From positions 71,414-135,413 of IMG/VR virus record IMGVR_UViG_3300029305_003246: a DNA stretch of 64,000 bases; one strand, 5' to 3'. The DNA comes from a virus (lineage: Duplodnaviria > Caudoviricetes). Shown piece after piece: positions 1 through 64,000 of the stretch. The translations under genes and the position numbers were made by a program. Within the stretch, counting starts at the first letter, position 1; the number at the start of each line of letters is the position of its first letter. The notes under the pieces were generated by a model. It had not been told where the DNA came from and made no database searches. It worked only from the letters and a program-made list of their open reading frames with translations.

Positions 1-2
1 TA

Positions 3-734
3 TCCACTGTATTTGCGACTACCCAATGTCCGAGCGAAATAAAGGTCTTTGGAATATATCATCTTTCATTCTTCACCTTGAGTTTTGTTTTTACCTATTT
101 AATGATTAAGTATAAATGGCAGAACGACCTAATCGAAAAGATAGCGACGTTGGTTACTTTGGGACTCCATATTCTCTTGTATATATGGTATCATTTTAGC
201 CCAGAACACCTAATCCTAAAAGGATTACCGTTATACACTTGCAGGTTAGTCCTTTATTTGTATTTTATAGGTATTTTCTTTAAGAAGCAAGGATGTCTGA
301 AACTTGCATCTTATTGGGGATTTTATGGTGGTATAGCAGGATTAATATTCCCAACGATATTCAAATATCCATTTCCTCATATACTACAAATTTCAACTTT
401 CATACTACATGTCTATATATTCACCCTTTCAGGAAATTATTTATTCATTAAAAAGATAGGAATGACGAAAGCCGATACTATCAACTGTTGCAAGTGGACG
501 GTACTTCTATTAACTTTTAATACGATATTTAATATGATATTTGATACAAATTACACTTCTACATTTAAAATGCCAGCTCATTTAATAACGTTAGGTATAG
601 ATGTCCCAGCAGCATTTTGTTATCTCGCAGTTACAAGTGGTTATATATTCATCACTTTTGTCCAATACTTCTATGTGAGTTATTATGAAAAAATCACTTC
701 TGAAAGCGAGGCTATAAATTATGATTCCAACTAG
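3..734 (+). CDS. YwaF/TMEM164-family integral membrane protein (5'-truncated by window edge)
   Basis: Frame is open from nt 3 (…IKVFGIYHLSFF…); about 6 hydrophobic segments; LPLYTCR resembles the LPLHLC motif of YwaF-family proteins. Confidence 0.65.
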   Translation, partial: STVFATTQCPSEIKVFGIYHLSFFTLSFVFTYLMIKYKWQNDLIEKIATLVTLGLHILLYIWYHFSPEHLILKGLPLYTCRLVLYLYFIGIFFKKQGCLKLASYWGFYGGIAGLIFPTIFKYPFPHILQISTFILHVYIFTLSGNYLFIKKIGMTKADTINCCKWTVLLLTFNTIFNMIFDTNYTSTFKMPAHLITLGIDVPAAFCYLAVTSGYIFITFVQYFYVSYYEKITSESEAINYDSN

Positions 735-897
735 TATTTTAATATCTTTAATAATCCTAATAATTATTTACTTTATAGGATTAGGATTAGATTTATACTT
801 ATTATACTCTTATGCAAAAGATAAAAATTTCAAAGGTTTTTTCGGAGCTTTAATAGTTCTAATAGTATATATTTGTTTTGCATTAGGTTTATTATAG
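721..897 (+). CDS. small two-TM membrane protein (58 aa, not in ORF track)
   Basis: GAGG RBS then ATG 721; MIPTSILISLIILIIIYFIGLGLDLYLLYSYAKDKNFKGFFGALIVLIVYICFALGLL*; followed by a terminator. Confidence 0.6.
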   Translation: MIPTSILISLIILIIIYFIGLGLDLYLLYSYAKDKNFKGFFGALIVLIVYICFALGLL

Positions 898-920
898 AAG
901 GGTTCACACCCTTCTTTTTT
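897..920 (+). terminator. intrinsic terminator with embedded phage promoter -35
   Basis: GAAGGGT-TCAC-ACCCTTC followed by a T-run. Confidence 0.75.
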
Positions 921-926
921 ACCGTT
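902..926 (+). promoter_or_regulatory. putative phage promoter GTTCA-N16-CGTT
   Basis: Matches a motif repeated about 10 times in intergenic regions upstream of RBSs. Confidence 0.7.
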
Positions 927-959
927 CAAAATATCAATAAAATATAAGGAGGTAGTAAT

Positions 960-1157
960 ATGACAGGAAGATGCAGTTGTTGTGGTAAACCAGATAGCAA
1001 GTTTGGTTATATAGGTACAAATGTTAGAAGATTTTATTGTAGCGAGGCATGTAGGGAGCAGTTATTACATGAATATTACGAGAATAAACGCAAAGCCGAT
1101 GAAGCATATTATAGTAATATTCCACAATATGATGACGATGATGGGTGGGGTTATTAA
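960..1157 (+). CDS. small TRASH/YHS-like zinc-finger protein
   Basis: AAGGAGG RBS; CSCCGK…FYCSEAC; acidic tail. Confidence 0.6.
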   Translation: MTGRCSCCGKPDSKFGYIGTNVRRFYCSEACREQLLHEYYENKRKADEAYYSNIPQYDDDDGWGY

Positions 1158-1699
1158 TGAAGGATTTTATTCCCTTCCATACTATTAAGAAACTTTATGA
1201 AAAATCGTATAAAGAATTATACAAACTCTTTGATAAAGCTAGAATCCAACGTTCTTCTAAGTGCAAGGCAAGTTATGCAGGTATTACAAAAACGGGCGAC
1301 ATTCTCTTCAGAGTTACTTCCCAATATACTAAGGGTAAATTATATACCGTAACAGTTAGACTCCTTGATTTGGAAGATGCTAAAAAATTAATTATAGATG
1401 ATAAGCCACTTAACACGACTCAAATTCTCCAATTGGCCTTGAGTGGTGATATAGAAATCCATTGCACTTGCCCAGACTTCAAGTATAGATTTTCATATCT
1501 AGCTTTTAATAATAAGTATGGATTTTTTAAGGAGACTAGATTTCCGAAAAAGCGAAACCCAGAGTTAAAAGGATGTGCATGTAAGCATTGCTATTCAGCC
1601 TTGAAAGCTATGCCGATGTATTTTAAGAATATCCAGTCTGACCTTATGAAAAAGAAGATATTAATGAACCCTAAAACTAAAATTAAGCCTTTGAAGTAG
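1157..1699 (+). CDS. SWIM-type zinc-finger protein
   Basis: HCTCPDF…CACKH motif; TAATG stop/start coupling puts the start at 1157. Confidence 0.65.
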   Translation: MKDFIPFHTIKKLYEKSYKELYKLFDKARIQRSSKCKASYAGITKTGDILFRVTSQYTKGKLYTVTVRLLDLEDAKKLIIDDKPLNTTQILQLALSGDIEIHCTCPDFKYRFSYLAFNNKYGFFKETRFPKKRNPELKGCACKHCYSALKAMPMYFKNIQSDLMKKKILMNPKTKIKPLK

Positions 1700-1719
1700 G
1701 ATATTAATCCTACTTTTTT
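1694..1719 (+). terminator. intrinsic terminator
   Basis: AAGTAGGAT-attaa-TCCTACTT followed by T-run. Confidence 0.7.
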
Positions 1720-1790
1720 ATTTTGAAACTCTTATATTATAGGTGACTTACACTCGAGTTATTCTATGTAGAAAGGGGTGATAGTTAGCC

Positions 1791-2516
1791 TTGAGTAATT
1801 TCGGAAAAGGAATTCCCTTATCTATAGGATTTGACCTTGGTGCTAAAATTCCTATAGATTCAAGAACTGTTGTTGATTCTATTATAGATAGAGATTTGCT
1901 TGTTACTAGAAATCTAGCATACGAAGGTCTTACAGTATACGTTAAGGATATCAAGAAAGAGTTTCGTTACGATGGCACGAATTGGATAGCACTTGACGAT
2001 TACTACTCTAAAAGCGAGATAGATAACAAGTTAAATGATGCAGTTATTGGTAATGTCAATTTAACAAACTATTACACACGAGGTGAAGTCGATTCTAAAT
2101 TAGCCGATATTGACGATTGTTTTTATGTAGGTGATGACGAGCCTATAGACGATAAGATTTGGTTCTCCAGCTCTACTCCATCTTCAAGTCCACCTACTTA
2201 TGATGACCCGATAATATCCGAACTTTTTTCATGCATTCAGTCTTTACAAAATCAAATTAAGTCTTTACAAGCCGAAGTCGAATATCTGAAGATTCATGGT
2301 GGTGGAGGTTCTACTCCAGACAAGCCAGATATTGGTGACGATGTGAGCTATTATGCTTTATTACTTGAGGATGGAAGTCCACTTATGCTTGAAGACGGTG
2401 GATTACTATTACTTGAAAATGATTCTTCAAATATTGTCATCGAGGATGCTCTACTTCTAGAAAATAATGAACTTTTATTAATCGATGATAATACTTATCT
2501 TAAAATAGAAAAATAA
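1791..2516 (+). CDS. virion appendage/fibre anchor protein (paralog of 17776..18924 N-terminus)
   Basis: N-terminus FGKGIPL..GFDLGAK.P.DSR…AYEG shared with ORF 17776; YYT/SKxEID repeats; coiled coil; C-terminal LLLEDG repeats. Confidence 0.65.
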   Translation: MSNFGKGIPLSIGFDLGAKIPIDSRTVVDSIIDRDLLVTRNLAYEGLTVYVKDIKKEFRYDGTNWIALDDYYSKSEIDNKLNDAVIGNVNLTNYYTRGEVDSKLADIDDCFYVGDDEPIDDKIWFSSSTPSSSPPTYDDPIISELFSCIQSLQNQIKSLQAEVEYLKIHGGGGSTPDKPDIGDDVSYYALLLEDGSPLMLEDGGLLLLENDSSNIVIEDALLLENNELLLIDDNTYLKIEK

Positions 2517-2527
2517 GGAGGTACAAA

Positions 2528-4903
2528 ATGGCAGATATAACAGGAAAACGTATTGACCAATTAACTCAAACAACTATCTTATCTGAAGATGGATTAATAC
2601 CAGTTATGATAGATGGTCAAACGAAAGCAGTTAAGGTTAAAAACTTAAAAGGAGCCGATAATTTAACTGAAGGGCATATCGACCTTATAGGTGATGACGG
2701 AAAAGAATATAGATTGAAAGTTGTTAATGGGCAACTTGTTGCATTCCCAATAGAAGCTTTTACTTCCGAAGATGCTCAAGTTGAATCTTTGAATCCAACT
2801 TCTTTTACGGGCTTAATAATCAACCAAATGTATGGTGGAGGTGACGCTATAGAGGGGACTCCAGTATCTCATGGTTTTATTGAGCTATATAACTTCACGA
2901 AAAAAGATATTAACCTAAAAGGAATATATCTATGGTATAGAGCATTATCAGGGTCTTGGCAATCTTTAGCTTTAGAAGGAATAATACCTTCTAGACATTC
3001 TTTCCTAATAAGATGCTCACAACATTCTGAACTTTATGCAAATACAGTTCGTTGCAATATAGTTAATTACGATATGAGTTGGGATATAAAATTATCTGAT
3101 AAAGGATTTAGTTGTTATTTAAGTATAGGAAATGAAACTCCTATAGATAACCCAGTAAGAAATACTAAGGACGCCGAAGGAAAAATAACTTCTGTAAATG
3201 GAGCTTATATAGACCTACTTGGTGCAGGTGGTTCTGAAGGTGAAGGAATTTGGGCATACGAAACTAGATTCTTAAAATGTATGAATAAAAATACAGGAGT
3301 TAGAAGAATTGACTTTAACAATAGCGATACTGACCAAGTAACAGCTATGGGATTAGGTTCTAATGGTTCTACAAAAGGATTTAACGATATTGACTGTGAA
3401 CCTATAAATTTCAAAACTTGTAATATTGAATTCTATAGACCTAGATGTCTTAAAGACGGAAGATGGACTGAATATATAGATAAACCTAAACAAAAGGAAA
3501 CTATTCCTTCTATGATTAACGTTATGTATGGGGAAGATGGAGAACATACTAGAACTTTTACTTTCCAAACACCTCTTACTGATAATGGTTTCGTTAAAAT
3601 AAGAAAAGATGGCGAAAACAAGTGGGAAAGTTTTGAAACAAGTATCGAATTATTTAGTAATGTTGACGGCGACGTATCTGTTCATAGATGTATTATCCAC
3701 GATTTAGAAGTTGGATTCTATGAATATCAAGTAGGTTGCGAAGGTTGTACTTCCGATACTTATACTTTCGAAATAAAAGAATTTAATGAAGAAAATTCTA
3801 TGAGAATACTTTGGACTACAGACCAACAAGCTTGGTCAAAACGTGAGTATGATGTATGGCAAATGTGTGCAAGATTCCTAAATAATAAGCAACAAAATCT
3901 TGAGGTTCCATTCGATTTCCATCTAAACACTGGGGATATATCTCAAAATGCAAATAGACGTTTCGAATGGTCTTACTACTACGATTATGCAAAAGATATA
4001 ACAAGAAATATACCTCATGTAATTACTTGTGGTAATAATGACTTAATAGATAAAAAATTCTCCGATGCATTTAACTACTATATAACAGCTGAAAATCAAT
4101 TTGCGAATTCTGTATATGCTTTCGATTTAGGATTTGTGCATTTCGTATCATTAAACTCAAATACTGACTCTACTTATGTAGACGGAGTAGGTACTGTAGG
4201 TGGATATGCAAATACTGATGCATTCTTAGAGGCTCAAGCACAATGGTTAGACCAACATTTAACTGAAGTTGAGGCTAGGGAAGTGAAGCCAAGATGGGTT
4301 ATAGTATTCGCTCATCTAGGACCTTTTACAGTTGGTAGAACTAAACGTTTACAAAGATGGATTGCACCGTTAGAAAAACATAAAGTAGATATGTTTTTAT
4401 GTGGCCATAACCATGCTTGGTCAGTATCTAAACCTTTATACACTGGATTCGATTGGAATGGCTCAAATGCTTACAACGATTATGTAACTACTGTATCAGG
4501 AAGTACTGATTTAAAAATAGTTAACGAATTCCAAGGCGATGGTGTAACTGAAATAAATAGAGCTGAGGATAAAGCAAATGGAACTTACTACGTTCTAAAC
4601 CAAGCTACAGGATTCAAGTTATCAGGTAAAGAAAAACCTTTAACTTTAACAGGAAAAGTTGATGAAAAACATATAAATGTTGATGGTTCTCCATGGTGGA
4701 TATCTGCTCAAGGTTTACCTTCAAATCCAGTGTATATAGATTTACAAATATCTTATGATGAAATAGTTTGTAACTCTTATGAAATAAAAGGTATAAAAGG
4801 AGCAGACGAGTTTAAGAATGCGACTCTCAATACTGATTTATCTAAAGTATCTGATGAGTTATTCCATACTTTAACTATAAACTACAGCGATAGAAATAAG
4901 TAG
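2528..4903 (+). CDS. lamin-tail domain + FN3 + purple-acid-phosphatase-like metallophosphoesterase, probably virion-associated
   Basis: LIINQMYGGG…FIELYN (LTD); calcineurin-like motifs TDQQ, TGDI, GNND, H, GHNH; N-terminal KRIDQL fibre motif; no signal peptide. Confidence 0.75.
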   Translation: MADITGKRIDQLTQTTILSEDGLIPVMIDGQTKAVKVKNLKGADNLTEGHIDLIGDDGKEYRLKVVNGQLVAFPIEAFTSEDAQVESLNPTSFTGLIINQMYGGGDAIEGTPVSHGFIELYNFTKKDINLKGIYLWYRALSGSWQSLALEGIIPSRHSFLIRCSQHSELYANTVRCNIVNYDMSWDIKLSDKGFSCYLSIGNETPIDNPVRNTKDAEGKITSVNGAYIDLLGAGGSEGEGIWAYETRFLKCMNKNTGVRRIDFNNSDTDQVTAMGLGSNGSTKGFNDIDCEPINFKTCNIEFYRPRCLKDGRWTEYIDKPKQKETIPSMINVMYGEDGEHTRTFTFQTPLTDNGFVKIRKDGENKWESFETSIELFSNVDGDVSVHRCIIHDLEVGFYEYQVGCEGCTSDTYTFEIKEFNEENSMRILWTTDQQAWSKREYDVWQMCARFLNNKQQNLEVPFDFHLNTGDISQNANRRFEWSYYYDYAKDITRNIPHVITCGNNDLIDKKFSDAFNYYITAENQFANSVYAFDLGFVHFVSLNSNTDSTYVDGVGTVGGYANTDAFLEAQAQWLDQHLTEVEAREVKPRWVIVFAHLGPFTVGRTKRLQRWIAPLEKHKVDMFLCGHNHAWSVSKPLYTGFDWNGSNAYNDYVTTVSGSTDLKIVNEFQGDGVTEINRAEDKANGTYYVLNQATGFKLSGKEKPLTLTGKVDEKHINVDGSPWWISAQGLPSNPVYIDLQISYDEIVCNSYEIKGIKGADEFKNATLNTDLSKVSDELFHTLTINYSDRNK

Positions 4904-4915
4904 GAGGTGATATTT

Positions 4916-7900
4916 GTGGGTGTTATTAGAAAGCGAAATCCAGAGACAGGCGAGTGGGAAGTTTATGGGTCATCTGATGCTAAAGATATTAATTTAGTCG
5001 ATGTTGGCGATAACTTCAAAACTAAAAATGTCGAAGGTGCATTAAGAGAAATATCCACACAAATTAGCGAGGCCAAAGCCAGTTTAGAGGCCTATAATAA
5101 TATATTAACCGAACATTCTACTGATATACAATGGTTGAAGTTATATGGAGGAAGTGGTGGGGGTTCATCTCCCACTATCACTTCTACTTTCAAAGATTGT
5201 ATAGTTAGTAGGGAAGAAGATGTTAAAATACCGATATTTTTTAGTTCTCCCAACCTTGGTGAAGGGACTGCTTATGTATTAATAGACAATGTCGAAGTAA
5301 TGTCCGTAACAGGAATAAAGCAAGGAAATAATACTATTAATATAGGTAAATTAACGAACTTAAATAATGAAATATCCATCTATGTTAAGGATAGAACTAA
5401 TGCATTATCAAACCAATTAACTTGGAATGTTATTGCAGGAGGTATCGACCTGGAAGTTACTTTCGACGATACATCCGATTATTTTATTACTGATATAATA
5501 GCTATGCAATTTAATATATCTAGTGCAAGTGACGAACCTATACTAATGCACTTAACAGTGGATTATGATACTTATGAAGTAGTATGCAACCAAGGATTTA
5601 ATGAGTATATATTCGAAAATCTTGGAGTGGGTATTCATAAAATATCCTTCTATTTCACGAGTGGACCTTACTCAACTTCGGTCACAAACTATAATATCAT
5701 AGTTGTAAGTTCTAATTCCTTATATATCTCATCTACGTTCATAAACGGAACAGCTTTCAAATATGGTATACCAGTTCCAGTACAGTATCGTATATCTAAA
5801 AACTCATCTGAAGTTTTTACTGTTAATATGTTTATTGATGGAACTTTATCTAAAACAGTCGAGTGTACTCCAGGAACTTACTATTGGACAATAAACAATT
5901 TAGAAGTCGGTACTCACGATTTAACGATTGAAGTTAGTGGTGCGAATGACGAAACTCAAGTATTAGATTTTTCAGTAGTCATTGAAGTATCTGATTATAT
6001 TCCTCTAAAAGTTGAAACAGGAGGACTACTTTATAGATTATCTGCTAAAGGAAGAACGAACCAAGATAGTGATAGAGAATTACCTATAGATAATAGTGGA
6101 AATAATGTTATAACTACTTTACACAATTTTAACTTCTATACTAACGGATGGATTGATGACGAATTAGTTTGCGATGGAAATGCTTATGTAGAAATTGATT
6201 TAAAACCTTGGGAAAATAATGCCTTATACGGTTCTACAATAGAAGTACAATTTACAGGCCTTGATATAGGACTTAGTGATGCAAGAATATTTGACTATAC
6301 TGATGTTGATGACCCATACAAAGGTATCTTTATAGACCTTGAAAATTCTAAGATGAAATCTTTAGCTAATACAGGTGAAATTACTTTAGATAAAGACGAA
6401 GAAACGACTCTGACTTTCGTTATAGATAGAGCTAATAAATTTGGTAAAATCTATATAGACGGTATTTGTTCAAGAGCTTTCAGCTTATCTGATACGGGTT
6501 CAGGAACTAATGCAGTTAGGGAAGATTTTACTCATTCTCAAAAGATATACTTAAATAGTAAAAAAGGATTAAGCAATTTTGGTGCTTGTAAAATAAAAGA
6601 TGTAAGAGTATATAATAGAGTATTATCTGATGATGAAATAGTTAAAAACTATATATCTCAAGTTTCGGATTTAGCTAAACAAGAAGAATTATACAACTTT
6701 AACTTCCATAATACTTCCTTACCTACGATAAGAATGTATGGAGATATGACGAATATGACTCTAGAAACTCCAGTATCTATGAGGATAAAATATACTTCCC
6801 CTAACGAAGATAAATATGGTATGTCATTTGACCTTCCATTCTGTCAAGTCAATTGGCAAGGTACATCTTCATTACAATATGTATTAAAGAACTTTACAGC
6901 TAGACTAAAAGACGAAAGTCTTAACACATTCGAATACACTCCATATCCTAATGGTATACTAGAAGATGTTTATTGTTTCAAATGCGACTATATGGAATCT
7001 ACTCACTCAAGAAACGTTGGTATAGCTAAGTTCGTAAACGATTGTGTTTACGATACGAAGAATCCAATGCAAGTAAAAGACCCTAATATAAGAAATGCAG
7101 TAAACGGTTTCCCTTGTATACTATACATTAATGACGAATTACAGGGTATATACAACTTCAACTTAGACCGTTATTCAACGAAGTCTTTCGGTTATGTTGA
7201 CGAAAACTCGACTTTAGTTTACGAAGTTTCGGCCAACTCCGATACTACAGCAGGTGCATTTTTCTCTTGGTCTGAGGGAAGTGGGAAAACTGAATTAGAT
7301 TATTACAAGTCCGACTTCGAGTGCTTATATCCCCCTACACGAGCAGCAGGAAACGATAATATGTCCGAACTTATAAGATTAATCCAATGGGTTGATAATA
7401 GTTCTGACGAAGATTTTAAAGATAATTTTGGTAACTATTTTAATTTAGAATATGTATTAAGATACTATTTAACAGTTCTAGTATTTGGACTAGTCGATTC
7501 ATTAGGTAAGAATATGAAATTAACAAGTTTCGATAGAGGACTAACTTGGATGCCACAAGTATACGACGCCGATACATCTATAGGTCTAGATAATACAGGT
7601 TTCCTAAAGTTCGACGCCGATATCGAAATGGGCGACCAAAATGTGTTCAATACTACGGGTTCAAGATTATGGCAAAGAGTTGTTTTTCTATTCCAAGCAG
7701 AATTACAAGAGCAATATGCTTTAATGAGACAAGATAGATTTACTGTAGATAATATAATGAAGTATCTATATGGAGAACAAATATCTCAAATACCAGCTAC
7801 TTATTATAATAAAGATATGCAATCTAAATATTTGAACTTTGGTTCTTCTTATCTTTATGCATTACATGGTAGTGGCGAAAAGCACATAAGAAAATGGATA

Positions 7901-10900
7901 CGTGAAAGAATAATGTATTGTGATACCCTTTTAAAATACCAAGTTTCATCATCTGACTACATTACTCTACGTTCAAGCAAATTAGGATATGTTTATTTAG
8001 ATATCCAAACTTACATTCCGATGTATGTCTCAGTGAAGTGGAGGGACGAGGTAAATAATACAGGTCTACAAACGAAGAGAGTTGGTAGAGGCGAAACTGT
8101 AAGGTTCGAATATAATATGCCTACAGCGACTGACCAAGAGATAATCGTATATGCAGGATACTACTTGAAATCTTTAGGCGATGTATCTAACTTACAACCG
8201 ACTTCGATGCTTATAGCTAATGCAAGCCGACTTACTGAAATCGAATGTCATTCTCCTAATCTAATAAATACTGACTTATCCGAGTGTACAAAGCTACAAA
8301 GTATAGACTTAAGTGATTGTACAGCTTTAGGTACAGGAATAGGAGCTCAGCCTATACTTAACATCCAAAACTGTAAATACCTTAGAAAATGCGATTGTAG
8401 AAATACTCAATTAACAGCTATTTATACTATGCAAGCAGGTGGTAACTTAGAAGAAATATACTATCCAAGTACTATACAGGTTATACAATTAACTAACCAA
8501 AAGCACTTAAGAATTGCAGGTGTGCCACGTGACGCACACGCACCTAAGGCACTCGCACAGGTAGAAATAACTAACTGTAATAATATAGAGTATCTACAAT
8601 ATCCTTATACTGAAGGTGAAGAAATAGTATTCGAGTCCTTTAAGTACCTACAAACATTATTAATCGAAAACTCTTTAGATAAATTAAAAACTATGTCATT
8701 TAAAGGATTTAGCAAATTAAAATCTGTTGAGTTAAGTTCTTTATTAAGTCTTGAAGAACTAGACTTCGAAGATATGTTACCTTCTACTGACGAACCTACT
8801 CTTCAAAATATCTTGATATCTAACTGTCCACGAGTAAAAGATTTATCATTTAAAGTAAGTTCCGACGATTATAAGATAGCCTTTTTACCTAATGGCCGAG
8901 TTGATATAGGTGGAATGTATTCGTTAGAAAAAATAGAATGTAATACTGATATAATAGGACTAGATACGTTAATTATTCCTACAAGTTTAAAAGAACTAAG
9001 ATTTACTGATAAGTTTGGTACAGGTAAAAATGATATTAAGTCGATTTGGTCATCTAGTGCCAATCATACTTCCGATGGTTTCGTTGGTATGGACTTATTA
9101 GATATAAACCTAACTTATTTAGATATGTCTAACTCTACTATAGAACGAGGTATAAACTTCCATATATCTCCTATTGACCAACATCCGAATTTAAACACTA
9201 ACAGGGACGGAATAAAAGTACCATATTTCATTCCAGAAGGTAGTATGGATTTAACTAACTACGAAGGTGACGTTGAATACTTATATAAAGGACTTGATTT
9301 TAGCAAGTTAAAAATAACTACACCACCGAATGTTAATACTTTTATACATTCTATTACAGGATTATTTGAAGGAGCTAAATTCTCTAAAAGTATTATTGAC
9401 GTTAATAAAGAGTTAGCAAAATATCCGAATGTATCTAATTGGAGCAACTTGTTTAAGAACTCAGTATCTGATTTAGAGCCATCTGACGTTAATATTCCTA
9501 TCGATAGACCTATGGTTTTAACAAGTATGTTTGAGAATACTTCGGTTACACAAGATATTGAAATTCCTTCTAATGTAATAAATGTAGATAGTATGTTTAA
9601 GAATTGTAAGTCTATGAAAAAGTACAAGGACAACTGGGATAAAACATTCGATTCTAAAATATCTCATATTGATACTTATAAAGATACAGGCAATGATAAA
9701 ATAGTTCCATTATCTTGGGGTGGCCAAGGATATGTTACTAAATATATAAGTGAAATAGCCATCGAAATACCTTATAATAACTACGAATTTACTTTAACTG
9801 ATTACCCAGAGTTCCATATAGTTGGGGATAGAATAATTAGTTGGGGTGACGGTACTGAAGAAATTCTTACTGATAGTTATACTCATACTTATAGCAAAAG
9901 AGGAAAATATATAATCTCAGGTAACTTCTTACTAGGTAACAATTATGAACCTTCTGCATCTATGAAAGAATGCTTAACAGAGGTTCGTTCATTAGCTAAA
10001 GTTAATCCAAATCTATCGTATGCATTCATGGGTTGCTCAGCCTTAAAATATCTAGATTGTGATACTTCCCACGTGACTTCTTTAGCTTATGCATTTTATC
10101 AATGCTCTACTCTAACAGAGTTAGATTTAAGTATGTGGAAAGTTGATAATGTTACTAGCTTATATTATACATTCCATTCATGTTCAGCTCTAGAAAAACT
10201 TGATTTAACAGGATGGAATATTAAAAATGTTAATACTATGCGAAATACATTCTATGGATGTGTATCATTAACATCTTTAGATATAGGTCACTGGGATGTG
10301 AGCAAAGTTAAGAGTATGTATTATACGTTCTACAATTGTAAGTCCTTAAAGAGACTTGATTTAAGTAAGTGGGATACTAGACTTGTTGAAGATATTAGAG
10401 CATGTTTCCAAAACTGTGAGTCTTTAGTTGAATTGAATGTATCTGACTGGAAGTTGGATAATATTACAAGTCTATTCTATACATTCGCAGGATGTTCATC
10501 TCTTACATCTCTTGATTTATCTACTTGGGATATAACTAATGTCGAAACTTTACAAGGATTATTCTATAACTGTATCTCATTAAGAAATATTCCAATAGAA
10601 GATTGGAATTTAGTTAATGTTAAGAGCTTGTATTATACATTCTATAGATGCCTTGGCTTAACCGAGTTAGATTTATCAAGATGGGTGGTTGACAATGTTA
10701 ATAGTTTACGTTCAACATTCTATGGTTGTAGTAATTTAGTTACTTTAAATATAGGAAATTGGAATACAGGAAATGTGACGACACTTCGTTCTACTTTCCA
10801 AAACTGTAATGCTTTGGAAAATTTAGATGTTTCCGAGTGGAACGTAAGTCAAGTTGAAGATTTACTTTATACGTTCTATAATTGCGAATCTTTAACTGAA

Positions 10901-11725
10901 TTAAATGTGAACGAGTGGAAAGTCAATAATGTTAAAGAATTACATTATACATTCGCAGGTTGTTCTGCATTAACTACTTTAGATTTAAATAATTGGAATA
11001 TTGAAAATGTTGAAAGTATAAACTACACATTCTATGATTGCAAATCTTTATTAAGTTTAAATATAGCATCTTGGAATACAAGCAAAGTTACTACTCTACA
11101 AGGAGCATTCTATAACTGTATTAATCTAATCGACTTAGATGTTTCCGAATGGGATACTCGACAAGTTATAAGTCTATATTATACATTTGCAGGTTGTTCT
11201 GCATTGACAAGTATTGACTTAAGAAAATGGGATATAGGAAATGTTAATACATTATACTATACATTCTCTAGTTGTTCATCTTTAGTAAATCTTGATTTAT
11301 CAACTTGGGACGTGACTAATGTTGAAACTATAGCATATACATTCTATGCATGTACAAACTTAACTAATCTTAATATTTATAATTGGAATATAAATAGAGT
11401 AGCATCTACAGCATATTGTTTCTATAATTGCAAGAAATTAGAGTCTTTAGATTTATCAACTTGGGATTTAGACGATACTGAACTTGCTCAAGATATGCTT
11501 TATGGATGCGAAAGTCTTACAAATATTGAGCCACCATCTAACTTAATGGTATCTCATGGATTATCTACTTCAATTTTATTATCTAAAGAAAACATACTTC
11601 GTTGGATTAACAAGTTACCTTCAGTGAATACTGAAGTAATATTAACTTTAGGTCAAACATTACGAAATAAACTTACTGATGAAGAGTTATTAGTTGCTAT
11701 TAATAAAGGATGGTCGATAATATGA
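4916..11725 (+). CDS. giant multidomain adhesin/RBP: Ig-like + LamG + CotH-kinase-like + LRR + PKD + BspA/DUF285 repeats
   Basis: IKDVRVYNRVLS (LamG); QGTSS…KNF, NGFPC, DSLGKNM…YDADTSIG (CotH-like); ISWGDG (PKD); about 19 26-aa xxTFxxCxxLxxLDLSxWxxxNV repeats; start GTG 4916 after TAGGAGG. Confidence 0.75.
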   Translation: MGVIRKRNPETGEWEVYGSSDAKDINLVDVGDNFKTKNVEGALREISTQISEAKASLEAYNNILTEHSTDIQWLKLYGGSGGGSSPTITSTFKDCIVSREEDVKIPIFFSSPNLGEGTAYVLIDNVEVMSVTGIKQGNNTINIGKLTNLNNEISIYVKDRTNALSNQLTWNVIAGGIDLEVTFDDTSDYFITDIIAMQFNISSASDEPILMHLTVDYDTYEVVCNQGFNEYIFENLGVGIHKISFYFTSGPYSTSVTNYNIIVVSSNSLYISSTFINGTAFKYGIPVPVQYRISKNSSEVFTVNMFIDGTLSKTVECTPGTYYWTINNLEVGTHDLTIEVSGANDETQVLDFSVVIEVSDYIPLKVETGGLLYRLSAKGRTNQDSDRELPIDNSGNNVITTLHNFNFYTNGWIDDELVCDGNAYVEIDLKPWENNALYGSTIEVQFTGLDIGLSDARIFDYTDVDDPYKGIFIDLENSKMKSLANTGEITLDKDEETTLTFVIDRANKFGKIYIDGICSRAFSLSDTGSGTNAVREDFTHSQKIYLNSKKGLSNFGACKIKDVRVYNRVLSDDEIVKNYISQVSDLAKQEELYNFNFHNTSLPTIRMYGDMTNMTLETPVSMRIKYTSPNEDKYGMSFDLPFCQVNWQGTSSLQYVLKNFTARLKDESLNTFEYTPYPNGILEDVYCFKCDYMESTHSRNVGIAKFVNDCVYDTKNPMQVKDPNIRNAVNGFPCILYINDELQGIYNFNLDRYSTKSFGYVDENSTLVYEVSANSDTTAGAFFSWSEGSGKTELDYYKSDFECLYPPTRAAGNDNMSELIRLIQWVDNSSDEDFKDNFGNYFNLEYVLRYYLTVLVFGLVDSLGKNMKLTSFDRGLTWMPQVYDADTSIGLDNTGFLKFDADIEMGDQNVFNTTGSRLWQRVVFLFQAELQEQYALMRQDRFTVDNIMKYLYGEQISQIPATYYNKDMQSKYLNFGSSYLYALHGSGEKHIRKWIRERIMYCDTLLKYQVSSSDYITLRSSKLGYVYLDIQTYIPMYVSVKWRDEVNNTGLQTKRVGRGETVRFEYNMPTATDQEIIVYAGYYLKSLGDVSNLQPTSMLIANASRLTEIECHSPNLINTDLSECTKLQSIDLSDCTALGTGIGAQPILNIQNCKYLRKCDCRNTQLTAIYTMQAGGNLEEIYYPSTIQVIQLTNQKHLRIAGVPRDAHAPKALAQVEITNCNNIEYLQYPYTEGEEIVFESFKYLQTLLIENSLDKLKTMSFKGFSKLKSVELSSLLSLEELDFEDMLPSTDEPTLQNILISNCPRVKDLSFKVSSDDYKIAFLPNGRVDIGGMYSLEKIECNTDIIGLDTLIIPTSLKELRFTDKFGTGKNDIKSIWSSSANHTSDGFVGMDLLDINLTYLDMSNSTIERGINFHISPIDQHPNLNTNRDGIKVPYFIPEGSMDLTNYEGDVEYLYKGLDFSKLKITTPPNVNTFIHSITGLFEGAKFSKSIIDVNKELAKYPNVSNWSNLFKNSVSDLEPSDVNIPIDRPMVLTSMFENTSVTQDIEIPSNVINVDSMFKNCKSMKKYKDNWDKTFDSKISHIDTYKDTGNDKIVPLSWGGQGYVTKYISEIAIEIPYNNYEFTLTDYPEFHIVGDRIISWGDGTEEILTDSYTHTYSKRGKYIISGNFLLGNNYEPSASMKECLTEVRSLAKVNPNLSYAFMGCSALKYLDCDTSHVTSLAYAFYQCSTLTELDLSMWKVDNVTSLYYTFHSCSALEKLDLTGWNIKNVNTMRNTFYGCVSLTSLDIGHWDVSKVKSMYYTFYNCKSLKRLDLSKWDTRLVEDIRACFQNCESLVELNVSDWKLDNITSLFYTFAGCSSLTSLDLSTWDITNVETLQGLFYNCISLRNIPIEDWNLVNVKSLYYTFYRCLGLTELDLSRWVVDNVNSLRSTFYGCSNLVTLNIGNWNTGNVTTLRSTFQNCNALENLDVSEWNVSQVEDLLYTFYNCESLTELNVNEWKVNNVKELHYTFAGCSALTTLDLNNWNIENVESINYTFYDCKSLLSLNIASWNTSKVTTLQGAFYNCINLIDLDVSEWDTRQVISLYYTFAGCSALTSIDLRKWDIGNVNTLYYTFSSCSSLVNLDLSTWDVTNVETIAYTFYACTNLTNLNIYNWNINRVASTAYCFYNCKKLESLDLSTWDLDDTELAQDMLYGCESLTNIEPPSNLMVSHGLSTSILLSKENILRWINKLPSVNTEVILTLGQTLRNKLTDEELLVAINKGWSII
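10010..11530 (+). repeat. about 19 tandem 26-aa (78-nt) BspA/DUF285-type leucine-rich repeats
   Basis: Periodic LYYTFxxCxxLxxLDLSxW units in the translation. Confidence 0.85.
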
Positions 11726-11994
11726 TAATAACTGAACAAGGAGGTTTGAGGGTGCTAACACCATCCTCAAACCGTTACCTAATAAGGGTAAAAGGAACTG
11801 ATACTTATACTGATAAAGTGTATTTAGGAAAAAACGGTAAAATAAGTAATTATGAAGAAGTTGATAAACTAACTCTAGATGGATATGATGTATATGATTT
11901 ACTACAAGAAGATATTAATAAAATAAGAGATAACTATGATAGAATAATAGTAGAGCAGGCACTACAAATAGCATTAATACAACTAACTCTATAA
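11722..11994 (+). CDS. small fibre-associated protein (XkdW-like position)
   Basis: ATGA-coupled to the giant adhesin; C-terminal short coiled coil; precedes an XkdX-like gene. Confidence 0.5.
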   Translation: MIITEQGGLRVLTPSSNRYLIRVKGTDTYTDKVYLGKNGKISNYEEVDKLTLDGYDVYDLLQEDINKIRDNYDRIIVEQALQIALIQLTL

Positions 11995-12005
11995 GGAGGG
12001 GTAAG

Positions 12006-12152
12006 ATGATTTATTCTGTACTATTAAGATGTATTGAAAGGGAAAATTATCAAAACAAAGAGGATTTCAAAGAAACTATTGCAATTCTCTTTGCTAATGG
12101 TCAATTAACTAAAGAGGAGTATGAAGAGTTAATACAATTAATAGGAGGTTAA
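12006..12152 (+). CDS. XkdX-like small protein (48 aa, not in ORF track)
   Basis: AAGGAGG RBS; MIYSVLLRCIERENYQNKEDFKETIAILFANGQLTKEEYEELIQLIGG; the GQLTxEEYxE motif is typical of XkdX-type proteins after fibre genes. Confidence 0.65.
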   Translation: MIYSVLLRCIERENYQNKEDFKETIAILFANGQLTKEEYEELIQLIGG

Positions 12153-12154
12153 AT

Positions 12155-12349
12155 ATGAAATGTGATTGTTGCAAAGAAAATATTCAGTTCAATCCAAACG
12201 AAGAATCCGTTCCTATTAACATAATAATGATTAATACTTTATTATATCAATTTTGTTCTAAGAAATGTTATGAAGAATTTATTAAGAGAATAACGTATGA
12301 AGCAAATATGGATAAAGCAGGTCATATCTCTATTAAAGGAGGTGAATAA
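12155..12349 (+). CDS. small TRASH-like zinc-finger protein
   Basis: CDCC…FCSKKC; AGGAGG RBS. Confidence 0.6.
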   Translation: MKCDCCKENIQFNPNEESVPINIIMINTLLYQFCSKKCYEEFIKRITYEANMDKAGHISIKGGE

Positions 12350-12350
12350 C

Positions 12351-12500
12351 ATGAAAGAGGTATTTAATGAAATCTTTGGTATGTTAAAAGAATTAGGAAA
12401 TGCATTATGTGAAGCAGTTAAAGAAGGTGTGAAAACTTTCAACGAGGAAATAAAAAAGTTAAAAGAAGATATAAAAGAAAGAGATAATAAGGAGGAGTAA
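12351..12500 (+). CDS. hypothetical small amphipathic protein
   Basis: AAGGAGGTG RBS before ATG 12351. Confidence 0.55.
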   Translation: MKEVFNEIFGMLKELGNALCEAVKEGVKTFNEEIKKLKEDIKERDNKEE

Positions 12501-12504
12501 ATCT

Positions 12505-12741
12505 ATGGTATTACCTACTGATAATGAAAGTAATTTAAGTTCATTCCTACATCCCATAGAGCAAAAAGTTAGAGGACGATATTTACAGTTAGTAGATAAG
12601 CATGGTGTTGGTAAGTGGGCATTTGATGAGCTTGAGTGGGAAATATATGTTAAAAATATAGATGCATACGAAGCCTTATCCGATGAAGAAAAAATAATCT
12701 TAAATAATTACATGTTTGCTTTTAGAAGTTTATACAAATAG
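12505..12741 (+). CDS. hypothetical protein
   Basis: AAGGAGG RBS; 78-aa ORF. Confidence 0.6.
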   Translation: MVLPTDNESNLSSFLHPIEQKVRGRYLQLVDKHGVGKWAFDELEWEIYVKNIDAYEALSDEEKIILNNYMFAFRSLYK

Positions 12742-12756
12742 GCGAAATCTAGCCAT

Positions 12757-12792
12757 CAACCTCACTTGGTATATATTATACTGAGGAGGTTG
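12757..12792 (+). promoter_or_regulatory. RBS-sequestering hairpin upstream of lysis cassette
   Basis: CAACCTC(12757-63) pairs with GAGGTTG(12786-92); TTGGTATA pairs with TATACTGA (2 G-U pairs); covers the SD GAGGAGGT. Confidence 0.6.
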
Positions 12793-12799
12793 TTATTTT

Positions 12800-13099
12800 A
12801 TGAATGAAGAAAAAACTCAAGAGCTTTTACTTCAGCTGATAAGGGATATGTCGTATGTAAAAGCTAAATTAGATAACATAGACGAACAGAAAATATCAAG
12901 TAGAGTCGATGCATTAGAGGCTCAATGCAAAGAACATGATAGAATAATTAAGGCTTTAGAGAATAGAGCCAATACCATGGAACAATTTACTAGAAATAAC
13001 ATGGTGGATGCTAAAAAGCAACAAACTTCAGTATTTATATCTATGGGACTTGCAGTATTCTCAGGAATTATAAGTCTTTTATTAACGTTTTTAAAATAA
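12800..13099 (+). CDS. XhlA-like/holin-associated protein (coiled coil + C-terminal TM)
   Basis: Coiled coil followed by a single hydrophobic C-terminal helix; directly upstream of the endolysin. Confidence 0.65.
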   Translation: MNEEKTQELLLQLIRDMSYVKAKLDNIDEQKISSRVDALEAQCKEHDRIIKALENRANTMEQFTRNNMVDAKKQQTSVFISMGLAVFSGIISLLLTFLK

Positions 13100-13121
13100 T
13101 TTTCAAAGAGGTGATAGTACA

Positions 13122-13904
13122 ATGATGAACTACAAATTAACTGAGGCTAGAATAGGTTCAGCTCAAGTTATAGTTGATATACTTCCAAAAGGCAAAGTCA
13201 TTCCTAATACTTCTATTAAACCGACTAGTATAACTATCCATAACACTGGTAATATAGGAGCTCCAGCTAGTAACAACCATAAATATATGGCTAATCTTAA
13301 CAAGAATGGTGGCCGTACAGCAAGTTGGCATTTTACTGTTGACGATAAATTTATTTACCAAGCAGTCCCTACTAATATGAAGGCATGGCATGCAGGTACA
13401 GCAGCAGGAAATAATTCTTCTATAGGTATCGAAATATGTATGTTTAACGATGCCGAACGTCAGAAACAATGTTATCTAAATGCAATAGCACTTGTAAAAA
13501 TTTTAATGAGTTATCATGGATTTACTACAAGTAAAGTTAAAAGACACAAAGATTGGTCAGGTAAAGATTGTCCTACATGGCTAATCAGTGGAAAATTCGG
13601 ATATACTTGGAATTGGTTTATACAATCTTGCAGTGGCACATCCGTTCCTAATGTAACCACAACTAAACAAAACACGTCAAAATCTGTTCCAAATGGTGCT
13701 TTAAATAAAAAGGGTAAGGTCACAGCATCCTCTTTAAATGTTAGAAAAGGTAGACCAGGTTCGAAAGAATATAATACTATCTTAAAATCACTTCCAAAAG
13801 GAACTATAGTAACAGTCAGCTATGTTTTGGATGGTTGGGGTTCTATTTACATTACAGGTGCCAACCCAGGATTTATTTCTCTTCAGTATATTGAATTTAT
13901 TTAA
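13122..13904 (+). CDS. endolysin: N-acetylmuramoyl-L-alanine amidase (Amidase_2, XlyA/CwlA-like) + SH3b
   Basis: ITIHNT, SWHFTVDD, AWHAG, SIGIEIC, HKDWSGKDCP; C-terminal ASSLNVR…GW SH3b. Confidence 0.92.
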   Translation: MMNYKLTEARIGSAQVIVDILPKGKVIPNTSIKPTSITIHNTGNIGAPASNNHKYMANLNKNGGRTASWHFTVDDKFIYQAVPTNMKAWHAGTAAGNNSSIGIEICMFNDAERQKQCYLNAIALVKILMSYHGFTTSKVKRHKDWSGKDCPTWLISGKFGYTWNWFIQSCSGTSVPNVTTTKQNTSKSVPNGALNKKGKVTASSLNVRKGRPGSKEYNTILKSLPKGTIVTVSYVLDGWGSIYITGANPGFISLQYIEFI

Positions 13905-13935
13905 GAGTAGAACCTAGGTTCTACTCTTTATTTTT
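13903..13935 (+). terminator. intrinsic terminator / perfect inverted repeat
   Basis: AAGAGTAGAACC-TA-GGTTCTACTCTT then T-rich tail. Confidence 0.7.
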
Positions 13936-13970
13936 ATATCAAGTCATTCAAATTATAGGAGATGATTAAT

Positions 13971-14429
13971 ATGAAAAAGAAAGCTAAGAAAAGAAGGAAA
14001 ATAAATTGGAGTAAAAGATTGAGCAATAAAGTATTCTTAATGTCTTTAGTATCTACGATATTACTATTGATTACTCAATTAAATTTATTCCCTATACCAG
14101 AAAATCTTGAGGCAATTATAAATTCTGTACTTACCTTATTGGCACTAGGTGGAGTACTTGTTGACCCAACTACTGATGGAATGTGGGATAGCGATATGGG
14201 ATTATCTGATGAAACTTCTTATGAACACGATTCTATTATGTTTGAAAATGCAGGACGTAGATTAGCATCTTTGGATGGATTAACTGATAAATTAGACGAA
14301 ATTGGAATATCTGAATATTTTAATTATGAAGAGTATGGCCGACAACAACTTACTAATGAAATGACTTCTTATTCTGCTTACCCAGCTGATTCTTCGTATT
14401 CTCACGAAGATAATGAACCTTTAGGATAG
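13971..14429 (+). CDS. phiLC3-family holin with long acidic C-terminal extension
   Basis: KINWSKRLSNKVF, two TM helices, GVLVDPTTDGMWDS are hallmarks of phiLC3-type holins. Confidence 0.8.
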   Translation: MKKKAKKRRKINWSKRLSNKVFLMSLVSTILLLITQLNLFPIPENLEAIINSVLTLLALGGVLVDPTTDGMWDSDMGLSDETSYEHDSIMFENAGRRLASLDGLTDKLDEIGISEYFNYEEYGRQQLTNEMTSYSAYPADSSYSHEDNEPLG

Positions 14430-14438
14430 GTGATAATT

Positions 14439-14957
14439 ATGCTTTTTAATATGGATTCGATGTATGACGCCAGTAAAAAGTTATTTGATTATTTAACTAA
14501 ATATTTTAGATATAATGCCTTTTTAATAGATGAAATTCCTACTGAATTAGTTCAAGAACTTGGTAGGGCTATACAAGCAAACGATAGGATTAAGTCTGTA
14601 CAATTATACTTAAAGATAGACGCACGCATGGACGCGATACGTGATGAACATTGTTATAATAATCCTTCACTTCCTTTTAAAAGTTCGTTCAGGAATATAG
14701 CAAAAGATGCCTTTAGGGAGCTCAAAGATTCTTGGTTAATCTACAATGATGATTTCAAATATATAGCGAGAATACTTCGCTTTATAAGTACGAGCGACTA
14801 TTATGCAATAAGAGAGTTTTTAATCAAGCGAAGTCATACAATGTATAATTACTGGGATATTCCCCTAGACCCAGATGATTTTTATTGTGGATATATTCCT
14901 TTAGAGGCCATTTTAGATTATTGTTTGAAGATGATTCGAGTTCAGCTTAAAGAATAA
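14439..14957 (+). CDS. hypothetical protein
   Basis: AGGTG RBS; about 172-aa ORF. Confidence 0.6.
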   Translation: MLFNMDSMYDASKKLFDYLTKYFRYNAFLIDEIPTELVQELGRAIQANDRIKSVQLYLKIDARMDAIRDEHCYNNPSLPFKSSFRNIAKDAFRELKDSWLIYNDDFKYIARILRFISTSDYYAIREFLIKRSHTMYNYWDIPLDPDDFYCGYIPLEAILDYCLKMIRVQLKE

Positions 14958-14964
14958 ATTCGTT
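14940..14964 (+). promoter_or_regulatory. putative phage promoter GTTCA-N16-CGTT
   Basis: Exact motif and spacing; not inside a hairpin. Confidence 0.65.
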
Positions 14965-15000
14965 CTTATAATTACAAATAATATTAAGGAGGTAATTCCT

Positions 15001-15354
15001 ATGGCTATAAAAAGAGAAGATGTTATGAAATTAGATAAAAATTTAATGCATTCACTTGATTTTGACGACTCTTTATGTTTAGCATTTCAAAATGTAAGGG
15101 AAGCGATGCCTAGATTATTAAACGAATTATCTTTAGAATGGCAACTTACTTCTATGACTGAGGATGAATTAGATATTAAAACTCAAAGAATAGTTGGCAT
15201 GATGTTCAGAAGATTAACTTCTGTAATAAAATATTATTTAGATGAAGAATATATAGGTGTTTACGAAGCAAATTATAATTATCTAGAATCTAAATACTGC
15301 GAAGCTTTGTATGACACTATTTTTACAGAAACTTATAATTTAAGGGAGTATTAA
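15001..15354 (+). CDS. hypothetical protein
   Basis: AAGGAGG RBS. Confidence 0.65.
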   Translation: MAIKREDVMKLDKNLMHSLDFDDSLCLAFQNVREAMPRLLNELSLEWQLTSMTEDELDIKTQRIVGMMFRRLTSVIKYYLDEEYIGVYEANYNYLESKYCEALYDTIFTETYNLREY

Positions 15355-15379
15355 GAATATTTGAAGAGGAGGAGTGAAA

Positions 15380-15523
15380 ATGAAAGTTAGATGTATAGAG
15401 GCAGTATCAGTATTACTTGAGGAAGGTAAGGTTTACAATGCAGTTCTTATACAAAATAACTTTGTTCTATTAGAGGATTTTCCTTTCAACCATTTTAATA
15501 TGAAATACTTTGAATTATTGTAA
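15380..15523 (+). CDS. small hypothetical protein (47 aa, not in ORF track)
   Basis: GAGGAGGAG RBS; MKVRCIEAVSVLLEEGKVYNAV… (KVRCI…LxEGKxY phage small-protein pattern). Confidence 0.6.
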   Translation: MKVRCIEAVSVLLEEGKVYNAVLIQNNFVLLEDFPFNHFNMKYFELL

Positions 15524-15529
15524 TTTTAA

Positions 15530-15571
15530 GAAGGTTGGTCATTTTGTATATCACAAGTGACCAACTTTTTT
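15530..15571 (+). terminator. intrinsic terminator
   Basis: AAGGTTGGTCATTTTGT…ACAAGTGACCAACTTT followed by T-run. Confidence 0.7.
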
Positions 15572-15602
15572 ATGGTCAATTTCTAAAGAAAGGAGTAGAT
15601 TT

Positions 15603-16462
15603 ATGGATAAAAAATATATGCTTGAACTTGATTTGGTTGTAGGTTTATTCAATCCTAAAATGCGATTCAACCAAGGCGATAAAGATACTTCGGATTTTTA
15701 TATAAAACTTACTAAAAATGGTGAAGTTATTGAAAATCTAAATAGAGCTATGGTCACTTTAGTAGCAATCAAACCCGACAAATCGGTTGAGGCTCAATTT
15801 ATTGAGGTAAATAATGGCTTAATATATGCCGATTTAAAACGTTGTATGAGAGACCAAGTTGGTATCTATAGAGCTAGAGCGATGATAATCGTTGAAGGTG
15901 AATCTATAATGACGGATATGATAAAATATCAAGTAGATGACGATGGTTATATAGATGACCCAGATGATAATGTTAATGATAGTATTGCTTTAGGTAAACT
16001 AGAAGAACTTCTTAAAAAGATAGAAGCGATAGAAACTTCGTCTAAAGAACGTTTAGAGTTGTTTGATTCTCAATTAGATTTACTTAATACACGCCAAGAC
16101 TTATTCGACGAACGTTTATCTATGCTTAATGATAAAGTAAACAATCTAAAGCCAGGAACAGGCTCAAGTGGAAGTTCTCATACACATTCTAATAAACATG
16201 TATTAGACCAAATTACTCAAGAACTTATAGATGCCATTGGTTCTGCTCAAGTTGATTTAAGTGCTTATCAAACGAAGCGAGATACTAAGTTAGCAACTGA
16301 CGATAAATCGATAGTCGGTGCTATAAATGAAGTTTATAAGAGGTTAGATGATTATATAAATCGCTCTTATGATTCTGAAAGCGAAGAATTAATGATTTCT
16401 GAATTTAGCGAGTTAATATATAATCCAGACGACGAAAGTCTAGAGATAGGAGGTCTTAATTA

Positions 16463-16463
<1 letters not shown>
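15603..16463 (+). CDS. BppU-like N-terminal domain fibre/baseplate-upper protein
   Basis: FNQGDKDT…LVAIKPD…QVG.Y N-terminus; coiled coil; HTHSNK and ATDDKSIVGAINE fibre motifs. Confidence 0.65.
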
Positions 16464-17710
<1,247 letters not shown>

Positions 17711-17775
17711 AATTGTTATATTCATAGAGAGTGTTCAATTAGAACACTCTAGTATTTAGCAAAGGAGGTTTGTAA

Positions 17776-18924
17776 ATGAGCAATAATTACTTCGGTAAGG
17801 GTATACCATTGGCATCAGGTTTTGACCTTGGAGCTAAAGCACCTTTGGATTCTCGTATAAAGGTTAAAACTATTGCAGAAAGGGATGCCCACGTAACTAA
17901 TAACCGAGCATACGAAGGTATGCGAGTTTTCGTTATTGACGAAGGCAAAGAGTATAGATATAACGGTTCTGAATGGGAGTTTATGCCTTCTGAATCTGAT
18001 GTACAACTTATGATTGCCGAAGCTCAATTTAGTGGTGGCGATATAGATTTAAGCAACTTAGCAACTAAAGACGAGCTAGATGAAAAAGCGAACTTATCTG
18101 ATATTCCTACAAAAGTCAGTGATTTAGAAAACGATTTAAACTATCTAGTTAAGGAAGAAGGAAAATCTCTACTAGATGATACTGAAATCGAACGTTTAGC
18201 GACTCTAGAAAATTATGATGATACTGACCTTAGAAATGAATTAAATAGCAAAGTAGATTTAAGCTATGTACAACAAAACTTTGCAGATAAGTCCTTCGAG
18301 CACGAGCATGATAACTTAGTAGATTTAAATTCTATTACATCTGAAAGAATTGAATCTTGGGATAATAAATCTGATTTTGATGGTAATTATAGCAGTTTAA
18401 TTGGTGCACCTTCTATACCAAACAAAGTTAGTGAATTATCAAATGATTTGAGTTTCATAACTGAGGAAGTTCTAAATTCAAAGGGTTACTTAACTGAGCA
18501 TCAAGACTTATCTCATTTGGCTACTAAAGAGGAGTTACATTCTCATTCTAATTATGAGGTATTAAACTCAATTACCCTTGAAAAATTATCTGAATGGGAT
18601 AGTAAGTCCGACTTTGATGGAAGCTATACTTCTTTAACTAACAAGCCAGAAATTCCTTCAAAAGTTAGTAACCTTGAAAATGACTTAAGTTTTGCAACTG
18701 AGGCATTTGTTCAAAATAAAATCGCCGAGGCTCAATTAGACCAAGGTGGCGAAGTAGACTTAAGTGGCCTAGCAACTAAAGATGAGTTAAATGCTAAAAT
18801 GGATAAATTTGATTTATCTATATATGCAACTCAAGAATACGTTGAGGAACGTATAAATAATCACGACCATAATATTATATCAAACAATGAAGTCGACTCT
18901 TTCGTTGACGATTTATTTTTATAA
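17776..18924 (+). CDS. fibre segment protein (paralog of 1791 N-terminus; IPxKVSxLxND repeats)
   Basis: Repeated KSDFDGxYxSL and IPSKVSNLEND motifs typical of Bacillota phage fibres. Confidence 0.7.
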   Translation: MSNNYFGKGIPLASGFDLGAKAPLDSRIKVKTIAERDAHVTNNRAYEGMRVFVIDEGKEYRYNGSEWEFMPSESDVQLMIAEAQFSGGDIDLSNLATKDELDEKANLSDIPTKVSDLENDLNYLVKEEGKSLLDDTEIERLATLENYDDTDLRNELNSKVDLSYVQQNFADKSFEHEHDNLVDLNSITSERIESWDNKSDFDGNYSSLIGAPSIPNKVSELSNDLSFITEEVLNSKGYLTEHQDLSHLATKEELHSHSNYEVLNSITLEKLSEWDSKSDFDGSYTSLTNKPEIPSKVSNLENDLSFATEAFVQNKIAEAQLDQGGEVDLSGLATKDELNAKMDKFDLSIYATQEYVEERINNHDHNIISNNEVDSFVDDLFL

Positions 18925-18970
18925 TTCTAAATCATATAGAAAACTAATATAGAAAGGTGATGTTTAAATA

Positions 18971-20452
18971 ATGGCAAATATACAATACATTGATGCAGCA
19001 GCATTAAAACGTGCATTGGTTAAATTCTTAGAGGGAGCTGATGCTAGATTCTTAGGAATAGACGCTAATGCAGTATCAGCTAGTAAATTACAAGTAGCAG
19101 TTAAAATCAACGGTATAGACTTTGATGGTACTCAAAACGTTGATATCAAAGCAGATAATATCGAAGATTTCGAAGCAAAAGTTGCAGAAATATTAGGAGA
19201 TGCAGAAACTACTCACGTACATGATAACAAAGGTGTACTTGATGGTATAACTCAAGAAATGCTTGACGAGTTTGCAGCAAAAATAGGTGTTGAAGACGTT
19301 GAATTATTACTTTACACTAATGCTAACATGTCTGAAGTTAAAGACGTTAAAGGTGCATTAGATACTATAGTATTAAATGTTGTTGCATTAACTAATAGAG
19401 TTAAAGCATTAGAAGATAAAGACGTTGAAATAGCAGGACAAATAGAAGCTATAGAAGGCGAAATAGACGGTATAGATGAAGCTATAGTACAAATAAATGC
19501 TAAAGATGGAGAACAAGATGGCAAAATACAAGCTTTAGAAGGTAAAGTTGGAGAAGATGGCGAAAATGCTAGTGGATTATTCGCTAAAATAAATGCAGTT
19601 GAAGCTAAAGCAGACCAAGCTCAACAAGAAGTTGACGCAGTTGAAGGTAGAGTTGGAGCTTTAGAAGCTAAAGACGAAGAAGTTGCAGGAGAATTAGAAA
19701 GAATAGAAGGAAAAGTTGACGTTGCTCAAGGCGAAATAGATGCTTTAGAAGGTGTAGTAGAACAAGTTAAAAAAGATTTCGCAGCAGGTGACGCTCAAGC
19801 TTTAGCAGATGCTAAAAAATATGCAGATGAAGAAATAGCTAAATTAGTTGATTCAGCTCCAGATGCTATGAATACATTAAATGAATTAGCTAAAGCAATA
19901 GGTGACCATCAAGATGTTTATGATGCATATGTTGCAGAAGTTTCAGGAGAATTAGCTAAAAAAGTTGATAAAGTTGAAGGAAAATCTTTAATAGATGACA
20001 CAGAAATAGCTAGATTAAAAAATGTTGATAACTACAATGATACTGAAGTTAGAGGTTTAATAAGTGGTCTAGAAGGAAAACATGACCAACATGTTCAAGA
20101 TATAAATGCTAATTTAGATAAAAAAGTAGATAAAGTTGAAGGAAAATCTTTAATACTAGATACTGAAATAACTAGATTAGCTACTCTTCATAACTACGAT
20201 GATGCAGAAGTTAGAGGATTAATAGATGCTTGTGAAGCTAAAGATGTTGAGCAAGATGGAAGATTAGATGCAATAGAAGCTAAAGACGTTGCTCAAGATG
20301 GTAGATTAGATGTTATAGAAGCAGCATTACCATTAAAAGCAGTTAAAACTGAAGTTGAAGCAGCATTAGCATTAAAAGCAAATGTAGCAGACATAGTAGC
20401 AATAACTGAAGCAGAAGTTGACTCTATAGTTGGAGAAGTATTCGGAGAATAG
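18971..20452 (+). CDS. coiled-coil fibre shaft protein
   Basis: SASKLQVAVKINGIDFDG, LVDSAPDAMNTLNELAKAI, KKVDKVEGKSL repeats; highly expressed codon style. Confidence 0.75.
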   Translation: MANIQYIDAAALKRALVKFLEGADARFLGIDANAVSASKLQVAVKINGIDFDGTQNVDIKADNIEDFEAKVAEILGDAETTHVHDNKGVLDGITQEMLDEFAAKIGVEDVELLLYTNANMSEVKDVKGALDTIVLNVVALTNRVKALEDKDVEIAGQIEAIEGEIDGIDEAIVQINAKDGEQDGKIQALEGKVGEDGENASGLFAKINAVEAKADQAQQEVDAVEGRVGALEAKDEEVAGELERIEGKVDVAQGEIDALEGVVEQVKKDFAAGDAQALADAKKYADEEIAKLVDSAPDAMNTLNELAKAIGDHQDVYDAYVAEVSGELAKKVDKVEGKSLIDDTEIARLKNVDNYNDTEVRGLISGLEGKHDQHVQDINANLDKKVDKVEGKSLILDTEITRLATLHNYDDAEVRGLIDACEAKDVEQDGRLDAIEAKDVAQDGRLDVIEAALPLKAVKTEVEAALALKANVADIVAITEAEVDSIVGEVFGE

Positions 20453-20462
20453 TATAATTTAG

Positions 20463-20494
20463 GGAGGTGGGAGTTGTTCTCCCACCTCTTTTTT
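20463..20494 (+). terminator. intrinsic terminator
   Basis: GGAGGTGGGAG-ttgtt-CTCCCACCTCT followed by T-run. Confidence 0.8.
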
Positions 20495-20522
20495 ATATAA
20501 ATCAGTTAAGAGGGGTGATATA

Positions 20523-20774
20523 GTGGTTGGATTTGAAAATCTAAATACATTCAAACATTTTGTTGAAAAGTTGAAAGATATTTTAGCGACTATCTCTTAT
20601 GTTAACGAGTTAGATGCTAAAAATCTAAAAACAGGAAATTATAATTCTCTAAACACTTCTAATAAAACAGTTATTGGTTCAATAAATGAAGTAAATTCGT
20701 TTTTACAAGTAGACTACAATGATTTAATGCAAGATATTAATGAAATTGGAGCATCATTGCCAGATAATAGTTAG
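20523..20774 (+). CDS. short fibre connector protein
   Basis: LNTSNKTVIGSINE motif; C-terminal VDYxxL..DIN motif shared with ORF 56371. Confidence 0.6.
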   Translation: MVGFENLNTFKHFVEKLKDILATISYVNELDAKNLKTGNYNSLNTSNKTVIGSINEVNSFLQVDYNDLMQDINEIGASLPDNS

Positions 20775-20816
20775 TATATATTAAGTAAGTAAATAAAATT
20801 GAAAGGAGTCGATTAA

Positions 20817-22319
20817 ATGGCAAACTTAAATGATGTATTACAAGGTCTAGTCAACTTGAACTCCAAGATGGCAAATAATATAAATAGCATGTTAGATAGT
20901 ATTGGTGAAGGTTTCCTTGATGTTGGGGAAATATCTTTTAATGGCAATACTGTAACATTGTCAAATGCAGTAGTTCTTGTAAATGGTTCAAATAAACAAG
21001 TTCCAAATCTATCTGCAACATTTACGGGCAATCAAATATGCTTTTTAGAGTTTAAAGCCAATAAGAGTTTCGCTTTAAAATTAGTAAATGTTACTGATGC
21101 GAATTTCAATTATAATTCTTCATCATTAACATCTACATCCAAACATTTCGCAGTAGCACGCCGTTATGGTAGTGTTATTGAAGATGTTAGAGTTATTGGA
21201 ATGGTGTCTGATGATAAGACTATAGTAGGAGCTTTAAATGGAGCATTAAAAGCTATCGATTTAGATAATAGTGCAGATTTAGAGCTTAACTTAGATGCAT
21301 TATCTAGAATATCTGCATTAGAAACTAACAAAGTCGATAGAACTTATGTAACTAACTATGTTAGTACAGCAATAAAAGATAAAATAGAAAAGTCTTATGT
21401 TGATGATAATTTTGTATCTAAAACTGATAATAATTTCGTATCTAAAACTGATAATAATTTAGCAACTACTGATAAGACTATAGTAGGTGCGATTAATGAG
21501 GTTTTTCAACGTGGCAATAATGTGAAACAATTGTTAGTAGACGCATTAATTGCCAAAGATGTTACAGCATCTACTGACGAAAGTTTCGAAAGTTTAATAG
21601 GTAAAATTAGTGAAATCCAAGGTGGTTCAGGAGGTACTCCTATAACAAGTTATGCGACGATAACCGTAAATTCATCTGATTTAGTTCTAAATGGTGATTA
21701 CTATTACTACTCAATAGAATCTTTTGATTGGGATAATATAACTCTTATTTTAGCCGATGTTAAAGCAATTGATGACGATATAGGATTTACTCAATATTAT
21801 ACCAATATATTATATCCACCAGAAAGATTTGCAGGGAAATATACATTCTTTGTAGGAAATTTTAATGGTAATGGAGGAACAAGTGTTTATGAGGGTTCAA
21901 GTTGGGATTCAATACCAATAATGAAATCAACAGATAACTTTAGTAATGGGACTCTAACTATTTTTTACAAAGCAGGAACAGTTTCAAATTCTCGTGGTCT
22001 AACTTCACTTAGTCAAGAAACCACTCAATATCGTTCTGTTGATTACAATACTATTGATTTAAATTCTATACCAGGTAAATTTGATTATATTATATTTGAT
22101 TTTTATGCTCATACAGTCGATGCCGACGGATGTAATATGACTGTAATATATGATTGTAACTCCAAGAAATGTTGTTACATGATTCGAGGGTATTATAAGT
22201 ATTGCTATCAATTTGATAATGTACCTTCCAATTTAATTCCTATATTACGTTCAGATTTATCTTCAATAGAGCAGGTTTATTATACAGGTTTCATTGCAAA
22301 TAATGGTACGATTGGATAG
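20817..22319 (+). CDS. tail fibre/RBP 1 (stalk + unknown C-terminal head); contains -1 frameshift cassette
   Basis: KTIVGA(L/I)N repeats; NEVFQRGNNVKQLLVDALIAK motif; aromatic-rich C-terminal domains. Confidence 0.7.
   Translation: MANLNDVLQGLVNLNSKMANNINSMLDSIGEGFLDVGEISFNGNTVTLSNAVVLVNGSNKQVPNLSATFTGNQICFLEFKANKSFALKLVNVTDANFNYNSSSLTSTSKHFAVARRYGSVIEDVRVIGMVSDDKTIVGALNGALKAIDLDNSADLELNLDALSRISALETNKVDRTYVTNYVSTAIKDKIEKSYVDDNFVSKTDNNFVSKTDNNLATTDKTIVGAINEVFQRGNNVKQLLVDALIAKDVTASTDESFESLIGKISEIQGGSGGTPITSYATITVNSSDLVLNGDYYYYSIESFDWDNITLILADVKAIDDDIGFTQYYTNILYPPERFAGKYTFFVGNFNGNGGTSVYEGSSWDSIPIMKSTDNFSNGTLTIFYKAGTVSNSRGLTSLSQETTQYRSVDYNTIDLNSIPGKFDYIIFDFYAHTVDADGCNMTVIYDCNSKKCCYMIRGYYKYCYQFDNVPSNLIPILRSDLSSIEQVYYTGFIANNGTIG
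21500..21578 (+). other. candidate -1 ribosomal frameshift signal, type A pseudoknot
   Basis: G_GTT_TTT 21500-06; spacer CAACGT; S1 GGCAATAATGTG(21513-24)/CGCATT-A-ATTGCC(21542-54); S2 GTTAGTAGA(21533-41)/TCTACTGAC(21570-78); -1 stop TAA 21518-20. Confidence 0.75.
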
Positions 22320-22337
22320 TATTAAATAATATATCAA

Positions 22338-22364
22338 AAGGGAGGAGAAATTTCTCCCTTTATT
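22338..22364 (+). terminator. intrinsic terminator
   Basis: AAGGGAG…CTCCCTT then TATT. Confidence 0.55.
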
Positions 22365-22386
22365 CTTAAAAAGAGGTGATAATTAA

Positions 22387-25300
22387 ATGGCAAAGCCAAA
22401 GTTTATACAAGAAAATGGTGAAACTATTATACCAATTACGCATGAAGATGCCGTACTTGATAATAATGGTCAAAGTATCTCATCTAAATATGTACAAAGA
22501 GAAGATTCATCTTTAATGACTACATCTAAAAATGTAGTTGATGCTATAAATGAATTATCTATGGAATCTGTCACTACTGAGTCTTATACTAACGGTGATG
22601 ATATCCAAATAGAACAAATAGATTATTCTGATGTTATAGATGATGTAACTTCTTTACAAACTGATGTAGGTGATTTAAGTTCTTTACAAACTAAAGATAA
22701 ATCGAATTTAGTCGGTGCATTAAACGAGCTTTTTCAAGATGTCGATAGTGGAAAACAACTCATAGCCGACGCTATCGACGATGAGAATATTACTAAAAAT
22801 TCTACATTTAGTGCTATGAGTGAGGCAATAACAAATATAAAACAGTCAGCAGGCTCAGGTTCCCCTACTGATGGAAGATTGGCTCTTTATTATGAGATGA
22901 TAGATAAGGGATACGTTGAAGCTAATGAAACTATGTCTATTAATGAGTTAGTTAATTTACTTGAAGAATGTGACTTTGACCCTAATGAAGTTAAACAAAT
23001 TTTTAGTGGTGACCAACATACATTCCTTATAAAAAATGACGGAAGTTTATGGGCATGTGGATATAACAGTTATGGTCAGTTAGGGCTAGGTACTACTTCT
23101 ACTAAATACACATTTACTCAAGTTACTGAAAACATAAACAACGATGTTGAACGAGTATTTTGTTTTTCCAGTCATACATTCATTTTAAAAACTGATGGTA
23201 CATTATGGGCTAGTGGTTGGAATTCACATGGTCAATTAGGATTAGGTGATAATACAAATAGGAATACTTTCACTAAAGTTGAAGGTATGGACTCTAATGT
23301 TAAGGAAGTTGTTTGTGGGTCAACTTATACATTCCTTATAAAAAATGACGGAAGTTTATGGGCAACTGGGGGTAACAGTTATGGATATTTAGGATTAGGG
23401 GATACTACTAATAGAAATACATTCACTAAAGTAACTACTAATATAAATAACGACGTGAAACAAGCAACTTTTGGGGGTGGTCATGCATTTATAGTGAAGA
23501 CTGATGGAAGTTTATGGGGTTGTGGTCTTAATAATGTTGGACAATTAGGGTTAAATGATGCTACTAATAGAACTACATTCACTAAAGTAACTACTAATAT
23601 AAATAACGACGTGAAACAAGTAGTTTGTGGAGATAGACATACTGTTATATTAAAAAATGATGGCAGTGTATGGAGTAGTGGTAGAAATGCATATGGAAGT
23701 TTAGGGCTAGGTGATACTTCTAATAGAACTACATTCACTCAAGCAGTAAATAATGTTAAACAAATATCTTGTCATTGTTATACGACAGTAATACAAAGAA
23801 ATGACGGAACTTTATGGGCTTGTGGTTATAATGATTATGGGCAATTTGGTATAAGCGATACTGATTATAAGACTACTTTCATTCAAATTGCTCAGGATAT
23901 AGGTACTAATATTAGAGAGGTAATAGTAGGTTATCGTACCACTTTTATTATTATGAACGATGGTACGATATATGCAGCAGGTTATAATTATTATGGACAA
24001 CTAGGGTTAGATCCAAACACTGAACGATATAAGACATTCACCATTACATTACCACTTGATACTTCTCCAGAGTATCAAGATAAATTAAAGGTATATCAAT
24101 TCTTAAAAAGTGCTATAGGTTTACCAGTTAGAGGTTCAATGTCTATTGAAGAACTGTTGGAAATTCTAATAGATAAAGGAGACCAGCTTGAAGATGTTTT
24201 AGTTGATGTTAAAGATACTTTAATTAATCTAATGCAAGATAATAACCATATTATTACTGATGAAAGTCTTGATAGTCTATTAGATTTATTGAAAAAAAGT
24301 AATATTGATATTGGTGGTATTAAACAAATAGCTTGTGGTAGTTATCATGCAGTTGTATTAAAAAATGACGGAAGTGTATGGACTACAGGTTATAATAATA
24401 GGGGTCAATTAGGAGTAGGTGATACTAGTAATAGGACTACATTCACCAAAGTAACAACTAATATAAACAATGACGTAAAACAAATAGCTTGTGGTAATCA
24501 ACATACATTCATCCTAAAGAATGATGATAGTGTATGGTCTTGTGGTTATAATGTTAGTGGACAATTAGGATTAGGTAATATTCCTAATCAAACTACATTT
24601 GCTCAAGTAACTACAAATATAAATAATGATGTTAAACAAATAGCTTGTGGTAATAATTCTGCAATTATATTAAAAAAGGACGGAAGTATATGGTCTTGTG
24701 GTTATAACAGTTATGGGCAGTTAGGACTAAATGATACTTCTAATAGAGCCTCATTTACCCAAGTAACTACAAACATAAATAATGACGTTAAACAAGTATT
24801 TTGTGGTTATAATCATACATTTATTCTAAAGAATGACGGAAGTTTATGGGCTAGTGGTTATAATAATTATGGTCAACTAGGATTAGGCGATACTACTAAT
24901 AGAACTACATTCACTCAAGTAACTACTAATATAAATAACGATGTTAAACAAGTAGCTAATGGTCAGTTTCATACATTAATATTAAAGAACGATGGTAGTT
25001 TATGGAGTTGTGGTCAAAATGATTATGGACAATTAGGATTAAATGATACTACTACTAATAGAACTACATTTACTCAAGTTATAAATAATGCTAAACAAAT
25101 CGCTTGTGGTGAATATTATACAATTATATTAAAGAATGATGATAGTGTATGGTCTTGTGGTGTGAATGATTATGGTCAATTAGGACTAGGCGATACTACT
25201 CAAAGAACTTCATTCACCAAAGTAACTACAAATATAAGCAATATAAAACAAATAGCTTGTGGTTATTATCATGTATTTATAATAAAGAATGATGGTAGTA

Positions 25301-25392
25301 TATGGGGTTGTGGTTTAAATGACGAAGGTCAATCAGGATTTGGTGATTATAGTAATAGAAAAACATTTACCCAAGTACCAAGGGGATTCTAA
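22387..25392 (+). CDS. RBP 2: stalk + two RCC1/BLIP-II beta-propeller regions; contains -1 frameshift cassette
   Basis: About 14 repeats of KQIACG..HT.ILKNDGSLW.CG.N.YGQLGLGD. Confidence 0.85.
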   Translation: MAKPKFIQENGETIIPITHEDAVLDNNGQSISSKYVQREDSSLMTTSKNVVDAINELSMESVTTESYTNGDDIQIEQIDYSDVIDDVTSLQTDVGDLSSLQTKDKSNLVGALNELFQDVDSGKQLIADAIDDENITKNSTFSAMSEAITNIKQSAGSGSPTDGRLALYYEMIDKGYVEANETMSINELVNLLEECDFDPNEVKQIFSGDQHTFLIKNDGSLWACGYNSYGQLGLGTTSTKYTFTQVTENINNDVERVFCFSSHTFILKTDGTLWASGWNSHGQLGLGDNTNRNTFTKVEGMDSNVKEVVCGSTYTFLIKNDGSLWATGGNSYGYLGLGDTTNRNTFTKVTTNINNDVKQATFGGGHAFIVKTDGSLWGCGLNNVGQLGLNDATNRTTFTKVTTNINNDVKQVVCGDRHTVILKNDGSVWSSGRNAYGSLGLGDTSNRTTFTQAVNNVKQISCHCYTTVIQRNDGTLWACGYNDYGQFGISDTDYKTTFIQIAQDIGTNIREVIVGYRTTFIIMNDGTIYAAGYNYYGQLGLDPNTERYKTFTITLPLDTSPEYQDKLKVYQFLKSAIGLPVRGSMSIEELLEILIDKGDQLEDVLVDVKDTLINLMQDNNHIITDESLDSLLDLLKKSNIDIGGIKQIACGSYHAVVLKNDGSVWTTGYNNRGQLGVGDTSNRTTFTKVTTNINNDVKQIACGNQHTFILKNDDSVWSCGYNVSGQLGLGNIPNQTTFAQVTTNINNDVKQIACGNNSAIILKKDGSIWSCGYNSYGQLGLNDTSNRASFTQVTTNINNDVKQVFCGYNHTFILKNDGSLWASGYNNYGQLGLGDTTNRTTFTQVTTNINNDVKQVANGQFHTLILKNDGSLWSCGQNDYGQLGLNDTTTNRTTFTQVINNAKQIACGEYYTIILKNDDSVWSCGVNDYGQLGLGDTTQRTSFTKVTTNISNIKQIACGYYHVFIIKNDGSIWGCGLNDEGQSGFGDYSNRKTFTQVPRGF
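22728..22821 (+). other. candidate -1 ribosomal frameshift signal, type B pseudoknot
   Basis: G_CTT_TTT 22728-34; spacer CAAGAT; S1 GTCGATAGTG(22741-50)/CGCTATCGAC(22770-79); S2 ACTCATAGC(22758-66)/GCTATGAGT(22813-21); -1 stop TAG 22746-48. Confidence 0.75.
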
Positions 25393-25409
25393 TAAATAAT
25401 CTTATATTC

Positions 25410-25443
25410 AAAGGAGGAGTTCAAAACTTCTCCTTTTAACGTT
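25410..25443 (+). promoter_or_regulatory. terminator hairpin fused with GTTCA-N16-CGTT promoter
   Basis: AAGGAGGAGTT-caa-AACTTCTCCTT+TT; GTTCA 25419-23, CGTT 25440-43. Confidence 0.7.
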
Positions 25444-25473
25444 CTAAATTCTGAAAGGATGTGATTTATTAAT

Positions 25474-27906
25474 ATGGCTAAAATAAAAAAAGTGCAAAAG
25501 AACGGCGAGGATATATATTTAGTTACTCATGAAAATGCAGTACTAGATAGTGATGGAAACACTGTTGGTGAAAAATTATCCGATATATCTAATATAATCG
25601 GTGATACTTCTCAATTACAAACAAATGGAAAATCTATAGTAGAAGCGATGAATGAGGTTTTTCAATGTGGCAATAATGCGAAGAAGGAGTTAGTAGACGC
25701 ATTAGTTGCCAAAGGTGTTTCAGCATCTACTGACAATACTTGGAAAGAGGTTACAAATTCAGTCAAAGATTTACCTTCTAAAATGTTTAGACCTTATGTT
25801 ACAGGTGACCATACTTTGTTCCTTGTTGGTGATGAAGTTTGGTCTTGTGGTGATAACGGTTATGGTCAACTAGGATTAGGGGATACTACTGATAGAACTA
25901 CATTTTGCAAAGTTGATTTTAAAGATGTCTATCAAGTAGCATGTGCATATGCATATAGTGTTATAGTTAGAAAAGATGGTACATTATGGGGATGTGGGCA
26001 TAATACTTATGGCCAGTTAGGTTTACCAAAAGGGTCTGCTAATCCTAATGTATTTACTAGACTTGGAAACATATCTAATATAGATAGAGTTTTTTGTGGA
26101 TATTATCATATGTTTGTTCTTAAAAAAGATAATACTGTATGGGTTACAGGTAGAAATACTGATGGGCAATTAGGTATAGGAACTAAAACTGACCAATTTG
26201 GATTTGTACAAAACACAGATTTAATAGCATCTGATATAAAGAAAATAGAATTCACAGGTTTTGCATCTTTCGTATTAAAAAAAGATGGTACATTATGGGG
26301 ATGTGGTGATAACGCATATTCACTTCTTAATATGCCATCTGATTCGACTCCACATACTACTTTTATTCAAATAGCATCTGATGTTGATGATGTATGGGCA
26401 GGGAGTGACCATTGTTTTCTAAGAAAAACAGATAATACTATATGGAGTTGGGGTAGAAATGATGAAGGACAACTAGGTTTCCCCGAGTATGATACTTCGA
26501 CTTCATCTGCATATACTATGCAGCAACTTCAATCCATTGATTTTTCTAAAATAAAAACTGTATTCCTTTCTAATGATACTTCTTTCCTACTTCAAACTGA
26601 CGGTGTTTTATTAGCTTGTGGTCATAACTATTATGGTAGTTATGGTAGTGGAAACTCTAGTGAAGTTAAAGAATTCACACAAGTTCAATCTGATATTGCA
26701 GAATTATTTGGTGATACATCCTCACAAGGTTTATTTGGATTAAAAACTGATGGAAAATATTATATTTGGGGATATAATGGTTACAGTCAACTTGGAAATG
26801 GGTTAACATCTACTATTTATACACCTGTTGCTCATCCAGATTTATCTTTCGATGCAGGTTATACAGCATTAAAGAATAAATTAAGTATGATGTATGACGT
26901 ATCATCTGCTAGTACTGTAGAGGAACTTTCCGAGTTAATACAAATAGCACCTCCTTTAACTGACCTTTTCGGCAACACTTGTTTTACTAAATATATGCCA
27001 GTTCATGGTGCATCTTATGGCTTTACATTAGGTTCTGATGGATATTATTGTAGTACAAATAAAGCTATAAAGAGCTCTTCATCAGTTGGTCAAGTATTTG
27101 TTTACATTCCACCTTATCCACCTAATACATCAAATGTTATCTTATATTCTGTTTATTTAGATTGTATCTCTAATGGTGAGAATAACTACGACTTCGGTTT
27201 AATAGGTAAATTGAATGAAACTCTTACTTTAAACTCTACAGCTGATTCAAATGTCCTTAAATCTTTCAAAGGATTAGCAAGTACAAATGTTCAGTCTGTC
27301 CTTTTAGCAGAGTCAGTAGAGAGTGCAAATTTATCTGATGCTATAGTAGGGTCTTATTATGTTAAGTATAGAAAAGATGGTTCGAGCGATTCAAATGATG
27401 ACCATTTTAAATTCAAAATTAGAATTGTTGAAGGTATAGTTGGTTGTTGTTTCGATGCAGGTTCTCAAATATTATTAGCTAATGGTACTACTAAAAACAT
27501 TGAAGATATTGTCAAAGGTGATATAGTAATGTCTTTAAATGAAGCTACTAAAGAATTTGAGCCTAAGCCAGTTAAATCTTTAATAGTTAAAGAAAATTCT
27601 GATGACTTAGTATTTATACATTTATCTAATGGTACTAAGATAGGAATGAGAGCATATCATCCATTATTAACAGTTGATGGATGGAAATCACTTAGACCAG
27701 ACTTTGATGATGTTATTAAAGAAGTTGGAAATGTTGAGTTACTTAAAATTGGAGATGTTTTAGTAGGTTACGATGAAAACTTAGAGATTATCAATATCGA
27801 GTCTAGACCTTACGTTGAAAATTATACTACTTATAATCTAGACGTTGAAGATAATGATAACTATGTAGTAGAGGGCATTGTTGCACATAATGCAGCATGT
27901 AAATAA
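25474..27906 (+). CDS. RBP 3: stalk + RCC1 propeller + beta-sandwich + C-terminal Hint (intein-like) domain; contains -1 frameshift cassette
   Basis: RCC1 repeats; CFDAGSQILLANG…IEDIVKGDIVMS…YHPLL…TYNLDVEDNDNYVVEGIVAHN. Confidence 0.85.
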   Translation: MAKIKKVQKNGEDIYLVTHENAVLDSDGNTVGEKLSDISNIIGDTSQLQTNGKSIVEAMNEVFQCGNNAKKELVDALVAKGVSASTDNTWKEVTNSVKDLPSKMFRPYVTGDHTLFLVGDEVWSCGDNGYGQLGLGDTTDRTTFCKVDFKDVYQVACAYAYSVIVRKDGTLWGCGHNTYGQLGLPKGSANPNVFTRLGNISNIDRVFCGYYHMFVLKKDNTVWVTGRNTDGQLGIGTKTDQFGFVQNTDLIASDIKKIEFTGFASFVLKKDGTLWGCGDNAYSLLNMPSDSTPHTTFIQIASDVDDVWAGSDHCFLRKTDNTIWSWGRNDEGQLGFPEYDTSTSSAYTMQQLQSIDFSKIKTVFLSNDTSFLLQTDGVLLACGHNYYGSYGSGNSSEVKEFTQVQSDIAELFGDTSSQGLFGLKTDGKYYIWGYNGYSQLGNGLTSTIYTPVAHPDLSFDAGYTALKNKLSMMYDVSSASTVEELSELIQIAPPLTDLFGNTCFTKYMPVHGASYGFTLGSDGYYCSTNKAIKSSSSVGQVFVYIPPYPPNTSNVILYSVYLDCISNGENNYDFGLIGKLNETLTLNSTADSNVLKSFKGLASTNVQSVLLAESVESANLSDAIVGSYYVKYRKDGSSDSNDDHFKFKIRIVEGIVGCCFDAGSQILLANGTTKNIEDIVKGDIVMSLNEATKEFEPKPVKSLIVKENSDDLVFIHLSNGTKIGMRAYHPLLTVDGWKSLRPDFDDVIKEVGNVELLKIGDVLVGYDENLEIINIESRPYVENYTTYNLDVEDNDNYVVEGIVAHNAACK
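25656..25734 (+). other. candidate -1 ribosomal frameshift signal, type A pseudoknot
   Basis: G_GTT_TTT 25656-62; spacer CAATGT; S1 GGCAATAATGCG(25669-80)/CGCATT-A-GTTGCC(25698-710); S2 GTTAGTAGA(25689-97)/TCTACTGAC(25726-34); -1 stop TAA 25674-76. Confidence 0.75.
27448..27891 (+). other. Hint (intein-like/BIL) autoprocessing domain, about 148 aa
   Basis: Begins Cys-Phe, block-B His (RAYH), ends His-Asn; +1 residue is Ala; no homing endonuclease. Confidence 0.85.
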
Positions 27907-27916
27907 TATATATTCA

Positions 27917-27949
27917 AAGGAGGAGTTCAAACTTCTCCTTTTAAACGTT
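27917..27949 (+). promoter_or_regulatory. terminator hairpin fused with GTTCA-N16-CGTT promoter
   Basis: Near-identical to the 25410 element; GTTCA 27925-29, CGTT 27946-49. Confidence 0.7.
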
Positions 27950-27980
27950 TTAAAATTATGAAAGGATGTGATTTAACGGT

Positions 27981-30764
27981 ATGGCAGAAATAAAAATTCT
28001 GAAAGAAAATGGTAAGGATATTATACCAGTTACTCATGAAAAAGCAGTAGTTGACGATAATGGGGTTTCCTTAAAAAATAAATTAAAAGCATTAGAGGAT
28101 AATAAACTAGAACTAGTGAACGTTGATGGTACTGTTGATGATGTAAATGTTAAAGGCGAAGATGAGAGAATTGGTGAATTAGAAAATCTTCAAACTGAAA
28201 ATAAAGAATCTATTGTCGGTGCATTAAATGAACTTTTTCAAGATGTCGATAGTGGAAAACAACTCATAGCCGACGCTATCGACGACGAAAGCATTACGAA
28301 AGATTCAACATTTGGTGCTATGAGTGAGGCTATAACAAATATAAATTCTGAGTTATCTACTGTTAATGAAGAGTTATCTACTGTTAATGAAGAATTAACT
28401 TCTATTAATAATGAAATAAATAGTTCTATAAATAACTCACGTCAAGCTTTGACTAACTATGATATCAGCTATGATACAAATTCTTCATTTTCCGATTTAA
28501 ACCAATCTTTAATATTAGCAAATCAGCATGAAAATGGGATAAAAACGATAAAAGGTCACCATACAGCTTTTATGGTGAAAAAAGACGGTACAATTTGGGG
28601 TATGGGTTTTAATCAATCCTATCAGTTAGGTATAGGTAGTAACTACAATGCTATTGAGTGGACTAAATTACCTATTGATAATGTTAAAGATGTATTTTAT
28701 ACACTAGATAATACAATAGTATTAAAAAATGATAATACAATATGGGGTTGTGGAAAAAATCAATATGGTGAACTAGGTTTAGGACATAATAGGTATGTTT
28801 ATACTTTCACCAAGTTATATGATAATGTAGAAACTTTAAGTATGGGAGAAACTCATACTGTAATTAAGACTTTAGCAAATTCACTTTATTCCACTGGTCG
28901 AAATAATTCAGGTCAATTATGTCAAGGTGATACTACTGATAGAAATACTTTCACTCATATATCCACTAATGCATCTTTCACAAAACAAATAGCATGTTCT
29001 TCCTCTAATACTTATATACTGAAAGCAAATGGTGATGTTTATTCTGCAGGTGGTAATGCGTATTACCAATTAGCAACAGGTAGTACAGATACTTCATTAG
29101 TTCAAACTACTTTAACGAAAATCAGTTCTGTATCTAAAATCAGTTATATTGATTGTGGTGATAACCATGTTTGTGCATTAGACCATGTGGGCACTTTATA
29201 TACTGCAGGTGATAATACTTATGGCCAATTAGGTAGAACAGGAAATGCTCATACTTTTACAAGTGCACAAACTAAAATTAAAAAGGTTGTATGTGGAGCG
29301 TATCATACCGTTGCTCTTAATAGTAGCAATATTGTATTAACAGTTGGTGCGAATAGCAATGGTCAATTAGGTAATTCAAATACTACAGGTTCTTCTACAT
29401 TTATTAATACAGGGAAAAAAGCATTTGATATTTATGCATTAAAATATTCAACATTCTATTTAGGTGCTGATTGTAAATTATATGCTTGTGGAAAGAATAA
29501 TTATTATCAATTAGGATTTCTTATTTCAGGAGACCAAACTAGTTTTATAGATACTCAAATGTTACTGGATATAAAACCTTCCAATAATGTCTTAAAATCA
29601 AGTATAATATCAGCTTTAACGACGGCATCAATTCCATTTATGAATACTGAGTCTTTAACTAAGTTAGTTCGAAGAACTAAATCTTTCAAGAAGATTTGTG
29701 CTAAATATAACTCAACTGTTTTATTAGATTCATTTGGTACTCTTTGGGTATGTGGATTTAACCTTTATAATCAGTTAGCACTTGACCCATCTTATAAAGG
29801 CAATGAAGTATTTGGATTCCATCAATCAATCTCAGGTGTTAAAGATTTCTCATTCTCAGGTGATTCATTATATTTCCTTAAATATGATAATTCTCTTTGG
29901 GTATGTGGAAGATCAGTTTATGGTCAGTTAGGATTAGGTGATACAACTACTCAATACAGTCCAGTTCGTGCTAATGTTGGTAATATATCTAATATTAAAG
30001 AGGTAGCATGTGGCAAAGGTCATACTTTTATTATAACTGAAACAGGCAAGCTTTATGCATCAGGTAGTAACAGTAAGGGACAACTAGGATTAGGTGATAC
30101 TACTCAAAGAACTACATTCACTTATGTTTCATCTTATGCAAATTATGTCAGCAAAGTTGCTTGTGGGGACGATTTCTCTTTTATTTTACAAGGTGATGGT
30201 CAATTATATGCTTGTGGTAATAATCAGTATGGTCAATTAGGATTAGGTGATACTAATAATAGAAGTAATTTCACTAAAGTTACAAGTATGGGGTCTGATG
30301 TTCAAGATGTTTGTTGTGGTATGAATTATACTTACGTTAAAAAGAAAGATGGAACAATTTGGTGTTGTGGAAGCAACTCAGGTGGTCAGTTATGTCAAGG
30401 CGATACTACTAATAGAAATGTATTTACTAAGGTCAATGTATCATCTATTGATAGAGTTGTTTGTGGGGGATTATTTGTATTCTTTATAGGTACAGATAAG
30501 ACTCTAAAATGTTGTGGAAGTAACTATTTCGGCCAGTTAGGAGTTGGCTCTAGTGGTTCAAGTGCAACCAAAACATCTATAACATCTGTAACTAGTGTAA
30601 CTAATGTAATAGATGTTACAGCAGGTGATTATCATACTATCGTTTTAACTGATGGTGGAATATGTAAGAAATTATATGCTTGTGGAAATTATCAGTATGG
30701 TCAATTAGGGATATCAACATCTTCTGTTATACCGAATTTAACTGAAGTTAATATAATTTTTTAA
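27981..30764 (+). CDS. RBP 4: stalk + two RCC1 propeller regions; contains -1 frameshift cassette
   Basis: Multiple CG.N.YGQLG repeats; shared ENG..IIPVTHE.AV N-terminus. Confidence 0.85.
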   Translation: MAEIKILKENGKDIIPVTHEKAVVDDNGVSLKNKLKALEDNKLELVNVDGTVDDVNVKGEDERIGELENLQTENKESIVGALNELFQDVDSGKQLIADAIDDESITKDSTFGAMSEAITNINSELSTVNEELSTVNEELTSINNEINSSINNSRQALTNYDISYDTNSSFSDLNQSLILANQHENGIKTIKGHHTAFMVKKDGTIWGMGFNQSYQLGIGSNYNAIEWTKLPIDNVKDVFYTLDNTIVLKNDNTIWGCGKNQYGELGLGHNRYVYTFTKLYDNVETLSMGETHTVIKTLANSLYSTGRNNSGQLCQGDTTDRNTFTHISTNASFTKQIACSSSNTYILKANGDVYSAGGNAYYQLATGSTDTSLVQTTLTKISSVSKISYIDCGDNHVCALDHVGTLYTAGDNTYGQLGRTGNAHTFTSAQTKIKKVVCGAYHTVALNSSNIVLTVGANSNGQLGNSNTTGSSTFINTGKKAFDIYALKYSTFYLGADCKLYACGKNNYYQLGFLISGDQTSFIDTQMLLDIKPSNNVLKSSIISALTTASIPFMNTESLTKLVRRTKSFKKICAKYNSTVLLDSFGTLWVCGFNLYNQLALDPSYKGNEVFGFHQSISGVKDFSFSGDSLYFLKYDNSLWVCGRSVYGQLGLGDTTTQYSPVRANVGNISNIKEVACGKGHTFIITETGKLYASGSNSKGQLGLGDTTQRTTFTYVSSYANYVSKVACGDDFSFILQGDGQLYACGNNQYGQLGLGDTNNRSNFTKVTSMGSDVQDVCCGMNYTYVKKKDGTIWCCGSNSGGQLCQGDTTNRNVFTKVNVSSIDRVVCGGLFVFFIGTDKTLKCCGSNYFGQLGVGSSGSSATKTSITSVTSVTNVIDVTAGDYHTIVLTDGGICKKLYACGNYQYGQLGISTSSVIPNLTEVNIIF
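28232..28325 (+). other. candidate -1 ribosomal frameshift signal, type B pseudoknot
   Basis: A_CTT_TTT 28232-38; spacer CAAGAT; S1 GTCGATAGTG(28245-54)/CGCTATCGAC(28274-83); S2 ACTCATAGC(28262-70)/GCTATGAGT(28317-25); -1 stop TAG 28250-52. Confidence 0.75.
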
Positions 30765-30776
30765 GGAGTTTTAATT

Positions 30777-30953
30777 ATGCCGAAACCTTCATATCGAGAT
30801 GATTCAGGAGCTATTAATTTCCTTCCCACTACTGAAGAAAAAAGTCAATTACAAATAAGACGTGAAATAAAACAATTACAAGAAAGTCTAGATAAAATAA
30901 ATACTGACTTAGATTTAATTAAACAAATGTTATACTTAATATTATCTAAATAA
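30777..30953 (+). CDS. small coiled-coil virion-associated protein (58 aa, not in ORF track)
   Basis: AAGGAG RBS; MPKPSYRDDSGAINF…EIKQLQESLDKINTDLDLIKQML (RD.SGAI + coiled coil). Confidence 0.6.
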   Translation: MPKPSYRDDSGAINFLPTTEEKSQLQIRREIKQLQESLDKINTDLDLIKQMLYLILSK

Positions 30954-30983
30954 AGTGAGTTCAAGTAACTCACTTTATTCGTT
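30952..30983 (+). promoter_or_regulatory. terminator hairpin fused with GTTCA-N16-CGTT promoter
   Basis: AAAGTGAGTT-caagt-AACTCACTTT; GTTCA 30959-63, CGTT 30980-83. Confidence 0.7.
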
Positions 30984-31019
30984 TATATAAGTAATATTGA
31001 TATAATAAGGAGGTAACAT

Positions 31020-33386
31020 ATGGTAAGAATTAATGTAGAAGATTGGTTAAACAATAATGAGTTGGCCATAAATATTTGGAAAAGTAAATATCAATATAAT
31101 AATGAATCTTTTAATGAGTGGTTAGATAGAGTTTCAGGTGGAGATGAAGAACTTAAGCAAAGAATGTTACAAAAGAAATTCTTATTTGGAGGAAGAATAT
31201 TATCTAATAGGGGATTAGAAAAGCACGGTAAAAAAGTTACTATGTCAAATTGTTATGTAGTAAAAAACCCAGAGGATAATATAGAAGATATTTATAGATG
31301 TTGTTCTGATATAGCAAGAACATTCTCCATGGGTGGTGGATGTGGTATAGTTTTAGATAAACTTAGACCACGTGGAGCTAATGTGAATAATTCTGCTAGA
31401 ACTACTACGGGAGCAGTATCTTTTATGGAGACATTTTCTAAAGTATCTGAAACTATAGGTCAAAACGGTAGACGTGGAGCCTTGATGATAGCTTTAGATG
31501 TAAACCATCCAGACATAATGGAGTTTATCGATATTAAAACTGATTTAAATAAAATACTAGGAGCTAATATTTCAGTTAAAGTCGATGATGAATTTATGCG
31601 AAAAGTATTAGCAGATGAAACGCACGTATGCGAATTTTTCGTAAAAGAAACTGATGAAGTAATACGAAAAGAACTAAAAGCACGTGAGGTATTCGAACGT
31701 CTAGTATCTAACAATTATGATTATGCCGAACCAGGAATATTATATTGGGATACTTTCAATAAGTATTCTTTATTAAATAACTTTATTAAGGAAGGATTTT
31801 TCGAGTATGGTGGAGTTAATCCTTGTGCCGAAGAGCCATTACCAGAAGGGGGAGCTTGTTTATTAGGCTCTATAAACTTGAGTGAATATGTAATTAGCCC
31901 ATTTACTGATGATGCCTTCTTTGATACTTATGAGTTTGTTAATGATATTCCTATTTATATAAAAGCATTAAATGACGTACTAGATGAAAATGTAGATATA
32001 CATCCTTTAGATTATCAATGTCAAGTTGCGAAAGATTGGAGACAAATAGGTCTTGGTGTTATGGGTATAGCCGATGTATTTATAAAAATGGGTCTTAGAT
32101 ATGGCTCAAAAGAGTCTATAGCCTTACTAGATAGAATAGGCCATGTTTTAGCATATACAGCTCTTCATACTTCATGCCAAATGAATAAAGAGGCCGAAGT
32201 CCCAGCGAAGTTCTGTGAGGATATACCAGATTATTTAGCATATTCATACTTCGTTCAAGAGCATTCAAATTTAGATACTGATAATTATGCTCTATTTGAA
32301 GATATAAGACAACACGGTCTGTATAATTCTGCATTATTAACGGTAGCACCTACAGGTTCTTTATCAACTATGCTAGGTATATCAGGAGGAATTGAACCTA
32401 TATTTGCCAAGTCTTATGAAAGAAGAACTATAAGTTTACACGAAGAGGAAACTACTTACAAAGTTTATACTCCTATAATACAAAAGTTAATGGATAAATT
32501 AGGTATAACTAATGAAGAAGATTTACCAGACTATATAGTAACAGCTCACGACTTAGACCCATATGAAAGGGTTAAATTACAAGCTACTATGCAAAAGCAT
32601 ATAGATGCGAGTATATCTTCAACTATAAACTTGAACGAAAATGCTACTAAAGAAGATGTATTTAATATCTATATTGAAGCTTGGAAAGAAGGTTGCAAAG
32701 GTATAACTATTTTTAGAAATAATTGTAAAAGAACAGCTATACTAACTACTGAGCCTTCTAAGGAAGAGAAGGTCGCAGAAGTGGAAGCAGTTCCTTCAGA
32801 TATTATTCCTAGAGGTTATATCTTACCAACTAATGATAATGTGATAGGCTTAAAGAAAAAACTTTCAGGAGGTTGTGGTTCTTTACACTTACAAGTTTAT
32901 TTCGATGTAGAGGCAGGTAAGATGACTGAAGTATTTATTAATAAAGGTGGTGGAGGTGGATGTAATTCCAACTTAAATGCTTTATCTAGAATGATTTCTT
33001 TAGCACTAAGGGGTGGTATAGATATTCACGATATAGCAGACCAACTTGATTCTACAATAAATTGTCCTTCATTCGCTAGTGCTAGAGCTAAAGGTATTCA
33101 ATTGTCTAAAGGTTCTTCATGTGCTAACTCTGTAGGAAAAGCCTTAGTGGACTTAAATAAAGAATTCCAAAAGATGTTTGCTTTAATGCAAGAAGATGTT
33201 GACGAAGTAGAGGAAGTAGTTCCTCATAATATTGATGCTTATGCCGAATATAAAGCCTTTATTAAAAAGCATGGTGAGATAGAGTTTATGAAAGCATATC
33301 ATCTATGTCCTCAATGTTTTTCTCCTATAGAGGCATCAGGTGGTTGCATGAGTTGTCCTCAGTGCAGTTACTCTAAATGTGAATAA
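31020..33386 (+). CDS. nrdJ: class II (adenosylcobalamin-dependent) ribonucleotide reductase with C-terminal TSCPD-type/Zn-ribbon domain
   Basis: FLFGGRI, SNCY, GRRGALM, ANISV, NPCAE, GGACLLGS, TVAPTG, ISSTIN, KGITIFR; C-terminal CPQC…CPQC; no adjacent beta subunit. Confidence 0.9.
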   Translation: MVRINVEDWLNNNELAINIWKSKYQYNNESFNEWLDRVSGGDEELKQRMLQKKFLFGGRILSNRGLEKHGKKVTMSNCYVVKNPEDNIEDIYRCCSDIARTFSMGGGCGIVLDKLRPRGANVNNSARTTTGAVSFMETFSKVSETIGQNGRRGALMIALDVNHPDIMEFIDIKTDLNKILGANISVKVDDEFMRKVLADETHVCEFFVKETDEVIRKELKAREVFERLVSNNYDYAEPGILYWDTFNKYSLLNNFIKEGFFEYGGVNPCAEEPLPEGGACLLGSINLSEYVISPFTDDAFFDTYEFVNDIPIYIKALNDVLDENVDIHPLDYQCQVAKDWRQIGLGVMGIADVFIKMGLRYGSKESIALLDRIGHVLAYTALHTSCQMNKEAEVPAKFCEDIPDYLAYSYFVQEHSNLDTDNYALFEDIRQHGLYNSALLTVAPTGSLSTMLGISGGIEPIFAKSYERRTISLHEEETTYKVYTPIIQKLMDKLGITNEEDLPDYIVTAHDLDPYERVKLQATMQKHIDASISSTINLNENATKEDVFNIYIEAWKEGCKGITIFRNNCKRTAILTTEPSKEEKVAEVEAVPSDIIPRGYILPTNDNVIGLKKKLSGGCGSLHLQVYFDVEAGKMTEVFINKGGGGGCNSNLNALSRMISLALRGGIDIHDIADQLDSTINCPSFASARAKGIQLSKGSSCANSVGKALVDLNKEFQKMFALMQEDVDEVEEVVPHNIDAYAEYKAFIKKHGEIEFMKAYHLCPQCFSPIEASGGCMSCPQCSYSKCE

Positions 33387-33394
33387 TTTACATT

Positions 33395-33426
33395 AAGGGA
33401 GTTATACAACTCCCTTTTATATCGTT
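33395..33426 (+). promoter_or_regulatory. terminator hairpin with degenerate promoter (GTTAT-N17-CGTT)
   Basis: AAGGGAGTT-atac-AACTCCCTT+TT; CGTTTATA 33423. Confidence 0.55.
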
Positions 33427-33456
33427 TATATTAATGAAGTGAGGTGATAAGGTAAA

Positions 33457-34764
33457 ATGAATTTTGAAAGACTTGATGAAGCTAAAGAAACTAAAAAAGG
33501 TATTTTAGCATCATACAAAGCAACTTTTATGGAGTTTAATAAGGTTAATGAAAATAATAGAATTTATTCTAGCGATATAGCTAAAAATAGAATATTAACT
33601 AATGAAACTAAACAGGCCATAAAAGAAAATAAATTACTAGGTGAAATAAATCATCCAAAAGAGCGATTCGATGTTGATTATGAAAAAGTTTGCATAAATA
33701 CTACTTCGCTATACTATGATGAAGCAACTGATTCTTTAAAAGGGACTTTCGATATTCTAGATACTCCTATGGGTAGAATATTAAATACTTTAGTTGAGTA
33801 TGGAACTCATATTTCCTTATCGGCAAGAGCTATGGGTAAAACTAAAACAGGAAAAGGTGGAGTTAATGAAGTTATGGAAGATAGTTATATGTTTAAAACT
33901 TTCGACGCCGTAACAACTCCAGGATTCTCTATAGCTACAATAGACCCTTCTAAAGACTCTATTAATGAATCTTTATGCGATTTATACGAGTCTTTTACTG
34001 AAGATGAAAAGGCACAGGTATCGCCTTTATTAGAGTCTATTGGTATGCCAAAGGATTTTCTATATTCAAGCACAAGTCCTCAAGCTAATGAGGATAATGC
34101 TAATATAGATAGTGAACCAGTATCTGAAGATAAGTCAGATATGCAAAACTTAATAGCCGAATATGAAGCTATAATAGATATATTAAAAAGTCAACTTAAC
34201 GATAAGGATGCGAATATATCTGCTATGAAGGAAGAATATTCTGCTATAATTGACGTTTTACAAACTTCTAAAGAAAAAGAAGTTGATAAATTAAATACAT
34301 CTATCGATGAATATAAACATGCAATAGAAACTTATTCGTTATCTTTAAAAATGTCTAATGAAAAGATAACTTCTTTAACTTCTGAATTAAGCGAGTCTAG
34401 AAATAAAATAGATAAATTAGAATCTGAATTAAAAGTAGTTTACGAATCTTTTAATAACCGTTTAAATGAATTAACTACTGTTAATGAATCAATGTTAGGT
34501 GACGTTGAATTCTTCTCGTCTGAAGTAGTTAAGTCAAATGAAGATTATAACTCGCTATTAGAAGAATATAAGGTACTTGAGGCAAAATATACTAAAGCCT
34601 TAGAAGATTTGAAAAAAGATGAATTCAAACTTCAGTCAAATCTTATATCTGAAGGCGAGGCTAATCTAACACTTATAAATGTTATAACTGAATCAAAAGA
34701 GGTTGATAAACCAATTGATTCACTTACTTTAAATCTTTTAAATAAAATAAACAATAAAAATTAG
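33457..34764 (+). CDS. prohead core protease (T4 gp21-like) fused to coiled-coil scaffold
   Basis: NENNRIY, LGEINHP, ILDTPMGRIL, SLSARAMG, TFDAVTTPG; acidic coiled-coil C-terminal half. Confidence 0.88.
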   Translation: MNFERLDEAKETKKGILASYKATFMEFNKVNENNRIYSSDIAKNRILTNETKQAIKENKLLGEINHPKERFDVDYEKVCINTTSLYYDEATDSLKGTFDILDTPMGRILNTLVEYGTHISLSARAMGKTKTGKGGVNEVMEDSYMFKTFDAVTTPGFSIATIDPSKDSINESLCDLYESFTEDEKAQVSPLLESIGMPKDFLYSSTSPQANEDNANIDSEPVSEDKSDMQNLIAEYEAIIDILKSQLNDKDANISAMKEEYSAIIDVLQTSKEKEVDKLNTSIDEYKHAIETYSLSLKMSNEKITSLTSELSESRNKIDKLESELKVVYESFNNRLNELTTVNESMLGDVEFFSSEVVKSNEDYNSLLEEYKVLEAKYTKALEDLKKDEFKLQSNLISEGEANLTLINVITESKEVDKPIDSLTLNLLNKINNKN

Positions 34765-34779
34765 GAGGCTAAAATTATT

Positions 34780-36159
34780 ATGAATAACAACTTAAATTCT
34801 ATGGATTTATATAGAAGCAATTTTGTTCAACAATTAGTTGAAGCTTATGACCCATTTATACAAGCAGTGGCTAACCACAAGCCAAATATGAAGCCAGAAG
34901 AGGCATCTAAATTAGCAGTATTATTACACAATACTCAAACAGCTTTACAACATATGAACGAGGCTACTCAACCTATAGACGTTCAAAACTTTAAGAAACA
35001 AGCATTAGCATTAGTTTCAGCAGTAATACCTAACTTAATAGCAGAAGAGTTAGTTACAGTTCAACCACTTCAATTAAAAGTTGGTCAAATATTCTTCTTA
35101 AAATATATGTATGGAAGCGATAAAGGACAAGTAAGAAAAGGTCAAGTTGCTTTCGATAGATATGGTAGACCAGAAAATGTTATAAACTATTCTAGTGAAA
35201 TAGTTGAAGGTGAAGAATTTGCTACGGGTAACGGTGCAGATGTTCACTTCGAAGGAAACTTAGCATATATAAGAGTTAGACATATAGATGCTATCAATGG
35301 AATAGCAGTTAAATGTGACGAAGCAGGTAACATCGAAGGTGTAGGTGTTAGAGGTCATGTTGATTTAGAAACAGGTAGAATGGAATTAGATTTCGACGTT
35401 GCTATAGAAGATGGAGCAGTAGTTGAAATAGATTATCAATACGATTTAGAATCAGTATTACCAAATACTATACCAGAAGTTCAATTACACTTAAGTGAAA
35501 CTACTCTTAAAGCTAGACCTAGAAAACTAAAAACTTTATACAGCTTTGATGCAGGTCAAGATTTAATGAGACAACAAGGTGTAGATATAGACGAAAGTTT
35601 ATTAGAAGCAGCAGTTAACTCTATAAGAGCAGAAATAGATGCAGAAATAATAAATGACCTTTGGGTTCAAGCAGGATTAACTTCTACTTGGAATAATGTT
35701 TGGGATAAATCTTCAGGATTATCTAAACGTGAATATAATATGACTTTCATAGATGAAATAACAGCAGCAGGAAATGCTATGTTTGAAGTAACAAGAAGAT
35801 GTCAACCTAACTTCTTAGTAGTAGGTAGATTAGGAGCTGACGCTTTAGATTCAATAGGTGCACCAAGATTCCAAGCAGTTCCAAATGTTGGAGGTACAGG
35901 AGCATTCTATGCAGGTATGTTAGATGGTAGAATAAGAGTTTATAAAAACCCTTACTTTAGAGCAGAACAATACTTATTAGGTTATAGAGGAGATACTTTA
36001 ATAGATGCAGGTTATGTATATGCTCCATATTTACCAATAATGACTACTAACTTATTAATGATGGAAGACTTCGTTGGTAGAAGAGGTTATGCAACTTCTT
36101 ATGCTAAGAAAATGTTACAACCACAATTATACATCAAAGGTACTATAATAACTGAGTAA
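34780..36159 (+). CDS. major capsid protein (T4 gp23-like)
   Basis: PNLIAEELVTVQPL, ARPRKLK, QDL, EIDAEII, GRIRVYKNPY, DAGYVYAPYLP, RRGYATSYA. Confidence 0.92.
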   Translation: MNNNLNSMDLYRSNFVQQLVEAYDPFIQAVANHKPNMKPEEASKLAVLLHNTQTALQHMNEATQPIDVQNFKKQALALVSAVIPNLIAEELVTVQPLQLKVGQIFFLKYMYGSDKGQVRKGQVAFDRYGRPENVINYSSEIVEGEEFATGNGADVHFEGNLAYIRVRHIDAINGIAVKCDEAGNIEGVGVRGHVDLETGRMELDFDVAIEDGAVVEIDYQYDLESVLPNTIPEVQLHLSETTLKARPRKLKTLYSFDAGQDLMRQQGVDIDESLLEAAVNSIRAEIDAEIINDLWVQAGLTSTWNNVWDKSSGLSKREYNMTFIDEITAAGNAMFEVTRRCQPNFLVVGRLGADALDSIGAPRFQAVPNVGGTGAFYAGMLDGRIRVYKNPYFRAEQYLLGYRGDTLIDAGYVYAPYLPIMTTNLLMMEDFVGRRGYATSYAKKMLQPQLYIKGTIITE

Positions 36160-36166
36160 TTTTATA

Positions 36167-36197
36167 GAAGGAATAGGACGTTGTTCCTATTCCTTTT
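36167..36197 (+). terminator. intrinsic terminator after MCP
   Basis: AAGGAATAGGA…TCCTATTCCTT+TTT. Confidence 0.8.
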
Positions 36198-36217
36198 TGC
36201 ATTATGGAGGTGATGTA

Positions 36218-36613
36218 GTGTATAAAGTTACTATACAAAATATTAATCAAATATATTTCTCTTTACAAGACCATAAAGGGAAAAGAATATCTTTAACTCA
36301 ATATGAAATGTTAGTATTTAATGGTCTGTCTCAATCTGAGGCTAATTCTTATAAAAAATATATACCTTTAGGACTTTCAGTTATTATTCAAGAAGATAAT
36401 TCGTTCATATGCACTGACTACAAGGTGGTTGAAACTGTTGAGGTTAAGCCAGAAATCGTTGAAGTCAACAAGTCCTTTAATTATTCTATTGAAGATTTAA
36501 AATTATTCAAAAGGGAAGATTTAAGAGCCTTATGTCTTGATGTTAATATAGATATAAAAAGAAAAACTAAAGCAGAATTGATTGAAGAGTTGGTGAACTT
36601 CTATGGACTATAG
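36218..36613 (+). CDS. putative head-associated protein with C-terminal HeH/Rho-N-like motif
   Basis: GGAGGTG RBS before GTG 36218; LKxxKREDLRAL…KTKAELIEEL; N-domain similar to ORF 60755. Confidence 0.6.
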   Translation: MYKVTIQNINQIYFSLQDHKGKRISLTQYEMLVFNGLSQSEANSYKKYIPLGLSVIIQEDNSFICTDYKVVETVEVKPEIVEVNKSFNYSIEDLKLFKREDLRALCLDVNIDIKRKTKAELIEELVNFYGL

Positions 36614-37262
36614 AGATGCCATCGAAAATGTTAAGTATTCTTTAGGATACCCAGCTATTAAGCTAGAGATAGATGACGATGTAATTGACTCTTTTTTCAT
36701 GTTAGCTTTAACGAAAGCAGTTGATTATTCTAATCATACTCAAGCAGTTTCCAAGCCTATGCAAGAAGTTATATACATGCCCGAGGCACTTGCAGTAGTA
36801 AGAGTAAGTGATACTGATTCTATAGTAACCGAAATAGATGATACAGCTTTATTTAGTTACTACTATTCATCACGAGAATTTAACACTAACGGTTACAAGA
36901 ATTTATTAATCACTCAAGCTCGTTCATCTTTTTTATATTCCAACGTGAATAAAGGTTTTAAATTTTATAATAACAAATTATATTTATATAACTACAATGG
37001 AAAAGTTACAGTAGAATATATTCCTAAGTCTATGCAGTTTCACGAGTTAGAATCAAACTTACAGTCTTGGGTTATTAAATATACTAAATGCCTATGCAAA
37101 GAAGCATTAGGTCGTATAAGAAGTAAATATAAATCAAACTCAGGACCATTTGAATTAGATGGTGATACTCTACTTAATGAATATAGTGAGGAGCGTACTC
37201 AATTAGAAGATGAGTTGTCTACTTCTCAAAATGGATTTTTCTTTGTAGATACTGATAATTAA
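36603..37262 (+). CDS. neck/head completion protein (T4 gp13-like)
   Basis: SLGYPAIKLEID; WVIKYTKCLCKEALGRIRSKY…ELDGDTL. Confidence 0.75.
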   Translation: MDYRDAIENVKYSLGYPAIKLEIDDDVIDSFFMLALTKAVDYSNHTQAVSKPMQEVIYMPEALAVVRVSDTDSIVTEIDDTALFSYYYSSREFNTNGYKNLLITQARSSFLYSNVNKGFKFYNNKLYLYNYNGKVTVEYIPKSMQFHELESNLQSWVIKYTKCLCKEALGRIRSKYKSNSGPFELDGDTLLNEYSEERTQLEDELSTSQNGFFFVDTDN

Positions 37263-37278
37263 AAGGAGGTACTCATTA

Positions 37279-38091
37279 ATGAGTTTATTTAAAGACTTAA
37301 ATCAAGCAAACAAAATAATGTTAGGCTTAAATGAATGCAAAGAAGAGCCTAAAGTTGAAGAAGTTAAGGAAGAAGAGGTGAAAGTAGAAGAGGAAGTAAA
37401 AGTAGATGAAGAAGTTAAAGTTGAAGAAAAAGAAGAAGCTAAGGAAGAAAAACTTGAAGAAGGTAAAAAAGGTAAGAAGTGTGAAAACGAAGAAGAGGAA
37501 GAAGAGGAAGAAATAGACGAAGACTTAAAAGAGTTCTTTGAAAACGGATTCGAATTACATGAAGGCTCATCTTTAAATTTATTCTTATGTGAAGATTGTG
37601 GTGCTATTCACGAATGTGAAGGTGAGTGTGAAGAATGTGGTGGTCACCTAGAAGAAGCAATGAAGTTAGTTGTTAAAGGTGGAAAAGTAGTTAAAAAGAA
37701 AATAAAAACTAAAAAACAAAAAATGTCTTCAAAACAAAAGGCAGCACTTAAAAAGGCTCAAAAGAAATCTCAATCAGCTGGAGCTAAGAAAGCAAGAGCT
37801 AAATCAATGAAAGTTAGAGCTAAAAAAGGATTAAACGAAGGTGAAAATAAAGAGTGTCCAGAATGTGGATATATTGGTACTATGGTTGAAATAGAAGATG
37901 GAGTTTTCGAATGTCCAGATTGCCATGCAGAATTAGAGGTAGCAGAAGAAGCAATACAAGAATCTGTTGATACTACTTTAGAAATGTATAAAAGAGCTTT
38001 AGATATACCAGAGTTTGTATTAAATGAAGGAAATGAATTCGTTAAATCTTATATAAAACATGTATTCGATATAGACTTAGATGAAGAATAG
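37279..38091 (+). CDS. prohead core/internal protein (T4 gp67/gp68-like) with Zn ribbons
   Basis: Acidic N-terminus; basic KLVVKGGKVVKK…ARAKSMKVRAKKGL segment; CxxC pairs; many L/I-x-E sites. Confidence 0.6.
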   Translation: MSLFKDLNQANKIMLGLNECKEEPKVEEVKEEEVKVEEEVKVDEEVKVEEKEEAKEEKLEEGKKGKKCENEEEEEEEEIDEDLKEFFENGFELHEGSSLNLFLCEDCGAIHECEGECEECGGHLEEAMKLVVKGGKVVKKKIKTKKQKMSSKQKAALKKAQKKSQSAGAKKARAKSMKVRAKKGLNEGENKECPECGYIGTMVEIEDGVFECPDCHAELEVAEEAIQESVDTTLEMYKRALDIPEFVLNEGNEFVKSYIKHVFDIDLDEE

Positions 38092-38094
38092 GAT

Positions 38095-38601
38095 GTGTTT
38101 CCTATGGGAAATATAACTCCTAACAATAATGAATATAACTTATTATCAGGATTTATTGAAGAGGCTTTAGACTTATTAGGTCAAGAATGTTTAATCTACT
38201 TAATAAATGATTCTATTAAAGAAACACCATCCGATAGTATTCTTTATTACGATAAGCCTATAAAATCAAATATACTATTTGAGGACGATTTAAGAGATGT
38301 AAAAATGAAAGGTAAGCACTGGGATAAAGAAGTAGATATGGAGATTATAGCTTATATTGGCCTAGATGATTTATTTAATATTAAAAAACATTGCATAGTC
38401 GAAACTACACCTACTTTTTACAATGCACCTTCTAAATTTTTAATCACTGATATTTATGGTCAAGTTAATTCTACTTATGCGAGGGTTAAATTAGTACCTT
38501 ATAGACAATCTTTAAGAACTGAACTTGATGTTAAGAAAGATGTAGAAACTAAATATGTTGAAAATGATATAGTATACAGAAAGAGCCATTTAAAAAGATG
38601 A
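38095..38601 (+). CDS. head closure/neck protein (gp14-like)
   Basis: EALDLLGQEC.IY N-terminus; position after the neck gene. Confidence 0.55.
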   Translation: MFPMGNITPNNNEYNLLSGFIEEALDLLGQECLIYLINDSIKETPSDSILYYDKPIKSNILFEDDLRDVKMKGKHWDKEVDMEIIAYIGLDDLFNIKKHCIVETTPTFYNAPSKFLITDIYGQVNSTYARVKLVPYRQSLRTELDVKKDVETKYVENDIVYRKSHLKR

Positions 38602-39146
38602 TTTATATACAACCTTTAGATTATAAATGGTTTCCTATTGATACGAATGATTTGGCTTTCGAGGAAGAATTAGCAAAAGATTTTGTAAAACAAGTCAAAG
38701 TCGCTATCGAAACTCAGAAATTCAATTTCACCCCTTTATCTCCCAAGTATTTAGCTTATAAGAGACAAAGGGGTTTATCATTAAATATTTGGGAAGCGAC
38801 GTCACAACTAAAAAATTCTCTAGGTTACTTTATTGAAGGAGATACTATCACTATAGGGTGGGATAAGAATTTAGTCCATGATAACTCCAATTTAAAAGTC
38901 TATCAAATAGCAATACTTTTAGAATTTGGGACTGCGAAAATACCACCTAGACCTTTATTCAGGAATATGCTTAAAATTTACCAAGATAGTCCTACGAAGA
39001 AGCCACTTCCTCAATCAGGAGTTTTTACGAAGAAGAAAACATCAGGTATCGATATTAAAACTTCTATAAAAGAGTCAATATTTACTAAGATAAGTAAAAA
39101 AGTCAAATCGTTCTTTAGTTTCTTTAATATCTTTAAAAAGAGGTGA
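38598..39146 (+). CDS. tail-completion/virion morphogenesis protein (HK97 gp10-like)
   Basis: PLSPKY…K; LLEFGTAKIPPRPLFR motif. Confidence 0.65.
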   Translation: MIYIQPLDYKWFPIDTNDLAFEEELAKDFVKQVKVAIETQKFNFTPLSPKYLAYKRQRGLSLNIWEATSQLKNSLGYFIEGDTITIGWDKNLVHDNSNLKVYQIAILLEFGTAKIPPRPLFRNMLKIYQDSPTKKPLPQSGVFTKKKTSGIDIKTSIKESIFTKISKKVKSFFSFFNIFKKR

Positions 39147-39151
39147 TTAAA

Positions 39152-39742
39152 ATGAGTTTACATTTATATGATAAGGCACTTCTAAACAAACTTAAAAGTG
39201 TATTTGAAAATGTAGTAGATGCAAGTGATGAAAAGGCCTTACAGCTATCTGAAGATAATGAAGCTATGGTTTACCTACCTATGATTTCATTTTGGCGATT
39301 AAATAATAACCTATCTACGGATTATGCACAATCTCCTTTGAAAAATTTAGGTAGACGTAACTCACGAATCATAAATGATTCTAAGTTAGTCAATTATGAG
39401 TTGGCCTTTAACCTTGAATACCAAATAGATATATGGAGCGATAGACGTTCCGAATGTGATGACCTATTTACTGAATTAGTCTTATTCTTCTTACAAGAAC
39501 CTAACCTAGTAATATATGATGAAAATGCTCAACAAGAATATGTTTTACCAGTTACAATTACTGAAACTGTAACTAATGTAGATTTAACTCAATTTAGTGA
39601 TAACGGAAATTTATATAGACAGGTGATTACTTTATCAGTACCAAATGCACCAGTCTTATTCCCTAAAAAGCATAAAATGATTAAAACTCGAATTGTCAAA
39701 TGGGTTCTAGAAAACTTCAGAGGTGATAGATTTGATATATAA
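39152..39742 (+). CDS. tail terminator/sheath stabiliser (gp15-like)
   Basis: LPMISFWR, LEYQIDIWS; position before the sheath gene. Confidence 0.6.
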   Translation: MSLHLYDKALLNKLKSVFENVVDASDEKALQLSEDNEAMVYLPMISFWRLNNNLSTDYAQSPLKNLGRRNSRIINDSKLVNYELAFNLEYQIDIWSDRRSECDDLFTELVLFFLQEPNLVIYDENAQQEYVLPVTITETVTNVDLTQFSDNGNLYRQVITLSVPNAPVLFPKKHKMIKTRIVKWVLENFRGDRFDI

Positions 39743-39929
39743 ACTTACTTTAGAAGTTGACCATGCAATTACTTTATTATACCTTGAGGATGATGGTACT
39801 ATAAGAAATATAAAATTCTTGCCATCTGATACTCTTTATATTGATGATGATTCGATACTTAGATATTTGAATCTAAGGGGCTTACTAGACCCAGCTCTAA
39901 ATATAATACAAATTAGAAAGGAAGGTTGA
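39723..39929 (+). CDS. hypothetical small protein
   Basis: Fills the gap between tail terminator and sheath; GAGGTG RBS. Confidence 0.5.
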   Translation: MIDLIYKLTLEVDHAITLLYLEDDGTIRNIKFLPSDTLYIDDDSILRYLNLRGLLDPALNIIQIRKEG

Positions 39930-41680
39930 AGACCACAATGGTACAAAGATTGCCTTACGGAACTAACGTTCCAGGAATTCGTTTTACTGAAAACTATATA
40001 ATGCCAGCAGTAAATGGTGAAAGAGATACAATAACTTGTATCTTAGGGACTGCAAAATCAGGACCAGTTGACCCTACAATTGTGAAATCTGCATCCGATT
40101 TTAAACTTCTATTTGATGTAGCTTTACAAGACGATTATGGTATAAAAGCAGCAAATGTTATTTTACCAGATACAGTAATGTTTGTTAGGGTTCTATCAAA
40201 AGGAGCTAGAACTATATTTAAGGATGAAGATAGAGATATATTTATAGCAAAAGAAGGTGGTACTCATTTAGTTGGAGGTTCTATCGAAATATCTATAGAA
40301 AAAGAAGCTATAAAAGTTGAACTTAAAAGAAATGAAAATTTATTAGAGTCAGTAGTTTGTTCTTCTAACCCTTTAGATAGTGAATATATCTTTAAAGTAT
40401 TTGATAATTATTCTACTTACTTAAAATTAGCAACAGCAGATGATTATAAATTCGAAGCGAAAACTTTAGTTGGTGCAGGTGGTACTACAGGAGCAGCACG
40501 TGGTGTTGGTGCAACTGAAGGATTTGAAGTTATGTCTAAATATCCAGATGCAAGATTAAATAATGCAGTTGTACACTTATTAAATACTCTTGAAGGAAAG
40601 CCTTATATACAATTAATAAGAAATGGTGAAGTTGTAGAAGAAATACCATTCTCAAGTTCTCTTGAAAATATATCTGATTTCGTTGCAAGAGTAAATTCTA
40701 CTTCTAATTATATAGAAATTACAAAACTTGAATCTTTCGAACCTTGTAATGTTGTTATAGCAGGAGGAGACGCAGGTACAACTTCTGTAACAGCAGAAGA
40801 TTTTATAGATGCTTTAGATAAGATAGCAGATGCATCTATATACAGAGTTGATACTCTAATAATACCAGGAATAACTGATAATAGAGTTCAAGCTTATGCT
40901 CAAGAAATATGTGAATTTAGAGGAGATACTTTATATATAGCAGACCATCCACTTGGCTTAAGAAGTAACCATGTTAGAGACTTCGTAAGAGCTAGAGGTC
41001 AATTCTCAGCTAATACTCCATTATCATCTTCATATGTTTCAGTATTCTCACCTTGGGTTAAATATAATGATGGAAATGTTTCATTCTATCCACCTTCTAT
41101 ATTTGCAGCAAAACAATTAAGTAACAATGATAAGTCTTGGAAAGTTTGGGACTCATGTGCAGGAGTTAAACGTGGAGTATTAAGTGCTATATCAGGACTT
41201 GAATATGACCCATCTAAAACTGAAATGGATATCCTTTATAATGATGCATTAGTTAATCCTATAGTTAATATAACAGGAAAAGGTTTCATTATATGGGGTA
41301 ATAAAACAACTAGACCTCCAATGTATAAAAATGCACCAGAGCCAGTTTGTTCTCTAAACGTAAGAAGATTAATAAATCACTTAAGAAAAGTTATATATGA
41401 CGCTACATTACCATTATTATTCGAAGCAAATGATGCATTCTCTTGGACTATGATGGAAAATATAGTTAATCCTATATTAACTACTATAAAAAATGGAAGA
41501 GGTATAGATGACTATAGATTCATATGTAATGAAACAACTAACACTGCAGAAAATATAGATAGTTTAATAATGTCTGCAGTTCTTATGATAAGACCTACTC
41601 GTTCTTCAGAGTATATAAATATAGATTTAAATGTATACCCTTATACAGTAGAGTTTCCAGAAATAGGAGGTGACAATTAA
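39926..41680 (+). CDS. contractile tail sheath protein
   Basis: PGIRFTE, GTAKSGP, FYPPS, AGVKRG, VNPI, IWGNKT, LNVRRL, RGIDDYRFICNETTNT. Confidence 0.93.
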   Translation: MKTTMVQRLPYGTNVPGIRFTENYIMPAVNGERDTITCILGTAKSGPVDPTIVKSASDFKLLFDVALQDDYGIKAANVILPDTVMFVRVLSKGARTIFKDEDRDIFIAKEGGTHLVGGSIEISIEKEAIKVELKRNENLLESVVCSSNPLDSEYIFKVFDNYSTYLKLATADDYKFEAKTLVGAGGTTGAARGVGATEGFEVMSKYPDARLNNAVVHLLNTLEGKPYIQLIRNGEVVEEIPFSSSLENISDFVARVNSTSNYIEITKLESFEPCNVVIAGGDAGTTSVTAEDFIDALDKIADASIYRVDTLIIPGITDNRVQAYAQEICEFRGDTLYIADHPLGLRSNHVRDFVRARGQFSANTPLSSSYVSVFSPWVKYNDGNVSFYPPSIFAAKQLSNNDKSWKVWDSCAGVKRGVLSAISGLEYDPSKTEMDILYNDALVNPIVNITGKGFIIWGNKTTRPPMYKNAPEPVCSLNVRRLINHLRKVIYDATLPLLFEANDAFSWTMMENIVNPILTTIKNGRGIDDYRFICNETTNTAENIDSLIMSAVLMIRPTRSSEYINIDLNVYPYTVEFPEIGGDN

Positions 41681-42177
41681 TGCCTATCAATATGAATGGT
41701 TCTCACCTAAGTTCAAATAGAACTTATGAATTCCAAAAGATGAATCAATTTGAATGTCAAATAGGTGATTTAGCACAAGAAGTTACTTTATCTGTATCAA
41801 AAGCATTCTTACCAGAGGTCAGCTTAGATGTAGTTGAAGTTCCTTACTTCAACGGGAAAACTAAATTCGCAGGATTAGCAAACTTCGAAGGAGGTTCTAT
41901 CGAGATAAGAGATGCTATAGGAGCAGATATAGAAAAAATATTATATAATTGGTTCAAATCAACTTATGACTGGAATACAGGAGCTATGGGTTATGCAACT
42001 GATTATAAAAAAGAAATAACAGTTACTGAATACTCAGGGGATGGCCAAGTTGCTAGGGTTTGGAAATTAAAAGGATGTTGGATTTCTACTTTCGCAGGTG
42101 GCGAACTTGATTACTCTAGTGGTGACTTAAAAGTTATAACATTAACTATACAATACGATAGTGCCGAAAGAGTTTAG
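41680..42177 (+). CDS. tail tube protein (gp19-like)
   Basis: NQF…KFAG…WF…DYKKEITV…WKLKGCW…LDYSS…TIQYD. Confidence 0.88.
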   Translation: MPINMNGSHLSSNRTYEFQKMNQFECQIGDLAQEVTLSVSKAFLPEVSLDVVEVPYFNGKTKFAGLANFEGGSIEIRDAIGADIEKILYNWFKSTYDWNTGAMGYATDYKKEITVTEYSGDGQVARVWKLKGCWISTFAGGELDYSSGDLKVITLTIQYDSAERV

Positions 42178-42181
42178 TATT

Positions 42182-42218
42182 AAAGGAAGTGAGTTCAATC
42201 TCACTTCCTTTATTCGTT
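42182..42218 (+). promoter_or_regulatory. terminator hairpin fused with GTTCA-N17-CGTT promoter
   Basis: AAAGGAAGTGAG-ttcaat-CTCACTTCCTTT; GTTCA 42193-97, CGTT 42215-18. Confidence 0.7.
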
Positions 42219-42253
42219 TTAAATAGTAATACATTTAAAAAAGGAGGATTAAT

Positions 42254-42997
42254 ATGGAAGAAAGAATTACCTTACCATCTAATGGTGTCTTTTATGAACA
42301 AGATTTCCCAATAAATATTACAATAAGAAGTTTAACTACTAATGAGGAGCAACTTTTATATGGCTCTACTTCTGAAACTACTATAGATAAAATAATATCA
42401 AATTGTATAGTTGACCCCAAAAATTTCCCTTTAAATGATATATTACCAGCCGATAAAATGTTTATTCTTTTTAAACTTAGAATAATATCTTATGGCCAAG
42501 AATATAATCAAACTATATTCTGTCCTTATTGTAATTATGAAGGCTCTGCAGTTTTAGACTTAGACCAATTACCTTGTGATGAGTTAGATGAAGATAAAAT
42601 AAAAATACCTTTAAAATTAACACTTCCGATGAGTAAGGATGTAATCGAATTAAGAGTCTTAACTGAAAAAGACTATAAAACTATAAAAGAAAGGGCACTG
42701 AAGTTAAGCAGTAAACTGAGCATACCTTTCGGTCAAGTAGAGCATAAGTTAAGATTTGCAAAACAAATTAAATCTGTAAATGGCGAAAAAATGGATTCAT
42801 TCTTAGCCGAAAAATACTATTCTACTATGCACGTGCGAGATGTTAAATATATAGAATCAGCTCTTAACTCAATTAAATTAGGTTATCAAGGAGCCCTAGA
42901 TATGGTATGCCCTTCATGTGGTCACGATATAGTAGTACCATTTGAAATGACTAGTGAATTCCTTAACCCTACTTTTCGAGACATCGAGTGGAATTAA
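42254..42997 (+). CDS. baseplate hub/tail assembly chaperone (T4 gp26-like)
   Basis: ITLPSNG..Y, IRSLTTNEE, LRIISYG, CPYC, CPSCG. Confidence 0.75.
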   Translation: MEERITLPSNGVFYEQDFPINITIRSLTTNEEQLLYGSTSETTIDKIISNCIVDPKNFPLNDILPADKMFILFKLRIISYGQEYNQTIFCPYCNYEGSAVLDLDQLPCDELDEDKIKIPLKLTLPMSKDVIELRVLTEKDYKTIKERALKLSSKLSIPFGQVEHKLRFAKQIKSVNGEKMDSFLAEKYYSTMHVRDVKYIESALNSIKLGYQGALDMVCPSCGHDIVVPFEMTSEFLNPTFRDIEWN

Positions 42998-43220
42998 TCC
43001 TAGAGTGAAAGTTCGTACACTTGATATGACCGAAGCTATTAACCGAATGAAGTTTGCTATGTATAATAATATCACGAAGGAAATTTCTTATATGGTATAT
43101 GAAGGTCATTTCGATGTTAGTTCTATAAAAGCGATGACGCCATATGAACGTGGTTTACATCTAAAATATATTATAGATAGAATTATTCAATATAATGAAA
43201 GTATTAAAGGAAAGGGATGA
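42954..43220 (+). CDS. small tail assembly protein (gp51-like / chaperone second half); true start uncertain
   Basis: AMTPYER…L motif; lies between the gp26-like gene and the tape measure; no clear RBS. Confidence 0.55.
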   Translation: MNSLTLLFETSSGINPRVKVRTLDMTEAINRMKFAMYNNITKEISYMVYEGHFDVSSIKAMTPYERGLHLKYIIDRIIQYNESIKGKG

Positions 43221-43260
43221 TATAAATCATCCCTTTAAATCATTCAGAGGTGGTGATTAG

Positions 43261-46200
43261 ATGGCAGAAAATAATTCTCCTAGAAATGATACTCCGAATC
43301 AGGGTGGTTCTCGTAACTCTAGAACAAGAAGAATTGAGGGTTTACAATTAAGACGTCTAGTAAGACAAGAAAGGGAAAATAGAGAATTACGAAGACAAAT
43401 GACCACTCTGCTTAACTATCAAAGGGAGTTAGAAAAGCGACTTAAAGATTCTATAGATACTGATGAAGAAATTCGAAGAAATAATGCATCTATAGATAAG
43501 ATATTAAAAGAAAATCAGAAATATGAAAGAGCTTTACAATCTGCTCAAGAGGCATTAGATGAGGAGCAGTCTGATTTCTATCGTATGGCCTTACAAGATA
43601 ATACTGTTGAATTAAATAGGCTAAAGGAATTAAATGCCGAACTTAGAAGAGGCAATAATAATACCGAAGAGCAATTAGAAGATATTCAAGATTCGATGGA
43701 CGAAATGAATGAAACATTTAGTGATAATCTTCAAAGTCTAATCGACTCATTTAATATAATGGCGATAAAAGATTCTATGGACGAAGGTATTGCAGAAATA
43801 TCTAAAAGCATGATAGATATAACTAATGCTCTACATTTAGATGCCGAAGAAGCCGATGCTTTTAAGAAAACTTTATCTAATAATTTAAAAGAATTTAATA
43901 AATTAAATAATAACATGTTAAATTCTGCAGATATGCAAGAAGCAGTTGCTAAATTAATAGAAGCAGGTATTACTGATACTAACTCTATTATAAAATTTTG
44001 GGAATCTGTTGCAGTAGCCGATAAACTTGGTTACGATATAGGCTCTCAGCAAGGAATAATGCAATATGTAGATTCTGAAGCCGATATTGAAAATATATTA
44101 GGCTCTTTAGTAAAAACAAAAGGGTTAGATGGTGTAAATCAAGATGGTATCATAGATGCAGTCAATACTATTATGCCAGCCATTTCTCATCTATCTGATG
44201 AGCAACAAGCTAGAATTCTTAATGAAGCAATTTCTACTATGGCATCAGCTCAAGCAGCAGGTATACAAGGTTTTGAAGATTTATATGCCGATATGATTGC
44301 CGATGCTTATTCATATGATGCTACTAAAACTGATTCATATCTTGATAAATATGGTGCAAATGCCCGTGTAGTTGCACAACAAGATATAGGTGCTATAACT
44401 CAAACCTTATTAAATCAAGTCGATATGGCAGGCTTTAATAATGCGATGCTAGAGTCTTATGGTTGGACGGAAGAAATGATTGATTCTGCAAATAAAACTA
44501 ATGCTAATGGAAAGTTATTACTTACTCAAACTGAGCAATTAGTCAAAGAAGATTCTATGAAAGCCTTAGATACAGCCCTTGAAGATTTCCATACATCTGT
44601 TATCGATAGTCTTAAAAACAAAATAAGTCCTTATCTAATGACTATATCAAACGCAGTTAGTTCTTGGGGACTTGATTGGTCGGATATAACAGGGATGTAC
44701 TTAGCAGGAAAAGGTATTTGGGATTTAGTCAAAGGAATTGCCAACTTCTTTGGTATAAGCAGTTTAGGTGCAGGGGCAGCAAGTGCGACGGCTACAGCAG
44801 CAGGTGCGACTGGAGCAGGTGGTGCAGTAGCAACAGGTATAGGTGGAAAAATAGCATCAATGGGTGGAGCTCTTTGGGGTGGTATAAAAGGTGTTGGTGC
44901 AACTGTTGGTGGTGCAATTGGTGGTACAGCAGGTGCAGTAGCTTTAGCAGTTCCAACTATACTTGGATATTTAGGATTTAAAGATGCTAAAACTCAATCT
45001 AAGGCTTGGGAAGAAAAGACTGCAAAAGAGCAAGAAGACGAATTAAGAGAAAAAGTTATTCAATATATGCAAGATGAAGAGGTAATAAGAGACCAAAGTA
45101 AATCTAGTTCTCAATTTAATGCATATGGAACTCATAGAAATGGTCTTGATAATGTCCCTATAGATGGATACAAGGCGATTCTTCATAGTGGTGAAGCAGT
45201 TCTTACTCGCAAAGAAGCCGAGGCTTATAGAGCGAATCCAGATATTTTAAAACAAGCCAATAGTTTCCCAAAAACTTCAGTAAAAATATCTGAGCAATCT
45301 AAACAATCTTTAGTAAAAGCATCTGTACATTCTAAAAAAGATTTAGAAGTTTTCTCTAAAAATACTCAAGCCTTAAAACGAAATGATGCTAATGCTCAAA
45401 AGACTTTATCTGTCCTAAGTAAAATTAAAAGTAATGAAGTTTTAGGAAAAGCACGTGAAACAGCTTTAGATGTCTTTAATAAAGTTAAGGCTACATCAAC
45501 GGCATCTACTAATAATCCATCTGACAATTCCTCAAGTACTATTTCAGCCAGTCCAGGAGGACCTATAGATGAAAATTTAATGTATTCTAGTCAGTCAGGA
45601 TTTTTTCAAGCTTTAGCACCAGGAGCTAAACAGTCTTATCAACAATACGGTGTTTTCCCAGCAGTAACTTTAGCCCAAGCAGCATTAGAATCAGGTTGGG
45701 GAAAATCTAAAGTTGCAAGAACTGATAAGAACTTATTTGGTATAAAATACAATGGTAAAAATGCACCAGGTATAACTATAACTAAAGGTCTGAATTGTCC
45801 TTCTAATGAACCAGGTGGTGCAGTTCCTTATGCAAGATATCAATCTTTTGCCGATTCTATGACTGACCATGGACATTTTTTACATCGTTATAGTAGATAT
45901 AGTGCAGCATTAAAAGCAAATAACCCAAAAGACCAGATTAGATTGATTCATAAGGCAGGCTATGCAGGTGACCCTAATTATACTAAATCTATTCATAATA
46001 TGATGGATAAATATAATTTAACTAAGTATGAACAGGGGACTCCATATGTCCCATCCGACCAAATAGCCTTACTTCATAAGGGTGAAATGGTTGTCCCTAA
46101 AGAACATAACCCAATGAATTCAGGAACTACTATTCCTACAGGAACTGATTTAACTGACCTAATACAATTATTAAAATGGGGATTTGAATTCTTAGGTAAG

Positions 46201-46296
46201 AAATTAGATGAAGAAAAAATTGTAACTCAATCTACTTCAAATAAAGGATTTAGAACTCTTAATGAACGTTATCAAAATGCGAAGATAGGTAGGTGA
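43261..46296 (+). CDS. tape measure protein with C-terminal GH73 glucosaminidase
   Basis: Coiled-coil N-terminus, Gly/Ala-rich hydrophobic region, AQAALESGWG…NLFGIK…GYAGDPNY. Confidence 0.85.
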   Translation: MAENNSPRNDTPNQGGSRNSRTRRIEGLQLRRLVRQERENRELRRQMTTLLNYQRELEKRLKDSIDTDEEIRRNNASIDKILKENQKYERALQSAQEALDEEQSDFYRMALQDNTVELNRLKELNAELRRGNNNTEEQLEDIQDSMDEMNETFSDNLQSLIDSFNIMAIKDSMDEGIAEISKSMIDITNALHLDAEEADAFKKTLSNNLKEFNKLNNNMLNSADMQEAVAKLIEAGITDTNSIIKFWESVAVADKLGYDIGSQQGIMQYVDSEADIENILGSLVKTKGLDGVNQDGIIDAVNTIMPAISHLSDEQQARILNEAISTMASAQAAGIQGFEDLYADMIADAYSYDATKTDSYLDKYGANARVVAQQDIGAITQTLLNQVDMAGFNNAMLESYGWTEEMIDSANKTNANGKLLLTQTEQLVKEDSMKALDTALEDFHTSVIDSLKNKISPYLMTISNAVSSWGLDWSDITGMYLAGKGIWDLVKGIANFFGISSLGAGAASATATAAGATGAGGAVATGIGGKIASMGGALWGGIKGVGATVGGAIGGTAGAVALAVPTILGYLGFKDAKTQSKAWEEKTAKEQEDELREKVIQYMQDEEVIRDQSKSSSQFNAYGTHRNGLDNVPIDGYKAILHSGEAVLTRKEAEAYRANPDILKQANSFPKTSVKISEQSKQSLVKASVHSKKDLEVFSKNTQALKRNDANAQKTLSVLSKIKSNEVLGKARETALDVFNKVKATSTASTNNPSDNSSSTISASPGGPIDENLMYSSQSGFFQALAPGAKQSYQQYGVFPAVTLAQAALESGWGKSKVARTDKNLFGIKYNGKNAPGITITKGLNCPSNEPGGAVPYARYQSFADSMTDHGHFLHRYSRYSAALKANNPKDQIRLIHKAGYAGDPNYTKSIHNMMDKYNLTKYEQGTPYVPSDQIALLHKGEMVVPKEHNPMNSGTTIPTGTDLTDLIQLLKWGFEFLGKKLDEEKIVTQSTSNKGFRTLNERYQNAKIGR

Positions 46297-46303
46297 TAAA
46301 TAG

Positions 46304-47068
46304 ATGCAATTAGGTGATAAAAGTGCAGAATTATATGATTTGCATACTTTCCTTATACAAAATAATTTTCTAGAAGAAAGGGAATACTTCTATGGTATAC
46401 CCACTTTTAATGCAGTTAAAAAATTACAAGAATATTTAGGTATAGAAGTTAATGGTGAGTTTGATGAAGCTTTATATTATTTATTTGAATTAAAGCAAGT
46501 TGAGGAGTCCTTTCCACCTATTCAGACTTTCGCCGAAAATACTAAACAAACTGATAATGCAGGTAAACAAGCTACATTTGATGAAAGTCTAGCTAATTTA
46601 GATGGTCTAGTATTCCCAGCTTATATACAAAACTTACTTACGGGGACGACAATAAAGATTCCAGTTACTATTGAGGAACTCAATTGGAGTAAGGGAAATA
46701 ACTTTGCAGAGACTGAAACAAAGGGTCGTTCTGCATCCTTTTTAAGTTATTCAAATTCTACTTCAAAGAGTCTTGATTTTTCGTTCACTGTACATGTAGA
46801 TATATTAAAGTCTATTGGAGAAACTTTCACTTCCTACTCCAATAAATTAGAGGCATTAGCATATCCACGTTATGGAAACTATACCGTACCACCGAAAGCA
46901 TTTTTTAGATGTGGTTCTATTCGTTTAGAAGGTGTAGTAAACGAGGTATCTGTTAGTGCATCCCCACCTATTATCAACAATGAATATACTTTATTAACTG
47001 TAACAGTATCTATGACTGAAACTTATTCAGAAGGAAAATCTGCTACTACAATAGAAGGAGGCAAATAA
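46304..47068 (+). CDS. PG-binding domain + tail tube initiator-like baseplate protein
   Basis: T.NAVKKLQ..LGIEVNG; GRS…YSNS…L.F; YP.Y…PPK. Confidence 0.6.
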   Translation: MQLGDKSAELYDLHTFLIQNNFLEEREYFYGIPTFNAVKKLQEYLGIEVNGEFDEALYYLFELKQVEESFPPIQTFAENTKQTDNAGKQATFDESLANLDGLVFPAYIQNLLTGTTIKIPVTIEELNWSKGNNFAETETKGRSASFLSYSNSTSKSLDFSFTVHVDILKSIGETFTSYSNKLEALAYPRYGNYTVPPKAFFRCGSIRLEGVVNEVSVSASPPIINNEYTLLTVTVSMTETYSEGKSATTIEGGK

Positions 47069-47069
47069 C

Positions 47070-47351
47070 ATGTATTATGAAAAGGTTAATCCTCATTATA
47101 ACCTACCAGTTCTACAAACACATTATTTTTATGATATACCTTTTTCAGATGACGATATTTATGTGAAAGTAACTTCCGATTATATTAATCGTTTAGATAA
47201 AGTTGCATATGATTATTATAATAATGTGAGTTTGTGGTGGGTTATTGCTCAAGCTAGTAACATACGAAATCCTTTTAATATTCCAGAAGGTACAGTATTA
47301 AGGATTCCACCAATGTCGACTTTATTTAGACTTAGAGGGATAAATATATAG
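47070..47351 (+). CDS. LysM-like baseplate wedge protein (gp53/tail X-like)
   Basis: RLDKVAYDYY…LWWVIAQASNI.NPF.IPEGTVLRIP. Confidence 0.85.
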   Translation: MYYEKVNPHYNLPVLQTHYFYDIPFSDDDIYVKVTSDYINRLDKVAYDYYNNVSLWWVIAQASNIRNPFNIPEGTVLRIPPMSTLFRLRGINI

Positions 47352-47366
47352 GAAGGAGGATATATT

Positions 47367-49547
47367 TTGGCCTATGTAAACAAAGCAAAAGTTAATCCAA
47401 GTAGCCCAATCATTTATTTAAAGATTGGGTCTACAGTACTTACAGTAGCAAATTCACCTCGTCAGGCTCAACATTTAGTTAATTTATCAGTTACGGAGTC
47501 TGCATATGATACTTATAGTGATATTGTTTTCACTCTTTTTGATGAGTCTGCTTTATTAGTAGAATATGAGATAAAAAAGGGATTTAATAATGTCCAATAT
47601 AGATTCGGTATGGACGAAACTTCTATCTGTCCCATGCGAACTTGTCATATAAAAGACTATGATATAGAGTTCACTGGTGGGGGTATGATGCTCACATTAC
47701 AATGTGTTAATGGTACTTTAGATATAACGGGTAATTCTAATCAACACGAGGAACCCAAAACTTTCAAAGGTAAAATTTCCGATGTTATAAGACAAATATG
47801 CAAAGAGCTTGGTTATAAAGAGGGAAATATAGTTGAAACTGATGATGACCCAAATGCAAAGGAAGAAGGTTATAAGAGTTCAGGATTTGACCTAATGGCA
47901 TTTGCAAGGGAATTATGCACATCTGCAAAATCTGTTAGTGGTGAGTCAGGTTATGTCCTTTATACTAAAGATAAAGATGGTCAAACATATTTATACTTTG
48001 AACCTTGTAAAAAGGCCACAGTAGAAATGTATGATACTTATGAATTCGTTATAGGAAAAGAGCACGAAAATATTATATCTTTTAAGCCCGAGTATAAAGG
48101 ATTAGTGTATACTTTAGTTACACCACCAGGTTCTGAAACTTCGACTAATACTTCATCTGATTCATCTACAACTACTTCTACGAAAGCACCTGTCGATACT
48201 TCTTTAGGTGATGCGAATGCTAAGACTTGGTCTAGATTGACTAGAGATAAGATACAAGGTGAGTTAATGTCGGCATTAATAGGAACTGATATCTATCCTA
48301 AAAATGGAGGAACATTAAAAGTTTATTCAGGCACTGATTCTAAGAAATGTAAGGTTGTTGCCACTTTAAGAAATCAAGAATGGGCAGATATAGAGGCCGA
48401 AACAGCATCTTGGTATAAGGTCAGAACATATTTAGGAAAAGAAGGATGGGTAAGAAAAGTCGATGTATCTGTAGGTAAGCCAGGAAAGAACTTTGTAGAT
48501 AAAGATGGTGATAATAAAGAAGATTTGCCTTCTAAAGAATCTACTGAAACTACTGAGGATGGTTTAACTACTACAAATACTGATAATTACATGACGGATA
48601 CGAATTTCCAAAGTGCAGCAGCACAGGCAGCAAAATATAATATAGGTGTTTTAGCACCTTCAGTAGATGAGTTATCTAATGTATTAATAAAGCCTTATGC
48701 ATCTGATTCTACTTTCAAAAGATATGTTGGTTCAAGCTCTTATAATGCCAATGAGCTTGGAAAAGTGGCCGAATATATGTTCACAATGGCATCCGTACTT
48801 ATGCCAACAGCACAATTAGAAATTCGAGGTAATGCCTTACTTGATACGATGAGTTTTATCATAATTGTAGTTATGACCAAAGATAAATTATTCCATCATA
48901 GTTCAGGATTATATCAAATTATGGAAGTTGCACATAATATTGAAATGGGCGAATTTACTACTACATTAAATATGATTAAAAGAGCTATGCAAATAGATGA
49001 AAAAGGTAAGATAACGTTACTTGATGCAACTGAGGGGGTTATGGGCGATGTACAACTTGGAGGTAGTGCATCATCTGACCTAGGTAGTAACTCAGGTGGG
49101 ACTAACAATGGTTCTGAAAGTATTAATGGTGGTGTTGTTAATTCTGCGAGTTCTGATACTATTCGTAAATATGCCGAAAAATATGTAGGTTTACCATATA
49201 TATGGGGTGGCAGTGGACCTAATAAGAAAGGTTACGATTGTTCAGGATTCTGTTCTGAAATGCTTTATGATATGGGATACAAACGAATCGGAACTACAGC
49301 GAATTTTATTAATACAGGCCAGGTTATTCCATGGGATAAGAGTCAAATTCTCCCAGGTGATTGCCTTGTTTATCGTCAAAACGGAAAAGGTCATGTTGTT
49401 ATGGTAGTTGACCAAAATACGGTAGTTCATGCACCTAAGACTGGTGATGTTATTAAGTATGCAGATATAGGATATTACTGGGAATATATGCAAAAGAAGA
49501 ATGGTAAGGTTATGAGATATATAGGTAATGCCGAGTATAAAAGATAA
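47367..49547 (+). CDS. baseplate hub (gp27-like) with inserted SH3b and C-terminal NlpC/P60 peptidase
   Basis: WYKVRT…EGWV (SH3); SGLYQIMEVAHNI..GEFTTTL; GLPYIWGG…YDCSG…PGD…GHV…VVHAP. Confidence 0.8.
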   Translation: MAYVNKAKVNPSSPIIYLKIGSTVLTVANSPRQAQHLVNLSVTESAYDTYSDIVFTLFDESALLVEYEIKKGFNNVQYRFGMDETSICPMRTCHIKDYDIEFTGGGMMLTLQCVNGTLDITGNSNQHEEPKTFKGKISDVIRQICKELGYKEGNIVETDDDPNAKEEGYKSSGFDLMAFARELCTSAKSVSGESGYVLYTKDKDGQTYLYFEPCKKATVEMYDTYEFVIGKEHENIISFKPEYKGLVYTLVTPPGSETSTNTSSDSSTTTSTKAPVDTSLGDANAKTWSRLTRDKIQGELMSALIGTDIYPKNGGTLKVYSGTDSKKCKVVATLRNQEWADIEAETASWYKVRTYLGKEGWVRKVDVSVGKPGKNFVDKDGDNKEDLPSKESTETTEDGLTTTNTDNYMTDTNFQSAAAQAAKYNIGVLAPSVDELSNVLIKPYASDSTFKRYVGSSSYNANELGKVAEYMFTMASVLMPTAQLEIRGNALLDTMSFIIIVVMTKDKLFHHSSGLYQIMEVAHNIEMGEFTTTLNMIKRAMQIDEKGKITLLDATEGVMGDVQLGGSASSDLGSNSGGTNNGSESINGGVVNSASSDTIRKYAEKYVGLPYIWGGSGPNKKGYDCSGFCSEMLYDMGYKRIGTTANFINTGQVIPWDKSQILPGDCLVYRQNGKGHVVMVVDQNTVVHAPKTGDVIKYADIGYYWEYMQKKNGKVMRYIGNAEYKR

Positions 49548-49600
49548 GGATGATTTATTAAATCATCCTTTTATATTTTCTAGATAGGAGGTTATGAAAA

Positions 49601-50623
49601 ATGATTAACAATCAGACTGAATTTACTAATATTTATAGAGCCAAAGTTGTATCTAATAAAGACCCAAAAGAAATCTGCAGAATAAAAATTCGAATACCAT
49701 GTATACACGGCATAGATAGTTCTGATGGTCTAGGCGATGATGATTTACCATTTGCAATGCCATGTGTAATGGATGCATCTTTCGAGTCAGGAACTTTTAT
49801 TGTTCCCGAGGTTGGTGCGACTGTCTTTGTATTCTTTGAGGGTGGGAAAATCGATAAGCCCGTTTATTTTGGCAGTTCAATTTCTTATGAGCATACTGAT
49901 TCCCAAGAGTATGGGAGTAAAGATTCCGAATCTTTTACGGGTTCTGAAGGTAAGCGAGTTAAAAGAGCTTATATGAGCGATACTCCGATGAATGTTTATA
50001 AGAAAGGTATTTTTAGAAAGTTTATTCTATTCAAAACACGTAAGGGTGCATCTATCGAATTTAGCGATGAGGACGAAAAAGAGCATTTAACTATTTATGA
50101 TAGGATAGGTCAAGTTTTGACTATGTATTCTCCAGTAAGCAAAGACGAAAACTCTGATGGTATGGCCAATAGAGGTATTTTCTCCATTATTAAAAGCAAA
50201 TTCGAGGTTAAGAATAAAGCAATCTTACTTTTAAAATCTTTATCAAGTTCATTTTTACGATTTGTATCTGAGGTATCTTATACTAAAAATGAATTTACTA
50301 CTGTTTTTCAAGAGGATAAGGCAGGTATATCGATAGATATAGGTAAGGATAATAGAATATTAATATTCTATAAAGATTCTACATTAATAGAAATAAAAGA
50401 AGATAAAGTATGTATAAAAACTGATAAAATAGATATAGATGGAGACGTTAATATAAAGGGCGATTTAAAGGTTCAGGGTCAAGTTTTATCTAGTTCTACA
50501 ATACGAGGGAATGTATATGGAAGTTGGGTTTATTCAAATGCTCAATGTCCAGTTTCTTTAAATTTAGATGTAAATATTAACCCTTATGTTGATGATGAAG
50601 ACGAACAAATAATAGAGGAATAG
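49601..50623 (+). CDS. baseplate spike (gp5/Vgr OB-fold)
   Basis: YRAKVVSNKDP…RIKIRIP…VPEVGATVFVFFEGG…PVYFG; beta-helix C-terminus. Confidence 0.85.
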   Translation: MINNQTEFTNIYRAKVVSNKDPKEICRIKIRIPCIHGIDSSDGLGDDDLPFAMPCVMDASFESGTFIVPEVGATVFVFFEGGKIDKPVYFGSSISYEHTDSQEYGSKDSESFTGSEGKRVKRAYMSDTPMNVYKKGIFRKFILFKTRKGASIEFSDEDEKEHLTIYDRIGQVLTMYSPVSKDENSDGMANRGIFSIIKSKFEVKNKAILLLKSLSSSFLRFVSEVSYTKNEFTTVFQEDKAGISIDIGKDNRILIFYKDSTLIEIKEDKVCIKTDKIDIDGDVNIKGDLKVQGQVLSSSTIRGNVYGSWVYSNAQCPVSLNLDVNINPYVDDEDEQIIEE

Positions 50624-50633
50624 AGGTGATATA

Positions 50634-51056
50634 ATGGCTTATTATGAAGACCCGTTTACAGCGGGGTATAATAAACGTTTTAACATCTATAAAGGTTTAT
50701 CCAGTGAAAACTTTGAATATGGCTCTACAGCGGTCGCAGAAGGTATTGATAAAATTAAACAGAATTTATTAACACTTCTCACTGTTCCAAAAGGTTCTCT
50801 ATTTTTCAACCCTTCTTATGGTTCAGGGTTAGATAGTTTACTATTTGAGCCAAATGATTTCATTTTAAAAGATACAGTTGAACGTTTTTTAACTTCTCAA
50901 ATTGAATCTTGTTTACAAGATGTAAGAGTTGATAGTATTCAAGTTGAATTTTATGATGGATATCTAAATATAGAAATTCATTATTATATTTTATCTATAG
51001 GTTATTATGATGAAGTTGCAATAATAAAGAAAAGGAGTGTGGCATCATTTGATTAA
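50634..51056 (+). CDS. baseplate wedge/sheath initiator (gp25-like)
   Basis: IKQNL..LL..PKG..FFNP.YGS.L..LLFEPN. Confidence 0.88.
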   Translation: MAYYEDPFTAGYNKRFNIYKGLSSENFEYGSTAVAEGIDKIKQNLLTLLTVPKGSLFFNPSYGSGLDSLLFEPNDFILKDTVERFLTSQIESCLQDVRVDSIQVEFYDGYLNIEIHYYILSIGYYDEVAIIKKRSVASFD

Positions 51057-52488
51057 TTATACTAAAAGGGATTTTAACTCTATAAGGGACGAATTAATTA
51101 ATAATATACCAAAATACACTCAAGATTGGAATGACTTCTCCGAATCAGATTTAGGTATGATTTTTATTGATTTTATAGCAGGAGTTTCGTCTATGCTAAA
51201 TTATTATATAGACAAAGAAGTATCTGAATTAAGAATAATGGAAGCTACTGAAGCACGAAATATATATTCCAACTTAGAGTTATTAGGTTATAAAAGACCT
51301 TTGAAACGATGTGGTGTTGCTACAGCGAAGGTCACTGCAAATGCAAATAAATTTTTCGATAGTGCTTATGATTTTGATATAACTATACCAGCATTTTCAT
51401 CATTTACAAGTTCGAAAAATAAAAATAATAACAAACTTCATTTTACCAACCCAACTGAAATCTTTATAACACCAGGTACAGTAGATACTGAGTTTACTCT
51501 AGTTCAAGGTAAGTACGAGTCAAGAACTTATAACACGACTTCTATACAATCCTATAAACTATACTTACCTTCAAAAGATATATCTGATTATTTCTTAAGA
51601 GTAACAGTTGATGGAACTGAATGGGGTGTTGTTGAAAATGCCTTTTTAGAAACTCAAGGTGGTACAGCTTGTTCTATACATCGAGATGCATATGATAACG
51701 TTTATCTTTTATTTACTTATAATTATAGAAATTACTTATCAACTTCAAGTTATATTCAAGTTGAGTATCTAACTACTGAAGGCAATGTTAAAATAGCACC
51801 TAATTCTGTTGATAAGCCTATGTTTACTATAACTAATCCAGAAGGGAAAAATATTACAAATGAATTAATATTCACTAACACGACATTTTTCTCAGGTGGT
51901 TATAATGATGAAGATTTAAACTTAGCAAAGGCAAAAGCAATAGCAAGTTCAAGAACTCCGAAATTCTTATGCACTTTAGATGATTATGAGAATGCGATAT
52001 TCTCATTCCCAGGAGTTTTAGATGTTCAATGTGTCGATTTATCAGTTAAAGGTACTTCAAATATTAAACCATATGAAATTGTTGCATATGTCCTAACTGA
52101 AGATGATAATAATATGTCATCAGGATTTATGGAAGATTTACAAATTCATTTGTACAATAAAAAGGATATTACTCGTTCAATAACATTGAAGGATGCTATA
52201 AGGAAAGAAATATCTATTGATATTGAGTTTACTGTCTTAAGTGAAAATATTAACTTAATTAACTTAGAGCATGATATTCTAAGATTTTTAGATCCTTACT
52301 ATTATGGCAAATGCTTTAATAGAACTATTTCAAGAGACCATATAATTAATAGTATAATAAATAATTTTCCAGAGATAAAGACTATCGATATGATTTCTCC
52401 AGAAGAGAATATTTTACCAGGAATAGGTGAAGTTATCGATATAGTTAATATTTCAGTAAGGGGTAATTACTATGACCACATCGTATAA
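51037..52488 (+). CDS. baseplate wedge (gp6/J-like); start may be TTG 51049
   Basis: YTKRDFNSIRDEL, WNDFSESDLG, LLGY, TLDDYE. Confidence 0.85.
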   Translation: MWHHLINYTKRDFNSIRDELINNIPKYTQDWNDFSESDLGMIFIDFIAGVSSMLNYYIDKEVSELRIMEATEARNIYSNLELLGYKRPLKRCGVATAKVTANANKFFDSAYDFDITIPAFSSFTSSKNKNNNKLHFTNPTEIFITPGTVDTEFTLVQGKYESRTYNTTSIQSYKLYLPSKDISDYFLRVTVDGTEWGVVENAFLETQGGTACSIHRDAYDNVYLLFTYNYRNYLSTSSYIQVEYLTTEGNVKIAPNSVDKPMFTITNPEGKNITNELIFTNTTFFSGGYNDEDLNLAKAKAIASSRTPKFLCTLDDYENAIFSFPGVLDVQCVDLSVKGTSNIKPYEIVAYVLTEDDNNMSSGFMEDLQIHLYNKKDITRSITLKDAIRKEISIDIEFTVLSENINLINLEHDILRFLDPYYYGKCFNRTISRDHIINSIINNFPEIKTIDMISPEENILPGIGEVIDIVNISVRGNYYDHIV

Positions 52489-53098
52489 CATGTCTAAAAT
52501 CTTAGATGAATATTTTCCAGAGGCATTAAAAGGTCATCCACAATATAAGGTCTTTATAGATTTAGCTAATGAAGAGTTTACTAGGGTAGATGACCTTATA
52601 AGAACATTATGCTTTTATTCTAATATTGATAGATGTCCAGAAGAGTTTTTACAACATTTAGCAGACATTATAGGCTTTCAATATAATAAAGATTTAGATG
52701 AAATTGCTCAAAGAGAATGTATGAAATTGTACTTACAAGAATGTCCAACTTCTGTTGGTAGGGTTGAGGACTTGACGAATATGGCGACTTATGGTGACGT
52801 TGAAGGTTACTTAGGAGGGGACTTATTTGTTCCAGGAACGAAGCCTTTCAGACCTATGGCGACTCTAACTATGGCGAGGGAAAGAATATATACTCACTCT
52901 AAATCAAAACGAAGTGATGTAGATGTCTATCCATCTGATGTTTTTAGAGAAGGAGTTGTTCTAATCACCGTAACTCGTATAAATGACGCTATTATGGATA
53001 GAGTTGAAAAAGTGAAGCCAGCAGGATTATTAGTTGTTTATCAAATGGTGACTTCATCAGGTTCCTTTGAGTACATCACTCATACTCAAACAAGATAG
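52472..53098 (+). CDS. baseplate wedge (gp7/P2 I-like)
   Basis: IDRCPEEFLQHLADIIG; VKPAG. Confidence 0.75.
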   Translation: MTTSYNMSKILDEYFPEALKGHPQYKVFIDLANEEFTRVDDLIRTLCFYSNIDRCPEEFLQHLADIIGFQYNKDLDEIAQRECMKLYLQECPTSVGRVEDLTNMATYGDVEGYLGGDLFVPGTKPFRPMATLTMARERIYTHSKSKRSDVDVYPSDVFREGVVLITVTRINDAIMDRVEKVKPAGLLVVYQMVTSSGSFEYITHTQTR

Positions 53099-53111
53099 GA
53101 GATGATTTAAT

Positions 53112-56100
53112 TTGCCACGTATTTATGATGAATCTCCCTTCTATGAAAGGGATAATGTAATAAAAAATTATTATAAGTTATTAGCCATACCAGGCCGTTA
53201 TGCTCAAGCATCTGAATTTACTGAAGTTCAATCAGTTTTGCTTGAGTGTATTAAGTCTATAGGGGATTCTTTATTCAAGGATGGTAACGTTCAGTCAGGT
53301 TGTAATATTATAATTAATGGGAATTCTGTTACTATTACTGAAGGACGTATTTACATCGATGGTGTTGTTAGAAATACGAAAGAAACAAAATTAGTAATAA
53401 CAGGTGGAGGTACAGAAATTATCACAGTAAGATTAGATGAAACTCTAGTATCTGAAAGTGATGATACTTCTTTATTAGACCCAGCTACTGATTCATCATC
53501 TGCATTCCAGCCAGGTTGTTTTAGGGTAAAACAAGAGGTTGTATTTGAAGTTAATGGTGAAGGTTCTACAGTGGCGATAATAGTTGATGGTAAACTTCAA
53601 AACTATATAGTCGAAAAGCCACAAATGGATATAATTAATGAAGTTTTAGCAAGACGTACTTTCGCCGAATCAGGAAATTATATAGTAAGTGGATTTGAGT
53701 TAAAAGAATTAGATTATGAACAAGAAAATACCTTACTTGTGGGACTTAGTAAGGGTCAAGCATTTATAAGAGGTTATGAAGTTGTTAATCCAACTGATAT
53801 TACTTTTACTGTAGATAAGGCTTTAATCTACAGGGAAGTAGTAGGTGAGCCAAAGAGATGTAGTAGGTCTGAAAACTCATTCTCTTTAATAAATAACCCT
53901 TTAAATGAAATAACAAGAGTTTTCGTAACATTAACAGCTAAAGATACTATAGTTTATAATTATTTAGTAAACGAATACGAATTAAAAAATCAACCAGTAT
54001 CTGAAATACTTAGTATTGACGGGTTTACTCAAGGAGTTGACTATCGTTTAAGTAATAATAAAGTTGTATGGCTAGGCCAAAAGACTCCAGAGAGTGGTAC
54101 AAACTTTACAGTAAATTATGCATATAAAAGTTTATTAACTGAAGGAACTGATTACTTGGTATACCCAGGAGATATAACAACTATCTCTATCACTAATGAA
54201 GCATTATTAGATAATTCTGAAGTTTTAGTAGATTACTCTTATTATCTAGCAAGACGTGATACAGTTTGTCTTGATTCCACTGGTTCTGCAATAGTTGTTA
54301 AAGGTATAGACGGCGACCTTGATGAATGTTTTGCTCCAAAAGTTCACGATAATGCATATTTACCTTTAGGTGAGATATTAATATACCCTAATTCTAATAA
54401 ATATGAAATAATAAATGATACAGTTAGAGTTTCTACTATGCAAAGAATACAAAATGCTATAGAACGTCTAGATAAATTAGAATATAATGTTATGATGAGT
54501 ACGTTAGACCAAGAACTTTATGATAAAGAATCTAGTGAGCAATTAAGAGCTATGTTCACTGAATCTTTCGTTAATTATGATAGAGTTGATTTAGATTTTG
54601 AAGGGGTTCGCTTATCTTTAGATGTATTCGAAGGTGTTATGCATCCTTATTATGAAGATACTCGCCATGATTTATTATTATCTACTAATCCAAATAATAG
54701 ATATGGTGTGATAGGAGATGTTTATACTCTACCATATACAAGTAAGAATATTCTATCTCAAAATAATACTACAGGAAGTATGTTAGTGAACCCATACCAA
54801 GCATTTGACCCAATAATGGCTATCGAAATAGCACCTTCAATTGATACTTGGGTAAACACTTCTACAGTTACAGCTACTCAAACAAAGACGGTTTATAGAA
54901 GTTACGTTTGGGGTGGATGGTACAATTATTCCACAACATCTGAATCAAGAAGTTCTTTAGGTTCTCAAGTCATAAAAGATTCTGAATCTACTTATATGAG
55001 ACAACGTGAGATAAAAATAACTTCTAACACTTTCCCAACTTCTGCAAATAATATACGATGTTTATTTGATGGACGTCTAGTGGCTTTAACTCCATTAAAT
55101 ACTACATCTAGAGGTACAACTTCAGGTTCTGTAAGACCTGATGCAAATGGCCATCTTGAAGCATCATTCACAATTCCAGCGAATGTCCCTTGTGGTACTG
55201 TAGAAGTTAAATTATTTGACGAAAATTTACAAGGTGTTGCACAATATAGAGCTACAGGTAGGGATAGAGTTATACAAGAGACTATCCTTGTTACTAGAAC
55301 GGTTACTACTTACATTGACCCATTGGCTCAAACTTTCGTATTATCTGATACAAGAATTTTAACGGGAGTAGATTTATACTTCGCAAATAAAGATAGTCAT
55401 TCTGTTACTGTTCAAGTAAGAAATGTTGAAGTGGGGATGCCAGGAAAATTACTTTATACTGAAACTGTCTTACCTTCTGAAAGAATTAATACTTCAGCTA
55501 AGGGTACAGCAGTAACTCATGTTACATTCCCAAATGTTGTTCAATGTGAAAAAGATACTGAATATTGTATAATTGTTCTAACTGATTCTCCAAAATTAAG
55601 TTTATTTACAGCTAAATTAGGTGATAAGACTTTAGATGGTTCAAAATATATAACTACAAATCCTTATACGACTGGTGTCCTTTTATCAAGTTCAAATGCT
55701 AGTACATGGACAGCACATCAAGATATGGACTTAAAATTTGCTTTATATGGAGCAGTCTTTGAATCTAAGGGTGAATTAAACTTCTCCGAGGTTACTACAA
55801 ATAATGCAGATAGATTATTATACACTATAGATATATTAAACGGTATCTCATCTCAAGCAGTTGTTTATTCTAATGTAAATAATACAGGCTTTAGTTTGGT
55901 TGAACCTTGGCAGGCTTACGATTTAGAAACTCATGCAAAATCTTGTAATGTCCGTATAGCTATGTCTACAAATGATTCAAATCAATCACCTATGATAAAC
56001 AAGGATTCATTAGGAATAGTTTCATTTATATCTGAAAATTCTGCTTGTTATGTATCTAAAAATATTGTATTAGAAACTGAATGCCAAGAAATGAAAGTTT

Positions 56101-56351
56101 TATTAAACACATCATCTCATCCAGATAATACTGTTAGAGTTTGGTATGCAGTTGATGGTCTAGGTAGTACTTGGAATGAATTAACTGAACCTAATTCTAA
56201 GACTGTTGAAGCAGGTACTAAGCAGTTAGAATTTATTAAAAAAGGATTAACTATTAAAAACTTTAGAATTAAAGTGGAAATCTCCACAACTAATACTTGT
56301 TCACGACCTTTTATCTCAAAATTAGGAGTGATTTTTAATGAAAGTTTATAA
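53112..56351 (+). CDS. DUF4815/VrlC-like large baseplate-fibre attachment protein
   Basis: PGRYAQASEFTEVQ, LARRTFAESGNY, DPLAQTF, GVLLSSSNASTWTAHQDMDLKF. Confidence 0.8.
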   Translation: MPRIYDESPFYERDNVIKNYYKLLAIPGRYAQASEFTEVQSVLLECIKSIGDSLFKDGNVQSGCNIIINGNSVTITEGRIYIDGVVRNTKETKLVITGGGTEIITVRLDETLVSESDDTSLLDPATDSSSAFQPGCFRVKQEVVFEVNGEGSTVAIIVDGKLQNYIVEKPQMDIINEVLARRTFAESGNYIVSGFELKELDYEQENTLLVGLSKGQAFIRGYEVVNPTDITFTVDKALIYREVVGEPKRCSRSENSFSLINNPLNEITRVFVTLTAKDTIVYNYLVNEYELKNQPVSEILSIDGFTQGVDYRLSNNKVVWLGQKTPESGTNFTVNYAYKSLLTEGTDYLVYPGDITTISITNEALLDNSEVLVDYSYYLARRDTVCLDSTGSAIVVKGIDGDLDECFAPKVHDNAYLPLGEILIYPNSNKYEIINDTVRVSTMQRIQNAIERLDKLEYNVMMSTLDQELYDKESSEQLRAMFTESFVNYDRVDLDFEGVRLSLDVFEGVMHPYYEDTRHDLLLSTNPNNRYGVIGDVYTLPYTSKNILSQNNTTGSMLVNPYQAFDPIMAIEIAPSIDTWVNTSTVTATQTKTVYRSYVWGGWYNYSTTSESRSSLGSQVIKDSESTYMRQREIKITSNTFPTSANNIRCLFDGRLVALTPLNTTSRGTTSGSVRPDANGHLEASFTIPANVPCGTVEVKLFDENLQGVAQYRATGRDRVIQETILVTRTVTTYIDPLAQTFVLSDTRILTGVDLYFANKDSHSVTVQVRNVEVGMPGKLLYTETVLPSERINTSAKGTAVTHVTFPNVVQCEKDTEYCIIVLTDSPKLSLFTAKLGDKTLDGSKYITTNPYTTGVLLSSSNASTWTAHQDMDLKFALYGAVFESKGELNFSEVTTNNADRLLYTIDILNGISSQAVVYSNVNNTGFSLVEPWQAYDLETHAKSCNVRIAMSTNDSNQSPMINKDSLGIVSFISENSACYVSKNIVLETECQEMKVLLNTSSHPDNTVRVWYAVDGLGSTWNELTEPNSKTVEAGTKQLEFIKKGLTIKNFRIKVEISTTNTCSRPFISKLGVIFNESL

Positions 56352-56370
56352 AAAAGGGGTGAAAAAATAG

Positions 56371-57960
56371 ATGGCAGATTATGCAACTCATTGGTACGAC
56401 GGTGAAGGTTTACCGACGAATGATGTAGGACTTGCAGGCGATTATTTCCTTAACACCTCTAATGCAGATATTTATAAAAAGATTTCTAACACTTGGCAAC
56501 GTATAGGTAACATAAGAGGTGCACAAGGTTTACAAGGTGAGCCAGGTGAAAGAGGTGAAAAAGGTCTAAAAGGAGATAGAGGGGATGCAGGTTTAACGGG
56601 ACCAGTAGGACCTCAAGGTTCCATAGGATTATCAGGGTCTATATGGTACGATGGGATTGGTGTCCCAGAGACTTCTTTAGGGGTTATAAACGACTTCTAT
56701 CTAAATATATTTAATGGTGATATTTATAAGAAACGTGCCAATAGCTATTGGGAAAGGATTTCATCTTTCCTTCCAGATTTAACTTATTATCTAAACAAAA
56801 TCGATGAAATGATTAACGATGGTTATGAGAAAATAAGTGAAATAGATGCGACTTTCGTTGCTAATATGGAAAATATGGCAAGAACTTTTAATACTACTAT
56901 TGCAGAGATGAGGTCAGAGTTTAACTCTAATATTGAAAGTTTTGTTAATACTTTTTATGAAAATCAAGCTAATCAACAGAATACTTTCAATACCTTTATG
57001 TCAGCAAGTAATACGAGTTTTAATACTTTTATGACTAATAGCGATGAAAGTTTTGATACTTTTATGACTAATAGCGATGAAAGTTTTAATACTTTTATGA
57101 GTAATAGTAATGAAACTTTCGATACTTTTATAGATAATAGTAATGAAACTTTCGATTCTACAATGTCTGATTACGATTCAAGATTTAATACTTTCATGGA
57201 TTCTAGCAATGTGACTTTTAATAATACTATAGATAGTTATACTCAAACACTTAATAATTCTGCAAATGAGTTTAATACTTTTATAGATAATAGTTACACT
57301 GAGTTTGATTCCACTCTGACTGGTATGGTTGATAAATATGATACATTTATGTCAACTAGTGAGGCTACATTTACTTCTTCAGTTAGTGAATTTAATGAAA
57401 CTATTGGTAATATTAAAGCCGATTATGTAGATTCTAAAGATAGATATGATACTGAATTTAATGAATCTTTAGTTGGTAACAGAGAGGTTATCGATGATTA
57501 TATTGAAGCTAAAGATGCTACTTTAGAAGACCGTTTTAGAGAATTGGCATCAATGGCACCTCAAAATGAAATTCTAGAGGCTCGTACTTCATTAGATGGT
57601 ACTATTCATCCATATTTAAGAGAAAGATTTATTCATGATTTCCAAGAACTTGTGGATGCAAGAACTTCTATAGATGGCGAAGTTCATGATTTCTTAAAGT
57701 CTAGATTATTGCATGATTTCCAAGAACTAATAGATGCTAGAACTTCTGTAGATGGTACAGTTCATGAATTTTTAAAAGATAGGTTGTTATATGAATATAA
57801 CGAAATTTTACAGGCACGTACATCTATGGATGGTACTGAACATGCTCATTTAAAAGATAGATTATTCCATGATTTTAATAACCTAAATATAGACCTTGAA
57901 GTCGATTATGAAGCTTTAACTACACAAATAAATAATATAGATGATTCTTTGAAAGAGTAG
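56371..57960 (+). CDS. collagen-containing tail fibre protein with 11-aa and 26-aa repeats
   Basis: WYDG.G.P…GD.FLN…DIYKK x2; Gly-X-Y run; FNTFMxNSxEx repeats; EART S.DG..H..L..R x4. Confidence 0.75.
   Translation: MADYATHWYDGEGLPTNDVGLAGDYFLNTSNADIYKKISNTWQRIGNIRGAQGLQGEPGERGEKGLKGDRGDAGLTGPVGPQGSIGLSGSIWYDGIGVPETSLGVINDFYLNIFNGDIYKKRANSYWERISSFLPDLTYYLNKIDEMINDGYEKISEIDATFVANMENMARTFNTTIAEMRSEFNSNIESFVNTFYENQANQQNTFNTFMSASNTSFNTFMTNSDESFDTFMTNSDESFNTFMSNSNETFDTFIDNSNETFDSTMSDYDSRFNTFMDSSNVTFNNTIDSYTQTLNNSANEFNTFIDNSYTEFDSTLTGMVDKYDTFMSTSEATFTSSVSEFNETIGNIKADYVDSKDRYDTEFNESLVGNREVIDDYIEAKDATLEDRFRELASMAPQNEILEARTSLDGTIHPYLRERFIHDFQELVDARTSIDGEVHDFLKSRLLHDFQELIDARTSVDGTVHEFLKDRLLYEYNEILQARTSMDGTEHAHLKDRLFHDFNNLNIDLEVDYEALTTQINNIDDSLKE
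56980..57310 (+). repeat. 33-nt tandem repeats (hendecad FxTFMxNSxEx)
   Basis: e.g. TTT(A/G)ATACTTTTATGACTAATAGCGATGAAAGT repeated. Confidence 0.8.
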
Positions 57961-57985
57961 GTACACACCTACTCTTTTAAACGTT
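57952..57985 (+). promoter_or_regulatory. terminator hairpin fused with GTACA-N16-CGTT promoter
   Basis: AAAGAGTAGGT-acac-ACCTACTCTTT; CGTT 57982-85. Confidence 0.68.
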
Positions 57986-58017
57986 TATAAAAGTATAAAA
58001 TATAAGGAGGTTGTATT

Positions 58018-58938
58018 ATGGAGTTTAATAATAGAAATATCCACCTAGTAGATTTTAGTTATTTTATGCATCGCTCATATCATGCGATGAAAAGTTTTGG
58101 GGTAGAAATTAATGGTGTTAGGAAGCCAACAGGTCATATAATAGGGGTTCTGAATTATATAAAGAAAATAAAAGAATATGATAAAAAAGCAGTTATATTT
58201 CTAGCTTTAGATGATTTGCCAATATCTAAAATACAATTATTAGAAAGCATTAATATAGGTTATAAAGAAGGCCGAGCTAAAAATGAATATAATATTCGCC
58301 AAGATACGAATTTAATATGCGATTTAGCATACCAAATTCCAGATGTATATTCGGTATTCTCAGAAGGCGAAGAGGCCGATGACATTATCTCCACATTATC
58401 TTCAATGTATAAAGCTAATAATTATGTATATATACATTCCTCAGACAAGGATTTAGTCCAATTACTTGATTCTCATTGCTTTATAGTAACTGAATGGGAT
58501 GGAAGTACTCCTATAAAGACTACTATAGATTCATATAAAACTTCTCCTAAATATGAAAAAGCATTCTTAAATTGCAACCCTAGAAAATTAACTTATTTTA
58601 GAGCTATAGTTGGCGATGCATCTGATAATATGCCAGGATTATATAGATTTCCACGTAAACTAGCCAAACTAATAGCCGAAAATACTAAATCTATAGATGA
58701 TTTTAGCCATGCATTAGATAAGTATTCTAGATTAGCAACTACTTCTCAAATAAAATACCTAGCATTATTACAGGAGTCTTTCGATAAAGTAGCAATTTAT
58801 TATAAGGTTATGAAGTTAAAAGATAATTTACCTCTAGAATTTGACCGTTCTTTAGTTCCAGTTAAAAAGCATATTGAACAATTGGAGTTAAATTCGTTCA
58901 AGAAATACCTAGAGTCAATGAATATAAATATAATATAA
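58018..58938 (+). CDS. 5'-3' exonuclease / flap endonuclease (PolI N-terminal, T4 RNase H-like)
   Basis: LVDFSY..HRSYH, YKEGR, EEADDII, SSDKDLVQL, GDASDNMPG. Confidence 0.9.
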   Translation: MEFNNRNIHLVDFSYFMHRSYHAMKSFGVEINGVRKPTGHIIGVLNYIKKIKEYDKKAVIFLALDDLPISKIQLLESINIGYKEGRAKNEYNIRQDTNLICDLAYQIPDVYSVFSEGEEADDIISTLSSMYKANNYVYIHSSDKDLVQLLDSHCFIVTEWDGSTPIKTTIDSYKTSPKYEKAFLNCNPRKLTYFRAIVGDASDNMPGLYRFPRKLAKLIAENTKSIDDFSHALDKYSRLATTSQIKYLALLQESFDKVAIYYKVMKLKDNLPLEFDRSLVPVKKHIEQLELNSFKKYLESMNINII

Positions 58939-58952
58939 AGGGGGTTTATATT

Positions 58953-59153
58953 ATGGCATTATACCCAGGGAAAGAAGTTAGATTAATTAATAAATCTACG
59001 AAAGAAGAGCATATATACGAAGTTGCTCAAGTAATTTATGGTGATTCTATCTTAGGCATAGCATGTATTACTGAAAATGGAATTGTAGATTTTTATTTCT
59101 CTGAATATGTCATCAAACCATTTAATTTCGATAAAGGACGTGATAAGTTTTGA
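58953..59153 (+). CDS. hypothetical protein
   Basis: GGGGG RBS; TTGA-coupled to the helicase. Confidence 0.55.
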   Translation: MALYPGKEVRLINKSTKEEHIYEVAQVIYGDSILGIACITENGIVDFYFSEYVIKPFNFDKGRDKF

Positions 59154-60604
59154 GTTTAGATACAAAATCTGATTATTCTCTTGGGGGTTTCAACTTAACT
59201 CCCCAACAGAATGATATATGTAAAAATATATTAAAAAATTATGGTGGGATAATCTCTAGTCAAGCAGGAGGTGGGAAGACTCTCACCTCTTTATGCATAT
59301 CCGAACATTTAATTAATATTGATTTATCTAACACGATGCAAATATGTATAGTAGCACCAGTGAAAGCAGTTAGTTCTTTTAAAAGGGAACTAGAAACGAA
59401 GGTCAAGAAATCTTATTCTATCTATACGACTAAAGATTATCGCATAGATAAAAATGCTAAATATAACATATTTACTTATACAAAATTAGACGAGTTAGAA
59501 GAGTTTATAAATGACCACGAGTTCGAAAACAAAGTTCTAATATGCGATGAAATACAGGCTCTAGGTAACAAGAAAAATAAACAAAGTATTATACTAACGA
59601 GATTAAGAAAGAATTTTAAGATAGTTATAGGATTAACAGCTACTCCTATTATGAATGAACTTGAAGAATTATATAATATAGTAAACTTCGTAAGACCAGG
59701 ATATTTAGGTACTAAAAAGTCATTTCAGGATAGATTTATGATTATGCAAAAGAAAGATATTTATACTAAAAGAGGGAAAGTTAAGACGTGGCAATGTGTA
59801 GGTACTAAAAATGAAGAAGAATTGGCTAAACTTATGAAGAATATTGCTTTCGGCCTACAAAAGAGATATAACTTACAATTCCATTTTAAGAAATGTGAAT
59901 TAGACGAATATGAATCCGATGCTTATGTAGAAGGTTCTCAAGGTCTACTGAACGAAGAGTTAGAACCGAAGGCTTTCGCCAGTAGGATGCACGACTTGCA
60001 ACTTATTATAGACGGAAGTCATCCTAACTTCTGCCGACCTCGATTAAGTAGTAAGGAAAAGTTATTAGTATCTACTATATACGAAATAATGCAACGAAAC
60101 GAGTCAGTATTAGTTTACGTTGAGTATACAGCTACGATAGAACGTCTTACTAAAATACTAAAAGCATCTAACCATATATTGAATTATGACTCAATTAAGT
60201 TCATTACGGGTTCTACTCCATTAGAGGAAAGAGTTAAGTTAGAAAAAGAAATGCCACGAAAAACGGTAGTTCTTATGACCCAAGCAGGACGTGAATCTGT
60301 AAACTTACAAAAAGCTAACAATCTAATAATGTATAATATTCCATTGAGTACGGGTAGTGTTTTACAGCTTATTGGTAGAATAACTCGTATGGACACCGAA
60401 TATAAGGTTCAGAACGTATACACTCTTGAGGCCATCGATACTATAGATACTTATAAACAAAGTCTAGTATCTGCGAAAATAGAACTCTTTGAACGTGTAT
60501 TTGGGGAACAGTCTACAATGGTCAAATTTGATAATGATAACTTTAAGCTAGATACAAAACTATTAAAGAAAAAATACTTATGGAAATCACGAAGAAGACG
60601 ATAA
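59150..60604 (+). CDS. SNF2-family (SF2) helicase
   Basis: AGGGKT, DEIQ, LTATP, ESVNLQ, QLIGRITR. Confidence 0.88.
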   Translation: MSLDTKSDYSLGGFNLTPQQNDICKNILKNYGGIISSQAGGGKTLTSLCISEHLINIDLSNTMQICIVAPVKAVSSFKRELETKVKKSYSIYTTKDYRIDKNAKYNIFTYTKLDELEEFINDHEFENKVLICDEIQALGNKKNKQSIILTRLRKNFKIVIGLTATPIMNELEELYNIVNFVRPGYLGTKKSFQDRFMIMQKKDIYTKRGKVKTWQCVGTKNEEELAKLMKNIAFGLQKRYNLQFHFKKCELDEYESDAYVEGSQGLLNEELEPKAFASRMHDLQLIIDGSHPNFCRPRLSSKEKLLVSTIYEIMQRNESVLVYVEYTATIERLTKILKASNHILNYDSIKFITGSTPLEERVKLEKEMPRKTVVLMTQAGRESVNLQKANNLIMYNIPLSTGSVLQLIGRITRMDTEYKVQNVYTLEAIDTIDTYKQSLVSAKIELFERVFGEQSTMVKFDNDNFKLDTKLLKKKYLWKSRRRR

Positions 60605-60631
60605 TTTTAAATTTCATCAGGGGTGATATTA

Positions 60632-60742
60632 ATGCAAGATATTCTTCAATTAGGTTTATTCTCTCTAGTTGTTATGATACCATTTATGATAGTATCTATC
60701 ATTTCAATGATAGATTTCAAAATTAAAAATAAGAAAAAATAA
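60632..60742 (+). CDS. small single-TM peptide (36 aa, not in ORF track)
   Basis: GGGGTG RBS; MQDILQLGLFSLVVMIPFMIVSIISMIDFKIKNKKK. Confidence 0.5.
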   Translation: MQDILQLGLFSLVVMIPFMIVSIISMIDFKIKNKKK

Positions 60743-60754
60743 GGAGATGATTAG

Positions 60755-61723
60755 GTGAAAGCCTTATTTAGAAACAATTCAGGGACTTGGTTCTCTATGG
60801 CAAAACATGATTTCGATGGTCAAAACATAGTGCTTGAAGTTGGCGAAGAAGAGGAGTTTGAGTTTCCTAACAAAGAGTTAAGTTATTATGAACAATTTAT
60901 ACCATTAGGAATAGAAATAGTTGTTTTAGATAGTTCTGAAATGGAAGACGAAGTCGTTGATGATGGAGTAGGTATACCAGGCAAAGATGGTAAGGACGGA
61001 GTAGACGGTGCAACTTTCGTACCTAATGTAGACGAAGAAGGCAATTTGTCTTGGTCTAATAATAAAGGATTAGAAAATCCACCTACTGTGAATATAAAAG
61101 GTGCTAAAGGTGAAAATGGAGCTAATGGCAAAGATGTTGACTCTAAAGTAGTAGACGAAATAAAAGATAGACTTGATGTCCTAGAGCAAGAAAAATTCAA
61201 AGTTACAGGTGTGCCAGAAGGTACTATAGTAGAATATAGATGTAACGAAATAAGAGTTATGTGTCCAGTAGATGCAGAATTTAAACAACAAGAAGTTGGC
61301 GAAGGTGGAAATGCTAATATGTATTATATGGCACTTACTACTCAAGCACCAGAAGGAGCAGTCGCTTGTAACGAAGGGGACAAGGGTATAATCTCTGAAA
61401 GAAATATTAATCTAGATGGTAAAAAATCGAAAACTATATGGTTAGCACTTGCAAGTCTTAGTGGTGCAAATTGGACTTACTTTGGCAAATCTTCAACAGG
61501 TGCAAATCTTATAGGTTGGGATTATATAATAGAATGGTTAGATGCCGAAGGTAAGATTATCGAAACAAATTGTATAAGAATTAATTTAACTAATGAGGGA
61601 TGTCATGGATTAAGCATGTTTTCAGCAGTTAAGGAATTTTCTAAAATGTTCAAATTTAATGATGCAGGCGAATTAATAGTTACTATAAATGGAGTATCCA
61701 AAACATTCGTTCCTAAAGTATAA
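60755..61723 (+). CDS. putative head fibre/decoration protein with collagen linker
   Basis: GATFVPNVDEEGNLSWSN linker shared with ORF 16463; N-domain similar to ORF 36218. Confidence 0.6.
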   Translation: MKALFRNNSGTWFSMAKHDFDGQNIVLEVGEEEEFEFPNKELSYYEQFIPLGIEIVVLDSSEMEDEVVDDGVGIPGKDGKDGVDGATFVPNVDEEGNLSWSNNKGLENPPTVNIKGAKGENGANGKDVDSKVVDEIKDRLDVLEQEKFKVTGVPEGTIVEYRCNEIRVMCPVDAEFKQQEVGEGGNANMYYMALTTQAPEGAVACNEGDKGIISERNINLDGKKSKTIWLALASLSGANWTYFGKSSTGANLIGWDYIIEWLDAEGKIIETNCIRINLTNEGCHGLSMFSAVKEFSKMFKFNDAGELIVTINGVSKTFVPKV

Positions 61724-61727
61724 TTTT

Positions 61728-61761
61728 AAGGACTGGGTTCATTCTCAGTCCTTTTATCGTT
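61728..61761 (+). promoter_or_regulatory. terminator hairpin fused with GTTCA-N16-CGTT promoter
   Basis: AAGGACTGGG-ttcatt-CTCAGTCCTT+TT; GTTCA 61737-41, CGTT 61758-61. Confidence 0.7.
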
Positions 61762-61782
61762 TAATAAATATGAGGTGATAAA

Positions 61783-62349
61783 ATGGAAAATATAACTTTG
61801 AATTCTATAAAAGCACGTTATCCAGAATTACTTCCTATAGGAGGGAGCAAAGATGATTTTAAGAAAGCACTTGATTATTTTAAGGAAATTGAGGATAAAA
61901 GATTTATAATATCTTGTAATGAAATGAATTACAAACCTTATATGGTAGCATATTTATTAAAGTATCTATCAAATCACGATAGATTTCCCGAGATAATCTT
62001 ATTAAATGTACACGAGGTTAGTGAGCTATATATAACGGGTTTAGGTGATAGGGATTTATTAAGATTATCTGATGTTAATCCAGATATATTATTCTTAACA
62101 GCAGGTTATAGTGAACCAAATAATAAATCTTTAAAAGATTGTGTTGGTTTTATCTTAAATAACCTTACTTTAAAAGATAAGCATATATTTCTCTATTTAA
62201 AAGGAACATCGATGTTAGTTAAAGATATTGAATCTTTAGCAAAATCGCTTGAGTTCCCTAAATACAACCTTAACTTAAATTCTACTAGTAAGAAGGTATC
62301 AAAACCTTCAAAAAGTTCTTCAAATAGTTCACAAATGAGTTTATTTTAA
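61783..62349 (+). CDS. hypothetical protein, possibly a degenerate helicase loader
   Basis: Directly upstream of the DnaB-like helicase; alpha/beta pattern but no Walker A. Confidence 0.45.
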   Translation: MENITLNSIKARYPELLPIGGSKDDFKKALDYFKEIEDKRFIISCNEMNYKPYMVAYLLKYLSNHDRFPEIILLNVHEVSELYITGLGDRDLLRLSDVNPDILFLTAGYSEPNNKSLKDCVGFILNNLTLKDKHIFLYLKGTSMLVKDIESLAKSLEFPKYNLNLNSTSKKVSKPSKSSSNSSQMSLF

Positions 62350-62361
62350 AGGGAGGTAAGT

Positions 62362-63801
62362 ATGAAGAATATTATCAAATCCATATTTGACTCAGGTATG
62401 CAGGAACACGTCATCTTTATAGAAGATATTTTATCTATAAAGTTGAGTGAGCTTGAATCTCAATATTTAAGTTATCTTTTAAAATGTTTTGAAGATGTTG
62501 GTAGATTTCCTACTGAAGCAATATTCATTTCTAAGTTCCCAGAGACTGAAACTATGCTAAAGAATGCAGTTACGTTCTCAGGGAAAGACCTTAACTTCTA
62601 TGTAGATGAGTTTATTGAAAAACGCAAAGCTAAAGAAATCTCATCTCAAATAATAGATATAGCATCTAGAGTACAAGAAAAAGGTCTTACTGAAGAGGAT
62701 ATTCTTGAACTCCAAAGTAAAATTAAAGATAAGGGGAAAGTTATAGAGGAGGATGCATTTTCCTTCTCTAAATTCGGTGAACTTTATCATCAAAATAAAA
62801 CGAAGAAGATTGGTTTATCTACAGGGGTAAACTATGTTGATGAAATTATAGGTGGCTTAGATAAAGGTACTGTGAATACTATAATGGCATATACTTCTCA
62901 AGGGAAATCTATGTGGGCGACTAATATAGCTTATAAAAATACTTATGAAAAAGATTATAACGTTGCCATAATTTCACTAGAGGTAACGAAAGCCGAGGTG
63001 CAATATAATATCCTAACTAGACACTCAAATTTAAGCAAGTTTGATAAATACCCTTTTATTCATAAAGATAAAATAAAATTCGGTAAACTTAATGATGAGG
63101 AAGAAGATTATCTTATGAATACAGTAATAAGAGATTATGAGGATAATAAGCAAGGTTTATTATTTATACTTGATGAAGATGATTTCTCAAACTTCTCTTA
63201 TTCTGAAATAAGGAAAAAGTTATATAATGTAGATGATATCTGTAAGGAAAGAACGGGTCATGGTCTTGATTGTCTTATAGTTGACCACGTTGGGTTGATG
63301 AAGTTCTCTGATAACTCGAATTCAGCTAATAAATCTGAGTATTCTATAATTAATGATTATGTATCGTTCTTTAGACGATTAACTTTATCTTTTAGAAAAT
63401 ACGATGATGGTAGTTATAGTCAATTATCGACTATCTTACTTGCACAAGCTAATAGAAAAGGATTTGATGAGGCTACTAAGAAGAAAGGAAATTATTCTCT
63501 TACAGCTATTGCCGAAGCTAATGAAATTGAACGTTCTTCATATCGTATCTTTAGTATATTTACTAATGATGAGCTAAAGTTTGCGAAGGAATGTATGGTA
63601 TGTATTCTAAAGAATAGAGGTGGTCAAACCGTTCAAGATGCTTTTACTGTAAAATTCGATGGTGAAAGATATGTATTTGGTGACCTTGGGGATGATAAAG
63701 GTTCAGGTAGTTTAATGGATTACATGCGAAGTTCTGAAGGCTCTAGTGAAATGAATTTTGATAATTTATTCGACGACTCTGATTTTGGATTTGATTTCTA
63801 G
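62362..63801 (+). CDS. replicative DnaB-like (SF4) helicase
   Basis: STG…D..IGGL..G, AYTSQGKS, ISLE, IVDH, LAQANR, KNRGG. Confidence 0.9.
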   Translation: MKNIIKSIFDSGMQEHVIFIEDILSIKLSELESQYLSYLLKCFEDVGRFPTEAIFISKFPETETMLKNAVTFSGKDLNFYVDEFIEKRKAKEISSQIIDIASRVQEKGLTEEDILELQSKIKDKGKVIEEDAFSFSKFGELYHQNKTKKIGLSTGVNYVDEIIGGLDKGTVNTIMAYTSQGKSMWATNIAYKNTYEKDYNVAIISLEVTKAEVQYNILTRHSNLSKFDKYPFIHKDKIKFGKLNDEEEDYLMNTVIRDYEDNKQGLLFILDEDDFSNFSYSEIRKKLYNVDDICKERTGHGLDCLIVDHVGLMKFSDNSNSANKSEYSIINDYVSFFRRLTLSFRKYDDGSYSQLSTILLAQANRKGFDEATKKKGNYSLTAIAEANEIERSSYRIFSIFTNDELKFAKECMVCILKNRGGQTVQDAFTVKFDGERYVFGDLGDDKGSGSLMDYMRSSEGSSEMNFDNLFDDSDFGFDF

Positions 63802-63818
63802 AAAATTTTCTAGAAATC
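63793..63818. repeat. perfect inverted repeat GATTTCTAGAAAATTTTCTAGAAATC
   Basis: 26-nt palindrome spanning the helicase stop codon. Confidence 0.7.
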
Positions 63819-63819
63819 A

Positions 63820-63844
63820 GTTCCTAACTTAAAAGTTAATCGTA
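63820..63844 (+). promoter_or_regulatory. variant phage promoter GTTCC-N16-CGTA
   Basis: Same spacing as the consensus, one mismatch in each box. Confidence 0.45.
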
Positions 63845-63905
63845 CTATATATCACAAGCACCTAATAAAATCTAAAATAAATTAAAATAAAGGGAGGTAC
63901 ACTGT

Positions 63906-64000
63906 ATGATGTCAAATGCTAGAAAAATTCCAAGTAGAAATATAGATTTAATAGGAGTTGTTACTGATGAAATGTTAGCAGCATTTGCCGAAAGAATGAA
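63906..64000 (+). CDS. hypothetical protein, 3'-truncated by window edge
   Basis: GGGAGGT RBS, MMSNARKIPSRNIDLIG…. Confidence 0.55.
   Translation, partial: MMSNARKIPSRNIDLIGVVTDEMLAAFAERM

Follow-up and report, generated by a model that had tools for sequence, protein, structure and literature searches.

A shared RNA cassette with the signature of programmed -1 ribosomal frameshifting in the four tail-fibre genes of a phage

We describe a small RNA device that combines a slippery run, a 5-nt spacer and a pseudoknot with an out-of-frame stop and is present in all four tail-fibre receptor-binding genes of a 135-kb phage. By its sequence signature, the cassette is probably a programmed -1 ribosomal frameshift element of the dnaX type, and each of the four genes is likely to carry it as a frameshift signal that would give both a full-length fibre and a short, head-less chain. 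Slippage itself is the most likely event, judging from the anatomy, from its conservation at the nucleotide level, and from covariation both in the slip site and in the two stems. What we found are four features expected of a programmed -1 frameshift signal, namely a slip sequence, a spacer of about 5-9 nt, a covarying downstream structure and a conserved -1 outcome. A literature search found no published description of the cassette.

The window analysed here is a 64,000-nt stretch of the phage genome, and all features are on its plus strand; the whole genome contains exactly four cassettes. According to the ORF list and translation, fibre gene 1 (20817-22319) encodes a full-length zero-frame product of 500 aa, gene 2 (22387-25392) one of 1001 aa with RCC1 propeller repeats, gene 3 (25474-27906) one of 810 aa with RCC1 repeats and a C-terminal Hint-like domain, and gene 4 (27981-30764) one of 927 aa with RCC1 repeats. 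The cassette lies in a protein module of about 55 residues, L.T..K..IVGAINE[LV]FQ..[NSD][NSD]GK..[IL][AV].A[IL]..KG......[FW] (residues 213-268 in gene 1). It precedes the C-terminal head by 10-70 residues in all four genes, as expected from the stalk/head junction originally predicted for it. Each slip heptamer is in the zero frame of its own fibre ORF.

At site 1, the heptamer G_GTT_TTT (21500-21506, Glu-Val-Phe), marked by codon constraint, lies 10 nt downstream of a Shine-Dalgarno (SD)-like GGTG (21486-21489). Stem S1 (21512-21555), supported by covariation, pairs a 5' arm at 21512-21524 with a 3' arm at 21542-21555 over 13 bp with one bulged A. Within its loop, the S2 5' arm (21531-21541) pairs with 21570-21580 (11 bp including G.U), leaving a loop L3 of 14 nt. 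A -1-frame TAA (21518-21520) closes the tail STWQ, for a predicted short product of 234 aa against 500 aa in full. Site 3 also has G_GTT_TTT (25656-25662) and is without the SD-like element, with GAAG at -14 to -11. Its S1 (25668-25711; arms 25668-25680 and 25698-25711) is again 13 bp with one bulge, its S2 pairs 25689-25697 with 25726-25734 (9 bp, L3 14 nt, with covariation), and a TAA at 25674-25676 ends the tail SMWQ, giving a predicted 67 aa against 810.

Sites 2 and 4 use, by sequence, G_CTT_TTT (22728-22734) and A_CTT_TTT (28232-28238), with SD-like GGTG at 22714-22717 and 28218-28221. At site 2, S1 (22740-22780) joins 22740-22750 to 22770-22780 in 11 bp, and the S2 5' arm within its loop (22758-22766) pairs with 22813-22821 (9 bp, L3 32 nt). 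At site 4, S1 (28244-28284) joins 28244-28254 to 28274-28284, likewise in 11 bp, and S2 joins 28262-28270 to 28317-28325 (9 bp, L3 32 nt). Both -1 frames end in SRCR followed by TAG, at 22746-22748 and 28250-28252, with predicted short products of 120 aa against 1001 and 90 aa against 927. The heptamers, frames, tails and product sizes of the original prediction are all borne out by the sequence.

S2 is predicted to form an H-type pseudoknot with S1 at all four sites, in agreement with the layout first proposed, although the stem lengths then given (S1 10-12 bp, S2 9 bp) become 11-13 bp and 9-11 bp. Similarly, a spacer of exactly 6 nt holds to the first G-C pair, whereas pairing can begin, with U-A or U.G, after 5 nt at every site. 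The two pseudoknot types had been described as identical in geometry; they differ in L3 (14 versus 32 nt) and by a one-codon shift of the S1 3' arm. Because site 1 is paralogous to site 3 and site 2 to site 4 (the latter pair being identical over 54 nt with unlike flanks), the window offers only two independent sequences. Nested-structure folding of the four sites was only modestly better than that of shuffled sequences (z -1.0 to -2.5). S1 of at least 11 bp and S2 of at least 9 bp at a fixed offset coincide at 0.15% of the positions in the window. The AINE motifs without a cassette (16320, 20679 and 22543) lack the run and the combination of the two stems, as had been noted, and no Rfam family matched the window.

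The cassette is conserved in related fibre genes of Bacillota phages and prophages. We collected 113 distinct sites on contigs of viral, metagenome and genome origin. Of these, 59 were retrieved solely with the half of the protein module that follows the slip, in a search that covered 401 genomes from the family of a Lachnospiraceae MAG and 401 from the order of a Paenibacillus genome. The conserved T run expected at the outset is found as NNT_TTT at 94 of the 113 sites, and NNA_AAG (10) and NNA_AAA (6) occur as alternative slip motifs. Re-pairing of the A-site tRNA in the -1 frame, which slippage requires, is thus allowed at 110 sites. Of the three sites without a motif, two have no S1, and the third arises from misalignment and in fact has GTA_AAG; all intact modules carry a slip motif. 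All 59 sites found through the downstream half alone have a motif (NNT_TTT 44, NNA_AAG 9, NNA_AAA 6), with S1 of at least 9 bp in 55 and a -1 stop at codon 5 in 58; among seven diverged partial matches without a slip motif, only one has S1 of at least 9 bp.

Codon choice at the slip site is constrained. In module copies thinned to below 85% nucleotide identity (n=59), which are still not phylogenetically independent, Leu before the Phe is CTT in 23/23 cases (15% elsewhere in those sequences), Val is GTT in 30/30 (33% elsewhere) and the slip-site Phe is TTT in 55/55 (81% elsewhere). The base preceding GTT_TTT is G in all 44 cases in which the amino acid permits it (GAG 37, CAG 3, TCG 3, ACG 1), whereas the codon preceding CTT_TTT is mixed (GAG 21, GAA 14). 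Outside the module, the peptide NELFQ is encoded with TTA TTT or TTG TTC, and AINEVKQ or AINELKQ with GTC, GTT or CTG ahead of AAG.

The stems are conserved as structures rather than as fixed sequences. S1 begins 5 nt past the slip site in most of 53 sites, with 30 distinct 5'-arm sequences; in a gapless alignment, 82% of cells are paired, compared with 26-56% when the partner is slid. Alignment pair 20-59 occurs as GC (13), CG (12) and UA (10), and the S1 covariation score is 0.30 versus 0.15 (0/500 shuffles). For S1 and S2 together, in a set picked for S2 register, both sides change in 16 of 20 pairs and the score is 0.52 versus 0.21. Some compensatory changes alter amino acids on both sides. 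When the same 53 proteins were recoded with synonymous codons, the observed 35 sites with S1 of at least 10 bp compared with a mean of 1.7, the 27 with S2 of at least 9 bp with 0.64, and the 23 with both stems with 0.23. The predicted folds contain the elements of an H-type pseudoknot, with 22 distinct S2 arms and loops L1 of 6-15 nt, L2 of 0-7 nt and L3 of 8-32 nt.

The -1 stop falls exactly at the fifth codon in 52 of 53 sites, compared with 22 expected on recoding; since it lies inside the S1 5' arm, its position and several constrained wobble positions are not independent of stem conservation. The resulting four-residue tail follows S-x-[CW]-[QR], with a freely varying second residue. In 46 of 53 sites, GGNG (GGAG, GGTG or GGGG) stands exactly 10 nt upstream of the slip, window site 3 being without it. 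The Gly-Ala encoded there is also conserved in the protein, and the Gly codon is GGC in 2 of 48 cassettes versus 13 of 43 cassette-free motifs. Stem covariation, wobble constraint and a conserved -1 stop, the marks that the original prediction proposed to seek in homologues, are all present. Together with slip-site covariation, they strongly support its core reading, namely that the cassette signals a -1 frameshift and thereby ends the fibre behind its N-terminal part.

We propose that the pseudoknot, which begins 5 nt downstream, would be met at the ribosome's entrance while tRNA-Val or tRNA-Leu occupies the P site (GUU or CUU) and tRNA-Phe the A site (UUU). In most homologues, the SD-like GGNG located 10 nt upstream may exert an additional pull. 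Some ribosomes would then move back one base on U_UUU, or, in variant genes, on A_AAG or A_AAA with tRNA-Lys, decode four further codons and halt at the -1 stop within the S1 5' arm. As G/C-UU_UUU is not a canonical X_XXY_YYZ heptamer and P-site re-pairing is poor, especially for CUU, the efficiency could be low. Each gene would thus make two products, as dnaX does: the full-length fibre and a chain of 234, 120, 67 or 90 aa that would retain the N-terminal anchor and trimer contacts and lack the head. Our best guess is that, at the baseplate, this short chain assembles together with full-length chains or competes with them, thereby setting the number of displayed heads. A purpose suggested earlier, two short chains and one long chain resolving the symmetry mismatch of an RCC1 head, is unsupported. 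Across proteins of 88-1930 aa, the cassette is followed by many C-terminal parts that are unrelated to one another, which makes an RCC1-specific rationale untenable and an RCC1 symmetry mismatch unlikely as a general one.

Structure prediction of a complex of two ORF4(1-130) chains and one ORF4(1-86) chain gave a score of 0.76 (best of three controls, 0.00), a pass to be expected because the chains are copies of one sequence. Among solved complexes the mark used is attained by 51 of 78, and among mismatched pairs by 2 of 108. Contact agreement between runs was at least 83% and partner pLDDT at least 74, and the model supports, short of proof, binding of ORF4(1-86) to ORF4(1-130). This bears on an unlikely alternative in which frameshifting is real and the short protein a by-product. 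In this reading the cassette is a translational valve at which a set proportion of ribosomes would end early, lowering long-fibre output relative to other late proteins, and the clearing of ribosomes might also allow folding or trimerisation of the N-terminal part. The RNA evidence fits it equally, as do the brevity of the tail and its variable second residue, and the cassette lies from 27 to about 760 aa from the N-terminus, so that the short products have no common size. However, a weak ribosome-binding site would do the same far more cheaply, the other tail residues are restricted, albeit where they overlap the stem, and a chain predicted to keep its trimer contacts is unlikely to be inert.

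It is improbable that the pseudoknot instead serves as a ribosome pause or roadblock, timing how the chain folds or trimerises at the anchor/head junction during translation, or controlling mRNA processing, with an incidental T or A run and no productive frameshifting. Covarying stems at a domain junction would suit such a role, but it leaves unexplained why T is always the last base of the codon before Phe, and A of that before Lys, why Lys is AAG in single-K variants, why G invariably precedes GUU where it can, and why nearly every -1 frame closes at the fifth codon.

Conservation at the DNA level, through a shared linker or hairpin-forming site at which recombination would swap fibre heads, or through recent gene conversion between paralogues, is very improbable. 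The 54-nt identity of sites 2 and 4 between different flanks, and the position of the module where fibre genes are mosaic, speak for it. Yet the arms vary while staying complementary, which points to a folded strand rather than to homology-driven exchange or a protein-binding site, and the constraint tracks reading frame and tRNAs. Its variant, transcriptional slippage on the run, has only T5 to act on, or three A in the A_AAG genes, whereas polymerase slippage typically needs seven or more. Chance combined with paralogy within one genome, for which the two independent window sequences and the frequency of out-of-frame stops in AT-rich DNA (within five codons in 41/53 recoded controls) might speak, is refuted by the recurrence of the layout in other phages and prophages, at 113 sites that look independent, with stem counts above every recoded set and pairing above every slid register.

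Among known -1 frameshifts, dnaX of Escherichia coli is a close precedent: a -1 slip yields the tau and gamma subunits of DNA polymerase III, flanked by an SD-like element about 10 nt before it and a plain hairpin after it. The truncating shift had originally been set apart from phage cases that lengthen a product, but dnaX is a textbook example of truncation. The likeness extends to the lysine or homopolymer slip (A_AAG or A_AAA_AAA in our variants), a candidate SD-like element in most cassettes, a structure 5-6 nt downstream, a near-immediate -1 stop, and full-length and truncated proteins sharing an N-terminus. The predicted phage fibre cassettes differ in their usual slip, U_UUU, whose P-site codon is non-canonical, in their H-type pseudoknot and in their four-residue tail. 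In Bacillus subtilis, cdd undergoes a low-level -1 frameshift at CGA_AAG near the gene end, with an upstream SD-like stimulator. It shares with our GTA_AAG, TTA_AAG and GCA_AAG variants a Bacillota host, a single-tRNA-type A_AAG slip and a candidate SD-like stimulator, but has no downstream pseudoknot and is a gene-end event rather than a conserved module.

The tail assembly chaperones of dsDNA phages (lambda G/GT type) likewise have a conserved programmed -1 frameshift in tail morphogenesis, located between the genes for the tail tube and the tape measure. There the product is lengthened into a second ORF, usually without a conserved pseudoknot, whereas here it is cut short in receptor-binding fibre genes. 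We rejected a G/GT assignment for the window sites, where the -1 frame closes after four codons within fibre/RBP genes that carry RCC1 heads. IBV/coronavirus-type and IS3-family pseudoknots resemble those predicted here in their H-type layout, long S1 (11-13 bp), 5-6-nt spacer and long loop across S1 (L3 8-32 nt), but they join two ORFs and are unrelated in sequence. Arterivirus nsp2N and cardiovirus 2B* arise on eukaryotic ribosomes by a -1 shift at G_GUU_UUU that gives a truncated or short-tailed product; the stimulator there is protein-bound rather than an RNA pseudoknot, and the heptamer is identical to that of sites 1 and 3.

The four consecutive fibre genes of the window each carry a cassette consisting of an in-frame slip site, a 5-nt spacer, two stems (S1 and S2) arranged as an H-type pseudoknot, and a -1 stop at the fifth codon. 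On comparative sequence evidence, it is best read as a programmed -1 frameshift of the dnaX kind that would truncate the fibre. The window makes up the right-hand end (64 kb) of an IMG/VR record of 135,413 bp with direct terminal repeats. Its tail-fibre block (15.6-30.8 kb) runs from a BppU-like minor tail protein through a collagen-like fibre and other fibre-like proteins to ORF1 (20817-22319, 500 aa), ORF2 (22387-25392, 1001 aa), ORF3 (25474-27906, 810 aa) and ORF4 (27981-30764, 927 aa). ORF2 and ORF4 have C-terminal RCC1 propeller repeats, and ORF3 has such repeats plus an added Hint-like C-terminal domain. The latter (aa 657-806) resembles Hint/intein-splicing domains (PF14890, E 2.4e-10, also PT-HINT and Hint) and might be an autoproteolytic C-terminal fibre module. 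Directly after the block comes a gene for a ribonucleotide reductase (31020-33386) with a barrel domain and a TSCPD domain.

All four genes encode A(I/L/M)NE(V/L)FQ, with slip-site codons GAG GTT TTT CAA at site 1 (21498), GAG CTT TTT CAA at site 2 (22726), GAG GTT TTT CAA at site 3 (25654) and GAA CTT TTT CAA at site 4 (28230). Translation bore out the original prediction: after slipping on TTT, the -1 frame reads STWQ*, SRCR*, SMWQ* and SRCR* at sites 1-4, giving short products of 234, 120, 67 and 90 aa for ORF1-ORF4. The predicted layout of heptamer, spacer and pseudoknot also stands, but S1 begins 5 nt past the TTT if its first possible pair is counted, and 6 nt past it only if counted from the first G-C pair. 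At sites 1 and 3, S1 comprises 13 bp interrupted by one bulge, and the 3' half of its loop pairs with sequence 14 nt beyond S1 to form S2; at sites 2 and 4, S1 comprises 11 bp and the partner of the loop lies 32 nt beyond it. S2 is 9-11 bp long. An S1 of at least 11 bp with an S2 of at least 9 bp at a fixed offset occurs at 0.15% of window positions, and plain nested folding of the sites gives a modest gain over shuffles (z -1.0 to -2.5). Because the sites form two paralogue pairs, they amount to only two independent observations, and by themselves they are suggestive, not decisive. The phage under study has exactly four cassettes; a single cassette occurs in each of two IMG/VR phages of similar size and in Clostridioides phage pCD1602_4. 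Elsewhere in the block, an ORF at 20523-20774 (83 aa) contains a T5 run (20691-20699) in another codon register (TCG TTT TTA) after a cassette-free SINEV motif; a search for an S1 stem at this run found none (best S1 6 bp).

The cassette is encoded within a module, a fibre protein segment of about 55 residues (L.T..K..IVGAINE[LV]FQ...). A profile built from the four 56-residue segments and searched among 1.84 billion proteins matched 2827 cluster representatives at E<=0.001, indicating that the module is widespread in fibres. Protein-level variants at the slip position include V-K (P0069), L-V (P0083) and L-Y (P0144). Megablast with the 10-kb fibre block found nothing among cultured phages, tblastn of the site-1 module (E<=1e-3) gave no match, related-locus searches with single N-terminal proteins returned no relatives, and Rfam had no matching family at E<=1. 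Among solved structures, the sole match was a weak one, to a 'Tail fiber protein' chain (31he), and no publication on frameshifting in these fibre genes came up in our literature searches. Since a related-locus search with a module alignment (A1) yielded only 18 loci, we turned to degenerate-pattern scans. Set (a) was collected from viral, genome and metagenome contigs with a fully degenerate pattern for G-A-I-N-E-x-F-Q plus a profile-guided scan. Set (b) was collected with a protein profile of the post-slip part alone (alignment A4), which is blind to the slip site. This profile was run on two samples of 401 genomes each, one drawn from the family to which a Lachnospiraceae MAG belongs and the other from the order to which a Paenibacillus genome belongs (G006-G405 and G406-G805). 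This post-slip half was found in 19/401 and 111/401 of these genomes, respectively, where it presumably sits in prophage fibres. Together, the two sets give 113 distinct sites. A number of Gordonia phage proteins (e.g. OR159671.1, 1233-1343) match the first module half alone (L.T..K..IVGAINE-like) and lack the frameshift half; most are annotated as hypothetical, a few as 'head fiber protein'.

Codon choice at the slip site is constrained. In set (a), here thinned to 59 copies below 85% nucleotide identity, Leu before Phe is CTT in 23/23 copies (15% elsewhere in the same sequences), Val before Phe is GTT in 30/30 (33% elsewhere) and Phe itself is TTT in 55/55 (81% elsewhere), while the adjoining Asn and Gln codons vary freely. 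In set (b), the slip motif is present in all 59 full-length matches, as NNT_TTT in 44 (GTT, CTT, TGT, TCT or GCT ahead of TTT), NNA_AAG in 9 (TTA or GTA ahead of AAG) and NNA_AAA in 6 (ACA, CTA or TTA, then AAA AAA). When Lys stands in for Phe, the wobble base ahead of it switches from T to A, and a lone Lys is AAG. The resulting U_UUU, A_AAG and A_AAA_AAA are classical bacterial -1 motifs. Moreover, the base before GTT_TTT is G in 44/44 cases where the amino acid permits (GAG 37, CAG 3, TCG 3, ACG 1), so that the P-site tRNA keeps first-position pairing once it has slipped. No gain of this sort is possible before CTT_TTT, and there the codon is mixed (GAG:GAA 21:14). As controls, NELFQ outside the module uses TTA TTT or TTG TTC, AINEVKQ or AINELKQ outside the module has GTC, GTT or CTG ahead of AAG, and cassette-free L.T..K..IVGAINE motifs have GAA 33 times and GAG 12 times. 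A pause element, recombination homology or polymerase slippage cannot account for this frame-specific and tRNA-specific pattern; the run in the A_AAG variants is just three A long.

In diverged copies, loss of the slip motif goes with loss or decay of S1. Seven partial set (b) matches have no slip motif (0/7), one of them with an S1 of at least 9 bp, and in the two copies with Tyr for Phe (ATC TAT, ATA TAT) S1 is lost or degraded. A single 726-aa ORF in one locus (L354, G004:C79:954-4055, at about 2400-2600 of the locus) has two modules, the upstream one with an intact CTT_TTT cassette and the downstream one with GAA AAT, a weaker bulged S1 and a -1 stop still at the fifth codon; the latter looks like a decaying second copy.

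Both stems are maintained across divergent sequences. Across the 53 thinned sites, S1 mostly begins 5 nt past the slip site and shows 30 distinct 5'-arm sequences; its arms pair as in TGGCAATAATG/CATTAATTGCCA, TGTCGATAGTG/CGCTATCGACG, TGCCAGTAATGGT/GCTATTACTGGCA and TGGCGTTGA/TTAACGCCA. In a gapless 37-sequence alignment, 82% of S1 cells are paired, compared with 26-56% with slid partners; pair 20-59 occurs as GC13/CG12/UA10 and pair 23-56 as GC23/AU8/UA2. The stem covariation that the frameshift reading calls for is present, with an S1 score of 0.30 versus 0.15 (0/500 shuffles). These swaps alter amino acids on both sides (G..A, V..D and A..G via GGC/GCC, GTC/GAC and GCC/GGC). Compensatory changes of this kind indicate that the RNA has shaped the protein, and the cassette offers a clear example from nature of protein sequence being dictated by RNA structure. 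S2 has 22 distinct arm sequences, and 8/9 of its pairs change on both sides in 25 sequences of one shared register, a subset picked for pairing in that register, which inflates its percent paired. As an unselected test of the stems, the same proteins were recoded with synonymous codons: an S1 of at least 10 bp was observed at 35 sites (recoded mean 1.7, maximum 5), an S2 of at least 9 bp at 27 (0.64 in recoded controls) and both stems at 23 (0.23 in recoded controls). The loop lengths (L1 6-15 nt, L2 0-7 nt, L3 8-32 nt) are compatible with an H-type knot.

The -1 stop is likewise conserved, as anticipated, falling exactly at the fifth codon in 52/53 and 58/59 sites versus 22/53 after recoding, although it lies inside the S1 5' arm and is therefore not fully independent of the stem. 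A shift to +1 or -2 does not fit, as that frame runs on for anything between 6 and 59 codons before it closes. In 46/53 sites, the Gly-Ala codons form GGAG, GGTG or GGGG at exactly 10 nt ahead of the slip site, an arrangement that matches that of dnaX. In the window, GGNG is found at 21486-21489, 22714-22717 and 28218-28221, and site 3 has Glu (GAAG) in this place. GGC at the Gly codon is depleted (2/48 cassettes versus 13/43 cassette-free motifs). This pattern is only suggestive of a Shine-Dalgarno-like element of the dnaX type. An internal start downstream of GAGG can be dismissed, as there is no start codon at a useful distance. So can an intrinsic terminator, in which the hairpin would have to come before the U run; here it comes after, and the opposite strand carries an A run.

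If the frameshift reading is true, these sites constitute a large, hitherto unnoticed class of recoding sites, and many annotated phage receptor-binding proteins are products of two-product genes, which would matter for structure models of fibres and baseplates, virion proteomics, and fibre expression or swapping. The original prediction suggested that the short chain might solve a symmetry mismatch with an RCC1 head. This purpose is unlikely to be general, as C-terminal parts of many kinds follow the cassette, among them that of the 188-aa cassette-bearing protein of Clostridioides phage CD2301. A wider proposal, which we regard as tentative and somewhat doubtful as a whole, is that of a dual-coding module. 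The pseudoknot would have shaped residues of the fibre domain (G..A, V..D and A..G covarying since their codons pair), and the module would pass as a unit from one fibre gene to another in Bacillota phages. The short product, as an obligatory part of the virion, would form mixed trimers with the long chain and thereby set how many receptor-binding heads each fibre or baseplate bears, with four different fibres tuned at once in this phage.

A predicted three-chain fold of two ORF4(1-130) chains and one ORF4(1-86) chain scored 0.76 (best of 3 controls 0.00), on a benchmark whose mark was reached by 51/78 solved complexes and 2/108 mismatched pairs. Runs agreed in at least 83% of contacts, which involve residues 1-39 and 60-86, with a partner pLDDT of at least 74. 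The model supports, but does not show, binding of the truncated ORF4 chain; the chains being copies of one sequence, all that can be read from it is that truncation leaves the predicted trimer interface in place. A direct test of the frameshift is feasible, since the cassette is present in the cultured Clostridioides difficile phages CD2301 and pCD1602_4. In CD2301 (QVW56670.1; L419, 1429-1995), it reads GAG GCT TTT CAA GA followed by AGCCGATAG...CTATCGGCT, with a -1 tail of SRSR*, and pCD1602_4 (L420, 226-375) has a CTT TTT cassette with TGTCAGTAATGG...CTATTACTGACA.

Follow-up and report, generated by a model that had tools for sequence, protein, structure and literature searches.

The window analysed here is a stretch of 64,000 nucleotides from a Caudoviricetes virus (IMG/VR record IMGVR_UViG_3300029305_003246, positions 71,414 to 135,413). 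Four of its genes, RBP1 to RBP4, each contain a short cassette in which a slip site and a 5-nt spacer are followed by a stem S1, with a stop codon of the −1 frame inside its 5' arm, and a stem S2. Two of the cassettes are 66-nt type-A copies, located at 21513-21578 and 25669-25734, and the other two are of type B. A sequence-only reading had reported the type-A copies with their stems and loops, all of which held exactly as quoted; it was silent on the fact that both lie in frame within tail-fibre-like ORFs (20817-22319 and 25474-27906). The features are as follows.

20817..22319, + strand: RBP1 ORF, 500 aa, which holds type-A copy 1 and encodes the peptide motif AINEVFQRGNNVKQLLVDALIAKDVTASTD
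21500..21506, + strand: RBP1 slippery heptamer G_GUU_UUU (0-frame GAG GTT TTT)
21507..21511, + strand: RBP1 5-nt spacer CAACG, its length invariant across the ungapped codon alignment
21512..21524, + strand: RBP1 S1 5' arm, T + GGCAAT AATGTG, containing the −1-frame stop TAA (21518-21520)
21533..21541, + strand: RBP1 S2 5' arm GTTAGTAGA, the 3' part of the S1 loop
21542..21555, + strand: RBP1 S1 3' arm, CGCATT-A(bulge)-ATTGCC + A
21570..21578, + strand: RBP1 S2 3' arm TCTACTGAC
22728..22821, + strand: type-B cassette of RBP2 (ORF 22387-25392), slip site G_CUU_UUU at 22728-22734
22740-22750 with 22770-22780, + strand: RBP2 type-B S1
22746-22748, + strand: RBP2 type-B −1 stop TAG
22758-22766 with 22813-22821, + strand: RBP2 type-B S2
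25474..27906, + strand: RBP3 ORF, 810 aa, which holds type-A copy 2 and encodes RCC1 repeats and, at its C terminus, a Hint domain
25656..25662, + strand: RBP3 slippery heptamer G_GUU_UUU, followed by spacer CAATG (25663-25667) and then S1
25668..25680, + strand: RBP3 S1 5' arm, T + GGCAAT AATGCG, with the −1 stop TAA (25674-25676)
25689..25697, + strand: RBP3 S2 5' arm GTTAGTAGA
25698..25711, + strand: RBP3 S1 3' arm, CGCATT-A-GTTGCC + A
25726..25734, + strand: RBP3 S2 3' arm TCTACTGAC
28232..28325, + strand: type-B cassette of RBP4 (ORF 27981-30764), slip site A_CUU_UUU at 28232-28238
28244-28254 with 28274-28284, + strand: RBP4 type-B S1
28250-28252, + strand: RBP4 type-B −1 stop TAG
28262-28270 with 28317-28325, + strand: RBP4 type-B S2

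An 18-nt pattern occurred four times in the 135-kb genome, solely in the four RBP genes, and its reversed control did not occur at all. Pfam and PHROG searches with the RBP1 ORF returned no family. The peptide encoded by the type-A copies reads ..AINEVFQ.GNN.K..LVDAL.AKGV.ASTD.

In both type-A copies S1 comprises about 13 bp with one bulge and S2 9 bp, the 5' arm of S2 adjoining the 3' arm of S1, so that the earlier statement that S2 abuts S1 without a linker was confirmed. Loop 1 is 8 nt long in each copy (AAACAATT in RBP1, AAGAAGGA in RBP3) and loop 3 is 15 nt long, or 14 nt if the extra closing pair T21512-A21555 (T25668-A25711) is counted. Loops of 8 and 14-15 nt are, by general knowledge, sterically adequate for S1 and S2 to coexist; this coexistence is inferred and has not been shown. 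Nested folding alone gave z = −3.3 and −2.8 for the two copies relative to dinucleotide shuffles, and also offered competing alternative structures. Neither copy matched any Rfam 15 family at E ≤ 1. An intrinsic terminator was considered and rejected: AAAGRTGTT comes after S1 and GAAAGT or AATACT after S2, and the T-run lies upstream of the hairpin, not after it.

The claim that the substitutions between the two copies preserve pairing is correct, but by itself constitutes weak evidence. The differences are one-sided (G-U to G-C and U-A to U-G) and correspond to the amino-acid changes V to A and I to V. The constant loop lengths were likewise confirmed but are not discriminating, because the coding region is free of indels. 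The real support for the structure comes from wider alignments and not from the two copies. These were built on a union of 109 unique homologous sequences from viral, prophage and metagenome contigs, with 43 representative lineages for the energy tests and the first arm codon, 66 unselected distinct sequences for the outer part of S1, and a type-A-like clade (n = 23), picked partly by S2 score, for the covariation of S1 and S2 together. Carriers include the Brevibacillus phages Davies and Abouo, the Clostridium tetani phage phiCT9441A and phiCD27-like phages of Clostridium difficile. The N-terminal parts preceding the cassette are highly diverse (39-468 aa), as are the C-terminal parts.

A stem of 9-14 bp was found at the equivalent position in nearly every homologue, and across the 109 sequences no fewer than 14 distinct stem sequences maintain S1, among them TGCCAGTAATGGT/GCTATTACTGGCA, GGCAGTGAGA/TCTTACTGCC, TGGAAGTAAC/GTTACTTCCA and TGTCGATAGTG/CGCTATCGACG. 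The compensatory changes in S1 alter amino acids on both arms, with rare codons, and the paired amino-acid changes (G/A, A/G, V/D, N/I, S/T, V/N, G/T and D/I) are encoded by exact reverse-complement codons. Among the 66 distinct sequences the outer 7 bp of S1 were 88% paired, one pair reading GC in 25, CG in 18 and UA in 11. In the type-A clade 85% of the cells of S1 and S2 were paired, versus 28-47% in slid controls, with two-sided changes in 15 of 22 pairs; none of 500 shuffles reached the observed values. S2 taken separately was 90% paired in this clade, with two-sided changes in 6 of 9 pairs. Relatedness can inflate such shuffle-based statistics. A register-free measure of complementarity between the loop and the downstream sequence gave mean z values of −2.36 and −2.30 in two sets. 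The minimum free energy (MFE) fell in the lowest 5% of windows from the same ORF for 79% of the 43 lineages, and its mean z was −2.26 when compared with synonymous recoding of the same peptides. The sequence-only reading had named uncompensated stem mutations in wider alignments as the observation that would refute it; the opposite was seen, both stems showing two-sided compensatory changes.

Not all parts of the structure are equally conserved. The inner half of S1 (AATGYG/CGCATT plus bulge) is the least conserved, and relatives often adopt a contiguous register instead. The ASNGK clade is without S2, and the pseudoknot is therefore not universal. The sense strand was more stable than the antisense in 38 of 43 lineages; control windows from the same ORFs were also biased (−1.9 vs −3.2 kcal/mol, p = 0.03), and the asymmetry favours an RNA element only weakly. 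G:U pairs (28) outnumbered A:C mismatches (10), which was not significant given column composition (p = 0.16).

A slippery dicodon, either NNT-TTT or NNA-AAA/G (including the canonical T_TTA_AAA/G), was present 5 nt upstream of the stem in 108 of 109 homologues. The only sequence without it, L199, has neither the GTC-type stem nor a −1 stop at codon 5. In a set of 62 sequences ascertained solely from the downstream peptide, 55 carried NNT-TTT and 6 NNA-AAA/G. The residues encoded at the slip site vary (VF, LF, CF, TF, AF, LK, VK and AK), and an A-site tetramer that allows re-pairing, U_UUU or A_AAA/G, was retained in all four window copies and in 108 of 109 homologues. The base before the P-site codon was G at 76 of 76 GTT_TTT sites and T at 4 of 4 TTA_AAR sites, a match that P-site re-pairing predicts. 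The spacer measured 5 nt in all four window copies and in almost every relative, within the range of about 5-9 nt that a −1 frameshift signal requires, and the best stem started within 1 nt of that position in 50 of 67 and 56 of 62 sequences of two sets.

Codon choice is constrained in the same region. Identical codons encode the invariant Ala and Ile immediately upstream in 35-40% of pairs, against 95-100% for Glu, Val and Phe. GAG was used in 66 of 67 cassettes and GTT in 65 of 65 (background 20% and 40%), and the first arm codon was GGC, GCC or GTC in 42 of 43 representative lineages (background 9%, 8% and 5%). The dicodon of the RBP1 type is fixed at synonymous sites among relatives, and in three further copies of the peptide motif, which lack a cassette, the codon is GAA. 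GAGG adjoins the U-run at Val-type sites only, and the synonymous-site profile showed no conserved block resembling a Shine-Dalgarno (SD) sequence farther upstream. The first −1-frame stop was scored in 129 sequences (67 + 62, two overlapping sets) and lay at codon 5 in 67 of 67 and 61 of 62 (128 of 129), TAA, TGA and TAG all being used; the position of the +1-frame stop drifts from codon 6 to codon 41. The −1 stop is partly confounded with stem and amino-acid constraints, and neither it nor the T/C/T wobble bases are fully independent evidence, because they are also part of the stem.

In summary, comparison shows that selection acts on the structure and the spacer, and likewise on the slip-site pattern and the −1 stop. 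The earlier proposal of an H-type pseudoknot with the geometry of a frameshift stimulator is supported because two-sided compensation in relatives is joined by a conserved slip dicodon, 5-nt spacer and codon-5 stop. We consider each copy, set in the coding sequence for a conserved peptide module of tail fibres, likely to be a programmed −1 frameshift cassette that works by shift-to-stop, as dnaX does; no shifted product has so far been seen. When GUU of G_GUU_UUU occupies the P site and UUU the A site, the stem of the pseudoknot, which starts 5 nt downstream, would stand at the mRNA entry channel. Some ribosomes would then slip back by one base, read four codons in the −1 frame (S-T/M-W-Q) and terminate at the TAA inside the 5' arm of S1. 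The predicted truncated products, of 234 aa for RBP1, 120 aa for RBP2, 67 aa for RBP3 and 90 aa for RBP4, would be without the receptor-binding part, and unshifted ribosomes would produce the full-length fibre. The slippage itself, its efficiency and the role of the stub are inferred in the absence of protein or ribosome data. As a guess, the stub may fix the proportion in which anchor-only and full-length subunits occur, either at baseplate sockets that they share or in fibre assembly.

Several features speak against frameshifting. The window copies (G_GUU_UUU and R_CUU_UUU) do not meet the canonical X_XXY_YYZ criterion, and the canonical T_TTA_AAA/G was found in only 4 of 109 homologues. P-site re-pairing would be imperfect or absent, the tRNA on G_GUU_UUU keeping only positions 1 and 3. 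In E. coli, ribosomes shift less readily on U-rich sites than on A_AAA_AAG (Atkins 2016 review, PMC5009743). Finally, a model of the fold places the slip site mid-helix and not at a domain boundary.

The strongest competitor, which we regard as unlikely, is an mRNA structure selected without productive frameshifting, as a pause for N-terminal folding or trimerisation or for stability or processing of a long late transcript. Structure and covariation are expected equally under this explanation, which would also accommodate the non-canonical slip site of most members and a truncation point within a predicted helix. However, an element for pausing or stability has no use for an A-site codon that is homopolymeric and preceded by a matching base, and it leaves unexplained the switch between U_UUU and A_AAA/G amid amino-acid change, the base match ahead of the P-site codon and the fixed −1 stop at codon 5. 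Less plausible still is a DNA element, a hairpin or cruciform with a T-run at the junction between anchor and receptor-binding parts that would promote recombination or template switching of modules. The cassette does lie between diverse N- and C-terminal parts, as a module boundary would, and the support for RNA from wobble pairs and strand asymmetry is weak. However, the clades have different stem sequences, which therefore provide no common homology on which recombination could act; features tied to the reading frame (0-frame slip dicodon and codon-5 −1 stop) are meaningless for DNA, neither a recombinase nor partner repeats, inverted or direct, were tied to the sites, and the stability of the sense strand still somewhat exceeds what the own-ORF controls predict.

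Two further explanations can be all but discarded. The pairing could have arisen incidentally from a conserved peptide, from codon bias and from the common ancestry of the copies, without any nucleic-acid function; the region does encode a conserved motif, predicted to form a helix-loop-helix, and the effect of relatedness on the shuffles noted above would act in this direction. Covariation and the synonymous sites already contradict this explanation: the rare codons (GGC, GCC, GTC and GAG) are fixed, adjacent invariant residues use codons freely, and neither the reverse-complement codon pairs nor the contrast with slid controls and synonymous recoding would be expected. A prfB-like +1 frameshift at UUU_C, with GAGG as an internal Shine-Dalgarno sequence, could be suspected from the position of GAGG 2 nt before UUU at Val-type sites and from the near-invariant GAG; the corresponding spacing in prfB is 3 nt. 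Against it, the +1-frame stop is not conserved, Leu-type and Lys-type sites are without GAGG, A_AAA/G sites followed by A, T or C disallow the same +1 re-pairing, the structure would begin only 2 nt past the A-site codon, and there is no slow A-site codon.

Returning to the −1 frameshift, we lean, with less assurance, towards a bolder reading, in which peptide helix, slip site and pseudoknot co-evolve as a portable recoding module that has spread among the phages and prophages of Firmicutes (Clostridia, Paenibacillus, Brevibacillus and human-gut phages) in their tail-fibre and receptor-binding genes, setting a fixed ratio of full-length protein to anchor-only stub. No published description of the cassette was found in the literature searched. 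Should slippage occur, receptor-binding genes would yield a second, truncated product, absent from annotation, in many phages of Clostridia and Bacilli, among them C. difficile and C. tetani phages under study for therapy and typing as well as abundant human-gut phages; a shift to stop also matters for gene finding because one ORF stays intact and there is no second ORF to notice. It would then bear on the assembly and counting of fibres at the baseplate, and in engineered fibres or tailocins recoding of the junction would silently remove the signal. The bolder reading, if true, would imply an unrecognised layer of control over fibre stoichiometry or assembly, missed since the single ORF remains intact. 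The cassette also shows, with unusual clarity, RNA pairing that dictates how amino acids co-vary, through reverse-complement codon pairs on the two arms.

Among known systems, Xu, Hendrix and Duda reportedly described in 2004 a −1 frameshift that dsDNA phages conserve in a gene for tail morphogenesis and that sets the ratio of two proteins with a shared N terminus. The lambda G/GT tail assembly chaperone resembles the cassette in combining a −1 frameshift, a tail gene and a ratio of products sharing an N terminus. In G/GT, however, the shift extends into a second ORF, whereas the −1 frame of the cassette closes after 4 codons and the shifted product is the shorter one; the criterion of a −1 frame opening into an extended ORF is not met, and a frameshift of the G/GT type was rejected. 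The genes differ too, a chaperone in lambda and a fibre or receptor-binding protein here. Pseudoknots of the coronavirus IBV type have an S1 of 11-13 bp, a stacked S2 with little or no linker, a loop 3 crossing S1 and a spacer of 5-8 nt. The cassette, as inferred from sequence, shares these features (a general description is also given in PMC5009743) and differs in its bacterial ribosomes, non-canonical heptamer, S1 bulge in the window copies and loop 1 of 8 nt, and in that its whole structure lies in coding sequence, with amino acids co-varying with the pairing. The closest comparison is E. coli dnaX (tau/gamma). The dnaX slip site is A_AAA_AAG, that of the cassette G_GUU_UUU, R_CUU_UUU or A_AAA/G; the stop follows after 1 codon in dnaX and after 4 in the cassette, and the stimulator is a simple hairpin in the former and often an H-type pseudoknot in the latter. 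Unlike dnaX, the host gene is a phage tail fibre, there is no clear upstream SD at the dnaX spacing of about 10 nt before the slip site, and experimental evidence for the frameshift is lacking. Common to both are a slip site within a long ORF, a short spacer (5 nt here), a stem and a nearby −1 stop, and in dnaX the frameshift product is a C-terminally truncated protein (PMC5009743), as would be the case for the cassette.

The type-A cassette combines, within coding sequence, a slip site, 5 nt of spacer, a stem or a pseudoknot, and a −1-frame stop. It occurs in two of the four tail-fibre-like genes, RBP1 and RBP3, and a type-B version occurs in their neighbours RBP2 and RBP4:

20817–22319, + strand: RBP1 ORF, 500 aa, type-A copy in frame
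22387–25392: RBP2 gene, type-B version
25474–27906, + strand: RBP3 ORF, 810 aa, RCC1 repeats and a C-terminal Hint domain, type-A copy in frame
27981–30764: RBP4 gene, type-B version

The sequence-only reading had proposed a pseudoknot with stems S1 and S2 in two 66-nt type-A copies (21513–21578 and 25669–25734), based on pairing-preserving substitutions and equal loop lengths. The quoted sequence of both copies was exact and the differences do preserve pairing, but they are one-sided (G-U to G-C and U-A to U-G), which is not decisive alone; they coincide with V->A and I->V amino-acid changes. The equal loop lengths were also confirmed, but the weight placed on them was not, since an indel-free coding stretch gives equal lengths anyway. 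Nested folding of the 66-mers gave −18.2 and −18.6 kcal/mol (z −3.3 and −2.8), and the pairing potential of both copies is therefore real. The peptide common to the RBP1 and RBP3 copies is AINEVFQ-x-GNN[VA]K..LVDAL[IV]AK.V.ASTD, and the type-B version reads ALNELFQDVDSGKQLIADAIDDE. The pattern GARNTTTTTCARNNTGNC matched four times in the source phage record of 135 kb, which carries terminal repeats, only in the four RBP genes, with 0 matches in a reversed control.

Two overlapping collections of homologues were compared. Scanning viral, genome and metagenome collections with peptide patterns yielded the first set: 67 unique cores of 105 nt, the four window copies among them, with 43 representatives below 80% nucleotide identity. 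The second set (62 unique sequences) was ascertained solely from the peptide downstream of the site; the union holds 109 unique sequences. Anchored on the protein alignment, an S1 of 9–14 bp was present in nearly every homologue, reaching from the third base of the codon that follows Gln to the leading A of the 'KG' Lys codon, and at least 14 distinct stem sequences were found. Compensatory changes alter amino acids on both arms, the two strands of the stem, as exact reverse-complement codons (GGC/GCC, GCC/GGC, GTC/GAC, AAT/ATT, AGT/ACT, GTT/AAC, GGT/ACC and GAT/ATC). Pairing of the outer 7 bp reached 88% across 66 distinct, unselected sequences, compared to 24–50% in slid registers, and one outer pair was GC in 25, CG in 18 and UA in 11. 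Clades that seem unpaired in the fixed register, type B included, form the stem with a shift of one or two codons. Within the window S1, the inner half (AATGYG/CGCATT, with a bulged A) is least conserved. This comparison shows that S1 is a selected stem.

For S2, 23 type-A-like sequences showed 85% pairing over S1 and S2 together versus 28–47% with slid partners, and two-sided changes in 15 of 22 pairs; none of 500 shuffles reached the observed values. S2 alone was 90% paired with 6 of 9 pairs compensatory, and its variants were GTAGA/TCTAC, GTGGA/TCCAC, GCAGA/TCTGC, GTATC/GATAC and GCCGA/TCGGC. Because this clade had been chosen partly by S2 score, a register-free duplex test of the S1 loop against the 45–48 nt downstream served as the unbiased check. 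It gave a mean z of −2.36 in the first set (67% below −1.64) and of −2.30 in the second (53% below −1.64). Second-set S2 stems include ATCGCTAC/GTAGCGAT, TTGCAGATG/CATCTGCAA and ATCGCTGGG/CCCAGCGAT, with loops of 0–2 nt (L2) and mostly 11–15 nt (L3). A human-gut clade, ASNGK, is without S2 and has a 13-bp hairpin instead. S2 is thus also shown by comparison to be under selection; that the two stems form simultaneously is inferred.

Upstream of the stem, the Val/Leu-Phe dicodon of the first set was GTT TTT or CTT TTT in 67/67. In the second set, which was not ascertained on the slip residues, these varied (VF, LF, CF, TF, AF, LK, VK, AK), the dicodon being NNT-TTT in 55 and NNA-AAA/G in 6 of 62; canonical-type sites were T_TTA_AAA (three) and T_TTA_AAG (one). 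Overall, 108 of the 109 sequences in the union carry a slippery dicodon, and the sole exception, L199, lacks the usual stem and codon-5 stop as well. The base before the site was G in all 76 GTT_TTT and T in all four TTA_AAR sites, these being the bases favourable to P-site re-pairing. Between the slip site and the first stem base there are 5 nt in each of the four window copies and in nearly all relatives. The first −1-frame stop, as TAA, TGA or TAG, fell exactly at codon 5 in 67/67 and 61/62. The frameshift reading carries the caveats that G_GUU_UUU and R_CUU_UUU are non-canonical heptamers and that the wobble bases creating the −1 stop double as stem bases.

Other explanations were considered for these features. 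A +1 shift was rejected, as its first stop is not conserved (codon 6 to 41) and the spacing is unsuitable, and a terminator was rejected for want of a U-tract after the stems. Recent transfer could account for nucleotide identity, and protein-level co-evolution for the paired changes. Background usage in the same ORFs is GAG for 20% of Glu residues, GTT for 40% and GTC for 5% of Val, GCC for 8% of Ala and GGC for 9% of Gly; at the motif, 66/67 sequences have GAG and 65/65 have GTT, and 42 of the 43 representative lineages start the stem arm with GGC, GCC or GTC. For Ala and Ile, which are invariant and lie just upstream, two sequences have the same codon in only 35–40% of pairs; for Glu, Val and Phe at the motif the figure is 95–100%. 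Flanking invariant residues thus use codons freely, which excludes recent transfer, and pure protein constraint is excluded by the same contrast; the synonymous-site evidence, with the reverse-complement codons, led us to reject protein-level co-evolution.

Constraint at the nucleotide level was also seen in folding energy: the MFE of the motif window was within the lowest 5% of own-ORF windows in 79% of lineages, and averaged z −2.26 when compared with synonymous recodings of that peptide. As to RNA rather than DNA, the sense strand was more stable than the antisense in 38/43, a largely compositional effect (−3.2 kcal/mol for the motif versus −1.9 for own-ORF control windows, p = 0.03), and an excess of G:U over A:C (28 vs 10) was not significant once column composition was allowed for. 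Judged against these controls, strand asymmetry is only weak evidence for RNA, and the case therefore rests mainly on the frame-linked features.

Further K.IVGAINE peptide copies are found ahead of the cassettes or separate from them (16281–16335, 20662–20692, 21192–21246 and 22504–22558). Three copies without a cassette use the Glu codon GAA; wherever such a copy has Glu it is encoded by GAA, not GAG, and the copies serve as internal negative controls. Two separate ORFs, at 20523–20774 (83 aa) and 15603–16463 (286 aa), stop soon after a K.[IV][IV]G[AS]INEV peptide that has neither slip site nor stem; they are like hard-wired forms of the predicted 'stub' products.

Records from the first-set scans name as hosts Lachnospiraceae, Clostridium, Coprovivens, Paenibacillus and some Bacteroides-labelled MAGs. 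Among cultured phages, the module is present in Brevibacillus phages Davies and Abouo (gp30, tail fibre), C. tetani phiCT9441A (gp65), C. difficile phiCD27 (gp29) and the 132-kb pCD1602_4. At the same motif, tblastn matched the phiCD27-like phiCD505, CDKM9, CDKM15, phiMMP02, phiMMP03 and phiCDHM19, the sequence being examined for phiCD27 only. At default thresholds, megablast and tblastn against cultured phages found no match for the gene or for a 60-aa motif; longer or relaxed queries were needed. A type-B peptide scan of viral sequences found no relative. The covariance model R1 recovered all four window copies and matched only 2/151 Clostridia genomes, which says little on prevalence because few candidates were scored; a fifth window match (33865–33957, E 0.57) was dismissed as chance. 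Across homologues, the N-terminal part before the site spans 39–468 aa (median 129), with both flanks diverse. A 259,863-bp jumbo-phage contig (IMGVR_UViG_3300013947_000019) has two matches to the downstream peptide, L221 and L224; the copy examined, L221, has an A_AAA slip type and very long loop-to-downstream pairing of about −28 kcal/mol.

The genes themselves show further features. RBP2–4, three consecutive genes (22387–30764), have a common N-terminus, MAK.K..QENGE.I.P.THE.AV.D..G, followed by long RCC1 arrays, in which Pfam marks as many as 14 RCC1 stretches; such a receptor-binding architecture is unusual in a phage. After its RCC1 propeller, RBP3 ends in a Hint/intein-like domain (27448–27906; Pfam Intein_splicing 2.4e-10, PT-HINT, Hint), which points to autoproteolytic processing at the C-terminus of this receptor-binding protein. 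Directly upstream of the fibre cluster, 16463–17710 encodes a tail-fibre protein that has collagen (G-x-y) repeats and a Big_7-like Ig domain. In an AlphaFold model (pLDDT 86) the 65-aa module is a helix-loop-helix whose first helix contains the slip site. Searching Pfam and PDB with the peptide motif returned nothing above threshold: HTH_62 ('recombinase-like helix-turn-helix') was sub-threshold in 21 of 43 members of the module alignment A8 (best 1.1e-5), and a 'tail fiber protein' chain (31he_AAA, residues 304–345) matched weakly (E 0.009).

With an in-register slippery site, 5 nt of spacer, a stem or a pseudoknot, and a −1 stop soon after, the cassette has the architecture of a −1 programmed frameshift, which is the mechanism proposed. 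Predicted shifted products consist of the N-terminal part plus four −1 residues: 234 aa for RBP1 (STWQ), 120 aa for RBP2 (SRCR), 67 aa for RBP3 (SMWQ) and 90 aa for RBP4 (SRCR). We can only speculate that such a stub might occupy or nucleate anchor positions and so set fibre stoichiometry; its role has not been shown. Neither copy matched Rfam, and the literature searched, including the Atkins 2016 review and the PRFect paper (PMC5009743, PMC10885494), did not mention frameshifting in tail-fibre genes; a paper on Paenibacillus/Brevibacillus phages (PMC4168068) describes putative slippage only in a head gene of phage Emery. The mechanism itself is known, and it is likely that its occurrence in this gene class, as a widely distributed co-evolving cassette, is unreported. 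Among known systems, the cassette is like the shift-to-stop type of −1 frameshift of dnaX (PMC5009743).

Follow-up and report, generated by a model that had tools for sequence, protein, structure and literature searches.

Programmed −1 ribosomal frameshifting in bacteria is typified by Escherichia coli dnaX (tau/gamma), in which the canonical slippery run A_AAA_AAG is followed by a 6-nt spacer and a stable stem-loop and is assisted by an upstream Shine-Dalgarno stimulator; the −1 frame meets a stop almost at once, giving a truncated protein that shares its N-terminus with the full-length one. In tailed phages, the tail assembly chaperone frameshift of the lambda G/GT type lies within the tail morphogenesis module and sets a fixed ratio of two proteins with a common N-terminus, but it uses canonical heptamers and extends the protein. 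The heptamer G_GUU_UUU of cardioviruses and arteriviruses (EMCV/TMEV 2B*, PRRSV nsp2TF) breaks the X_XXY_YYZ rule yet shifts, in eukaryotic RNA viruses whose stimulators are protein-RNA complexes. In the Firmicute (Listeria) phage PSA, pseudoknots are reportedly linked to +1 shifts at the 3′ ends of the capsid and tail genes, giving longer proteins as second isoforms (Zimmer et al. 2003). At the DNA level, conserved motifs in the T-even long tail fiber genes (gp37 "His boxes") sit at module junctions within mosaic genes, act through sequence identity, and mediate adhesin swaps.

Here, we analyzed a 64,000-nt stretch (the window) of an uncultured 135-kb phage, in which receptor-binding protein (RBP) genes carry a U-run followed 6 nt later by an RNA structure, inferred from sequence to be an H-type pseudoknot, inside the coding sequence. 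Like dnaX, the element combines a candidate slippery run (here of U), a 6-nt spacer, a stable downstream structure, and an early −1 stop; however, its site is N_CUU_UUU or G_GUU_UUU, its structure is a pseudoknot, and no Shine-Dalgarno-like constraint is seen. Compared with G/GT, a shift here would truncate rather than extend the protein, and the element lies in the fiber genes themselves, four times in one cluster. RBP1, RBP3, and phiCD27 gp29 carry exactly G_GUU_UUU, although RBP2 and RBP4 have CUU in place of GUU, and bacterial ribosomes and an RNA pseudoknot are involved here. In contrast to the PSA case, which has no U-run and is not in receptor-binding proteins, the element lies within fiber genes with relatives in Clostridioides difficile and Clostridium tetani phages. 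In contrast to the gp37 motifs, what is conserved is base pairing, with compensatory changes and G-U pairs. A covariance-model search of positions 20500-31000 on both strands against Rfam 15 (E ≤ 1) gave 0 matches, and literature searches found no description of such an element.

The cassette in four receptor-binding protein genes

The observation made in the first-pass annotation proved correct, and every sequence statement was found at the stated coordinates. RBP2 and RBP4 are identical over 53 nt (22729-22781 vs 28233-28285), with 0 of 51 differences from the U-run to the end of S1, 8 of 33 in loop 3, and 0 of 9 in the S2 3′ arm. The distal arm GCTATGAGT and its reverse complement ACTCATAGC were found at the S2 3′ and 5′ arm positions of both genes. 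Of the loop 3 substitutions, which the annotation had described as mostly synonymous, 4 of the 8 codons with the same amino acid use different codons, while 3 codons are non-synonymous. S1 is longer than the 8 bp GTCGATAG/CTATCGAC, comprising 10 bp at −14.6 kcal/mol with z of about −3.1 against dinucleotide shuffles; S2 comprises 9 bp. The features of the four copies are summarized in Table 1.

Table 1. Positions of the cassette and its host genes in the window (all on the + strand)
Feature	Gene	Position	Details
Coding sequence	RBP2	22387..25392	1001 aa; tail-fiber-like N-terminus followed by RCC1-like beta-propeller repeats; Pfam RCC1/WD40_RLD, E = 6e-179; PHROG tail-fiber hits on the N-terminal 204 aa
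U-run (candidate slip site)	RBP2	22729..22735	CUUUUUC (codons CUU UUU + C); heptamer G_CUU_UUU at 22728-22734
Spacer	RBP2	22735..22740	CAAGAU, 6 nt
S1 5′ arm	RBP2	22741..22750	GUCGAUAGUG; contains −1-frame stop UAG at 22746-22748
Loop 1	RBP2	22751..22757	GAAAACA
S2 5′ arm	RBP2	22758..22766	ACUCAUAGC; inside the S1 loop; Leu codon CTC; +1-frame stop UAG at 22763-65
Loop 2	RBP2	22767..22769	3 nt
S1 3′ arm	RBP2	22770..22779	CGCUAUCGAC; rare codons ATC and GAC
Loop 3	RBP2	22780..22812	33 nt; drifts between RBP2 and RBP4
S2 3′ arm	RBP2	22813..22821	GCUAUGAGU; codons Ala-Met-Ser; S2 duplex −14.1 kcal/mol against −7.8 for synonymous recodings, p = 0.025
Coding sequence	RBP4	27981..30764	927 aa; same N-terminal module followed by RCC1 repeats
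Cassette	RBP4	28233..28325	second copy; heptamer A_CUU_UUU
U-run	RBP4	28233-39
S1 arms	RBP4	28245-54 / 28274-83	−1 stop UAG at 28250-52
S2 arms	RBP4	28262-70 / 28317-25	−14.3 kcal/mol; p = 0.009
Loop 3	RBP4	28284-28316
Cassette	RBP1	21500..21578	different sequence version (type A); G_GUU_UUU_C at 21500-07
S1	RBP1	21513-21554	GGCAAUAAUGUG/CGCAUUAAUUGCC with a 1-nt bulge
S2	RBP1	21533-41 / 21570-78	GUUAGUAGA / UCUACUGAC; p = 0.003
Cassette	RBP3	25656..25734	type A; G_GUU_UUU_C at 25656-63
S1	RBP3	25669-25710
S2	RBP3	25689-97 / 25726-34	p = 0.049

The reading frame is GAG CUU UUU CAA GAU GUC, with the −1 frame stopping 4 codons on and the +1 frame 10 codons on. The claim that the stems use codons uncommon in this genome also held: window usage is CTC 1%, GTC 7%, ATC 9%, GCC 11%, CTT 16%, and GAC 21%. 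Loops 1, 2 (0–1 nt in most relatives), and 3 have lengths that are sterically reasonable for coexisting and stacked stems, judged by general rules rather than by a pseudoknot-aware energy model or probing. A window-wide hairpin scan, whose duplicate filter skipped the real sites, showed only that isolated hairpins of this size occur by chance, and one such hairpin in 64 kb would not be beyond chance; the significance of the element comes from conservation and covariation across homologs.

Conservation and covariation across homologs

To collect homologs, we performed codon-degenerate pattern searches. Megablast of the RBP cluster against INPHARED and a search of IMG/VR for related loci with the motif peptide found no close relatives, and a strict pattern gave 0 hits in IMG/VR and in GTDB genomes and 2 metagenome contigs. 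Looser patterns gave the usable set, although one of these mostly returned unrelated P-loop and other proteins, which were discarded, and a class-level pattern search of 401 genomes added nothing. The final set comprised 36 unique homologous segments (29 clusters at 85% identity), including RBP1 and RBP3 of the window, the C. difficile phages phiCD27, phiCDHM19, and phiCD505, and C. tetani phiCT9441A; this set is small and the sequences are not phylogenetically independent.

S1 is kept by compensatory changes, with GUC/GAC, GCC/GGC, GGC/GCC, and GGA/UCC codon pairs, the last contributed by phiCD27 gp29. Across 25 aligned homologs, 96.9% of cells in 16 class-I homologs and 84.3% in 9 class-II homologs (the latter including RBP1 and RBP3) were paired, against at most 59% when partners were slid, and 0 of 500 shuffles reached this; each class showed 3 pairs with changes on both sides. 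In class I, pair 17:53 is CG 12 / UA 4, pair 19:51 is GC 12 / AU 4, and pair 23:47 is GC 10 / AU 2; at pair 19:51 an Asp/Asn change (GAU/AAU) is matched without exception by a synonymous AUC/AUU change. In class II, pair 2 is UA 5 / CG 2 / GC 2 and pair 4 is AU 5 / GC 4.

S2 recurs in about ten different sequence versions, rebuilt at different positions, and was stronger than 1000 synonymous recodings in most lineages, with Fisher p = 2.6e-7 over 14 sequence classes. This total includes four classes, mainly one C. difficile prophage lineage, that have S1 only and no S2. Within type B (RBP2 and RBP4), the S2 arms are almost invariant, and covariation therefore comes from relatives: in the 6-sequence KG subgroup, 100% of cells pair and 3 of 8 S2 pairs are compensatory, all at third codon positions.

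Synonymous constraint was local. The Leu codon of the U-run is CTT in 19 of 19 Leu-Phe homologs and the Phe codon is TTT in 27 of 27, against expected same-codon fractions of 0.37 and 0.66, and the first S1 codon is always GNC (27 of 27). Flank and loop codons, including the Gly and Lys codons of loop 1, were at the level expected from codon usage, and the Glu codon before the U-run showed no constraint, so no Shine-Dalgarno-like stimulator is seen. The spacer is 6 nt in all 35 U-run-bearing homologs while its sequence varies, with S1 at −9 to −19 kcal/mol, which fits the 5–9 nt spacing to a stable downstream structure of a −1 frameshift cassette. The −1 stop lies at the same position, 4 codons on, in 36 of 36 segments, using all three stop codons, whereas the +1 stops are scattered. 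The one homolog group without a U-run (L028) has no significant structure (p = 0.68), while two groups without S1 (L027 and L031) pair the same 5′ arm with a site about 75 nt downstream (p = 0.013 and 0.000).

The sense-strand hairpin was more stable than the antisense one in 24 of 33 cases (Wilcoxon p = 0.003), and the sense-strand stems contain 49 G-U pairs, which points to mRNA rather than duplex DNA. A recent gene-conversion tract, the scenario set beforehand as one that would overturn the structural reading, was weakened, because unrelated metagenome contigs differ from RBP2 at only 2 of 51 core positions while their flanks are scrambled.

Possible roles of the element

Taken together, the interpretation in the first-pass annotation is partly supported: selection on an RNA pseudoknot beyond the protein sequence is supported, whereas its role in frameshifting is not established. 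In our preferred reading, the codons for a conserved peptide, NE[LV]FQx[VAG][DN]xGKxxIAxAI..., also spell a recoding-type cassette in which the S2 5′ arm lies in the S1 loop, directly next to the S1 3′ arm. With Leu/Val-Phe in the P and A sites, the base of S1 would sit at the mRNA entry channel and resist unwinding, most likely resulting in a programmed pause. A fraction of ribosomes would then slip −1 on U_UUU, where tRNA-Phe re-pairs perfectly and the P-site tRNA poorly, read 4 codons, and terminate at the UAG/UAA/UGA built into the S1 5′ arm. This would give a head-less, anchor-only N-terminal isoform alongside the full-length fiber, in the way dnaX makes gamma from tau.

We assign this whole statement, including the frameshift, a probability of about 0.45; we are highly confident that the pseudoknot is a selected mRNA structure, whereas −1 frameshifting to a stop as its role is somewhat less likely than not. 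The comparative data show that the structure exists and is under selection at the nucleotide level, that the U-run and its spacing are under synonymous constraint, and that the −1 stop is universal in the homologs collected, while the occurrence of slipping, its efficiency, and the purpose of the short product are inferred. The heptamers of all four window copies fail the X_XXY_YYZ rule, as the annotation had recognized for N_CUU_UUU in leaving single-tRNA slippage or a −2/+1 event open. After a −1 shift at G/A_CUU_UUU, the P-site tRNA-Leu would face GCU with almost no pairing, so only single-tRNA slippage on U_UUU is possible, which in bacteria is usually inefficient. The only predicted product is a truncation, at positions ranging from residue 49 to 432 in different proteins, with no demonstrated benefit, and the −1 stop and the T-ending codons could be by-products of the [DN][NSD] residues plus the S1 pairing. 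The strict synonymous conservation of the U-run, the invariant 6-nt spacer, and the universal −1 stop are circumstantial support.

If the element is only a structure, it is still a clear bacterial-virus example of a pseudoknot maintained inside a coding sequence strongly enough to dictate amino-acid pairs (V..D, A..G, G..A, G..S). If it recodes, it would add receptor-binding proteins to the short list of phage genes controlled by frameshifting, on a non-canonical site, and would suggest a way that phages with several fibers set fiber stoichiometry, with a bearing on host-range biology and on the annotation of fiber genes in C. difficile phages. A broader possibility, which we hold only tentatively, is that many phages of Clostridia, including the model C. 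difficile phages, share an unrecognized recoding cassette that diverts a set fraction of ribosomes into a stop hidden in the stem, so that each fiber gene makes both a full fiber and an anchor-only stub, which could tune how many bulky heads, or which of several competing fibers, occupy the baseplate. The element is present in cultured phages (phiCD27, phiCDHM19, and phiCT9441A), where it is directly testable.

The strongest alternative, although we consider it unlikely, is a selected mRNA structure that acts without recoding, as a programmed pause that, for example, lets the N-terminal anchor or shaft fold or trimerize before the bulky RCC1 head is made, as a determinant of mRNA stability or processing, or as a binding site for a regulator. 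All of the structural evidence fits this reading equally well, the cassette always lies between a variable N-terminal part and the distal part of the fiber, the slip site is non-canonical, and one lineage keeps only the hairpin. However, a pure roadblock does not explain why the codons 6 nt upstream are fixed as CUU UUU, GUU UUU, or GCU UUU, nor why the only homolog without the U-run lacks the structure.

A DNA-level element is much less likely, whether a recombination linker for swapping fiber heads, kept identical by gene conversion between RBP2 and RBP4, or a hairpin or cruciform recognized on DNA. Four direct copies lie in one 10-kb cluster, RBP2 and RBP4 share the perfectly identical block, and the peptide module joins very different N- and C-terminal parts (RCC1, Kelch, none) in 34 metagenome proteins, compared at the protein level; the gp37 motifs offer a precedent. 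However, conservation takes the form of complementarity rather than identity, with compensatory double changes and many G-U pairs that would be A-C mismatches on the other strand. Constraint is confined to the stems and the U-run while loops within the same block drift, S2 is rebuilt with different sequences, and contigs from other samples are nearly as similar to RBP2 in the core as RBP4 is.

A +1 (or −2) shift is similarly improbable. UUU_C would allow perfect re-pairing of tRNA-Phe(GAA) on UUC, CUU_U is the prfB shift codon, at which tRNA-Leu would move from CUU to UUU, and the +1 frame in RBP2 and RBP4 stops after 10 codons. However, the +1 stops lie at variable positions (5 to more than 40 codons) and are absent in some homologs, the base after the U-run is A or U in some lineages, the A-site codon is neither rare nor a stop, and a downstream block 6 nt away fits the −1 geometry. 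Least likely is the absence of any nucleic-acid function, with complementarity as a by-product of a peptide whose codons happen to be reverse complements (V/D, D/I, S/A): although, given the amino-acid sequence alone, 1–5% of random synonymous recodings already reach the full S1 length, so that the peptide predisposes to pairing, third-position choices are consistently the rare pairing ones in about 29 clusters, synonymous AUC/AUU tracks GAU/AAU, the S2 compensatory changes are all at third positions, and the residue pairs follow codon complementarity rather than any physicochemical rule.

Further readings of the locus were considered and dropped. Pairing of the U-run with GGAAAA in loop 1 was rejected because the Gly third base varies freely and this pairing would exclude S1. 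An intrinsic terminator on either strand was rejected because no U-tract follows the hairpin and the antisense strand has an A-tract, and a DGR or invertase site was rejected because the position and geometry are wrong. phiSemix9P1, considered as a gene split at the shift site, simply lacks the motif. Internal initiation at the AUG in the S2 3′ arm was rejected because there is no Shine-Dalgarno sequence and the AUG is absent outside type B.

The tail-fibre cluster and the predicted pseudoknot in RBP2 and RBP4

The window forms the right-hand 64 kb of a 135-kb IMG/VR virus record with direct terminal repeats, has a G+C content of 31%, and carries all of its genes on the + strand. Its tail-fibre cluster holds four large genes, RBP1 to RBP4, of which RBP2 to RBP4 carry RCC1-like beta-propeller repeats as their distal parts, and the N-terminal part of RBP2 hits PHROG tail-fibre families. 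RBP2 has about 13–14 repeats, enough for two propellers, and relatives carry Kelch repeats on the same N-terminal module. No close relative exists in INPHARED or IMG/VR, and the nearest motif-level hits are Clostridioides and Clostridium phages. The positions of the features are summarized in the table.

Genes and structural elements, in window coordinates unless otherwise stated
Feature	Position	Sequence or description
Tail-fibre cluster	18971-30764	Four large genes
RBP1	20817-22319
RBP2	22387-25392	RCC1-like repeats
RBP3	25474-27906	RCC1-like repeats
RBP4	27981-30764	RCC1-like repeats
RBP2 to RBP4 together	22387-30764	RCC1-like beta-propellers as the distal parts
Tract identical between RBP2 and RBP4	22729-22781 (RBP2); 28233-28285 (RBP4)
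S1 5' arm (RBP2)	22741-50	GUCGAUAGUG
S1 3' arm (RBP2)	22770-79	CGCUAUCGAC
S2 5' arm (RBP2)	22758-66	ACUCAUAGC
S2 3' arm (RBP2)	22813-21	GCUAUGAGU
Shared N-terminal segment	22387-22470 (RBP2); 25474-25556 (RBP3); 27981-28063 (RBP4)	First ~28 residues conserved
Hairpin in the RCC1 repeat region of RBP2	23932-23970	UAUCGUACCA/UGGUACGAUA, perfect 10 bp, 19-nt loop
Hint/intein-splicing-like domain of RBP3	Residues about 657-806	PF14890, E = 2.4e-10
2272-aa ORF	4907-11725	phrog_9915, E = 3.5e-156
Stand-alone N-terminal module in phiSemix9P1	19751-19966 of phiSemix9P1	72-aa ORF

The first-pass annotation had described invariant stems around a freely drifting 33-nt loop in RBP2 and RBP4, and everything in this description was found in the sequence, including the two loop strings, the GCTATGAGT arms, and their complements ACTCATAGC. 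After the identical tract, the two genes differ at 8 of 33 positions and are again identical in the 9-nt distal arm. S1 has an energy of -14.6 kcal/mol, with z about -3, and the loops are 7 nt (L1), 3 nt (L2), and 33 nt (L3) long. The reading frame is GAG CUU UUU CAA GAU GUC, so the U-run ends 6 nt before S1. The claim that the stems use uncommon codons also held, as usage in this genome is 1% for CTC, 7% for GTC, 9% for ATC, and 11% for GCC. A further perfect hairpin was seen inside the RCC1 repeat region of RBP2, but hairpins of this size occur by chance in codon-shuffled windows.

Conservation of pairing among homologous segments

To determine whether the element is more than a local duplicate, we first searched for the encoded peptide, NELFQ[DN]VDSGKQLIADAIDD..ITKDSTF.AMSEAI, which recurs in at least 34 metagenome fibre proteins, where it sits at positions from about 50 to about 590 and is joined to RCC1, Kelch, or unannotated heads. 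Public DNA was then searched with codon-degenerate patterns that leave every third position free, and annotated phages were taken from INPHARED. After removal of unrelated matches, the set comprised 36 unique 150-nt segments in 29 clusters at 85% identity, including all four RBPs of the window, C. difficile prophages and phages (phiCD27 gp29, phiCDHM19 gp35, and phiCD505), the tail fibre of C. tetani phage phiCT9441A, phage Makh22, an Anaerococcus MAG, and several IMG/VR contigs. The genome under study itself has exactly four copies and no tRNA genes.

In 33 of the 36 segments, a hairpin corresponding to S1 closes exactly at the codon three positions after Phe, with the sequence changing while the pairing is kept. 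The first and last codons of the stem form the pairs GUC/GAC (Val..Asp), GCC/GGC (Ala..Gly), GGC/GCC (Gly..Ala, in RBP1 and RBP3), and GGA/UCC (Gly..Ser, in phiCD27). GAU pairs with AUC and AAU pairs with AUU without exception; an amino-acid change on one side is thus answered by a synonymous change on the other. On the 16-sequence alignment, 96.9% of cells pair, compared with at most 59% when partners are slid, and 0 of 500 shuffles reach this value, while the 9-sequence alignment gives 84.3%. Given the protein alone, 1–5% of synonymous recodings reach the same stem length, and the peptide therefore predisposes to pairing. Even so, the pairing-competent rare codons are chosen every time: the first S1 codon ends in C in 27 of 27 cases, whereas neighbouring loop and flank codons match codon usage. 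Sense-strand hairpins are more stable than antisense ones in 24 of 33 cases (p = 0.003) and hold 49 G-U pairs, which favours mRNA over duplex DNA.

To evaluate S2, we measured the best duplex between the S1 loop and the next 72 nt and compared it with 1000 synonymous recodings. The duplex is stronger than the recodings in most lineages, and in most of them it starts 0–1 nt before the S1 3' arm. It uses about ten unrelated sequences, with the 3' arm 11 to 37 nt downstream, examples being ACUCAUAGC/GCUAUGAGU, UUAGUAGA/UCUACUGA, GUAGUAAC/GUUACUAC, UUGCUAAG/CUUAGCAA, UAGCCAAA/UUUGGCUR, and AUUGCUAAC/GUUAGCAAU. Taking the median p of each of 14 sequence classes, including four classes with no S2, Fisher's combined p is 2.6e-7. 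In the six-sequence subgroup that can be aligned column by column, all 114 cells pair, and three of the eight S2 pairs change on both sides, all at third codon positions. Within the RBP2/RBP4 type, S2 is nearly invariant, and its support there is synonymous constraint (Leu as CTC, 1% usage) rather than covariation. One C. difficile prophage lineage has S1 only, whereas two lineages lack S1 but pair the same 5' arm with a segment about 75 nt downstream (p = 0.013 and 0.000). The single lineage without a U-run shows no significant structure (p = 0.68).

The U-run, alternative frames, and gene conversion

The Leu codon before Phe is CTT in 19 of 19 cases, compared with 16% usage in this genome, and it is the only Leu codon that extends the run. 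Phe is TTT in 27 of 27 cases, and where the residue before Phe is Val or Ala, the codon is GTT or GCT. The spacer is always 6 nt. In the -1 frame, a stop lies at the same place in all 36 segments, 4 codons on and at positions 6–8 of the S1 5' arm, and is UAG, UAA, or UGA depending on the lineage. This stop cannot be separated from the [DN][NSD] residues and the needs of S1, and is therefore suggestive only. The +1-frame stops are scattered or absent.

Identity explained by a recent gene-conversion tract, with no structure-dependent frameshifting in assays, had been named beforehand as the finding that would count against selection on the structure. Two contigs from another metagenome differ from RBP2 at 2 of 51 core positions, while up to three quarters of same-residue codons are changed in the flanks. 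The identity between RBP2 and RBP4 therefore reflects constraint that is shared across genomes; a recent conversion event on top of that cannot be excluded, but it is not needed.

Proposed mechanism and associated fibre modules

The best-supported reading is an mRNA pseudoknot that would act on the translating ribosome when Leu/Val-Phe occupy the P and A sites. The first-pass interpretation is partly supported, in that its proposal of selection on RNA structure beyond the protein sequence is borne out, whereas frameshifting is not established. The pairing, its maintenance across the homologous segments, and the fixed U-run and spacer were observed directly in the sequences, while any effect on the ribosome, including slippage, is inferred from sequence alone. 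We place the probability that the pseudoknot is a selected mRNA structure at about 0.9, and that it serves -1 frameshifting to a stop at about 0.4. The geometry matches -1 frameshift cassettes, and the proposed outcome, a shift followed by an immediate stop, resembles dnaX. The heptamer fails the X_XXY_YYZ rule in RBP2 and RBP4 (G/A_CUU_UUU), whereas RBP1, RBP3, and phiCD27 carry G_GUU_UUU, which shifts in cardioviruses and arteriviruses.

Among the alternatives, a translational pause or another role without recoding is possible, although somewhat less likely than the frameshift. A DNA-level linker is improbable, and a +1 shift, which the first-pass annotation had left open, is more doubtful still. 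That the pairing is merely a by-product of the protein sequence is the least likely of these readings.

No match was found in Rfam 15, and full-text literature searches found no description of the element. It is best described as a recoding-type cassette of a U-run plus a pseudoknot, and what is new is its location in receptor-binding protein genes, its non-canonical site, and its putative truncating outcome.

One incidental observation fits the idea that such a truncation would leave an anchor-only product. The ~50-aa N-terminal module that precedes the cassette in C. difficile phage proteins exists in phiSemix9P1 as a stand-alone ORF followed by a separate gene, so that part can stand alone. 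In phiCD27 gp29, the module is fused to a 410-aa protein that lies between the tail-fibre and lysis genes and is annotated as hypothetical.

RBP2, RBP3, and RBP4 share their conserved first ~28 residues (MA.[IP]K...NG..I..[IV]THE.AV.D..G) as well as the upstream ribosome-binding region (repeat families D13 and D17 of the window), and this segment is probably a common baseplate-docking peptide. RBP3 ends, after its RCC1 repeats, in the Hint/intein-splicing-like domain, which may be a self-cleaving C-terminal module of a fibre protein. Outside the cluster, the 2272-aa ORF matches only PHROGs of unknown function. Several other contigs (our loci L003, L006, L014, and L036) carry two cassette-bearing fibre genes each, usually of different sequence versions, and arrays of multiple fibres, each with its own cassette, therefore seem common.
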